Shown here: positions 1 through 64,000 of the stretch, in pieces
Layout: every line of letters begins with the position of its first letter
Position numbering within the stretch: position 1 is the first letter of the stretch
Assembly: GCF_003918875.1 (NCBI RefSeq)
Contig: NW_025767268.1
Coordinates: forward strand, 868,001 to 932,000
Origin: Haliotis rubra
Lineage: Eukaryota
DNA: 64,000 nucleotides
Direction: 5' to 3'
The notes under the pieces: model-generated
Told to the model about the DNA's origin: nothing
The model's database searches: none
Seen by the model: the letters and a program-made list of their open reading frames with translations, nothing else
Program-made: the position numbers and the translations under genes

Positions 1-394
1 CATACAGGTTATACACGTTTCATTATATGCTCATATACAGACATATACACCTGATACTTTGTATTATAAACAGTGTTCCATGGTTGTCAGTGAAACATAT
101 CATATGATACTTAAAGTAAGAACTGGCTTCAATGTTTATTTCCATGCATGAGGAACAAAACCCCTCTGTAAAAAGTATGTACACAATTTCTCTGTTTTTC
201 CTCCATAAAGCACAAACATTTATTCTATACCCATGTAAACTTAGGATAGTGATACAGGGGTGCAATACGGATGACGTGGTCAAATTCCATATTGCCCCCC
301 AGATTCTGTATTGAACCCCTACCACTACACTATGATTTGTTTGATTACATAACAGATTAATGCAAGATAAGAGGGTATATGATAAATATAGAAT

Positions 395-559
395 GTCATA
401 CTAGTGCATTTGGATGTTTTGTTTTGAACGAGAAGATGTCATGGGAGCAGAGAAACAACGAGTTCGAAGAGAAACAACGAGTTCGAAGAACGAGTTGTTT
501 ACTCTGCTCCCATGACATCTTCTCATTCAATACAAAACATCCAAATGCACTAGTATGAC
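395..559. repeat. Near-perfect palindrome (foldback element)
   Basis: About 70-bp arms GTCATACTAGTGCATTTGGATG.../...CATCCAAATGCACTAGTATGAC. Confidence 0.85.
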
Positions 560-859
560 GTTCTATATATATATTGAACAACAAATATCAATACATAAAT
601 ATAATCAGTCAAAAACAGAAATGTCTCTGACTGGTATTTAATTAATTACTATAAAAACATTGTAGACAAAGATATAGACTCAGGGACATTATCAAAAGCA
701 AAAATGCAAACAAACCCATTCTAGCATTCAGACAATCAATGACCAATTGTCCACAAGAGAGCAAAAACCTACTTTTTAAAATTGCTTCATTAGCCAAACA
801 TACACTATCAAATGACTTGCAATGTATTTATTCATCTGCACCAGGTTAATCACGAATAA

Positions 860-1270
860 AGTTTACCTGTCACTTGAGCCCAAACTCATATGTAAAGTTT
901 CAATTGGGAAAACGGTAGTCCCCTGTAATCTTTATCTGCAGACAGATTATTCTCACATGTAATCACCGCGTACGGGCAGATAAGTCTCACTTGTAAAATC
1001 CATCTGGGGCCTGGCTAGTATTAGATGTACCCTCCACCATGGGACACATTAGTTTCATCTGATTTTTATGTGTAACCCCCACCTGGTGACTACTAGTCTC
1101 ACCACTAATCTCCATCTAAGAACTAACATGTCTCACCTGTAATCTCCACCTGGGAACTTATGATTCTCACCTGTAACCTCCACCTACGTACGAATTAGTC
1201 TTACCTGTAATGTCCTCCTGTGCACTAAATAGTCTCACCTGTACCTCCCATGGGAACTAATTAGTGTTAC

Positions 1271-1285
<15 letters not shown>
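860..1285. repeat. Degenerate roughly 32-bp repeat overlapping an OSGEP exon donor
   Basis: CTCACCTGTAATCTCCACC-like units continuing from the exon end at 1271. Confidence 0.75.
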
Positions 1286-7319
<6,034 letters not shown>

Positions 7320-7632
7320 TCTTCTCCAGATGCAGTTGCGCTGAAGTCATAAAGATGAGATACAACACAAAATTCATGTGATCTCATGAACAAAGTAAGG
7401 CTTTAAGAAAGTATGTAAGTGGGGGGTGATGATGATTTAAATAATGAAGCATGTACATTGTGAATGACACCCCCCACCCACCCCCCTTAGATATATGCAC
7501 AAAGTGTCTGCTTGTCAGGTACAAAATCAATGACCCTTCCCACTTCCCATAATTTTTATAATCCTACAACTGTAAGTCATTGTCCTTTTAATCATATTTT
7601 ACAAGGGGCCGGGGTACGGGTGGAACTCTTAC

Positions 7633-8676
7633 CCCAAACTCTATTCCGGAAACTCTAACTGTTGAAAGGACACGCCGAACCAAAGCGGTTGGATGATTCC
7701 AATTATTACACACGTAATGACTGAAGATGATGTTATATTGCGCAAAGATGTATAATATACGTCACATCACAACAACAAACACATGTGCTTCCTCACCGGA
7801 AGTAAATACTTCTAGGTTGTTTCAAAATTTCGATGGAAATCAAACGAACCGTGAGCTACATACTTTAGTGGTTCAGTATCTTTAAGTGAATATTTACATG
7901 TATATATCCAAGAAAATTTTGTTTCCTCGCATGCTTTGGTTCAGTACACCGACACTCATACAGTGAAATTTGTATATTTTTTCTTACTTAGTTACGTAAC
8001 TGGAAGCCTTTTACCATACACTGTTGACCTCACGCAGAGACATGTCCTCGGTATATGGTCTCTGCCTCACGATTATAATTTTATGATGTCTTTTATGTTG
8101 AAATATCTGGCGATCACATCGACATTTTTCGAATAAATGTTGCGAACTTTGTGCTTTAAAAATTCTCTTTCTTAGTAGTTTCCCATAACATTCAACTGAT
8201 GTAAGTTGTAACATATTATTTTATTTTGCCATGCATATACTACATGTGCTAGGGTGAGGAGGTATAAAATCATGCGTAATTTATTGCTTCTTACAACGTC
8301 CAATGTCGGTACCAAATTAATCGGATTAAGCTAATTAGCTTCCACGAAACAAAACATATTTCATCGCTCCGTTACATGCATTCGTAACCAACCAGTGTTG
8401 TTTGAAGTCGCAAACAATGTGGCTTGCAGGTTACGGAAATGAGCGAGTGGTGACGAATGTATGTGGTGACCTGTCACGAATCGGTCACGAATGTGCTAAA
8501 GCACAAGAAAGTCGCGGCTTACTGATCACGTGATATGTCTATTTTTACACCGGCACGTGATTTTTGTCATGTGACTCCGGGCACGTGATTGGATTGATAG
8601 ACTAGTAAAGGAGCACACAGGACATTATCTGTCCAGTCGTACTGTAAGAATTCCCACGCCCGTCTGCTCACAAGAG
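7633..8676. promoter_or_regulatory. Putative bidirectional promoter OSGEP/CTSA-1 with candidate non-coding first exons
   Basis: Minus-strand donor GTAAGA at 7632 with acceptor at 7341-7342 just before the OSGEP ATG. ETS motif ACCGGAAGT at 7795-7803. Plus-strand donor AG|GTAGGT at 8677 with acceptor at 10378-10379 just before the CTSA-1 ATG. CpG-richer than the flanks. Confidence 0.6.
8525..8592. promoter_or_regulatory. CLEAR/M-box/E-box cluster (MiT/TFE-type sites) plus inverted CCAAT box
   Basis: ATCACGTGAT 8525-8534, GCACGTGA 8553-8560, GTCATGTGAC 8566-8575, GCACGTGA 8581-8588, ATTGG 8588-8592, all immediately upstream of a lysosomal enzyme gene. Confidence 0.75.
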
Positions 8677-10389
8677 GTAGGTTATCTCTACTGATAATCG
8701 GTTCGAGTTGAAACACTCGGTAGCCCTGCATTCGACCTTACAAATTGTTGATCGTCATTGTAAAATGATGAATCACGTTCTCTTTCAGTTTCGTTTCTAC
8801 GTTAAGTAAGTTTTAAAAAACATGAATTTGTTATGTATCGATAGGAGTAGTATCAATACCTTAGAAATGTTAGAGGCGCATGTTGTCTGCAGATAGTCCG
8901 ATAGACCTAAGATCATCACGATATAGTATATTGACCCCAGGCCCAGTTTCTATTATCTTAGGTCAATGTTGTATGCAGCTGCTATTAAAGTTAGTATATC
9001 GTCTTACAGCTACGATAGTCCCTGAACCACATTAATTTCCCTACTGCCAAGCCCTCTGTGCAGTGCTAAAGCCCTAAATAAAGCAATCCTAGATTTCCTC
9101 AGGTCTGAATCTCTGGTCTCCCTAGGGTTCCTTTTCAATATAAATGAGCTTGTTTGTTACTATCAAAATTATACAATGTATATATTCAGAGACTAAGCCT
9201 TAGTCTACTACGATCACTTTGGTGAGCTGGGCTCAGGTCATGAGAACCTGCAATTCTAGTGGGAGGTTACTGCGTAAATATTGATGCGAATGTTTCTTGT
9301 CATCAAGTTCGTTTTAGTACATGTCATTTACATATAACATTATACATATGTATGGAACCAGGAAGTATATATCGATAATGAATGGGTCTGCATGTAACAG
9401 GCCTAACCTACTATCATGCACAGTGTCCTACATTGATACATACTGTAGTATACATGGTATAATTGATGTACACTTAAGTTTCTTTTCAAATGAATGTAAT
9501 ATTACTAATAAGAACTGCAGCAAGTATGACCAATGTAACTCTAGATTCAGCTTTGGGGCATATTTTAATTAGGAACAACAATCAGACTGTAATTGTTAGA
9601 ATGTGTCCCCAGTCCTCGTCAGGATGAACTTTCAATTCAATCAGCTATTTACAGTTCAGACATGGCATGTATATGTTGACATTGACCTTTATAATTGTAA
9701 CAACATGCCAAAGCCTGTTTGAATGTGCTGGTAATTAAATCTTCCTACTGTTTCTGTTTTATGTTACCGGTAATTATCAGCCACCCTTAAGTAATTACAT
9801 ATGACTATGGCTACATAGCTTTGTTCTGGAGATAATCCCCTGCATAAAGAAGTATATGGATAATTACATGGCCTTGTTTTTACTTTCTTGATTTTGATGC
9901 TTACAGAACATAATTACTGTGAAATTAAAAGACTACATTTTTTATTCAAGCATATTTTACTAGGGGCTTGGCATGTGAAAGCTGCTTCACAACATTTCAG
10001 CAATCGTAATGCTCTGATCATTGCCTAACTACAGTATTTCTTAACCTGACTAAATGGAGCTTTTGACACTCAGAACACCAATGTAATACGATGCACTTTA
10101 TAACATTATGAGAAGCCAACAACAAGCTTCCTTGAGGATATTGAGTCATGAACATAAGTAATTTAATCTGGATCCTTATCTAGAACTCCACATTTCTATG
10201 TTTTCGGTAGCAAGATTGATGCGATGACTAGTTGTCAACTAGTGTCTGATGTTTCTAGTCAATTGAAGTTTCATGTGTAATGTGTTCCAGGCCATAAAAA
10301 TTGTGTCTTCTCAACTGGGCTTTGAAATGGAAATTCTACTTGTTTTAATGAATACTTTTTTTCTCCCTCTGAATTTTAGACTTGATAAC

Positions 10390-13300
10390 ATGGCTCCTAG
10401 CTTCCTAGCACTGGTTGCCATGGCAACAGTGTGCTGTGCTGTGGTTCCGGAAGATGAAATAAAAATGATGCCCGGCTTAAGCAAGCAACCATCATTCAAA
10501 CAGTACTCAGGGTACCTCAAAGCATCTGGTACAAAGAAATTGCACTACTGGTGAGGTTGATTGCATATTGTTTGAATTCAAACATAATTTCAAATTATAA
10601 CCATTGTATTATTTGTGAGTAGAAGTTTTTGTATTGAGGTGAATCAGGAAATATGCATATATTTTAAAGTGAATGAATCTTTAGTATGTATAAGTGCGTG
10701 TCAGTGTATTTCTTTTGATACATGTTGTTCAGTTCGTTAATACCAGCCAGGTGCTGTCACCTGGATACCTGCCATTAGGTGCCAGCCCTGCACTATTGAC
10801 ATGATTACTGGGTTACCTCCCATGAGGGGCAAGCCATGTGCTGTCACCAGGGTACCTGCCATATGGTGCCAGCCATATTGTATCACCAGGTTACCCTCCC
10901 ATGTGGTACCAACCGGCCGTGTACTATCACCGGGTTACCTCCCCTGAGGGGCAAGCCATGTGCTATCACCAGGGTACCTGCCATATGGTGCCAACCATGT
11001 TGTATCACTGGGTTTTGATTAGGTATGACATAAGGCAGAACATACCTGCTGAGTAAACTTACTCAATGACATAATACTTAGGTGAGTAAAATGACTGAAA
11101 TACGCACATATTTGAAATCAGTGGGTAACGGAAAATGAAATACCCACTCAACATTCATAATACCCACTCCCCAGTAATACAGTGGGTACTGATACATAAA
11201 GCTATATCAATCTGGAGCTCAGATACCATTCGACCCACTCCATGCAAAATGGTGATCTGTATGGACCATATGTACCACCAGGGTACTGCCGATCTATCTG
11301 CACAGTTCATATGTAGAAGTATATACCAGGACACGTTCCTCATGCATGGTGATCTGTATGGACCATGTGTACCACCAGGGTACCTGCCACGTCTACTTCA
11401 ATCTGCACAGTTCATATGTCGAAGTATACCAGGACACGTTCCTCATGCATGGTGATCTGTATGGACCATGTGTACCACCAGGGTACCTGCCACGTCTACT
11501 TCAATCTGCACAGTTCATATGTAGAAGTATACCAGGACACGTTCCTCATGCATGGTGATCTGTATGGTCCATGTGTACCCACCAGGGTCCCAGCATATGT
11601 AATGGCGTAGTGTTGTTGCAGGTTTGTGGAGTCCATGAACAACCCTGCTACTGACCCAGTAGTACTGTGGCTCAATGGCGGTCCAGGCTGCAGCTCAGAC
11701 CTGGGACTTCTTACAGAAAACGGACCTTTCAGGGTAAGTGCCGATGAACATATGAAAAAATTTGATCGATATCAGTCATGTTAAATAAACTGCCACTTGC
11801 ATTTTTTGGTGCTCTCTATTATATATCACATTGGTATGATTACAGAGATGTCAGTAGGATTTCAGTGATGAGTTTCAGATTCAAGACGAATGAAGGCATG
11901 GGGGCTAGAAGGATGGCAACCAGATTATTTAAAAATATCGAACATTGTTAACCAGAGTTAAAATACCTTCTTTTTTGCCCAGTAGTATCTGAAGTACTTT
12001 AACACTGTATTCAGTGCTGACCATTTTCTTATTTTGACCTGCAGTTTAATAGCCAGTTATTATCACCTGACTTTGACTAGACCAAATGGAAAATTCGATA
12101 TTCAAACTTGTAAAATGTACCAACATTCCTTTGACATGTTTAAAACATGATAATACTTGTTGGATTAACAGTGTGTTTTTACAATTCATAAAACTAATAT
12201 TCATTTCAACATCTCCAGTATCCCTAAAGCTTGACAATGACAAGGTATGTAGTTAGAAGGATATAATATTTACGGAATTATTTAACTATTCCAGGTGATG
12301 CCTGATGGGAAGACTGTGACGTACAGTAAGACCAGCTGGTCATCGGTAAGAAGTTGATACATAGTGATACTCACTAATAAGTACACACTGTTCTTTATAA
12401 CTGATCACATGGAAATCCCAAGGTAAAAGTTGGTCCCATTCAAGACGTGTACACTACACCCTGTCTGAGTGTATATTGAAATGTAATCAGAAATACATCC
12501 TTTACAGTAATACTGACAATTTTGGCATTCATTGTTTATCCCAATTAACTATGGTTGTCACTAGAGACGATTATGTGGATCAATTGTTTAGCATGTATGA
12601 CATCTTAAGTTGTTTGTCATAATACCAAGATGGCTTGGCAGTGTTGTTGAGTACACCAATCACTGATGATTCTGGTTCAAGACTGGATTGTTCGACGGCC
12701 ACTGAGTTGAATGTTGCTGTGTGTAATGTCAAGTCTGCATATTAAACTTAATTAACATCATGGCCTGTTTAGCTGTATGCCATGAATGATGTTTACCATT
12801 TTTATGATGTTGTTTATGATGCTATGTTTGTTGCTGCAGGTGGCCAACATGCTGTGGCTGGAGGCACCTGCAGGTGTGGGGTTCTCCTACTCAGATGACA
12901 AGAATTACACGACAGATGATAACGAGGTGAGTCTGTTTTTCATCCAAGCAAAGACAAGACAATTTACATCTGCTCTGTGCGCACATAGCTGGTTGTCTGC
13001 CTTTTGCTCTTTTACCACAAAAAGATATGGTCATGTAATGTCTGCTCTTGAGAAACACACAGGTATGGCCATGTACGTTTGCTCTTCAACCACTCAGTGA
13101 TAGGGCCATGTACGTTTGCTCTTCAACACACAAAGATAGGGGTAGGTGCGTCTGCTCTTCAACCCCTCAAAAATAGGTCCATGTACGTTTGCACTTCAAC
13201 CCCTCAAATATAGGTCCATGTACATCTGCTCTTCAACCACACAACAATAGGGGTAGGTGTGTGTGCTCTTCAACTCCTCAAAAATAGGCCCATGTAATCT

Positions 13301-16300
13301 GCTTTTCAACCCCTCAAAGATAGGGCCATGTACGTCTGCTCTTCAACCACTCAAAGATAGGGCCATGTATGTCTGCTCTTCAACCACACAAAGATAGGGG
13401 TAGATGCGTCCGCACTTCAACCACACAAATATCAGATGTCACATGTCAGTATGTCTTTGAAAACTCTTTATGAGTGAGTGAGCGAGTTGGGCTTTACGCT
13501 GCTTTTAGCAATATTTCAGCAAAATCACAACGGGGGACACCAGAAATGGGCTTCACACATTGTACCCATGTAGGGAAACGAACCCGGGCCTTCGGGGAGA
13601 TGGGTGAACGCTTTGACCACGAGGCTACCCCACCGCATCAAAACTCTTTTGGAACATCACTCTTAACATTTAAGATATCTTTTCAGCACCTAGTATTGCT
13701 CTTGTACCAAGCTCTGCATGTGATACTGATTTCAGGTTGCCCGCGACAACTACCTGGCCCTCAAGGACTTCTTCTCCAAGTACCAGAACTACTCCAAGAA
13801 CGATTTTTTCATCACTGGAGAGAGCTATGGAGGCATCTACGTGCCAACCCTCAGTTCCCTTGTGGTAGACGACAAGGATATCAACTTCAAGGTAAAATGG
13901 TTAACAATTCACTCCTAGTACATGCTGATATTCGTGAAATTAGTGTGCACACATTAAACGTGAAAGATGTGAGTGTCCTTCTCTTGCATGAACACAGTCA
14001 TGGTATAGTGAGTGAGTGAGTTTAGTTTTACGCCGCACTCAGCAATATTCCAGCTATATGGCGGCGGTCTGTAAATAATCAAGTCTGGACCAGACAATCC
14101 AGTGAGCAACAGCATGAGCATTGATCTGCACAATTGGGAACCGTTGACATGTCTCAACCAAGTCAGCGAGCCTAACCACCTGATCCCGTCAGTCGCCTCT
14201 TACGACAAGCATAGGGTTACTGAAGATCAATATTCTAACCCGGACCTTCACGGGTCCAGTCATGGTATGTATGTATGTATGGAGATAGTAAGGTTTATTG
14301 TCGTCCACAATTCTTTTAACCATTAGGCCACCTTGCCCCCTAAATAACCAAGAGAATTTAGCTGTAGACAAAGTGCTTTTTACTAGGTACCATATTTGGG
14401 AGCTTTACACATGTCTACAGTCACTAAAGCCCCAAATGGGGTTGTGGTTCCGATTTCTACATTTCAGAACTAGGGTAGGTAGGTAGGTTTTTTGTTTTTT
14501 TGAAAAAAATATTTACATTACTCATGTGTCAGAAAATAAATTAAATTTATTATGTGGTGAGTAAAATTGTTAGGCTCCTCGGGAATATTTAGGGTCGGTC
14601 GGGAAATCAGAACCACAAGCTTTTTTTCTTTAGGCCTAATGACACTTGATGACATCAATGTTGAAATCTGGAAGAAAGTCTGGAATCATAAACAACACTG
14701 ATGTAGGTTTAGACAAGAGTTGGCACTCAGCCACAGCCAGCCCCCCCAAAATGCAGTGATACGAAACCAGAACTGTCAGTCACTCTGGAGTCTCAGTATA
14801 TTTTTGTTTGTTTTTCAGGGCATGGGAATTGGTAATGGACTCTCCAATGACAAATTCAATGACAACTCCCTCCTCTACTTTGCCTACTACCATGGACTGA
14901 TTGGAGACAGGTGGGGTAGTCAATGTGGTATCTCTCTTTAGGCATATCATTCCATACCTTTTTCGTGATAAACTGAAATGGTGTCATTTTCCTGATAAAA
15001 GTCTTTGCAGTTGAAAATTGTTATAAATTTTGTCAAATTGATTCATAAATTATGTCAAATTGAATCATAAATTATGTCAAATTGATTCATAAATTATGTC
15101 AAATTGAATCATAAATTATGTCAAATTGAATCATAAATTATGTCAAATTGAATCATCTCCTGTCTGTCCTTCTGTAGACAACATTGTACCCTTTGGACAC
15201 TTTATAGATATAAATTGAATTGCTTTTGAAGGTTTATTCCAGGGGTTTGCGATACATGTTGGGCCGCTTTATAGAAGGTGATATATGGAATCTTGACTTT
15301 ATTATTATTATTAATATCTGTGTGCTGAGATTGGTGTGTTTTGAGGTCATGTTGTACATGTTCTGTTTCAGTGCATTCAAGGACCTTCAGAAGTTTTGCT
15401 GTTCGACCAACTCCACTGAGAGGTGTTACTTCACGGACAAGATGCAGGACCAACAGTGTCAGAAAGTGGTAGGTCTAGCTACCTCACTACTGTTGTATTT
15501 CCCAGGAGAGCTTTAATGAAAAAGAAGGTCCTCAGTTTTATTCCTGACAAGAAGAGCAGACGGATGAGGGATGGCGGTCTGGACCAATGCTCATGCTCTC
15601 TGACATGTGACCCAGATTTGATTATTTGCTGTCTCACATATTACAGGAATATGATTTGGCTGAGCATTAAACAGTTTGTGTTTCTTAAGAGCAGAAATTA
15701 CATGACCATAACGTTTTATGGTTTAAGAACAGACGCACACTGCAGCTGTTAAATTAAATACTGACACAAGCACTGAAATATTTTACCATGTTTGATCACT
15801 GTTCTGATACCCCGACAAAATGGCTTCACCAACCTCCACTATCTGGTCTTTAAATGGCATTTAGAAGTGATATGCAAGAGGAAGAGAGTTTTATCGTTGT
15901 CAACATCTTTGTTATGAGGAACACAGCGTTTCAGAGTTATACTTGGATGTCAACTTCTTTATTCACCTGATGAAGGAGTAAGGATATACTCTGAAACATT
16001 GTGTTCCTAAAGAAGTTGATGTCCATAAAACTCTCTTCTCCACTATCATGACTTTTGTTTCCAGGTGACTGCAGCATCCAGTGTGGTGTATGCCGGGGGC
16101 CTCAATATCTACAACCTCTACGGGGAGTGTGCTGGAGGTGTTATGTCCAGGAAGAGACCAAACTCTGACGTTCTAGAGTCATCTAACTTTGGTTATCCAT
16201 TCGGATTTCTGGAAAGTGTCAGGAAAGATAGAATGGTAACCTCATTCAGACAAATGTTGAACAGAACCAATGATACTATTTACCAACTAAACCAGACACT

Positions 16301-19300
16301 TGCCATTTTAAGGACTTACATTCCATCATTCAAGGGCAATGACTGTTGACTTAGTTTTCAGTTTTATCAAATTATTTTAACACTAATGTTTTCTTTGGAA
16401 ATCAAATAATAATCATGATATTATAATGTATAGTTTCCTGTGATACATGACCTGACACTACAATTCCAGAGATAGAAGCTGGTATGATGAAGAGGAACAT
16501 TTTTATAGATAGACAACTTCTTTGTTTCAATAGATGATATGTTTCAGTGTACATCCTAACACCGTTATCAATCGAGTCCTGTCTGACTGCTTGAATCCTC
16601 TGTTCATCACTTGCTTGATAACGGTGTTAGGATGTACTCCGAAACATCGCATCTGTTCAGTTCCAGAGATGTCAACAGTTACAATTTGAGTCGGAAATGA
16701 TGCCAGTAGTTAAGGTATGACAGATTAGCTATAGTTACTAGAAGCCTTAACTTCTTTTGTGTAGTATACAATGTTGTTCAATGTGTCATGATGTACCAAA
16801 CTTTCTGTGTGTTGATGTTGCTGAAGCAGTTGGCTCTACTGTTACAGCGGATGAAGTCGGCTACTAAGCTGAAGGTGGACCCACCATGTATCGATGCCAG
16901 GAACGTGGCCAAGTATCTCAACTCGGAGCAGGTGAGGACAGCCATCCATATCCCCAGCGTGGTACAGCAGTGGGAGACGTGTAGCGGGGAAGTCGGCAGC
17001 CACTACGTCAGAGTCTACAGCGAAGTTTCTGCACAGTACAAGAAGGTTCTTGCTGCAGGGGTACGTTGTTGTTTTTGAGGTCATAACCCATGAAGATCGG
17101 GGTTAGAATTGATCTTCAGCAACCCATGCTTGTCGTAAGAGGCGACTAACGAGATCGGGTAGTCAGGCTTGCTGACTTGGTTGACACATGTCATTGTATC
17201 CCATTTGGGTCGATCGATGCTCATGCTGTTGATCACCTGATTGTGCAGACTCTACTGCCACCATATAGCTGCAATAGTCCTGAGTGCGGCATTAAACAAC
17301 AAACAAACAAACAAATATGTTAAGTCCTTTTCTCCTCTATGGGGATAGAATGGCTGGTTTCCAGCATTCAGTATCTTGTTGTATTAGGTGACTAAATGAT
17401 TGCTCAGGCTTTGTGATGGTGTGTCATCAGACCGTGACATTATGAGACTTTGAATGGCTGACGAAGGCTTCATTAATTGCACTCAGTCTTATATAATGTG
17501 GGACTTTCAAAAATTTAGTTTCAAGAAATAATAAAATAATTTTGCTGGTTGCCATGGAACATGATTTACAGGAACACCTATGCTTTTCAGAAAAGAGTGC
17601 TGGTATACAATGGTGATATCGACATGGCTTGCAATTTCCTCGGCGATGAATGGTTCGTGGACGGTCTTGGCATACAGGTGAGAATACTGGACTGTGTTCT
17701 GAATACCTGACTGACCCTGGTTTATGGAGCGTAGACCCTTACTTATCTTTTCAATGGCCTCCCCAGTTTGTGACAAAAACAGAGCTCACACAAAAATCTG
17801 CCTAACACTGGTAACTTTAGATATATAGTTCTGCAACATAATACATAGATCTGCAACCTCAATACATGCTTGTTGTAAGAGGCGACTTTCTAGATCAGGG
17901 GGCCAGACTCAGTGACTTGGTAAATGCATTTCGAAGTATCCCAGTGTCTCATATAGATGCTCATGATGGCAATCACTTGATTGTCTGGTCCAATCCTGAT
18001 TATTACCCTACTGATATAGCTGAATCCTTGCTGAATGTGCTGTGAAACAACAAACAAGCAACATGTAGTGCCATCTCAAGTGTCCTGTGGTATAATATTG
18101 CTGGAATATTGATAGATGCCTACTCTGACACTAAGCCTGTGGAACTTACATGTCTGGCGTTTCATTACGAGCCTTACAATGAATGGAAATACTGATACTT
18201 TACACATCAGCTCTTGTTCCCATTGAAGCTGTGTAAGTGTATGTATTGGTCTAAAAGCAGGAGTCACAGTTTGCCAGGACATTGGACTTCATTGTGTATC
18301 CTGTTTCAGAACCCGTCCGCCAGGAAGGAGTGGTTCTACAAGGCGGAGGACGGCACAAAGCAAGTGGCTGGATTTGTGAAGCAGTATGACAATCTTTCCC
18401 TAGTGACTGTCAGAGTAAGTTGTCTTCATGGCTTTCCACGTGTGACAGTGTGTGAAGAAGAAGAACAAATTTGTGGATTGTCAACTCCTTCAATACAATA
18501 GATGCGATGTTTCAGTGAAGATGTCAATTCATAAACTCGTTCCTCTTCATCATACCAGCCTCTAAATGCCACTTAAGGAAGTGTGTGAAGAAATATATTT
18601 TGGTAACATTGTGGATGAGTACCTTGCAAATCTCTTATCTCTGACATTCTCAGAATGACTGAGCCACTTTCATCACCTGTATAAGTTATCTTACATGAAA
18701 GTAACATACATAGTATCTTATTGTGACTCCTCTGTATAATCTGATTCACCTGACTCACCTGTGGAATCTGATTCACCTGTATAATCTCATTCACCTGACT
18801 CACCTGTATAATCTGATCCACATGACTCTCCTTTATAGTCTGATTCACCTGTATAATCTGATCCACATGACTCCCCTTTATAATCTGATTCACCTGACTC
18901 ACCTGTATAATCTGATCCACATGACTCACCTGTATAATCTGATCCACATGACTTCCCTTTATAATCTGATTTACCTGACTCACCTGTATAATCTCATTCA
19001 CATGACTCCCCTTTATGATCTGATTCACCTGACTCACCTGTATAATCTGATCCACATGACTTCCCTTTATAATCTGATTTACCTGACTCACCTGTATAAT
19101 CTCATTCACATGACTCACCTGTATAATCTCATTCACATGACTCCCCTTTATAATCTGATTTACCTGACTAACCTTTATGGTCTGATTCACCTGTATGATC
19201 TAATTCACATGACTTCCTATGAAATCTATTTCACCTGTATAAACTGATTCACTTGACCTATCAGTATAATCTCTGAATCTCCTGATGTATATGTGTGGCT

Positions 19301-20343
19301 TGATCACAATCTTACTGACCTGATTTTCCCGTGTGACTTGCATTGTTTTATTCACAAGAGTTCATGACTTGTCTGCCGATTTATCTACAATGACTTATCT
19401 GACTGGTACTTCAATCTCACCGAGCTCAGTTGAGACATCACACACTTCCTACATCCCTCCACCCCTCAGTCTTCTAACACAGCAGAACTTGTACCATTCT
19501 ACAAATACACTGAGATAGGAGCAGTAGGTTACAGTGTTGATCCTTCCCCATCTAGCCAAAAGGTGTTAAAATGTTGCACTTGTTGTTACGATGCCTGCCT
19601 GTTTTTCATGATTAAGGGCATAAAAGTGGTCAGAGTCACTATTTAGAGTTAACATAAACTGCTAATACTATAAAACCTGCATAAATCTGGGTCCATATCC
19701 ACAGAGTAATCGTAATGTTACAATCTGTCATAACGCTTTTGTTTATCATAGGTTTAACGAGTGTCATAGTTACGTAGGTTTTGTGGATGGGGACCCACGA
19801 CTAGTACAAGTAACCATACAAACAAGTGCATACGCATGACTATTAAAGTTGTCATTGTATCCCAATTGTGTAGACTGATGCTCATGCTGTTGATCACTGG
19901 ATTGTCTGGGCCAGAGTCGATTATTTACAGACCAGCACCATATGGCTGGATTATTGCTGAAGTCACTCGCTCACTAAGTAAAATGACATTGGAACAGAAG
20001 TTAATCCCCATTTCACTTCTTTGGCAATGTACAACAAAATAACTACAACATGGCTGATGTATGGCTGACGTGTGGCTGATGTGACTCTGTGAGGTCCACC
20101 CATATGCTCCCTATGTTTTTTTGACACAGTTTTGTTTGGACAGTACGGAAATCTGGTATGAGGTATTATCTGCTGTAAATAACATTCCCACAGAAATACC
20201 ATGCTAAACAAACATGTCGAGGTTTAAATAATCTAAATATTGCTGTTGTGTTGCAGGGAGCTGGTCACATGGTGCCAACAGATCGGCCTGTTCCAGGGCT
20301 AGAGATGTTCAAGAGCTTCATCATGGGCCAGCCTCTAGTATAA
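10390..20343 (+). CDS. CTSA: Cathepsin A / lysosomal protective protein, copy 1 (12 coding exons, 472 aa)
   Basis: Exons 10390-10550, 11622-11733, 12295-12345, 12840-12926, 13736-13891, 14819-14910, 15372-15468, 16065-16235, 16848-17060, 17591-17677, 18310-18414, 20257-20343; all GT-AG, total 1419 nt. Signal peptide, [16 protein letters not shown] (Ser), NGDIDMACN (Asp), GAGHMVP (His). Confidence 0.96.
10750..11590. repeat. Tandem repeats in CTSA-1 intron 1 (including a roughly 103-bp triplication at 11250-11590)
   Basis: CACCAGGGTACCTGCC-containing units. Confidence 0.85.
13060..13430. repeat. About 37-bp minisatellite
   Basis: GATAGGGCCATGTACGTCTGCTCTTCAACCACTCAAA variants. Confidence 0.88.
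13472..13636 (-). mobile_element. SINE family A
   Basis: Homologous to 2375-2542. Confidence 0.85.
14007..14256 (-). mobile_element. SINE-like family B (no tRNA head), full length
   Basis: 12-bp TSD CAGTCATGGTAT (13995-14006 / 14257-14268); begins GACCCGTGAAGG; 3' tail shared with family A. Confidence 0.9.
15025..15155. repeat. 22-bp minisatellite
   Basis: ATAAATTATGTCAAATTGAATC. Confidence 0.9.
17086..17313 (+). mobile_element. SINE-like family B
   Basis: ACCCATGAAGATC...GTCGTAAGAGGCGACTAAC...(AAAC)n tail. Confidence 0.85.
18720..19260. repeat. 18/27-bp minisatellite
   Basis: TATAATCTGATTCACCTGACTCACCTG variants. Confidence 0.92.
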
Positions 20344-20849
20344 CTCTCCTAGCTTAATCTTCATTCAATGGCTACTTAGACTGGCATCTCTCAAACATAC
20401 TAATCAGTGATTATCTAGAGTGTCTCCATTCGTTACTCTGATACAGAAATATTTTATGCTTTGGAAAAATACTGATTGAAACAATCATGTGGGGGAAATT
20501 GTGTGTAAATGTACTGATGAGAGAGATGTCAAGTTGATGTCACTTCCCAAATGTTGAATGTCTTCAGGGTATTGATGATAGAGTGAAGATAAAATACCCT
20601 TGATGACTTGAGTCATGCCGTAGTATTTCGTGCAGATGTTGAGGGAATTTACTGAAACTTATCAACGGGAATGTCCCAACTATTTTAAAGTGAGAGTTTC
20701 TACTGTGTTCATCCAATGTGTTTGTTTTAGGCAGCTGAATGTGATACACATGGACAGAGGTTCAGTGTGCTATGGATGGATGCTAGTGTGTTGAACATTA
20801 CCTTTATCATGTTATTGTCATGGTGTTCCTAGCATTCCAGTGCAGGAAT

Positions 20850-23800
20850 CGGTATACATGGTGTTTTCCAGCAGTGTCACCCTGTATACATGGTGTCCAG
20901 GTACCCATAGCTGTCAGTATACATGGTGTCACAGCATAGTGTCTAAAGTATACATGGTGTCCAGCATCTAGTGTCAAGGTATACATGGTGTCCAGCATAG
21001 TGTCAGTATACATGGTGGTCCAAGCAGTGTCAACTATACATGGTGTTTTCCAGCATAGTGTCGGTATACATGGTGTCCAGCATATAGTGTTTTATATACA
21101 TGGTGTCCAGCATAGTGTCATTATCTCACATCATATACATGGTGTCCAGGAGTGCCAGATAGTGTCAGTATACATGGTGTCCAGCATTTCTAATTTCTTT
21201 TATTTCTTGTGTGTCAGTATACATGGTGTCCAGCATAGTGTCAGTATACATGGTGTCCAGCATATGTGTCAGTATACATGGTGTCAGTAGCATAGTGTCG
21301 GTATACATGGTGTCCAGCATAGTGTCAGTATACATGGTGTCCAGCATAGTGTCAGTATACATGGTGTCCAGCATAGTGCCAGTATACATGGTGTCCAGCA
21401 TAGTGTCAGTATACATGGTGTCCAGCATAGTGTCGGTATACATGGTGTCCAGCATAGTGTCGGTATACATGGTGTCCAACATAGTGTCGGTATACATGGT
21501 GTCCAGCATAGTGTCGGTATACATGGTGTCCAACATAGTGTCAGTATACATGGTGTCCAGCATAGTGTCGGTATACATGGTGTCCAGCATAGTGTCAGTA
21601 TACATGGTGTCCAGTATAGTGTCAGTATACATGGTGTCCAGCATAGTGTCAGTATACATGGTGTCCAGCATAGTGTCAGTATACATGGTGTCCAGCATAG
21701 TGTCGGTATACATGGTGTCCAGCATAGTGTCAGTATACATGGTGTCCAGCATAGTGTCAGTATACATGGTGTCCAGCATAGTGTCGGTATACATGGTGTC
21801 AAGTATAGTGGTGTCCAGCATAGTGTCAGTATACATGGTGTCCAGCATAGTGTCAGTATACATGGTGTAAGCATGGCGGTGTCGGTATGCATAGTGTCGG
21901 TATACATGGTGTCCAGCATAGTGTCAGTATACATGGTGTCCAGCATAGTGTCAGTATACATGGTGTCCAGCAGTATAGTGGTATACATGGTGTCCAGCAT
22001 AGTGTCCAGTATACATGGTGTCCAGCATAGTGTCGGTATACATGGTGTCAGTATACATGGTGTCCAGCATAGTGTCAGTATACATGGTGTCCAGCATAGT
22101 GTCAGTATACATGGTGTCCAGCATAGTGCCAGTATACATGGTGTCCAGCATAGTGTCAGTATACATGGTGTCCAGCATAGTGTCAGTATACATGGTGTCC
22201 AGCATAGTGTCAGTATACATGGTGTCCAGCATAGTGTCAGTATACATGGTGTCCAGCATAGTGTCAGTATACATGGTGTCCAGCATAGTGTCAGTATACA
22301 TGGTGTCCAGCATAGTGCCAGTATACATGGTGTCCAGCATAGTGTCAGTATACATGGTGTCCAGTATAGTGTCAGTATACATGGTGTCCAGCATAGTGTC
22401 AGTATACATGGTGTCCAGCATAGTGTCGGTATACATGGTGTCCAGCATAGTGTCAGTATACATGGTGTCCAGCATAGTGTCAGTATACATGGTGTCCAGC
22501 ATAGTGTCGGTATACATGGTGTCCAGTATAGTGTCGGTATACATGGTGTCCAGTATAGTGTCAGTATACATGGTGTCCAGCATAGTGTCAGTATACATGG
22601 TGTCCAGCATAGTGTCAGTATACATGGTGTCCAGCATAGTGTCCATACATGGTGTCCAGTGTGTCAGTATACATGGTGTCCAGCATAGTGTCCAGGTGTC
22701 CAGCATACATGGTGTCCAGCATATAGTGTCGGTATACATGGTGTCCAGCATAGTGTCGGTATACATGGTGTCCAGCATATGGTGTCAGTATACATGGTGT
22801 CCAGCATAGTGTCGGTATACATGGTGTCCAGCATAGTGGTGTCCAGCATAGTAGTATACATGGTGTCCAGTATATACATGGTGTCCAGCATACATGTGTC
22901 GGTGTCGGTATACATGGTGTCCAGCATAGTGTCGGTATACATGGTGTCCAGCATAGTGTCGGTATACGTATACATGGTGTCCAGCATAGTGTCGGTATAC
23001 ATGGTGTCCAGCATAGTGTCAGTATACATGGTGTCCAGCATAGTGTCGGTATACATGGTGTCCAGCATAGTGTCGGTATACATGGTGTCCAGCATAGTGT
23101 CGGTATACATGGTGTCCAGCATAGTGTCGGTATACATGGTGTCCAGCATAGTGTCGGTATACATGGTGTCCAGCATAGTGGTGTCAGTATACATGGTGTC
23201 CAGCATAGTGTCGGTATGGTGTCCATGTGTGGTCCAGTATAGTGTCGGTATACATGGTGTCCAGCATAGTGTCGGTATACATGGTGTCCAGCATAGTGTC
23301 GGTATACATGGTGTCCAGCATAGTGTCGGTATACATGGTGTCCAGCATAGTGTCGGTATACATGGTGTCCAGCATAGTGTCGGTATACATGGTGTCCAGT
23401 ATAGTGTCGGTATACATGGTGTCCAGCATAGTGTCGGTATACATGGTGTCCAGTATAGTGTCGGTATACATGGTGTCCAGCATAGTGTCAGTATACATGG
23501 TGTCATGGTGTCCAGCATACATGGTGTCCATACATACATGGTGTCCAGCATAGTGTCGGTATACATGGTGTCCAGCATAGTGTCAGTATACATGGTGTCC
23601 AGCATAGTGTCAGTATACATGGTGTCCAGCATAGTGTCGGTATACATGGTGTCCAGCATAGTGTCGGTATACATGGTGTCCAGCATAGTGTCGGTATACA
23701 TGGTGTCCAGCATAGTGTCGGTATACATGGTGTCCAGCATAGTGTCGTATACATGGTGTCCAGCATAGTGTCGGTATAGTGTCGGTATACCAGTATATAC

Positions 23801-25080
23801 ATGGTGTCCAGCATAGCGTCAGATATACAGTGTGTGTCCAGCATAGTGTCGGTATACATGGTGTCCAGCATAGTGTCGGTATACATGGTGTCCAGCATAG
23901 TGTCGGTATACATGGTGTCCAGCATAGTGTCCAGTATACATGGTGTCCAGCATAGTGTCGGTATACATGGTGTCCAGCATAGTGTCGGTATACATGGTGT
24001 CCAGCATAGTGTCAGTATACATGGTGTCCAGCATAGTGTCAGCATAGTGTCAGTATACATGGTGTCCAGCATATAGTGTCAGTATACATGGTGTCCAGCA
24101 TAGTGTCAGTATACATGGTGTCCAGTATAGTGTCGGTATACATGGTGTCCAGCATAGTCGGTATACAGTATACATGGTGTCCAGCATAGTGTCCAGTATA
24201 CATGGTGTCCACGGTATACATGGTGTCCAGTATAGTGTCATAGGTGTCCAACTTATACATGTATACATGGTGTCCAGTATAGTGTCATAGTGTCCAGCAT
24301 ACATCCAGCATAGTGTCCAGCATACGTGGTATGGTGTCCAGTATAGTGTCAGTATACATGGTGTCCAGCATAGTGTCGGTATACATGGTGTCCAGTATAG
24401 TGTCGGTATACATGGTGTCCAGTATAGTGTCAGTATACATGGTGTCCAGCATAGTGTCAGTATACATGGTGTCCAGTATAGTGTCGGTATACATGGTGTC
24501 CAGTATAGTGTCGGTATACATGGTGTCCAGCATAGTGTCAGTATACATGGTGTCCAGCATAGTGTCCAGGTATACATACATGGTGTCCAGTATAGTGTCG
24601 GTATACATGGTGTCCAGTATAGTGTCAGTGTCAGTATACATGGTGTCCAGCATAGTGTCGGTATACATGGTGTCCAGTCCAGCATAGGTGTCAGTATAGT
24701 GTCATGGTGTCCAGTATAGTGTCGGTATACATGGTGTCCAGCATAGTGTCGGTATACATGGTGTCGGTATACATGGTGTCCAGCATAGTGTCGTGTCTAG
24801 TATACATGGTGTCCAGCATAGTGTCGGTATACATGGTGTCCAGCATAGTGTCGGTATACATGGTGTCCAGCATAGTGTCGGTATACATGGTGTCCAGCAT
24901 AGTGTCGGTATACATGGTGTCCAGCATAGTGTCGGTATACATGGTGTCGAGTCATAGGTGTCCAGCATAGTGTCGGTATACATGGTGTCCAGCATAGTGT
25001 CGGTATACATGGTGTCCAGTGTAGTGTCGGTATACATGGTGTCGGTATACATAGTGTCCAGCATACCGTCGGTGTACATG
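20850..25080. repeat. 27-bp minisatellite, about 4.2 kb
   Basis: Unit GTATACATGGTGTCCAGCATAGTGTC(A/G). Confidence 0.98.
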
Positions 25081-25295
25081 GTGAAGAGCCGGGTTGGAAT
25101 TGGTCTTTTGTAACCCATGCTTGTCCAAATAGGTGACTAACGGGATCGTGTGGTCAGACTCGCTGACTTGGTTTACACATGTCATCGTACACATAGATCG
25201 ATATTCATGCTGTTGATCACTGAGTTGTCTGATTATTGACAGACCGCCGTCATATAGCTGGAATATTGCTGAGTGCGGCGTTTATCAAGAAACAA
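25080..25295 (+). mobile_element. SINE-like family B at the end of the 27-bp array
   Basis: Homology to 14007-14256. Confidence 0.8.
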
Positions 25296-27233
25296 AAATA
25301 TACAAACACGGTGTCCGGTATCGGTGTCCAGTAAGTGGGTCTCTATCAGAAGTGACGTATGCGTGTTCTGTCGGTGTTAAGATGTAGTTCGATATTCAGG
25401 TCACCAGAAGACGCGGAGACAGAGACCTGGAGATAGAGACCTGGAGATAGTCCTGTGATAGTCATGTGATGTATGTAAGATGTATCACTTGACCTGAGGG
25501 ACGCAGCAGGTAGGTATTATGTTTAATCCACTCTTCCCAGTCATCAAAACCCGTTACCCACACCCAGAGTCGCCTGACTTGTATATGTTAATACATGTAT
25601 ACGCTACAGTCTTGCTGTGTGAACGTTGACCCATCCCTCTCTCTCTGGTGTTAAATGTATGATATTGATACCAACACTGAATGTTATGCGAGTGCATATT
25701 TGATCTTGACTAAAGATCGTGAAGCATGGACAGTGGGTCGTGGCAACTTGGAATCCTGGGTCCCATAGAAACTATAAAGATAGTATGCTGAGAAAGTTCC
25801 CGTTTTGTACAACATCATATAAACTATAGGGCAAATTACAGTATACACACTTTTGATAGGGCCTAAAATGATACAAGAAATCGGCGTCCGATGATGAAGT
25901 GTCTGATGCGGGTAGTTGGTTAATGTATTTTGTCAGTTTCATTGTCCGTCAGTGTGAAGCTTAAGGCACCTTTTCAATCACTGAAGTGATGTTAGAGACG
26001 TGTACGAATATGATACTAGAGCTAATACATACACCCATTCCGCCACCCCTCCCATCCTCAATCTAATGTATTGTAGGCTATGATTAGCAGGCATTCTTTT
26101 TGCGATGACATTCATCAAAAAAAGGAACATATCTAAATTTAACAGCAAACCATTTTTCAGCAAGAAGTATGTATAGCGCACATGTGTGATGCAAGTGTTC
26201 TGGCTCATTTGCATTCTTATGTGTTCGTCGCCCATTTCTGAGTGTCCCGTGCCGTGATGTTGCTGGAATTATTATCTTAGTAAAAGCGGCGTTTTGAAAC
26301 CAAACTCAGTCAGATCTCGAACTCACACCCTCAGAGTCAGGCACATATTTAAACTTAACAGCAAACCATTTTTCAGCAAGTATGTATAGTGCAAATGTGT
26401 GATGCGTGTTAAAAAATTTGTACTCATTTGCATTCTTAATGCCAAATTAACATCGTTACATTTGAACTTCACCTGAGTGGTGTAACGTATAGACAACGCA
26501 ATCCATCAATTTGCAATAGAGCAGCAAAATGTCGATGTTAGACCGCTCACCATTCTGCGTTGACCAGAACGTTTTATATCACCTTCGCCCATACCATGAA
26601 TTACAAAGAACCAGCTAACGCAGTGTAATGCCATGTAATGTATTGAACGGTCTGCCATTTATGCTGGAAAGCGATAGTCGCAGTCTTTTGTCCTTGTGAA
26701 CATCCCAAAGGAATTGACATACATTTTAGGAGGACATCTCGTAAAGCAGAAGTCCACTACCCGCAACTGCCTGTAATGTCCTGCTATACCGTAGGCCCAC
26801 GTCCAAATATAGCCGGTCTTACACTTTCACACAATCTTAACATGGCGTGGCTCGTACGTCATCCAATACGAATATGTATGGGTAACACACAAGTGATCAA
26901 GTGATGTACTCATAATTGATTGAAGCGACCGTTAAATACCAGTTTCTGAATGGGGAAGGCTAACATCTTCTCTATAACAGTGAGAGCGACGTAATAAAGA
27001 AGTTGTTCATCTGTATATTGTTATCCTTCCTTACTGCTCCAACTTCTAAATGCCTCTCAAAGAAGTTATCAGTTTCTGGATGGTCCACACGGAATACTTG
27101 ACTGATCTTCACCTGTGCCATTCAAACTGTGATTGATATCTGAAACTTTGTATGTCTATCTGATTTGTCTTTCCATCAAATATGAGACACTTACAGGTAT
27201 ACCCGTCAACAATCAGTCGAGCGTCCGGACATC

Positions 27234-30200
27234 ATGACCTCCTGGCTATTGGTCCTCGCTGTCCTCGCCCTGGGTGCACGCGCAGCTGTACCAGAGGACG
27301 AGATCACAGAGTTGCCCGGATTGAGTCGACTCCCCAGCTGGAAGCAGTACTCTGGCTTTCTGAAGGCCTCGGGAACCAGGAAGCTGCACTACTGGTGAGA
27401 ACACCCGGTGGAAATATATATTGATGTGAAAACACCTGGTGGTAATAAACGTTACTGTAAGAACACCTGGTGGTAACAAATGTTGCTGTGAGAACACCTG
27501 ATGGTAACACATGTTGCTGTGAGAACACCTGGTGGTAATAAACGTTGCTGTGAGAACACCTGTGGTAATAAACGTTGCTGTGAGAACACCTGGTGGTAAC
27601 AAATGTTGCTGTGAGAACACCTGGTGGTAACAAATGTTGCTGTGAGAACACACCTGGTGGTAATAACTGTTGCTGTGAGCACACCCGGTGGTAAAAAATG
27701 TTGCTGATAACACCCGGTGGTAACAAATAATGGTGGTTTGAGAACACCTGGTGGTAATAAATGGTGCTGTGGAGAACACCCGGTGGTAATAAATGTGTTG
27801 TGAGGCACACCTGGTGGTAGTAAATGTTGCTGTGAGAACACCTGGTGGTAATAAATGGTGTGTGAGCACACCTGGTGGTAATAAATATTGCTGTGAGAAC
27901 ACCTGAGGGTGGTAAATATGGTGCTGTGAGAACACCTGGTGGTAACACATGGTGCTGTGGAGAACACCTGGTGGTAATAATGTTGCTGTGAGAACACCTG
28001 GTGGTAATAATGGTGTTGTGAGAACACCTGGTGGTAATAATGTTGCTGTGAGAACACCTGGTGGTAATGATGGTGCTGTGAGAACACCTGGTGGTAATGA
28101 TGGTGCTGTGAGCACACCTGGTGGTAATAATGGTGCTGTGAGCACACCTGGTGGTAATAATGGTGCTGTGAGCACACCTGGTGGTAATGATGGTGTTGTG
28201 AGAGCACCTGGTGGTAATAATGGTGCTGTAATACCTGGTGTTGCTGTGAGAACACCTGGTGGTAATAATGTTGCTGTGAGCACACCTGGTGGTAGTAAAT
28301 ATTGCTGTGAGAGCACCTGGTGGTAATAATGTTGCTGTTGTGAGCACACCGGTGGTAATAATGGTTGCTGTGAGCACACCTGGTGGTAATAATGGTGCTG
28401 TGAGCACACCTGGTGGTAATAATGGTGCTGTGAGAACACCTGGTGGTAATAATGGTGCTGTGAGAACACCTGGTGGTAATAATGTTGCTGTGAGAACACC
28501 TGGTGGTAATAATGGTGCTGTGAGAACACCTGGTGGTAATAATGTTGCTGTGAGAACACCTGGTGGTAATAATGTTGCTGTGAGCACACCTGGTGGTAAT
28601 AATGGTGTTGTGAGAACACCTGGTGGTAATAATGGTGTTGTGAGAACACCTGGTGGTAATAATGGTGCTGTGAGAACACCTGGTGGTAATAATGTTGCTG
28701 TGAGAACACCCGGTGGTAATAATGTTGCTGGTGAGTAAATATTGCTATGCACCTGGTGGTAATAATGTTGTGAGCACACACGTGAGTAAAATATTGCTGT
28801 GACACCTGGTGGTAATAATGGTGCTGCTGTGAGAACACCCTGGTGGTAATAATGGTGCTGTGAGAACACCTGGTGGTAATAATGTTGTTGTGAGCACCTG
28901 GTGGTAGTAAATGTTGCTATGAGAGCACCTGGTGGTAATAATGTTGTTGTGAGAATACCTGGTGGTAAATAATGGTGTTCGGAACATCCTGGTGGTAATA
29001 ATGTTGCTGTGAGAATACCTGGTGGTAACAAAAACACACAACAAATGTTGTTGGCAACACCGAAAAGCCCTGTTGAAAATACCAAGTAGCAAGTAGGGCT
29101 CTCACAGGTCAAAATTTGGGACTCGAGTACTCGAAGGTACTGTCAGACCGACTGGACCCGAGTACCCGACAATTTGATGCTTATCTGAAACCAACGTTCA
29201 AGGTATACACGTAGCTGTTGTTGGAATACCAAATGTATATGAGTCTCAAAACGCGTTCTGAATAAAGCAATTGATGTTCAATGTCAATAGAAGTATCTAT
29301 TACCTTTCTATTATTGCAAACAGAATGTGAAGGCAACGTAAGTGTCACTGTGACCCAGTTCTACGCGATCAATTATGTGATTAATATTCATGAGCTGGGC
29401 CGGTGATACTTTACTACGCCTGTAAATGTTGTAATATGATTGGATGTGTCCGGGAAAAGAAACCAATCAATGTACTACTCTTTTCTTTTGGTTTTAAGTT
29501 TGACTGCGCTTTCAAGATTATCTAATATTAATATGTCGTTGCAGTTATGACATATCAGCAACTTTTAAACATTCACCTAGACGATAAGTCACATAATCAA
29601 TTAACCTTAATCACGGTTAAAATGCGGCAAAACACGTTCCAAAGCTGGAAGATACATAGAAGATACAAAGCATTCATTGATTGGTGCTGCATTAGATACT
29701 AGTATCTTGTAAAGATGGATCGACTATGGAACTTAAAGAATATGTAAAACAGGATTGATGTTTATTTGAGATTTCTTATAGTGAAAGAGTTTTGGTTTCA
29801 AACTAAAGACTAACCATTTATTGAGTAACACTACATTGTATTTCTTTTTCCGAAACTCTGCTGAACGGAGATCACGTGAATGGTATTCATTGTGATTAAA
29901 CTTTCACCTAGTAAGCATATAGGTCTCCAAGTGTGAATGTTATTTTGAATGCGTATGTATGTGTTGATTGTTGCTGAATATGCACCTGCTGGAAATACAC
30001 TGGATAAGAACGACTGAATATCTATGTAGAAAACAAGTTGTTCAAACATAGGTATAGTGGGCAGTGACAGTGACACAGCGGTGAGTAATACGCTTGTCCA
30101 CGCGTCCGTAGTTAGGGCAACGGCAGGTACTGTTTTGGTACTGATATTTTGTTCTCCCTTGCAAACTTCATACGTAATTATGAGGTAGTTGTGAATTGTC

Positions 30201-33200
30201 GCAGGTACATGGGACCTGGGTAATTTGGGTTCAATGGTTCACAGAAAGCCCTGAAACCTCCCTTTAAGAAGACTTAATGGTCGCATATCCTTAACGCGCA
30301 TAAGCATTGCTTTTTGCGTAATACCTTCATGCCATTTCCGCACTGTCAACAGGCTTGCGACTTTTGCTGTCAAACTTACCAAACTGCCCCAGCGTTGCTT
30401 GTTGAGCTGGTTTACAGTGCTTATTGTGGGTGCTTACAGGACAAATGCTTGCGCAACTAAGGGAAACGCCACAAAGACGGCATTTCGTATTTTGGCCACT
30501 AAATCAAGATAAAAATGCGTCCAGACATTGGATTTTTTCTCACGATCATCCATCTTGATTGCATGAGATGTTTAGAGGTATCTCCCCTGCGAGTCCTCGA
30601 GTCCAATCAATTGGACTCGAGTCCTGCTTTACCCGACTCGGCCCCGAGTACCCGAGTACTCGTGAGAGCCCTAGAAGCAAGGAAAAAACTGTTGTTTGGA
30701 ACGCCTCCTAGTATTCAGTGATTTCAGAGTGTATCTGCCTAATGTGACCCAAAATATAACAAATTGTAACGTGGTACGGCTACATCACTTTTGATAACTA
30801 CCTTCCTCGTTTTCCAACCATTAGAAATGAAACCCTTAATCAATTAATGTCCTCTAGGTTTGTTGAGTCTCAGAGTTCCACACCGAAGACGGACCCTGTT
30901 GTTCTGTGGCTGAATGGAGGACCCGGATGTAGCTCCCTACTGGGACTCCTCACAGAGAATGGGCCGTTCAGGGTGAGTCTCTAGTGTGAGTTGGTAGATA
31001 CCGGGACATTGCTCTTATAATTTCAGTAATGCTTAGAGGGCGCCGCCATAAACTTTACGGGCGTTGAACAGCAAAAGCAAGAAAGTAAGGGACCGTTCAT
31101 AATTTATGGCTGGGTTAGGGGTGGGGTGATTGGGGGTGATGATGATGATGATGATGATTTTAAGGGGGGTCACCCATTTTGTTCTAGGGAGGTAGGTGGG
31201 GTCATCAATTTTGTACATAAAAATATTTAAAATTTATGCTTTAAAAATATGGAAAGGGGGAGGGTGTGTGTCATTGACTTGTACATGACATGCAGGGGTC
31301 ACTTACTTAAATTCGTGCATACATTTTAGAGGGGGGGTAATTCACATTGTACATGCTTCTCCATAAAATCATCATCACCACAAAGTGATCAAATGACGTA
31401 ATTTCTAAGTCAAATGCATCAAACAAACTTATACAAAGGAGTCTTCGTAATTTTTCTGGTTTCACACTCATTGCAACTATCACTTCATGTCAAACAATTT
31501 ATGCTGAATGTGTTCGATCCTCTCTTTGTTACCTGACAGATAGCCTCAGACGGGGTGACGGTGCAGTACAACCCTCATAGCTGGAGTAAGGTGAGTACAC
31601 TGTATGGGGCAGGCATGAGTGATGAGTGCGTGCGTGCGTGTGTGTGTGTGTGTGTGTTGGGCATGAGTGTGAGTGCGTGCGTGCCTTTCTGCGTCAGCTT
31701 ATTGTGAGAAAGGACCGGAAGTGAGGCAGTTCCCAAATCTGTACAACTTGTGAAACCCCTGGTTTAATCAATCAATCAATCAACTTTATTTACAGCATGA
31801 CTAGCATTGTCAAATTCAACGTACATGTATTTCTGTTTTGTGCATGGCCTGTATATACTGAGTCAAAAGAAAACTTCACAAAATGTAATTTGAAAAATAA
31901 TGAATAATTTTTCTCTGATGATACATCTATGTATCCGAAATGGGATCTATCTTTCGACTCTAGAAAAACGTTAGCAAAACCCACTCAAACCCATCCATTC
32001 GTCGTGCAAATGACGTTGAGTGCCAAATCAGGTTTTGCACGTGCAGTCGATCACGTGATCTTCGCATCGAAGTTTTCTTCATATGCACGTGTTTGCATTG
32101 GCCTCAAGAATTGAAAAACACTTTTAAACCACAGTTCTAACGGTACTTGAAATGCCACGATTGTCAAATGTGCAACGTGAACGTGCCGTTGGCATGTTGC
32201 AAGCAGGAAGATCAGTTATTGACGTCGCAAGAGCAATGGGATGCAGCCGTCGTACTGTGTATGACTTGCGAGGTCGTCTACAACAAACTGGCACCACTTC
32301 TGATCGCCCAAGGTCGGGTCGTCCACGTGTGACGTCACGAGCAGAAGACCGTCAAATCGTCCTACGTCACCTACGTGACAGATTTCTGCCGGCTACACGA
32401 ACCAGGGCTGAGATGTTTAGAGGTCGACTGTCCTCACAGACCATTCGAAATCGGTTGCGGGCTGCCAATCTCCATTCTCGACGTCCATATCGTGGGCCAA
32501 TATTGACGCCGTTTCATCAACGTCAACGTCTGCTGTGGGCCCAACGTCACCTCCGATGGACCCAGAGACTGGAATCGAGTCGTCTTTAGCGATGAATCCA
32601 GGTTTACCCTCAGATTCGCGGACGGCAGGCATAGAGTCTGGAGACGACGTCGTGAACGGTATGCCCAATGTTGTGTACAGGAAGTCGACAGATTCGGGGG
32701 CGGAAGTTGCATGGTGTGGGGTGCTTTCTGTGGGAACAACCGTTCCCGACTTCTGGTCATCCGTGGAAACCTCACAGCTGCTGCTTACCGCGACCAGGTG
32801 CTCACCCCTGAACTCGTTCCTTTCATGGCGGCTCATGGCCCAGGTCTACAGTTCCAGCATGATAATGCTCGGCCGCATACCGCGATGTTGACACGAAATT
32901 TCCTTCAAAACGCTGGAATCAACGTCATGGACTGGCCATCGAGGTCCCCTGACCTTAATCAATAGAGCACGTTTGGGATGCACTTGGGAGAAGGCTTCGT
33001 GGTCTTAGGAACCAACCTCAGAATTTGCAGGAACTTGGCGCTGCCTTGCAAAAGCAATGGCGCAGAATCCCCAACCACGTGTTCACAAGCATCAGGCAGT
33101 CGATGAGGAGACGGTGTTTGGCAGTGGTGAATGCGCGGGGCGGCCATACACGATATTGAACTGAGAAATTTCGCATTTTATTCTTGTGACTTGACATTCT

Positions 33201-36200
33201 GTATACCCATGTTTTGGAACGGCGGTGTAGCCTAATGGAACTGATTATGGCACTGTCGGTGTATCGAGTACATCACACACAGATCTCAGCAATGAAATAA
33301 TAACAATTTAACCATCTTACCATCTCTTGTTCTTTTATAGTGCCCTGAAGAAAGAATGTGAAGTTTCTTTTTGACTCAGTACATGTTGTTTCTCGAGGCC
33401 CCTGCAGGTGTTGGGTTCTCCTACAGTGACGACAGAAACTACACCACGAATGACGATGAGGTGACCGTCTTGGAAACACTACATCCATACTGCACGTCTG
33501 AAATATACTGCATCTCTCGTTGATCATTTGCATACACATTTATCATAAAGAAAAGCTCAGCTGAATTTTCCTATTTAGAGGTTGACATGCGCTACCACTT
33601 AGGTACCACTGCTATTTTTACCCTTGAAATATATCGGCTGTTTTTAAATTTCTTGTTGCCTGTTATGTCAGATATATTGACTGTAGATTTGTCATACTGC
33701 TTCAACTGTGTCGGTAACATTTAATATATACTTTTTTAGGTAGCCCAAAACAACTTCCTAGCGTTAAAGGATTTCTTCATGAAGTACCCCGAATACAAGA
33801 CCAACGATTTCTACATCACCGGGGAGAGCTACGGAGGCATCTACGTACCGACACTCAGCGCACTCGTCGTCGACGACCGCGACATCAACTTTAAGGTAAG
33901 TCTGTAGTTCGAGGATTCGTAAAGATTAACAAGTTAAACAGTCACATCGTTAAGATAATATAAAACAATCACATTAGTACGAATTACAATAACGGCATTG
34001 CTGAAATATATAGTCCACATATATAGTGGTGTAGTTGATAGAGTGTCTGCCGGACAGCGGGAGATCAGAGTTTGGATTCCCTCGTACCAAAAAACTTTAG
34101 AAGATATAACCTGTTGTTTTCCTGCCTAGCACTCTCCATGTAATGAAGTAAGCCATATGCTTGAATGTAGCTAAGTAATTTAAACCACGACTTCCGGTTT
34201 CCGGGTAGGATTGACCCCCGCAAACTATGTTGGTAATAAGAGGGGACGAAATTGCTCGGGCATGGTGACTTGCTTGATTGTATACCCAAAGGGAATTGAC
34301 CGTTGCGCACAATAACCATCACTGGATGTTCTGGTCAAGATTCGATTATCTAAGAACTGGCAACAGGAAGAAGGAACATGGAGTTTGGCGTTAAACAACA
34401 AACAAATACAGCTACAGCTCCTGTAACCGGAACAGTCATTATTGCTAGTAACTATGGTAACGCTTACATTGCTTCTCACTAGTGGTGTCCCGATTAATTG
34501 AAATAATCGAAGATTGGTCGCAGTGATCAAACGACCAAGCAATCGATCACAATTTCTCATAATCGAACATAAACGATTTTGGAACTACTGTTTAAGTCTT
34601 TGAAAAACTTGACAATGGAACATATCTTAGAAGTTGTCAGGGCCTGAAAACGTGTTTAATTCTTAGAAAACTCACTTCACTAATTGAAAAGCCATGACTG
34701 AATGTTTCTCTGAGACTCAAGGAAGTTTATGTTCATGATATATTAGTCATCACTTTATAGTAGCAAGTTGCAATCATGTTATACATATCTGCAATAACAA
34801 CCTGGATAGGAAAATCTGAAAAATTACGCTAACCAATTTTTTTCGATGATTGTTCGTTGGTTAAGAAGCAATCATCAATTGTGAGATTTCAACCAATTCC
34901 CAACACTACTTCTCACTCACTATTATGATAGCAACAACCGCTGTTCCTTGCCATATCTGTCAGAATGCCGCAGCTACAACAATGTCGTTAATGCTGCTTC
35001 CGATAATCCTTTCAGGGGTTTGCAGTTGGCAATGGCGTCACTGACGGCAGCATGCTTGACAACTCTATCATCTACTTCGCCTACTACCATGGCATCACCG
35101 GTGATATGTACGTATTCAGCATTTGTATTAAACCTGGAAGACGCGTGTCAACTGCCAGACACCAGGGTCCCGTTCCACAAAAACGATCGCAGCGCAACGT
35201 ATGTCGGAAGTCTATGTTAAAGTATACGAGTTACAAGGGCTAACGGTAGCTTTGTGAAACGGGGACTAGACTTAGTGACCTCTCCCTTATGGCATCTCGT
35301 TTGTTATGTTACATGTCTAGTGACATACCAGTCAACATGACGTTCCACAGCAAATGTTCATCTTCCAGCTTGTTTGGTAATGTGAAAATGTTTTGTAACA
35401 CTGATTTAACGCGATATGCGCATGACATAGTGATGACAGCAGGTGTTCGCAAAAAATGGATAAGCTTATCCTGACCTACCAACGGCGCCCATCATAAACA
35501 CATGCAAAGAAAAGTCGCGTTCACCTTGAAAACATCGCACCTTTCTCAGGTGAAAACAGGGAATTGCATTGGACATCATTTTGTGTTTTGTCGCCTGAAT
35601 CTAAATAGGTCCGAATAGGAACCAGATGCGGCGATCTCACTTGCCTCCTTTCTATCTAGCTGAGGTGAATAAATCAGTGGACTGGAATCGGATATTTGAC
35701 TGTAAGCGAAGGATATCAGATAATATAAACCTAAAGCTTAAGTTATATCTGTCAAAGTTCACCCTTTTTTCTCCTTGCCGTTCTGATCAGAAAGTCAGCG
35801 TCTTATTCGTAAAGATGTAAGTCAGCAAATAGGGTATCTGAGGGATGTGTACCTCTTTCCCGAATGTTTTACCCCAGTATGTTCAATGATATTAACAATT
35901 AGGAAGACCAGCATGCCGCATTCTGTCTCTTCAGATGGCATTTGCTTTCAGTTTTGATCAATGGTTCTCAACCTCTGAATATTAGATATGTAACTATTAG
36001 TTAGAAATGACATTCAGAGCAAGAAATGAAGGTGTCCTTTACGTTTGCCAATGTTGAAAATCCACATGCTTTGACATTATAGAATTATTGAGACTGCAAA
36101 ACAAATCCTGGCATTTCTTAAGCATCTATATGGTATTGCTCTTTCTCTAATACTATTTGTGAATATAGAGAAAGTCCTATGTTGATTGTATTTAAGGATT

Positions 36201-39200
36201 ATGGTATATCATTGAGACATCATTTACTGGACCGGTCAGTGTGTTCCTGTTTGTAGGATTTTTTTTTTCTTTCATGTTTTTATTCCCAGAATTATGTTTA
36301 CAGACTTTACCTCAGTAGTACAGTACAGGTAGCTTCTTAGTATGCAAGTACAGTGTTTCTTTGATCTCATTGTCAAATAACATGCTGTTCACAAATATGT
36401 AAGTTTCATTGTACACAAGTACAGTGTTTCCTTTGTCACTCACTCTAACATCATGCTGTTCACAAATATGCAAAAAGGTCAAACTAAGCATGTACGTGAA
36501 GTATTACATGTTTACAGACTTTATCTCAGTAGTACAGTACAGTACAGTACAGGTAGCCTCATAGTACATAAATATGTAAAATGGTCAAACTAAGCATGTA
36601 TATGAAGTGTTATATGTTTACAGATTTTACCTCAGTAGTACAGTACAGTACATGTAGCCTCCTAGTTTGTAGGAATTTTAATGAAGGCGGAATCTTGTAC
36701 AAACGAGGAACTGACAAAACTTTATGTTTTAAAATCAAGTCAAAAGTGGATTGTACTGATGAATCTTTTCAACAGATTCGCCCTCAGTTAACCGTCGCCG
36801 ATAATTTAGCCTTGTTAAATTATTATTCTTTGACGAAACAATATGTGAAGTGTTGTTTCCTCATAATGTCATTATTATTTGAGGCCATATATAAAGCATA
36901 TACATTTCCTGTGACGGTGTAATTGCAGTTTTTTAGTTCTTGGGAGATTTAGATCTCGGTACACCCTCATTAACACAGGTCGTTTCTTGTTCTCTAGCAC
37001 GTGGAACAACCTGATGACCTACTGCTGTCAGGGCCAGGAAGGTCGGTGCGACTTCAACGCCAAAAGCTCCAATGACACCAACTGCAAGAAAGCGGTAAAT
37101 GTCATATGTTACTTTTAAACACTACCGGGAAGATCCGGGTAAGAATTGGTCTACAGCAACCCACGCATGTCGTAAGAGGCAACAAACGGACTCGCTGAAT
37201 TGGTTGACACATGTCACCGTATCCCAACTGCGTAGATCGATGCTCATGAGGATGATCACTGGATTGTCTGGCCCAGCCTCGAATTTTTACAGACCGCATA
37301 GTATTTATGTTTGCTGAGTGTGGCGCATTTTATGCTCTCAGATGCAAATTAATATAGTTTCTGTTGTACATAGTTTTGACAAATAGTATATCACAACACT
37401 TATTGCTTTCAGCAGGATTGTCAAAAACTTCATCACACATCATAGCTTGTGACATTAAAAACAATTGATGATCGGTGTAAAGGGGAGGTAATTCTGTACG
37501 TTGAAGACACAGACACATATTGCTTATCTCCTCAGCTGTTCGAGTCGTACGAAGCACTGTACAGCAGCGGTCTGAACGTCTACAACCTGTACGGAGAGTG
37601 CGTGAACACGGCGACAGGACTGACATACGACGCCAGCACAGATACCTACATCTCCTCCAACTTCGGCTGGTTCCTGCCAAACTCACCCCGAGTCCAAGAA
37701 GAAATCAGAGTAGGTCTGAGAAAATAGATATTGAGTTTCAAAAACACAATCAAGACGTTGGTTAAAACGGAGTTCATTCAAACACAAGCGGCGTCTTTGA
37801 ATGAATCTAATAACCAAAGGAAAAACAGAATATGTGAAACAAGTACAATACGATCTAGGACGGTAATCGCCTTAAAGATGAATTGCTAGTTACAGTTGCC
37901 AGGAGTTGCGTTCCATGACTTGGTGTGAGGTTGCTAAGCCTGTTCGCCCGCTACACTTAATTATGCAAACACACAGTACTACTCCTGAATTACTCTTCAC
38001 AACATGAAAATATTGTTCTCTGATTTGTACAAAATTAAAGGATGCACCAGAGAGGATAAAATTCTCAGATGAGTCGAAATGGCAGCCGTGGCAACCGGGA
38101 ATATATCTAACAGTAAAGTGAACAAGACACAGCTCTACCAATCTGTTATTAGTCTACCTCGAGAGACCTGCTGATAAACTTGTTATTTGGTAGGAAATAA
38201 GAGAATATCCAATGGGATTTGAGGATTTTGTGTCACGCGTGGGTGAGTGAGTGTGTTAAGTTTAACGCCTCTTTGAACAGCCTTCCAGTTATATTTTGAC
38301 GTGTCAGCTGCATGCTGGAGTGAGTGAGTGAGTTTGGCTTTACGCCGCTTTTTGCAATATTCCATCAATATCACGGCGTGGAACTCTTGAAATGGGCTTC
38401 ACTTATTGTACCCATGTGGGAATTGAACCCGGGTCTTTGGCGTGACGAGCGACGCTTGAACTACTAGGCTACCCAACCGCCCGCTTCATGCTGGTGGAAA
38501 GCCCGAAAAGATGCGTGTCCTAGACGTTTACCACTTTGATGAAGCCCACGATTACATTGTTTTGTCGTGACAAAACTAGAAACATAATCGGAGTGAGCAG
38601 GGATTCGAACCAGCAATAACAGATTTCTGAGAGCCCGAAGCTCCTCACAGCGAATTTCGACAACTCTGACCATCCATCCCTGAAGGAACGCTGTAGATAG
38701 CTGCATGTGATGGCTAAACGGATTAAACTCGATTTATTGTACAAATATGGGGATACTTTGAAATTATGACGTCATGAACACTAGGTATTGTTAAACTGAT
38801 GCCATATCAACTTACCAATCAGCATCGAGAATATCAATATCGTGCCTCTATCGGAAAATTATCAAACAGATCTTTCTACGTTTGTCTCTAATACTTCTCA
38901 TTACAATGTTTTATGGTCTGAAGGTTATCAAGACTCTCCCAGCTGAGAAGCTCCGGGTAACACCGCCCTGTCTCAATGAAACAAACATCCTTGTATACCT
39001 GAATCAGCCGGAGGTGCGCCGAGCTCTCCATATACCAGACTCTGTCCAACGTTGGGATTCCTGCAGGTAGGTTTTGGAACATCTTATGACCACGGCTGTG
39101 TCGGGTGATATTGTGCAACCATGGCGGGGATTCTAGGGTGCTTCCGGTTAAATAGATTTCACATTCTGATTGTGACAATATTCGCTTGGTAGTTCATGAA

Positions 39201-41743
39201 GTTCTGACCCCCCATCAAAATCCGGCTAAGAATTGGTCTTAATGAGTCCATGCTTTCCATAGAGGCTGATAACGGGATAGGGTGATCGGATTGAACACTT
39301 GGTTGATAATGTCATCGTATCCGCTTCAATTTCTGTATGACTGGAGTAAGTGAGTGTTTTACGCCGCTTTAGAACTATTCCAGCAATATATGGGACTTCA
39401 TACATTGGCTTCACACATTGTACCCATGTTGGGGAATCGAACCCGGGTCTTCGGCGTAACCACTAGGCTACCCCACCGTCCCTGTATAGCTGGCACATTG
39501 GTCAGTGCGGCGTTAAAAAACAAACAAACAAATCACATTTATACCCTTTCTGATTGCAATTAACTTTCACTCCTGTTTACATACGCCGATCATGCTAGTT
39601 CAATCTATCGATATTGCAACAGAAAGATTGTGTTACACTTACTGATGTTGACTGATTTCACAGAAAAGCAACCTGTAATTTCTGAAAGCACTGAAGGGTT
39701 ATGAGTTAGTGATGATCTCATCCTTGTTTCAGTGGACCAGTGTCACAGGGATACGTCAGCACCTACAATACGATGAAGGAGAAGTACCTCAAGGTCCTTG
39801 ACGCAAAGGTTAGCATACATCATACCACATTCTAAGGTTTAGGGGCAGACTCTCCAACGGATTGTGTTGCTGTTTCCAGCAGATTCTTAAGTCGACAGTA
39901 TTATTGTTAAGAGACAGTATCTATTACTAGTATCTCTCCTGGTGAGAAATTACTTAGTTCCTTTAACTATCGTATTAAAAAATCGTTTCTAATGAGATGA
40001 AACTTGAAAGGCTTGGATCGACTAGATTCACCAGTTCTTAATTGGTGACAGATGTTCCATTTCCTATTAACTATTTAATCATAAAATGAATGAACTGTAT
40101 CGATTTCTTGGTATGTGATAATACGAGGTTGATGTTGCAGAAACGGGTGTTGGTGTACAACGGCGATGTGGACATGGCTTGTAACTTCCTGGGAGACGAA
40201 TGGTTTGTCGACTCCCTGAAACAGAAGGTAGACTTTTTGTCATAGAATATTTGTATGAATCACTGAGGCAATAAGAGAAATGTGGAGACCAGACTAATGA
40301 TATTTGTCCGTATAGAATTCTGAATTGTTACATATTTTCCTTCCTTCTAGTTGTATGCGTGCGCGTGTGTGTGTGCGCGCGTTTGTGCTATATTCTAACC
40401 GGGAGGTGCGGTTGGGTAGCCTAGGGGTTAAAGCTTTTGCTCGTCACGCCGAAGACCCGGGTTCGATTCCCCACATGGGTACAATGTGTGAAGCCCCTTT
40501 CTGGTGGCCCCCGCCGTGATATTGCTGGAATATTGCTAAAAGCGGCGTAAAACTTCACCCACTCACTCAATCTAGGCAGGTATCGATTCGGTGGCTCAGT
40601 CAGTTGACCATGCATGTCATCGATGCCTACATCTCCTGTTCACAGAGCGTCCTGGCCCGCAAGCCTTGGTACTACACTGCCGCCGACAAGACGAAACAAG
40701 TCGGGGGATTCGCCAGAGGGTTCGAGAATCTCGTGTACGTCACAGTCAGGGTACGTGACGTCATCTTGTCATCAATACAAGGTCTTCAACAATCTTTAGT
40801 TTTCATTGATCCACCTATGTCGGCATCTGTAGGTATCATAGATCCACGTCTTAAGGAATTATGGATCCACGTCTCTAGGTGTCATAGGTCCACATCGTTA
40901 GTTATCATAGATCCAGGTCCCTAAGAATCATAGACCCATGCCTGAAGTTATCCCAGATTCACTTCCCTTTGTATCCAAGGTCGGCATCAGCGGTTATCTT
41001 AGATCCACGTATCAAGGAATAATGGATCCACATATCCGTGTATCACAGGTCCACATCTATAGGTATTAAAGATTCACGTCTGTGGGTACTTATAACACTA
41101 CATCCCTAGTTATTATCGATCAACGTTACTCGGTATCATAGATCCAGGTCCTTAAGTATCATGGATCCAGGTCCTTAAGTATCATGGATCCAGGTCCTTA
41201 AGTATCATGGATCCAGGTCCTTAAGTATCATGGATCCAGGTCCTTAAGTATCATGGATCCAGGTCCTTAGGTGTCATGGATCCCGGTCATTAGGTGTCAT
41301 GGGTCCAGATATTTAGGTGTCAGAGATCCAGGTCGCTAGGAACCATAAAATGTCGTCTCTCGTTATCATAGATCTGCGCCCCGTGGTGTCTTATATCCAC
41401 GACTACATATCAGCGATCTCGGCGTGGTTTGGTAGACTGTCAGTCTTACCTGAAGTTATGACGATGCATACAATAAAAACGATCCCTAAAAGTATCATAG
41501 GTGCAATAAACCAGCCCCACGTGTTCTCTGGGTCAGTATCATAAATTACATTAATCTTTCCTCGCCGACATGGATAAACAAGAATTTCGAGTAGAAGCAC
41601 CGACCGATAAAACTGCAACAGGACATATTTTTATTCAATCTTTGACTTTCTATTTCCAGGGTTCCGGCCATATGGTTCCGTCAGATAAACCTGAGCCAGC
41701 GCTTGTAATGTTCACCAACTTCATTAAAAACACTCCTTTCTAG
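27234..41743 (+). CDS. CTSA: Cathepsin A-like serine carboxypeptidase, copy 2 (13 coding exons; exon 4 acceptor supplied by Tc1 TIR; about 473 aa)
   Basis: Exons 27234-27394, 30858-30972, 31540-31590, 33380-33460, 33740-33895, 35016-35107, 36998-37094, 37536-37709, 38924-39066, 39733-39808, 40141-40227, 40646-40750, 41660-41743. [15 protein letters not shown] and GSGHMVP intact. AATAAA at 41747. Expression depends on use of the exon-4 acceptor. Confidence 0.88.
27395..29030. repeat. 30-bp minisatellite starting at the CTSA-2 exon 1 donor
   Basis: Unit GTGAGAACACCTGGTGGTAATAATG(G/T)TGCT. Confidence 0.97.
29094..30673. mobile_element. Non-autonomous hAT-type DNA transposon
   Basis: TIR TAGGGCTCTCAC...GTGAGAGCCCTA, 8-bp TSD GTAGCAAG/GAAGCAAG, subterminal CTCGAGTAC/CCCGAG repeats, no transposase ORF. 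Confidence 0.8.
31858..33379 (+). mobile_element. Tc1/mariner DD34E DNA transposon
   Basis: About 23-bp TIRs CTGAGTCAAAAGAAAACTTCACA / TGTGAAGTTTCTTTTTGACTCAG, flanked by TA on both sides; contains a transposase. Confidence 0.95.
32152..33159 (+). pseudogene. Tc1 transposase with two frameshifts
   Basis: HTH N-terminus, GRPR motif, [25 protein letters not shown](P)IEHVW (34 aa D-to-E spacing after repair), ending RGGHTRY*. Frameshifts near 32567 and 32960. Confidence 0.92.
34480..34908. mobile_element. Non-autonomous hAT-type MITE
   Basis: TAGTG...CACTA ends, perfect 8-bp TSD CTTCTCAC; the equivalent site is empty in copy 3 (about 48630-48710). Confidence 0.8.
37123..37328 (+). mobile_element. 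SINE-like family B
   Basis: Homology to 14007-14256. Confidence 0.75.
38318..38484 (-). mobile_element. SINE family A
   Basis: Homologous to 2375-2542. Confidence 0.85.
39346..39481 (-). mobile_element. SINE family A nested in an older family B copy (about 39205-39530)
   Basis: Family B head lies to the left and family B tail to the right of the A copy. Confidence 0.7.
40402..40568 (+). mobile_element. SINE family A
   Basis: GGGTAGCCTAGGGGTTAAAG...GGGTTCGATTCCCC...GCTGGAATATTGCTAAAAGCGGCGTAAAAC...ACTCACTC. Confidence 0.9.
41140..41335. repeat. 23-bp minisatellite (degenerate copies back to about 40800)
   Basis: GGATCCAGGTCCTTAAGTATCAT. Confidence 0.9.
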
Positions 41744-42014
41744 AAGAATAAACATTCGGAATTTATCAATTGTACATTGACTTAATACTCACAGATCAAT
41801 AATTCTTTGTATGCGTTCTTCAGTGTCTTAGCGAGATATGATTCATATGCAGTGACACAGAGGAAACGTATTGCACACCGCTTCAGTATTTAAATAGCAA
41901 TTTGTAGATTTTAAAGCTAAGTATTGTAGTTTGTTCACATTTTCAAGTTAAGATTGCTGTGTAAATAAACTATTGCTTTACATTTGCGTTTCCATACCTT
42001 CTATACTCAGTGAT

Positions 42015-43210
42015 GTTGACAAACACATGGTATTGACAAACAAACAAACACGTGGTATTGACAAACCAACAAACGCGTGGTATTGACAAACCAACAAACA
42101 CGTGGTATTGACAAACCCACAAACACGTGGTATTGACAAACCAACAAACACGTGGTATTAACAAACCCATAAACACGTATTGACAAACCAACAAACACGT
42201 GGTATTGACAAACCAACAAACACGTGGTATTGACAAACCAACAAACACGTCAACAAACACGTGGTATTGACAAACCCAAAACAACCAAGTGGTACTTGAC
42301 AAATCAACAAACACGTGGTATTAAAAACCAATAAAAACACGTAGTATTGACAAACCAACAAACACGTGGCATTGACAAACCAACAAACACGTGGTATTGA
42401 CAAATCAACAAACACGTGGTATTGACAAACCAACAACCAAGTGGTACTTGACAAATCAACAAACACGTGGTATTAAAAACCAATAAACCCATAAACACGT
42501 GGTATTGACAAAAACACGTGGTATTAACAACAAATTGACAAACCAACAAATACGTGGTATTGACAAACCAACAAACACATGGCATTGACAAACCAACAAA
42601 CACGTGGTACTGACACACCAACAAACACGTGGTACTGACAAACCAACAAACACGAGGCATTGACAAACCAGCAAACACGTGGTACTGAAAAATTAACAAA
42701 AACGTGGTATTGACAAACCCACAAACACGTGGTATTGACAAACCAACAAACACGTGGTATTGACAAACCAACAAACACGTGGTATTGACAAACCAACAAA
42801 CACGTGGTATTGACAAACCAACAAACACGTGGCATTGACAAACCAACAAACACGTGGTATTGACAAACCAACAAACACGTGGTATCAACAAACCAATAAA
42901 CACGTAGTATTGACAAACCAACAAACATGGTATTGACAAACCAACAAACACGTGGTACTGACAAATCAACAAACACGTGGTATTAACAAACCAATAAACA
43001 CGTGGTATTGACAAACCAACAAACACGTGGTACTGACAAACCAACAAACACGTGGTATTGACAAACCCACAAACACATGGTATTGACAAACCAACAAACA
43101 TGGTATTGACAAACCAACAAACACGTGGTACTGACAAACCAACAAACACGTGGTACTGACAAACCAACAAACACGTGGTACTGTCAAACCAACAAACACG
43201 TGGTATTGAC
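42015..43210. repeat. 25-bp minisatellite containing CACGTG
   Basis: Unit ACAAACCAACAAACACGTGGTATTG. Confidence 0.97.
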
Positions 43211-44246
43211 TAACCTATAAACAGTCAAGGGGGAGCCGCTATTTGAACCACGATGTCAGGATCCTGACATGTTTCATGATGTAAATTGCGTCACCTAAGA
43301 CAAAAGTGCCACCTTTTCCCCACAACAGAGTTGAAACTTTATGAAGGCTTCATCTGTTGAGAATACACAATGCTAGTTAGGAAGTGTGACATAATTACAC
43401 TTTCTCAGAAAAGTTCGGATTCAAACTGAGTCCGATCAGGGAGTCGAACATACGATCTAAGAGTGAAAAGCTTCATCGCCAGCACACAAAGTTAGCGATC
43501 TAACCCTCCCAGCCAACAAATTTTCACAAAAATGGAAGTCTAGAACATCTATTTTGTGTGCCACTCTGTAATAGAATCAGCGCGTTATCTATTGTCTTGA
43601 CAAGCTGATATTTACGGAGACTAGATACTCAGGCTGCCATGCAACCCACAGCTTAGAGAAACAGTTCAGCTACATCCCCGTGGGTAGCCCTATCTCTCAC
43701 GGCTTCAACCCAGGTATTGGGTGAATATGTATAACCCATATCACATAAATGGGATTAACTTGATATACAGGGCCTGTGCAATGACAGCACGTCGCAAACC
43801 AGATTACACAATTCACGCTTACGAGATACCACGGCAAAGACGAAGACACAAGTCTGTAGAGAGATACACAAGTCTGACAGGTAAGGCCTGAACATGTCGA
43901 TAGGATGTACCTGACTGAATTTTTAAGCTGCCTATGTAAAGCTGGTATTGGTGAGTACAGTAAGACTGTAACACAAGAAATTTACTTCACACTTTGTACT
44001 CATTGATTTAGGTTATCGAAGCTGGGTCTTCGGCGTGTCGAGTGAACGCTTTTAAGGACTTGGTTGTCCTAAATAACTACAAATAAAGACATTTTACACG
44101 TGATTTCCCCAGTGATTATAATTTAAGAACAAAATTTCACCTGTTCCATTCATAACATGTTTGAACTATATGTATGTCTTTCCAATTTGTCCCTCCGTGA
44201 AATATGAAGATGGAATATTTAAAGGTAAATTCGTCAACAATCAAAC

Positions 44247-47200
44247 ATGATGATGACCTCCTGGCTACAAATCCTCGCTGTCCTCGCCCTGGGTGCACGT
44301 GCAGCTGTACCAGAGGACGAGATCACAGAGTTGCCCGGATTGAGTCGACTCCCCAGCTGGAAGCAGTACTCTGGCTTTCTGAAGGCCTCGGGAACCAGGA
44401 AGCTGCACTACTGGTGAGAATACCTGGTGGTAACAATTGTTGCTGTGTGAATACCTGTGGTAACAAGTATTGCTGTGATAAACACCTGGTGGTAACATGT
44501 ATTGCTGTGAGAACACCTGGTGATAAAACTATTGCTGTGAGAACACCTGGTGGTAAAAATATTGCTGTGAGAACACCTGGTGGTAACCAACATTGCTGTG
44601 TGAACACCTGGTGGTAACATTGCTGTAAGAACACATCGTGTTAACAAATATTGCCGTGAGAACACATGGTGGTAACAATATTGCCGTGAGACTGACTGAC
44701 TGAGTTTGGTTTTACGCCGCTTTTAGCAATATTCCAGCAATATCACGGCGGGGAACATCAGAAATGGGCTTCACTCATTGTACCCAATTTCCGTGAGAAC
44801 ACCTGGTGGTAAGAATATTGCTGTGAGAACACCTGGTGGTAACAAACGTTGCTGGTGGGAACACCTGGTAGCAACAAATATTGCTAGTTCGAAGATATTC
44901 TGGCAACAAATATTGCTTGTGGAAACACCTATAATAATAGACATCACTCTCGAGAATAGGCCTTCGTAACAAACATCACTGGCCAGGACACCTTGTGGTA
45001 ACAAATGCTGCTTTTGAGAACGTGATGATCAAAATCTCCGGTGAGTTCACATTGCATGTGTCAGAACACCACGTGGCAATTAAAATAATACATCGTGGTA
45101 ACAAACATTAACTCTCAGCACACATCCTTGTGTGAAACAGTGCTGATGAAATCACCTCGTGGTCACCTACATTACTGGTGAACGAATGTTACCGTGAAGG
45201 AGAATTCGTGGGAACAAGTACTGCTGCAGGGACGCTCTCTTGGTTACATATATCTCTGGCTATATAATGGCGAATAATGTTGTGAGAATAGTCTGAGGTA
45301 ACGATTACTGCTATGTGAATACTCCGCTGTGACCCATACTGCTGAAAGTAGACCCAGAGTTGACGAGTAATGATGTGTGAGGTGAGGTGAAATTGGGTTT
45401 TACGTCGTGCTTGAGAATATTTCGCTCATATGACGACGTACATGCGTGTGTATGTGTATGTGCGGCTGCTTGTACTAGCCCAGACTTAAGCTGGTTTTAT
45501 AGTGCTAGCCCACTGAGATACCATGCTGCAGTGAAGCATGAATACCCCACTCAGACACATTATACTGACTCCGAGCCGACCAGTCCTTATTGTACCCATT
45601 AATGCCGAGCACCAGACAGCGACCAACAAGTACCACATTTTAACGTCTTTTGGTATGACGCGGTCGGGGATCGAACCCGCGACCTTCCACTCTCCGGGCG
45701 GACGCTCTAACCACTACACCACGGAGGCGGTCAGTAATGATGTGTGTGAGAATACCACTACAATGACACATCTAAGACTATTGTGGTATAGATAAGGACA
45801 AATATTATGGATGAACAACTTCTTTATTCGGGTGATGCGACGTTTCGATTCTGATTCTTGTATCGTTGTCAATCAAGTATACTTATGGATGAAAAATGAA
45901 GTTGTTCATCCAAAAAGTTTGTCCTTATCTGATTCACCCATTTCTAAATACGCCACTCAGAGAAATATTGTGGTATATTCACATGTTAACGTAGGAACCG
46001 CGTTAAGTAAACAAATGCTGCTTCGCTGAGTGTACAAAGGACAGAATGACTATAGATGAGACTTGTGACAATATATAGTGTTCAATTATTGATGACAGAT
46101 AACCTGTAACTACACCCCGTAGCCTCACCTGTATACTTCTTCCGAGAATAACACGCAACAAATACTTATAGAGGGTAACCGTGCTATAATACCATGCTAA
46201 CTTAACCTGCATACGTTCAGACAATATAGTCCTTCCTCGCCCACCAAGTAGTAAAAGTAATGACCTTCATCAATTAATGTCCTCTAGGTTTGTTGAGTCT
46301 CAGAGCTCCACTCCGAAGACGGACCCAGTTGTTCTGTGGCTGAATGGAGGACCCGGATGTAGCTCCCTGCTAGGACTCCTCACTGAGAATGGGCCGTTTA
46401 AGGTGAGACACATGTGTGTGTTGAAGAAATACGGATCGGGTTGCAATAATTGGTGACTTAGTTAATTGCCGGTATCTCAACCCCAGTGACTAGCTCTTGA
46501 CGTTGTTCATATTAACCATCACTGGAGTGCCTAGTCTCGACTGGAGATTCTTTACGGTACGCCGTCACAGAGCTGGCGTAAAAAAAACGTATAACCGATA
46601 ACCCGATCGACTTTAATAGCTTGTAAACGAGTTCTTAAGATGAGATGTGTTTTTGAGGTAGAATGCATTAAACAGACGTACTATCACTTCTATGTTTTAC
46701 ACTAAAAAACACCACTATTTTGGTGAACTAATTAAGCAACATTCACAGAGTGTTTCCTTCTAACATGTCAAACTACAATGTGCTCTTTCTCAATGCACCC
46801 ATAAAGTAGATCCACAGATGAATATAAATCTTACTGCATTGCTTATTTGCTTTTCTTTGCTACCTCACAGATAGCCACTGACGGGAAGACGGTGGAGTAC
46901 AATCCATATAGCTGGAACGCGGTAAGCTGGAAGGGATGGGAGAATGTGTGTGTGCGAGGATCCTGGAACGACAAGGGACACAACTCTATTCATTGTTTCC
47001 AACAATCTCCCACCGACAGGGAAGGCTAACGGAACCAGCATTGAAGTGTATAACAAATGTGTCGAAAGTTATAGTCATATGTGTTTGTATGGATTTAGAC
47101 CTTCGTGTTAGCACCAACATAATCAAGTACCATAGGCATGTGCAGCGGACATTTTGACCTCCTAACAGCCATTGATCTTTGTCCATGCAGGCATATTTAC

Positions 47201-50200
47201 ATATTCACAAACGTTTAACATGATACATTAAGGTGTTTCTCTGTCACCAGATCGCCAACATGCTGTTTCTCGAGGCCCCTGCAGGTGTTGGGTTCTCCTA
47301 CAGTGACGACAGAAACTACGCCACAAATGACGATGAGGTGACGGTCTCGGAATTACCGTGACAACCAATAACAGTATCACGTCCTTATGTTTAACATACA
47401 AACTGCAAGTCGTGTTTATTAGTAACATAAGGCCAGCACTGCGTGTATTCTATTAACATATGATCATCATTACGTGTTCACCACTAACATACAGATTACA
47501 TCAGGTGTCTATCACTCTGGGCTGCACCATGGTTTTACCACTGGCATATGAATTTCACCATGTGTCATCAACTCGACCGTACCGCTGGGATGTCTCACGT
47601 GTCAGGACATAATGCTGTGTGCTGTTCCTTGACACTGGCCGTATGTCATACTGCTTAGCAACAAACCCCTGTACATCCGGGTTAGAACTGGTCTTCAGTA
47701 ACCCATGCTTGTCGTAAGAGGCGACTAACGGGATTGGGTGGTCAGGCTCGCTGAGTTGCTTGACAATATGTAATCGTATCCCAATTGCGTAGATCGATGC
47801 TCAGGCTGATGATCACTGGATTGTCTGGTTCAGACTCGATTATTTACAGACCGCCGCAATATAGCTGGAATATTGCTGAATGTGGCGTAAAACAACAACA
47901 ACGCCAAGATTAGCAACAATGGCAAATAATGTCATCTTGCTTATAGTAACCATGAGAAATTGACATGGGCGATACCCATGCCGACCCAATACCGACTTCA
48001 AGGCCAAGATGGCAGTTAGCAGAGGATTCCTGCCAGCTTCTACTTAACCTTTTTCCAATAGACTAAACATATACACGCGCTGGACGGTGAACCTTTCGGA
48101 TAGAGACAGAGCAATGTTTTATCTGGTACATCGACGGTAGACTATTTCACACTGCTTTGGCTGTGCCGGCATTAGTCGTTGTACTTTTATGTGTTGAAGG
48201 TAGCCCTCAATAACTACCTAGCGTTGAAGGATTTCTTCATGAAATACCCTGAGTACATAGCCAACGACTTCTATATCACCGGGGAGAGCTACGGAGGCAT
48301 CTACGTGCCGACACTCAGCGCACTCGTCGTCGACGACCGTGATATCAACTTTAAGGTAAGTTAGTACTGCGAGGATGCATGAAGATAAAACCCCAACCCA
48401 TGAAGAGTCTTACAGTCACATTGGTAACACACGACTTAAAGTCACAGTGAAAAGCCATATGGCCCACGCCACTGACAGTGCTTCACACTTCTGTGGTTTG
48501 GAGGATATAGCGTCTGCCTAGAAGACGGGAGGTCGGAGATCAATTTCCTGCTACCAAAAAACATTTCCTCCTTCCACAAGATGGTATTTGTTGTTTTCCT
48601 GGAGCTTTGCATCAAGGACAACTTAAGTGGAAACGCTTACATTGCTTCACAATCACACACTCACTCACTGTTGTGACAATAGTAACGGTTGATCCCTGCC
48701 ATACCTGTCAGAATGATGCAGCTGCTTCCGATCATCTTTTCAGGGGTTTGCAGTTGGGAATGGCGTCACTGACGCCATCATGAGCGACAGCTCTCTGGTC
48801 TACTTCTCCTACTACCACGGCCTCATCGGGGACATGTACGTAGTCACCCCTGTCGATCTGTATGTGTTGTAAACTTGGAAGGTTCGGTAGACCAAAGTTA
48901 GTAGCCTCTCCCATGTGGATGTTTTCTTGTTCTGTTGGTATTATGGTTAGATACCAGCCAAGCACAACAAACGTTCTTCTTCAACTTGTTTCAGAATGTT
49001 GAAATGTTTTGTAACAATGATTTAACGTGACATGTGCAGGACATAGTGATGATAAAGTGGTGATAAAAGGTGTTGGCAAACCTACCAATAACCTTATCCT
49101 GACCTACCAATAACACTGACTTATCCTGACCTGACCAATAACACCTTATCCTGACCTACCAATAACACCTTATCCTGACCTACCAATAACACCTTATCCT
49201 GACCTACCAATAACACCTTATCCTGACCTACCAATAACACCTTATCCTGACCTACCAATAACACCTTATCCTGACCTACCAATAACACCTTATCCTGACC
49301 TACCAATAACACCTTATCCTGACCTACCAATAACACCTTATCCTGACCTACCAATAACACCTTATCCTGACCTACCAATAACACCTTATCCTGACCTACC
49401 AATAACACCTTATCCTGACCTACCAATAACACCTTATCCTGGCCTACCAATAACACCTTATCCTGACCTACCAATAACACCCGTTATCACAAACACACCA
49501 ATGCAAACACGCGTCACAAACACATGCCAAGGCAAGTCACCTGGACAAATTCGCATTTCAAGTTAAACTTGCATTGGACATCATTTTGTCACTGATGCGT
49601 CAAATCTGGAAATGTCTTGCACGTGTCTACCATAACCGTTTGAAAGCTGGCGCTTAGAAAGAGTAGGCCTATAGTACCTCACAAGTTGTAAAATGTAGAA
49701 ACCAAATGCTGGAGCTGTGTGTCATACAGCCATGGGGAGAGTGTTTTTAGGGAGTTGCATTGGAAATAGTTGGACATGTAAAGTGTGTGAGCAGCTGCCA
49801 GATACCCTCTACACAAAATGTTTGGGACGTGAACATCATAACCAAAGGTAACTGTATATGACAGCTTGCAATGTTTGACAAAGGCGAAACGTAACAATTA
49901 TTTGATGCAAAGTGTACACGACCACAGATCATAGATCGTTTGCCAACACCGGTTCAGTGCCTTGACTAGGTAGATGTGAATCTCCACTATCACTGATCGT
50001 TTCCTTGTCTGCAGCACGTGGAGCCTCCTGATGACTCATTGCTGCAAGGGTCAGGAGAGTCGCTGCAACTTCTTTGACCAAATCTCCAATGACACCAACT
50101 GCAAGAGAGCGGTACCTTTTACAAATTCCATTTTTCACCCAAAGCTTCAACAGGACGTATAATCTTTTTGTTATGGAGTTTATTAATGAAAACCTAGAAT

Positions 50201-52067
50201 ATATTGACATGGTATATTGATACAATGATACAATGACGTAACAATTTGTGATTAATGTCAGGGGAATAAAGCAGGACATGATACACTGGCATCTCGTGGA
50301 TTCTGACTGTCACGATGAGGTAAGTCTGCATGTTGAAGTTACAGTACAAATGACGCTTATCTCCTCAGCTGTTCGAAACCTACCAAGCAGTTCTCGGCAG
50401 CGGCCTCAACATCTACAACCTGTACGGAGAGTGCGTGAACACGGCGCCAGGACTGACATACGACGTCAACACAGACACCTACATCTCCTCCAACTTCGGA
50501 TGGTTTCTGCCACACTCACCCCAAGTGCAAGACGAAATCAGAGTAGGTCTGGCAAAATATTATTCAAAAATGAACAATTGCTTTTCAAGAATACGTACAG
50601 TGTAGATGGTGATATAAAACAAAACAGATTCAACTGCTGACAACAAGTAATCTAGGGCTGAGAAACTCGCTTCAAAGATGATTTGCTTCTTTTAGCTGCA
50701 AGGACTTGGTAAACGTCGAATCTGAGACACAGCGAAATACGGATGGTTGGTTTGTTGTTTAACGCCGCACTCAGCAATATTCCAGCTATATTGTGGCGGT
50801 CTGTAAATAATCGAGTCTGGACCAGACAACCCTGTGATGCTCAACAGCACGAGCATCGATATACACAATAATTGGGATACGATGACATGTGTCAACCAGG
50901 TCAGCGAGCCTGACCACAGATCCCGTAAGTCGCCTTTTACAAGCATGGGTTGCTGATGACCAATTCTAACCCGGGTTTTTCACGGGTCACCAGATAAGTA
51001 AAAGTGTCTACGCCATAACATTTAAACAAACGATTTAGTGAAAATTACTATCTAAAACGAGTCCCAATTGGGGGTAATCTAAGAGAAAAGGAAACGGTGA
51101 ACAAGGCATGGGTTTGACACACTGGTATGGACGTTTGTTACATCTCTGAAAGGTCCCTAATGAGTTTGTCTTGCGGAAATTAGTTCCTCGAGAGGTAAAG
51201 CGGTGATAGAGAATAACTCGAGTTCCTCGAGGATTACATGTCTTCCGAGGTACTTTCTTGAATGTGAACTATTGTACATATGACGCAATACTTTGCACTG
51301 GATGTGTTACGCCATAAATGCCGCATGACGTCACGTCGTATCGTCATCAATGGGACTATGCTACGTCACATCAACTCTCCAATCAGCACTGAGAATCTCC
51401 AAGAAGCACTGAAAATACAGTGTCTCTAAATCTGTCGATTCTTTAAGATAATATCTGTCATTTGATTGTTTTCTGTATCAAGATGATACAGAATCTCCCA
51501 TCTGAGAAGCTCCGGATGACGCCACCCTGTCTTAATGACACGAACATCCTTGTATACCTGAATCAGCCGCAGGTGCGCCGAGCTCTGCATATACCGGACT
51601 CTGTCCAACGCTGGGACACTTGCAGGTAGGTTTCAGAATGGCTGGCTCTGACACATATACATGATGATAATGATTATTTGATTAGCGCTTCGGTTAGACC
51701 TAATTCGCATTCTGATGGTGACAATAATTCCGCCATGTCAGTGGTACCATAGATGCCGGTCGCATCTACCTCTCAATTGTATACCCTTCAGGTGCTCCCA
51801 AAGTTGATAACCATGCAATGATATACTTGTGGGTCACTTCTGTATATATGCAGTAATTTCTGCGGATGCATAAGCAAAAGTGGACTCCAACTTCTCATGT
51901 TATGAAATAAGAATGGAATCTCATATTATAAATATATGGGTAGTGCTATGTTTTGCAAACATTGACAATACTATGTATAAATTTCTTCAGGTGCAAAAGC
52001 AGTAATGTACTAACTTTGCATATTATGAATTACATATAATGAAATTATGGGTGGTGCAAAACTTTTG

Positions 52068-52115
<48 letters not shown>

Positions 52116-53664
52116 GTTGAACAGTACAGTACAGGCAAATCAGTTATTGGTGACCACACCGGGTAAGCGTATTGTAAACGTCATCAGATCGCGTGTGATC
52201 AACAGCTTTTGACACTGACAGAGAACGGCAAACCTAAACTGTAGTTTCTCTATCAAGCAATTTCCTTGAATTTGTGATGAGCTATCCGTTTGTTTTAGTG
52301 GAGCGGTCGGGCAGGGCTACACCACCATCTACAGGACGGTGAGGGAGCAGTACCTAAAGGTCCTCAACGCAAAGGTACGTAATAATAAGCTGAAAGATAT
52401 TTGGAGGGACTTTCCTTGAGATGACCTTCGGATCAGATAATAGTATTTTTATTGGTGGCAGAGAATCAAATTCATTTAACTATTGCATGGTAAGGTGAAT
52501 GAGAATTATTCTTACATATTCGTTTAGCTGAGTGACAAATATTACTTTCGTATATATGACTGTTAATATTTTAATATTATTGCTGTGAAGGAATATTGTT
52601 GTTACAGAAGCGAGTGTTGGTGTACAACGGCGATGTGGACATGGCTTGTAACTTCATGGGAGACGAATGGTTTGTCGACTCGCTGGAACAGAAGGTAGAG
52701 TACTATTTCTGAAAAATGTACTTAACCCCCAAAAAGTAAAGGACCACCCCAATATTCAATATTTAAGTATTATATGGATCATAATATGAACAATTAAATA
52801 CTTTTATATTGAAAATTGGGGTGGTCCTTAACTATTTTTGTTGCGTATACATCAAGGCTGTGAGGTTAAATGGAATTAGACTTCGCTTTGAAGAAAATTA
52901 CTCTAACATAGCGATGTCTGTGTGTGTGACGTGTATATTGGACATCTGTAATTAATGGAGTCTCGACCAGACAAATATCCCAATGGTACTATGACCAAGG
53001 GTCCATGCCATCAAGGTGAAATGACACGCGGTCAACTATATCTAACCCGTAAAGCCCACATGACATGACCACAGGTATCGTTCTTGTCACCAATGCCTAC
53101 GTCCGTTGTTGACAGTACGCTCAGTCCCGTAAGCCATGGTACTACACCGCCGCCGACAAGACAAAACAAGTGGCTGGATTCGCCAAAGGGTTCGAGAATC
53201 TCGTGTATGTGACCGTCAGGGTATGTTTCATTGTCCTGTCATCATTACAACGCCTTTCCTCGTCTACATATGTCATAGATCTTCGTCTCTTGTGTAACTA
53301 GGTGCAGTTCATCAGCGCCTCTTGTTGCCATACCTAAATTTCTCCTTGAAGTATAGATCTTCATCTATATATAACAACTTTATTACTTTTAGAGAGAGAG
53401 ATCCCTCGTATCTTACATGTCATGGATTCGAGATTTGAGTGTAAATATATAGATCTTCATCTAATTGGGGTGGATATAAAGAAAAATGAATGAAAAATGA
53501 ATGAAATCATGAGAACTGACCAGTAATATTGCAACCGGAGAGGAAAAACCTTCATTAAATCTTTGACGTTTTGTTTGCAGGGATCTGGCCACACGGTTCC
53601 TACAGATACACCCGTACCAGCTCTTGTCCTGTTTACCAACTTCATTAAAAACATTCCTTTCTAG
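44247..53664 (+). CDS. CTSA: Cathepsin A-like serine carboxypeptidase, copy 3 (13 coding exons, 475-477 aa)
   Basis: Exons 44247-44413, 46288-46402, 46871-46921, 47251-47337, 48200-48355, 48744-48835, 50015-50111, 50369-50542, 51483-51625, 52299-52374, 52608-52694, 53116-53220, 53581-53664; all GT-AG and in frame. [22 protein letters not shown]. Candidate 5'UTR donor at 43881. Confidence 0.95.
44414..45020. repeat. Degenerate paralog of the 30-bp minisatellite in CTSA-3 intron 1
   Basis: GTGAGAACACCTGGTGGTAA units. Confidence 0.9.
44691..44788 (-). mobile_element. 5'-truncated SINE family A inside a minisatellite
   Basis: 3' half only; flanked by CCGTGAGA on both sides. Confidence 0.75.
45378..45733 (-). 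mobile_element. tRNA-derived SINE family C
   Basis: Head TGGTGTAGTGGTTAGAGCG...GGTTCGATCCCC, distinct body, (CACCT)n tail. Decayed relatives at about 34020-34400 and 48490-48620. Confidence 0.8.
47664..47900 (+). mobile_element. SINE-like family B
   Basis: Homology to 14007-14256. Confidence 0.85.
49080..49480. repeat. Homogeneous 24-bp minisatellite
   Basis: Unit CCAATAACACCTTATCCTGACCTA, about 16 copies. Confidence 0.97.
50742..50988 (-). mobile_element. SINE-like family B
   Basis: Begins GACCCGTGAA. Further degraded copies at about 17850-18060, 19850-19975, 46430-46585 and 61904-61948. Confidence 0.85.
52739..52829. repeat. Palindromic remnant (collapsed DNA transposon)
   Basis: AAGGACCACCCCAATATTCAATA...TATTGAAAATTGGGGTGGTCCTT. 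Confidence 0.7.
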
Positions 53665-53911
53665 AACAAATAATCTTAAGCATTGCATCATTAATCATAA
53701 AATTATAAGCTATTTGCAAATGTATGATTTTCGAGACCTAGAGAAGTTGAAGAGCCAGTACTGACATAGCCATGTTCAACATAATGGCAGGCGAATTGTT
53801 ATTTTAGGCAGTGGCATAGTAATGTGACGTCATGGGAGAAAACATAGCAACAACCACTAAATAAAAATGGGTTTTCTCAAACCACATCATTAACTGCAAC
53901 AGCACAACTTT

Positions 53912-54161
53912 ATGTAGAAGAAAGTACAATATTATTAAACTAACTCTATAAGAAAACTGGCACTTCAAATCCGCTGACAAAAGCCCCCATTAAACAGATA
54001 TCAAGTATGCCTCATCCAATTTGTAAACAATGATTTGATAAAACAGCGCACTCTACCAGGATAAGGCATACTTGATATCCGTTTAATGAGGGCTTTTGTC
54101 GGCAGATTTGAAGTGCCAGTTTTAAGGAGTTTGTTTAATAAGACTGTACTTTGTTCTACAT
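53912..54161. repeat. Long inverted repeat (foldback/MITE)
   Basis: About 105-bp arms including AAAACTGGCACTTCAAATC / GATTTGAAGTGCCAGTTTT and GATATCAAGTATGCCT / AGGCATACTTGATATC. Confidence 0.8.
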
Positions 54162-56180
54162 TAAGTCATCTTCTCATATGCTATCGGCTTTGTATGTGTT
54201 GTATGTTTTGTAACCCATCACTAACTGATGGTCTTCTCCGGCTGTCACAGTATTAATCAGACACATCCATTGTTGTTACTAATCCCTTTCATGCATACCT
54301 GTCACGAGAGCTTTAATACAGCCTGGCTTCAGTTATGTGAACTATGTGTATGTTAGACCGAGTATTGGCTGTACCAGACGAGCCAATCAGAAAGCTTGTA
54401 ACAAGTGGTAATCGAATAAGAATGGCTGACCCTAAAGATATGTTGTTCTGAACTAATATTCAAATAAGATATAACAACAAATAAAACAATACTCTTACAG
54501 TGCTTTTGTTAATCCTAGTCAGATGTACTCAAAGTCACTCCTACTGGACAACGGTGTAAGGGTAAATATCGAAACGTCGCATCATAACAGAATGAAGTAC
54601 TTGTCATGGAAGAAGCTTTGTTTTAATGTCCTATTGGAGGAAATCCGTATTGTGATGTCACGTTATTGTAAGACTGACTATAGGGACAGAGGTTTCCCAT
54701 GTCCTGTATGCTATATTTCACACAGATAAGCAGGCGACATATGGATATAAGCCATAGATCATATACATTACCATACGATATGGAGAGATTATCACCCTCC
54801 CTTTTCCATATCTTGCCCCGTATCATCCCGAAACGCCCATATCTGACTGAGGCCGTTCAGTCGAGGGGGTCATAATATTTGTATCACTTAATATACTAAC
54901 CAAGGAAGTATCAATCATTTTTAAAAACCTGTTATTCTCTACAAAAAATATTTCACCCAAACACTCAAAAAATCCTCGACCAAATTTTATTCAACATTTA
55001 TTCAACAACTGTAAAATGTCATTTGGACACGTTCATTCATCGTCGGTGTCGCTGTCGATTACCGGGGGTCGTATACGTTTGTATCGTTTACCTTCGCCGT
55101 TTATAACACTAATTCGAACAGGCGCGTGAAAGTTTGCTCCCGTAAAAAAGTTCCATGGTGCTGTTTGTGGCATCGACAAACCTTGATTGAACGAAATCAA
55201 ACCTTTATTATCAACATGATAGGCACATCAATAACTACTAATAATTTCTACTTCAGGTAGGACCATTAGATATATTATATGTTCAGAGTTCGATATTAGC
55301 AGCAAGAATGAAAGGTTTAATGGTTATGCCTAGAGGCGGAATAAAATATGGTTTCTTGTTGTATAGATCATCATAAAGAGGATTAGAATCACAGCTGTAT
55401 ACAGACTCATTAGATTATAGTTTTGTGATGCACTGGCCTCAACGTAACGAAGCTTGAAAAGATCCAAGACAAAGTCTTTCACCTTGATCATGCATAGAAT
55501 CGTTAAGTCGTTAAGGTTGCTTCAACAGGCTAAAAAATAAAAGATGGAGCCAAGTACGAGCTAAGAACAGATAGGTATAGTTATAGGAGAGTTTCCTGTG
55601 CCCTCCCCTCTTTGAATTAGAGACCTTTCAGCAAATCAAGGGACTAAGGCATTTATTCTGTAAATATCAAATTTTGGTTTTGACAGGTCAAATGTCCATC
55701 AAAAATGAAACCGAAGAATTTTCGTTCTTAAATACGTGTGTTATTTACATATAATAACGGGTCTTTGTGTGGTTTATAAAATGGATATAATTAGTTATAA
55801 ATTTTGAAAATGTAAATCCATTTTCTAAACACTATTTTTAATATTTTGAAACAAAGATGCAGATGCCTTTCAATAGTATTCATATGTTTGCCAATAACGA
55901 TGCGACAGTGTTGAACCCACGCCTGTCATTTAAAAACTTGGCAGCATAAAATGGGTACCCGGTGAAATAAATCGTGAGACTATTAACCTTCTTGCGCCTA
56001 TCCGGCAGCTTGGGTTATCTGGCGTAATAATGATCAGATTGTGCGCTTTGAGCAGGGTATCTAGCGTGGAAAAGACGCGTTATAAATATTCTCATTATTA
56101 TCATTATTAAATTGAGGCAAACGACGTCGCAATCCAAGGTCATGTAGATCTTAGTGTAGTGACATATGTTTTTTCTACAT

Positions 56181-56309
56181 TGATGAAGGAGACGAGTGCC
56201 ACGCCCACTGTTTGCGGACAATATCCGGGGGCAGTTGCCGATGATGCGAATGTCACTGTGACTTGTAGTAATCCCAAGGTGGGACGTTACGTAAAAATCA
56301 GCAAGCCAG
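56181..56309 (+). pseudogene. Orphan duplicated fragment of F-type lectin exon 3
   Basis: 129 nt matching 63154-63282 with 4 mismatches, truncated at both ends, no flanking splice sites. Confidence 0.9.
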
Positions 56310-56437
56310 ATTGAAAATAACAGACAGTGCATGCTGCTTATTGATTTTGACATGTTTGACACATGGTTCTAAACGTACTATATATATGTACCATACGATC
56401 CATGGTACTTCTATTATTACGGAAAACACATTGTATA

Positions 56438-56620
56438 TCAGTTGTTAGGTTTTTTTACTTCTAAGATATAAACATGTCTATTATTTATCATGCGTGCCAT
56501 GGTTTCGCAAACGCATCTAGTTAATGATATTGGTCGATAGTTTGAAGGATCGGTCTGATCACATCCAGCGTTAAGTATTGGAACAACTACAGCATGACGC
56601 CACGAATGCCGATTAAACAA
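56438..56620 (-). mobile_element. Non-LTR RT fragment (I/Nimb/Jockey-type)
   Basis: WRHAVVVPILNAG..DPSNYRPISLTRCVCETMARMINNR. Confidence 0.75.
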
Positions 56621-56669
56621 TTATTTCCGAAGTTGATCATGGTTGTATCAGCTTCTGTAGCAGTATCGT

Positions 56670-57650
56670 CAGCTTCCCTGGACAATGTGGAGCTCATGAA
56701 TAGCAAAGAATCCCACAGCTATTTTTAGCGTGCCAAGGTTGTTGGACAGAATCTGAAATTTGAGGTTGATTTTGTTGATGGTGATGTACTGCTGGACGGT
56801 ACAGCGATGGGTAAACCAGGTGAAGTCATTCACCAAGACGCTTTCTGAGAAGCCACTGCATCGTGTGTACATGCAGTGTGAGGAACGGAATAGCAATCCC
56901 ACCGACTCCTTCGCCTGGATGAAGTCGACTGGTCTTAAATGTGAAACTGAGGGCTTCCTTTTGCTGCCCAACCAGTCACTTCCCACTGGCAATCGCCTAA
57001 ATGTGATTCTTAAATAAAATATTAACATGAAATGTCGACTGTGTAATGAATTTACAGAGACTGTCCAACACCTTGTCAGTGGACGGCCTTCCTTGGCATA
57101 TCTTAAAAGACATGATGGCATGGCTCGCTGCTTCTACTGTCGTCTTCGCTATGCCTGAGGCTTTGACGCCAAGATCCATCCATGGTACGACCATGAACAT
57201 GTCCAGGGTGTCATGGAAAATTATGCTTTTTAACTTCTTTGGAATAGGCCTATATACAGCCTCAGAAGATTTCCAGCCAACAAATCTGATCTTGTCTTTT
57301 TTATGAAGCCAATGAATGTATCTATATCATTGAATTTTTGTCCCATTTGACAGCAATATGCTGGAAAATCAGGAGAATCGTGCTAAATATGCGGACCTTG
57401 CCTTTGAAATGTTTCGCTTGCATCCTAAGTACACTGTCGTCAGGCTCGCCATTGTTCTCGGTGCCCTTGGTTTGGTATCTCTTGATCTCTTGACGCAGAT
57501 CAGGAGAATGCCCGGGTTTTCCACCGGGAGCACAGCCCTTCTGTCACCCTGGGTAATGCAGAAGGCTGCAGTGTTGGGGAGCCTTCATATTCTCTGGAAA
57601 GTTCTTTGGTGGGTTCGACTTGGCAGCGTGTCCTGGGAGAAGTCCCATAC
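56670..57650 (+). mobile_element. Decayed R4/Dong-like non-LTR element, 3' part (CCHC knuckle plus restriction-like endonuclease)
   Basis: Across frameshifts: LKCETEGFLL, CRLCNEFTETVQHLVSG, YLKRHDG, WYDHEH, KYADLAFE, IVLGALG, MQKAAVLGSLHIL. Confidence 0.8.
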
Positions 57651-58327
57651 GCTATCTGAGATGCGTGTAGAGGGAATAAGGGAGGGCCCTGAGCTCACGA
57701 TGAGCCTTATAATTACCAGCCTGACTGCCAGGATCACCCGAATCCTCTCGCCTGTATACTATTTTTGATCTGTAAAACATATGAAAATATCTGAAAATGT
57801 TGAAAGCTGTAAACAGCTGTAAATCTATCGTCAATATTCACCAAACATTTTAATTTATTGCATACATTTATACGTAATTCAAAGTGTTCTGAAGTGAGAC
57901 GTGAGACGTATATTTTGGCTTACATGTAATATGAAAGCACAATTTATTCAGTCATGCCTAATTTCATTTGAAACTATAATTAATTCTATGTTTTAGTATA
58001 TGAAATAATATATGCACCATGCGTTGCTAATATTTTATCACAATAAGAAAGGCATGAATGTTATTTTGAAATATAGTTGTTGTCACGCCCATTCCTGCGC
58101 ACCTGTTGTTGAGGCCGGTCTTCTGTAAACGTTATTAAGTCGGACAAAATGAAAACAAAAAGCCCTAGCATCAACATGTCACACAATTATGATTTTCATC
58201 TAAATATTCAGTGAAGAAACAAGTGATGGTAATAATATTAACAAATGTTCAAATGAAAGATACCGAGAAACTTGCATGTGGAGTGTTGAACAACTACTGT
58301 TTCCGGGTCACGGGAGGCACAGGAGGT

Positions 58328-58578
58328 CAAACTGTAGCGCAAACAGGGTTGCGCAGCAAAGAGAAAATGACCAGTCTTCGTATATGCGAGCGAAGCGAGA
58401 ACTGTAGCGCAAACAGGGTTGCGCAAAAAAGAGACAATGACCAGTCTTCGTATATGCGAGCGAAGCGAGAACTGTAGCGTAAACAGGGTTGCGCAACAAA
58501 GAGAAAATGACGCTTCGCGCGCATATGCGAAGACTGGTCATTTTCTTTGTTGCGCAACCCTGTTTGCGCTACAGTTTG
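58328..58578. repeat. 70-bp tandem repeat followed by an inverted copy
   Basis: AACTGTAGCGCAAACAGGGTTGCGCA...GCGAAGCGAG about 2.7 times, then its reverse complement. Confidence 0.85.
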
Positions 58579-58999
58579 CCTGTGCGGGAGCATACAAGGT
58601 CTAACAGGTTCTGTGATATTTCAATTGTATGGTCAAAAGCACAATGGTCTGTTTTTACCTATAAGCTATGATTAATCATACTGAATAGTCATTTGTGTTA
58701 AATTTGGGTTTGAAAGAAGGAATATTTTCAAATTTCAATAACGACAGATTTTTATCAGACAACCCCTGTCTGTGACATCACATCTGGTGACCTTTGCGCT
58801 TACTAGAAAACCGAAGTTCGATTTTGCGATCTTAATTTTCGTTTTTCTCTCGTCATATCATCAACTGAAAATGATAAATGAAAGACTCGTTGAATGAGAA
58901 GTCCGTCAGCTCTTGGAAGAATTTACACATTAAAGTGGGGTTGGTGTCGAAAATAATGAACCATAACACTTTAAATTATGACTTGTGAATATTCATAAA

Positions 59000-60600
59000 T
59001 TATGTGTAAATGTGGTCTTAAAATAAACATTGATAAAACTAAAGTAGTGTGGATAGGTTCTAAACAATTATCAAGTACACTGTATTGCAGAGACTATACT
59101 CTGGACTGGACGCAAAGACCTTTGAAACTGCTAGGTATCATATTTCAACATAATAAGGCAGAAATGGTGGAAAGAAACCATAAAGATAAACTAAAGAAAA
59201 TGGATAAATTAATGAAACTTTGGTCACTTAGAGATCTCACACCATTCGGCAGAATAACTATCCTGAAAAGCCTGATATTGCCCACACTCAATCATCTATT
59301 TTCCTCACTACCAAACCCCAAAATGAATACAATTCAAATGATGCATATAAAAACCTTCGCATTTATTTGGAGAGGCAAACCACACCAAATAAAATGATCG
59401 TTGATAATCAGAAACTATAAAGAAGGCGGCTTGAAAGTTCCAGATATACTAGAAACTATAACATCTAAACAATATCATGGATAAGAAGGTTATTTACAAC
59501 AAACTCTTAATTCAACAATATCTTAAATAACACGGTAAAAAATACAAACCCAATAGAAATGGGCTCAAATTACCTGAAAACACACATCATCCCAAAACTT
59601 AAAAACCTTTTCTGGAAATATGTTCTGGAAGCTTGGGCTGATTTACAAGGACGGTACCCTTATACGAAATCCGACTTTTTGCAAACAGTATATTTGGGCA
59701 AATAACAATATAAAAATTGGAAACAAATCTATATTATATGAACACTACTTAAAAGCAAAGTAAAATTTATAAATGACGTATTAAAAGATGATGAATCCTT
59801 TCTGTCTTTCACTGAGTTTAAAGAGATGTATAGAGTAGAGACAAATTTCTTAGAAAATGCGGAAATGCTATCTTCAATAAAACAATATTCAAAGGAAGAA
59901 ACTACGATATTGGCAAAGCTAAGACATTTACCCTTTATTCCCCCCGAATGTAAAAATACTCTATGAAAATAAGAAAGGCTGCAATATTTTCTACACAACG
60001 CTACTAAACAAGGTTACATCTACTCCAAGTTTAGGATATCAATGTAAATGGGAAAACGACCTTCATCACAATTTTCCACCTGACTTATGGAATACCTATC
60101 ATTTTATACCATTCAGAGCTTTTCATAATACTAAGGAAAGATGGTTTCAATATCGTATTGTCAACAGGGTTCTCACAACCAATAAAGACCTGTACAACTA
60201 TAATATATTAGAATCACCATTATGTATTTTTTGCAAGGCTGAAAAAGAAAACCATTGTTCATTTGATGTTTGAATGCAGACACGTAAATTGGGGTGTGGC
60301 AAGACCTTTTAAATTGGAATGAAGATAAAACAGACACTTCTATACATCTGGATCCGAAAACAGTCCTTTTGGGCTTTCATGAAAAACGTAACGATGTTCT
60401 GAACTTGATATTTATCATAACAAAGGAATATATATACATGTATTCCAGAAAACTAGCAAATATACGTTCAACCCTTGAAAGTCTCAAAGCCAATTTAAAC
60501 CACAGTTACAATCTCCATAAATACAATGCATACTCTGTATGCAAATACAGCAAGTTCACGACTTTCTGGTCATCATGCCACAACTTATTTACAAAATGAA
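59000..60600 (+). mobile_element. Decayed L1/Tx1-clade ORF2 C-terminal half
   Basis: GLKINIDKTK, KLLGIIF, WSLRDLTPFGRITILKSL, FIWRGK, EGGLK, WFQYRIVNRVLTTN, LCIFC..ETIVHLMFEC; multiple stops and frameshifts. Confidence 0.88.
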
Positions 60601-60899
60601 AAGAAACAGCTTATATACAATATTCATGTTTAAAAGTGATAATGACAATGCAACGCGACAGACCTAGTCAAGCGCATCCCGATAATAACGTCCTTTATGT
60701 TCAGCCGTATTGATATATAATCAGCGTTACATTATCCACGAGTCATTAGTGATATATATAGTACTGTGTTTCTCAGTCCTCGCACACTTTGCCATCCGGA
60801 TACAGTACACCTCATTCAGGTTATAAGACCGGGATATATTGTGTCACCAGAAATGTCACCCATCTTGTAGAAGGAGGCAGCGTATGTGTAGACGCCTCT

Positions 60900-63345
60900 A
60901 TGGCTAGTATGGCAACACAGCTTGTATTCTTAAGTCTTGCCAGTATGGCTGTCCCAGGTAAGTCACTTATTTTGCAAGTATGTTGAAAACCCAAATCTGA
61001 ACGATACTGTTTCCAGATGAAATAGTCTCAGTTAAGGGAATTATTCCATAAATGTTTTCGGGTTACAGTAGGTACCAACCAACCTCTGCTTGTCTTACCA
61101 GGCGCCAGATCCACAAAGCGCACGTAGCACTACGTCATTCGTAATAATTTAATAAACTATATAGTTAAGATAGTTCGTAATGCTAATGATAACGTTATGT
61201 TGTTCCAGTTACTGTTACGGAAATTATTCGTAACGCTTGGCTGGAATCGCTGAATCTCCATTCTACTGAGTGTTTGTAACGCTGACGTTCTTAGGCTCTA
61301 TATATACTATTGAATTACGACTGGACGTTACCTGACGAACGCTTTGTGGATCGGGACCCAAGCCACTAAATGGTTGGTCGGTTACCCCGACAACTCAGAT
61401 GGATTCTAATTGTATAGATCACTAATTTGTCTGGTCCACAAATTATCATTTGTATGCTGTGACGTCTTGATTAGCAATATGATTCTAAAAGGTAATTTGA
61501 TATTTTTTTATTGAATTCATATAGTTTTCTATCGGTTTAACTGTAAATTTACATACCATGAAATCTCTGGTTAACTGTCGCGTTTTAGTACACGTAACAC
61601 GTATCTGAATTATATTTGCTTACCGTTTTACATTTCTGAGCAAACATGTTAGTTTTAACTCTCCTAGCGTTCGTGATAACCTCTTAATAACCAAAAGACG
61701 ATTTTGAGATCAGTATCTGTAGTTTGGAGTTTAGGGTAAAGACATTTTGTAGAATGTCCATGTGAGAAGAAAATCAAGGTTTTACAGAAACAAGAAGTTT
61801 GAAACGTATATTGCCTTGAGACTTTAACATCATTGACAAAAAGCGAGTTTTTATCAGTTTGGAAAAAAACCTTTGTAACAGGCAATTAATATTATGTTAC
61901 AGTACCCGTGAAGATCCGGGTTAGAGATCTCCAGCAACCCATGCTTGTGTTTTCAGGGTTCTCCCTTTCTACGTTTAACGCGGCTCGCTATAAACCAGCC
62001 AGTCAGAGCTCAGTCTTCAAAGGGTATGCGACAGCGGAGAAGGCAGTAGATGGCAACTATGACCCCGTATTCATACACAACTCATGCGCATGTACGGAAA
62101 TTAATGATCTGGCACCATGGTGGAGTGTGGATCTTGGCCGGGAGTATCACGTGACTTCTGTCAGAATTACAAACCGACTGATCTTTGGTAATTTGACTTT
62201 GTATTCTGTTTGATACTAAGCTATACTCGTGTTTCAGTGAGCATGTATGTATAATGGGAAAGATTACACCGCAAATGAAACTAGTGTCTGAGTATTGTTT
62301 TATTCTTCTTGTAGCAATATTCCTACTATATAACAATCGTAGCACCAGAAATGGTTATCGCATGAGGCATTGGGATTCAAACCCAGTACTTTTGTCATGA
62401 CGAGCGAATACTTTTTCGCTCCGTACCATCACTGTTGTCAAGATAGACCAAAGATCTTGATACTATTAATTGTCTATTGAGGTAACAAATGAAATGTTCC
62501 TGTTGTGTTTGCCTCTAACTCAGATTGACGATATAATAAATAGAAGCAACAAAACCCCTTCCACGTTCATAAGAAATTTCTGCTAAAAGCAGATTCAATT
62601 GTACAATTGTGACTACATCATGAGCAGATATTGTTTCAGCAGTATTACAGCCGACACCATATTTTGTGCAAAGAACACCAGAAATCATTCATTAGTTTAT
62701 ATTTGACCTAAATTGATATTAACTTACATTCAGATGTCTACTTAACATTTCATGGCTGTCGTTATTTAAGCATATAAATTGGTCCAAGGTTTTTACAGAT
62801 AATATTCAACACAGGTTGTTCACAAAGTGTATCCAGCACAGGTGGGTATTTATGCACGGTACTCACCTTTGAGTATTCACACATAACTGAAGATGGCTAA
62901 GTAATCACACTTGGTATTCACCCAGAAAATTGAAGGGGTGGGTATTTAATGAGGGTATTTACAGAGGGTATTCACACATTTAACTGAAGGTGGATGGGTA
63001 TTTATTGAGGGCATTCACACAGATAACTGAAGGTGTGTATTTAATGATGGTATCCACACAGATAACTGAAGATCGCAGATAAGGATTTGTATTCTTTTCC
63101 TTCCATATCATAAACTGTTACAGGTTCCCGTCTACATGACGTCACTATTACAGTGATGAAGGAGACGAGTGCCACGCCCACTGTTTGCGGACAATATCCG
63201 GGGGCAGCTGCCGATGGTGCGAATGTCACCGTGACTTGTAGTAATCCCACGGTGGGACGTTACGTAAAAATCAGCAAGCCAGCGACGGACGGCACTGACC
63301 ATCTCACTGTTTGTGAAGTGGAAGTCATAGTAGTTAACAGATCAC
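60900..63345 (+). CDS. Secreted F-type lectin (fucolectin/FTLD) domain protein, 5' part; continues beyond the window
   Basis: Exons 60900-60957 (signal-peptide-like MASMATQLVFLSLASMAVP), 61957-62187 (NAARYKPASQSS..AEKAVDGN..SCACT..PWWSVDLG..VRITNR), 63124-63345 (RLHDVTI..CGQY..VTC..VGRYVKI..LTVCEVEV). Phase-1 introns; ends at a donor GTAAGT. Confidence 0.88.
61100..61360. mobile_element. Short MITE family with CCACAAAG..CTTTGTGG-type ends (related copies at about 19688-19797, 35164-35266, 8938-9235)
   Basis: GATCCACAAAGCG...CGCTTTGTGGATC inverted ends; similar ends at the other loci. Confidence 0.5.
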
Positions 63346-63489
63346 GTAAGTTATCGTCTTCACCAGAGGTTGGTGTTGCTGATAATTGTGATAACAATCC
63401 TTACACATTTTCCATATTTCTCACATTAAGCTAATCCTTTTCTACTTCTTTGAGAGGCATTTTAGAAGTTGTATAGATGAAGGAAAACC

Positions 63490-64000
63490 AAGTTCTATGG
63501 ATAGTCAACTTCTTTATTGCAATGAGTGCGACGTTTCGGTGTAGATACTAACACCGTTATCAAGCAAGTGATACACAGAGTTGTAACATGGAGAATATGT
63601 ACATAGCTGCATAGTGTGTATATACAATTGACAAGATTGATATACATTGGATTACTAATTAGTGATTTGAGCAGAGTAGGTTGATGTACAGAGTGATAGT
63701 GATTAAAACAATATGCAGAATGAGTTTATACAATAGATGAGTTGATGTACACTGAGATGGCAATCGTGAGTTGAAGAGAGTAGGTTGATGTACACATTGA
63801 TTGGTTGTGATAGCAAGACACAAAAGGGAGCATGGAAGCCAATTGGACTAGGTATGGGTGGATTACTGGTGATCTTTAATTAGGTGGTGATAGGCCGAGG
63901 AGATAAAATAACCTTGATCCCGGTTCGTGGTGGGGTTGAAGCGTTGGATGGCTTTAAGAATTTTCCAAATCTTTAAGTCTGCTCGGTTGGTTTCCAGGAT
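63490..64000 (-). mobile_element. Penelope-like element 3' end (GIY-YIG C-terminus plus pLTR)
   Basis: Minus-strand ...KILKAIQRFNPTTNRDQGYFISSAY; downstream TTGATAACGGTGT..ACACCGAAACGTCG hammerhead-like motif and AATAAAGAAGTTG. Confidence 0.7.

What the first reader, a model, noticed from the sequence alone, without database searches (positions are those of the whole stretch)
33341..33460. Tc1 terminal inverted repeat replaces a lost splice acceptor and keeps CTSA copy 2 in frame
Seen: copy 3 exon 4 starts ...CACCAG|ATC GCC AAC ATG CTG TTT CTC GAG. In copy 2 the native acceptor and first 7-8 exon bases are gone, and they are not found at the left Tc1 flank either, which points to a transposon-adjacent deletion. 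The right TIR ends AAGTTTCTTTTTGACTCAG|TAC ATG TTG TTT CTC GAG: a pyrimidine tract plus AG in phase 0, matching exon 3's phase-0 donor. The product has IAN replaced by Y (net -2 aa). All other copy 2 exons are intact, while the transposase has two frameshifts. I saw no AATAAA on the sense strand of the element. A competing AG at 33339-33340 would add TGC CCT GAA GAA AGA ATG TGA, a premature stop. Inference: the gene survives only by splicing into the transposon end, and acceptor choice could act as an on/off (NMD) switch. The element could not excise without removing the acceptor.
Basis: partly seen in the sequence, partly recalled or inferred. Interest (0 to 1): 0.85.

Follow-up and report, generated by a model that had tools for sequence, protein, structure and literature searches.

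The report
Tc1 transposon replaces abalone splice acceptor
In the blacklip abalone reference genome, a Tc1 transposon and a neighbouring deletion removed the splice acceptor and first 7 bases of exon 4 in one of three tandem cathepsin-A-like genes; the transposon end offers the only in-frame substitute acceptor, but its use is unshown and the product would lack two near-invariant residues, so a recently damaged or leaky copy is likelier than a proven rescue.

Summary
The window is Haliotis rubra GCA_003918875.1 (100% identical over 24.5 kb). It holds three tandem cathepsin-A-like (S10) genes. In copy 2 a 1,522-bp Tc1 element (31858-33379) lies directly against exon 4. Homology to copy 3 and to three abalone orthologues starts exactly at 33381. 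The conserved native acceptor and 7 exon bases are gone, and they are not at the left flank.

The terminal AG of the right inverted repeat (TIR) is the only canonical, in-frame, stop-free acceptor upstream of the exon. It would give IAN->Y.

The claim that the gene survives this way is untested. The single reads call was lost to a filter. RefSeq's model (XP_046544198.1) does not use the TIR AG; it needs a non-canonical CA..GT intron. The lost Ala-Asn is near-invariant in 241 homologues. A competing AG 39 nt upstream has a better pyrimidine tract and leads to a stop.

The intact ORF says little. The H. rubra branch shows purifying selection overall, and the Tc1 frameshifts may predate insertion.

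Most likely this is a young null or leaky allele of a redundant paralogue on one haplotype. Splicing from a host donor into a Tc1 end is already documented in C. elegans.

The parts
27234..41743 (+). CTSA-like copy 2 (13 exons), equal to NCBI XP_046544198.1 except at the exon 3/4 junction
31540..31590 (+). Exon 3 of copy 2; phase-0 GT donor at 31591-92
31680..31855 (+). Left flank of the Tc1 element (intron 3 DNA). It has no detectable homologue in orthologous or paralogous introns and holds no AG acceptor for exon 4.
31856..31857 (.). Left TA (target-site duplication)
31858..33379 (+). Tc1/mariner element (DD34E), in the same orientation as the gene
31858..31880 (+). Left terminal inverted repeat (TIR)
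32152..33156 (+). Transposase reading frame in three pieces (32152-32586, 32561-32962, 32959-33156), separated by two 1-nt frameshifts
33339..33340 (+). Competing AG acceptor inside the Tc1 element. Its pyrimidine tract is the stronger of the two (0.88). Its use reads into TGA at 33359-61.
33357..33379 (+). Right TIR. It reads outward as a pyrimidine tract followed by CAG; the terminal AG is at 33378-79.
33380..33460 (+). Truncated exon 4 as spliced from the TIR AG (81 nt against the native 87 nt). Native sequence begins at 33381.
31598..33380 (+). The non-canonical CA..GT 'intron' that the RefSeq protein (HSWSK-VSN-MLFLE) requires
33740..33895 (+). Exon 5 with the catalytic-serine motif GESYGG; intact
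47216..47337 (+). Copy 3: intact native acceptor (AG at 47249-50) and the 87-nt exon 4, used as the comparison

Best explanation
This is a real structural lesion in the reference haplotype of Haliotis rubra. A defective Tc1 element sits in intron 3 of the middle of three tandem cathepsin-A-like genes. A deletion starting at its right end removed the rest of the intron, the conserved acceptor and the first 7 bases of exon 4.

The result is most likely a young null or hypomorphic allele of a redundant paralogue. Some transcripts may be spliced from the exon 3 donor to the TIR-terminal AG, as Tc1 ends are used in C. elegans. This would be incidental. The product would be damaged: Ile and Ala lost, and a near-invariant Asn changed to Tyr. 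Other transcripts would use the upstream AG and be stopped early.

Shown: the anatomy, the loss of the acceptor, the ancestral IAN state, and the frame relations. Inferred: the order of insertion and deletion, the young age, and the low or absent function.
For: - Anatomy and breakpoint.
- Ancestral state: all orthologues and both paralogues keep the acceptor and IAN or VAN.
- The native exon has no TA at the junction, so a flanking deletion is needed.
- Ala is 226/241 and Asn 236/241 in homologues, with a fixed W-x-x-[IVL]-A-N spacing. Human CTSA also has IAN.
- The competing AG has a better pyrimidine tract (0.88 against 0.62) and leads to a stop.
- RefSeq does not use the canonical 31590|33380 junction.
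- Copy 3 is 82% identical in protein and intact, so copy 2 is redundant.
- The assembly is one purged haplotype of a highly heterozygous animal (PMC6774278).
- The H. rubra branch has N/S 12.5/22.5 against 7.5/38.5 in H. asinina, a mild excess.
Against: - All 13 exons are open, and the catalytic Ser and His motifs are intact.
- H. rubra-specific substitutions avoid conserved positions.
- Pairwise omega against H. asinina is 0.11. There is no sign of long decay, which also fits continued function.
- The TIR AG lies within the range of real acceptors in these genes.
- If the two transposase frameshifts arose in place, an intact 1.4-kb CDS over the same time would be unlikely by chance. My rough estimate is about 0.03.
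- No RNA or population data were obtained.
Confidence: 0.55

Rival explanations
1. Copy 2 is kept functional because the spliceosome joins the exon 3 donor to the AG at the end of the right TIR. This gives an in-frame protein with IAN replaced by Y. The choice between this AG and the one 39 nt upstream tunes output through NMD.
For: - It is the only canonical in-frame, stop-free acceptor.
- Its pyrimidine tract and its C at -3 are within the normal range.
- There is no poly(A) signal in the element on the sense strand.
- The ORF is intact, with low omega and no damaging substitutions elsewhere.
- Precedent: in C. elegans Tc1::dpy-19(n1347), a host donor is spliced to sites in or near the 3' ITR. 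About half of those splices are GU-AG (PMC12779559).
Against: - No junction evidence exists.
- Being in frame is a 1-in-3 chance.
- The product lacks near-invariant Ala-Asn and shortens a fixed spacing.
- The stronger upstream AG gives a stop.
- The RefSeq model avoids the junction.
- ORF intactness says nothing if the lesion is young or the Tc1 element was already defective when it inserted.
Confidence: 0.25
2. Transcripts of this allele are repaired by non-spliceosomal (SOS-type) or hybrid splicing triggered by TIR pairing. The odd RefSeq junction (31597|33381, CA..GT) reflects real RNA.
For: - The RefSeq protein can be encoded only with that junction.
- SOS and hybrid splices are often non-GU-AG and lie in or near Tc1 ITRs (PMC12779559).
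- The 3' site is 1 nt outside the right TIR.
Against: - The 5' site is 260 nt upstream of the left TIR, and only 7 nt past the normal donor.
- The 7 added bases exactly make up for the 7 lost exon bases. A homology-driven gene model would produce this.
- In C. elegans, intronic Tc1 insertions were not SOS-spliced.
Confidence: 0.05
3. Assembly artefact: the Tc1 element and its left flank were joined wrongly to exon 4 in the hybrid nanopore/Illumina meta-assembly.
For: - The assembly was merged, RNA-scaffolded and haplotig-purged.
- No reads could be laid across the junction.
Against: - The junctions fall cleanly at a complete TIR with flanking TA on both sides.
- The sequence is collinear with orthologues on both sides.
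- A false join would not be expected to fall exactly at an element end next to an exon.
Confidence: 0.05

Closest known systems
Removal of Tc1 from C. elegans pre-mRNAs by splicing (Rushforth & Anderson 1996, cited in PMC12779559), including the spliceosomal and hybrid splices at Tc1::dpy-19(n1347)
   Same: A Tc1 element lies next to a host acceptor. The host 5' donor is joined to sites in or near the 3' inverted repeat, and some of these splices are GU-AG. The authors speculate that Tc1 ends carry splice sites.
   Different: - Here the native acceptor is deleted, so the TIR AG would be the only route.
- The host is a mollusc.
- No RNA evidence exists.
- The replacement alters conserved residues.
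SOS splicing of DNA transposons (AKAP17A/CAAP1/RTCB; PMC12779559)
   Same: A DNA transposon with paired TIRs lies inside a transcribed gene. RefSeq implies a non-GU-AG junction.
   Different: SOS splicing cuts near both ITRs and was not seen for intronic Tc1 insertions. Removing the element here would still leave no acceptor.
Exonisation and splice-site donation by transposable elements (for example Alu-derived acceptors; maize Ds/Mu alleles spliced at element ends). From general knowledge.
   Same: A pyrimidine-rich element end followed by AG acts as a 3' splice site.
   Different: Those cases are documented by transcripts. This one rests on sequence alone.
Flanking deletions next to Tc1/mariner or P elements, used for gene knock-outs in C. 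elegans and Drosophila. From general knowledge.
   Same: The deletion starts at one end of an intact element and runs into neighbouring gene sequence.
   Different: Here it is a natural allele in a wild-derived reference genome.

Membership tests
Tc1/mariner (DD34E Tc1-like) DNA transposon | Terminal inverted repeats flanked by TA | tested here: met
   23-nt TIRs with 2 mismatches; TA on both sides
Tc1/mariner (DD34E Tc1-like) DNA transposon | Transposase with paired HTH DNA-binding domains and a DDE catalytic domain | tested here: met
   HTH_Tnp_Tc3_2 at 2.4e-10 and DDE_3 at 7.7e-09. A 34-residue spacing between the second D and the E, counted across the second frameshift on the translation.
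Tc1/mariner (DD34E Tc1-like) DNA transposon | Intact, autonomous transposase | tested here: not met
   Two 1-nt frameshifts
Peptidase S10 / cathepsin A (lysosomal protective protein) | Peptidase_S10 domain with the catalytic Ser (GESYGG) and His (GSGHMVP) motifs | tested here: met
   PF00450 on XP_046544198.1. Exon 5 matches human CTSA at 1e-15. The motifs are present.
Peptidase S10 / cathepsin A (lysosomal protective protein) | Conserved W-x-x-[IVL]-A-N segment before the strand xLxLE/DxPxGxGFS | tested here: not met
   The TIR-spliced product reads W-S-K-Y. Ala is 226/241 and Asn 236/241 in homologues.
Transposon-end-derived 3' splice site in use | Canonical AG with a pyrimidine tract at the element end, in frame with the upstream donor | tested here: met
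Transposon-end-derived 3' splice site in use | Transcripts that carry the host-donor-to-TIR junction | not testable with these tools
   No RNA run was listed. No transcript-derived proteins were found in the protein collection.
SOS splicing substrate | Excision junctions in or near both ITRs of an exonic or UTR element | tested here: not met
   The only non-canonical junction implied (by RefSeq) starts 260 nt upstream of the left TIR, and the element lies in an intron.

The most novel reading that the evidence does not exclude
The Tc1 allele is the normal, selected state of copy 2 in H. rubra. The outward-reading pyrimidine-CAG end of this Tc1 family serves as the constitutive acceptor of an enzyme-coding exon. 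That would make it a natural, fixed example in a mollusc of the idea that Tc1 ends carry spliceosomal sites which spare host genes.
Probability: 0.2. Interest if true: 0.6.

Novelty: new member of a known kind. Interest (0 to 1): 0.3.

Why it matters
If transcripts do use the TIR AG, and the allele is common, this would be a natural case outside nematodes of a Tc1 end standing in for a destroyed host acceptor. It would bear on the recent suggestion that DNA transposons evolve splice signals in their ends.

As it stands it is mainly a well-defined lesion in one of three redundant genes. It is also an annotation warning: the RefSeq protein for this gene rests on a CA..GT intron, and its residues V-S come from translated intron sequence.

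Tried and rejected
- **Exhaustive protein search.** Exon 8 as query gave only short genomic ORF fragments.
- **Word-index search.** The exon 4 ORF as query found only other species' fragments, including a TARA scaffold.
- **Exact-product look-ups.** The Tc1 145-aa ORF and the exon 5 ORF found nothing. I therefore could not recover other Tc1 family copies or other individuals' alleles.
- **Homology of the left flank to the native acceptor.** By eye ATGGCC resembles ATCGCC. The idea was rejected because the scores were no better than shuffles or unrelated acceptors.
- **'The whole intron 3 was replaced.'** I considered this after the H. asinina comparison and withdrew it. The first roughly 17 nt align with H. 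cracherodii, and by eye that similarity continues a little further into the intron. The intron is also poorly conserved overall.
- **PWM acceptor score.** A PWM built from 56 related acceptors was over-fitted and I give it little weight.
- **Modelling the Y variant.** This was not done, because the spliced protein has no reference and may not be typed in.

Full report
**Identity of the window.**
- A 24.5-kb stretch fetched for NCBI protein XP_046544198.1 is 100% identical, without gaps, to window 22234-46743. The source is Haliotis rubra, GCA_003918875.1, contig QXJH01000057.1.
- That assembly is a haplotig-purged haploid representation of a highly heterozygous animal (PMC6774278).
- The window carries three tandem cathepsin-A-like (Peptidase_S10) genes on the + strand.
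- Copy 2 spans 27234-41743 and has 13 exons. Copy 3 corresponds to XP_046544196/7.

**Checking the observation.**
- *The element.* A Tc1 element occupies 31858-33379. It has 23-nt inverted repeats (2 mismatches) and TA on both sides. Its transposase is on the gene's strand and hits HTH_Tnp_Tc3_2 and DDE_3. The ORF is broken by two 1-nt frameshifts and has no nonsense codons. No AATAAA or ATTAAA lies on the + strand.
- *The junction.* Exon 3 ends at 31590 in phase 0. Similarity of copy 2 to copy 3 starts exactly at 33381. Similarity to the copy 2 orthologues of H. asinina, H. cracherodii and H. rufescens does too.
- *The native acceptor.* Those four genes and copy 1 all keep an 87-nt exon 4 preceded by a strongly conserved acceptor. 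In copy 2 the Tc1 end takes its place, and the exon is 7 nt shorter.
- *The left flank.* It resembles the native acceptor no more than it resembles unrelated acceptors, and it holds no usable AG.
- *The AGs.* The TIR-terminal AG (33378-79) is the only in-frame, stop-free AG upstream of the exon. The AG at 33339-40 reads into TGA.

**How the lesion arose (inferred).**
- The native exon start has no TA, which Tc1 integration requires.
- The simplest history is insertion into a TA of intron 3, followed by a deletion. The deletion ran from just inside the right-hand target duplication, through the acceptor, into exon base 7.
- The minimum loss is the roughly 35-40 nt conserved acceptor-proximal intron plus 7 exon bases. 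The upstream extent is unknown, because intron 3 is poorly conserved between species.

**Does the gene live on through the TIR acceptor?** Direct evidence could not be obtained. I worked beside those places afterwards.

Indirect evidence points both ways. For the rescue:
- The TIR AG has a C at -3 and a pyrimidine fraction of 0.62. That is inside the range of the 23 real acceptors of copies 2 and 3 (0.44-0.88).
- The whole CDS is open and the catalytic motifs are present.
- Omega against H. asinina is 0.11.
- The 13 H. rubra-specific replacements outside the junction sit mostly at variable positions.

Against the rescue:
- The product would read W-S-K-Y-M-L-F-L-E. In 241 homologues the spacing W-x-x-[IVL]-A-N is fixed, with Ala 226/241 and Asn 236/241. 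Human CTSA also has IAN.
- The AG 39 nt upstream has a better tract (0.88) and yields a stop.
- Being in frame is a one-in-three event.

**Why the intact ORF is weak evidence.**
- Lineage-specific counts are S 22.5 / N 12.5 for H. rubra and S 38.5 / N 7.5 for H. asinina. Fisher p is 0.04-0.12, depending on rounding.
- This fits purifying selection over most of the branch with, at most, a short relaxed period. Too few mutations are expected in such a period to break the ORF.
- The contrast with the broken transposase counts only if its frameshifts arose after insertion. Defective Tc1 copies are commonly mobilised in trans (general knowledge). I could not recover other family copies to check.

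**The RefSeq model.**
- XP_046544198.1 equals my model everywhere except the junction, where it reads HSWSK-VSN-MLFLE.
- An exhaustive search shows a single way to encode this: exon 3 extended by 7 nt to 31597 and exon 4 starting at 33381. That makes a CA..GT intron. No canonical micro-exon solution exists.
- The 7 added bases equal the 7 lost ones. A model driven by homologous proteins, or by transcripts of an intact allele, would give this result.
- The model is therefore no support for the TIR junction. It hints that the pipeline had no RNA support for the canonical 31590|33380 intron.

**Comparison with what is known.**
- Splicing that removes Tc1 from C. elegans pre-mRNAs is long known (Rushforth & Anderson 1996, cited in PMC12779559).
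- In Tc1::dpy-19(n1347), Tc1 lies 11 nt from an acceptor. Host donors are joined there to sites in or near the 3' ITR, and about half of the splices are GU-AG. The authors speculate that Tc1 ends carry splice sites.
- The proposal here is another possible instance of that kind, not a new mechanism.
- SOS splicing itself does not fit. The element is intronic, and its removal would leave no acceptor.

**Verdict.**
- The lesion is real and precisely defined.
- The rescue is plausible but unproven, at about 0.25.
- A young null or leaky allele of a redundant paralogue is more likely, at about 0.55.
- An earlier follow-up in this scan on another H. rubra locus (s1-349447) found an ordinary intronic Tc1 element. 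This locus differs, because the acceptor really is gone.

Noticed in passing
window 31598-33380: The RefSeq protein XP_046544198.1 needs a non-canonical CA..GT intron. Its residues V-S are translated from the first bases of intron 3. This is a probable annotation artefact.
   Followed up: yes
window 38315-38483 (+) and 40408-40575 (inverted); also 2376-2543, 13472-13637, 39336-39460: A SINE-like repeat of about 165 nt. Two copies in inverted orientation flank exons 9-11 of copy 2, a layout that can favour back-splicing.
   Followed up: no
window 20850-25083; 27395-29031; 40800-41450; 42019-43223; 44414-44900: Several long minisatellite arrays lie within and between the CTSA copies, with steps of about 27, 30, 69 and 25 nt. 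The array in intron 1 of copy 2 is related to one upstream of copy 3.
   Followed up: no
window 33357-33379 compared with 47233-47250: The Tc1 right end resembles the native acceptor it replaced (about 11 of 17 positions, both a pyrimidine tract plus CAG). On the other strand the left TIR reads outward the same way.
   Followed up: partly
copy 2 CDS compared with L084, L082, L085: The H. rubra copy 2 branch has relatively more replacements (N/S 12.5/22.5) than the H. asinina orthologue (7.5/38.5). None falls at strongly conserved positions except a conservative Y-to-F change.
   Followed up: partly
window 31853-31857 and 33380-33384: The flanks of the element are nearly palindromic (ATATA ... 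TACAT). They resemble the AT-rich palindromic target preference known for Tc1-like elements.
   Followed up: no
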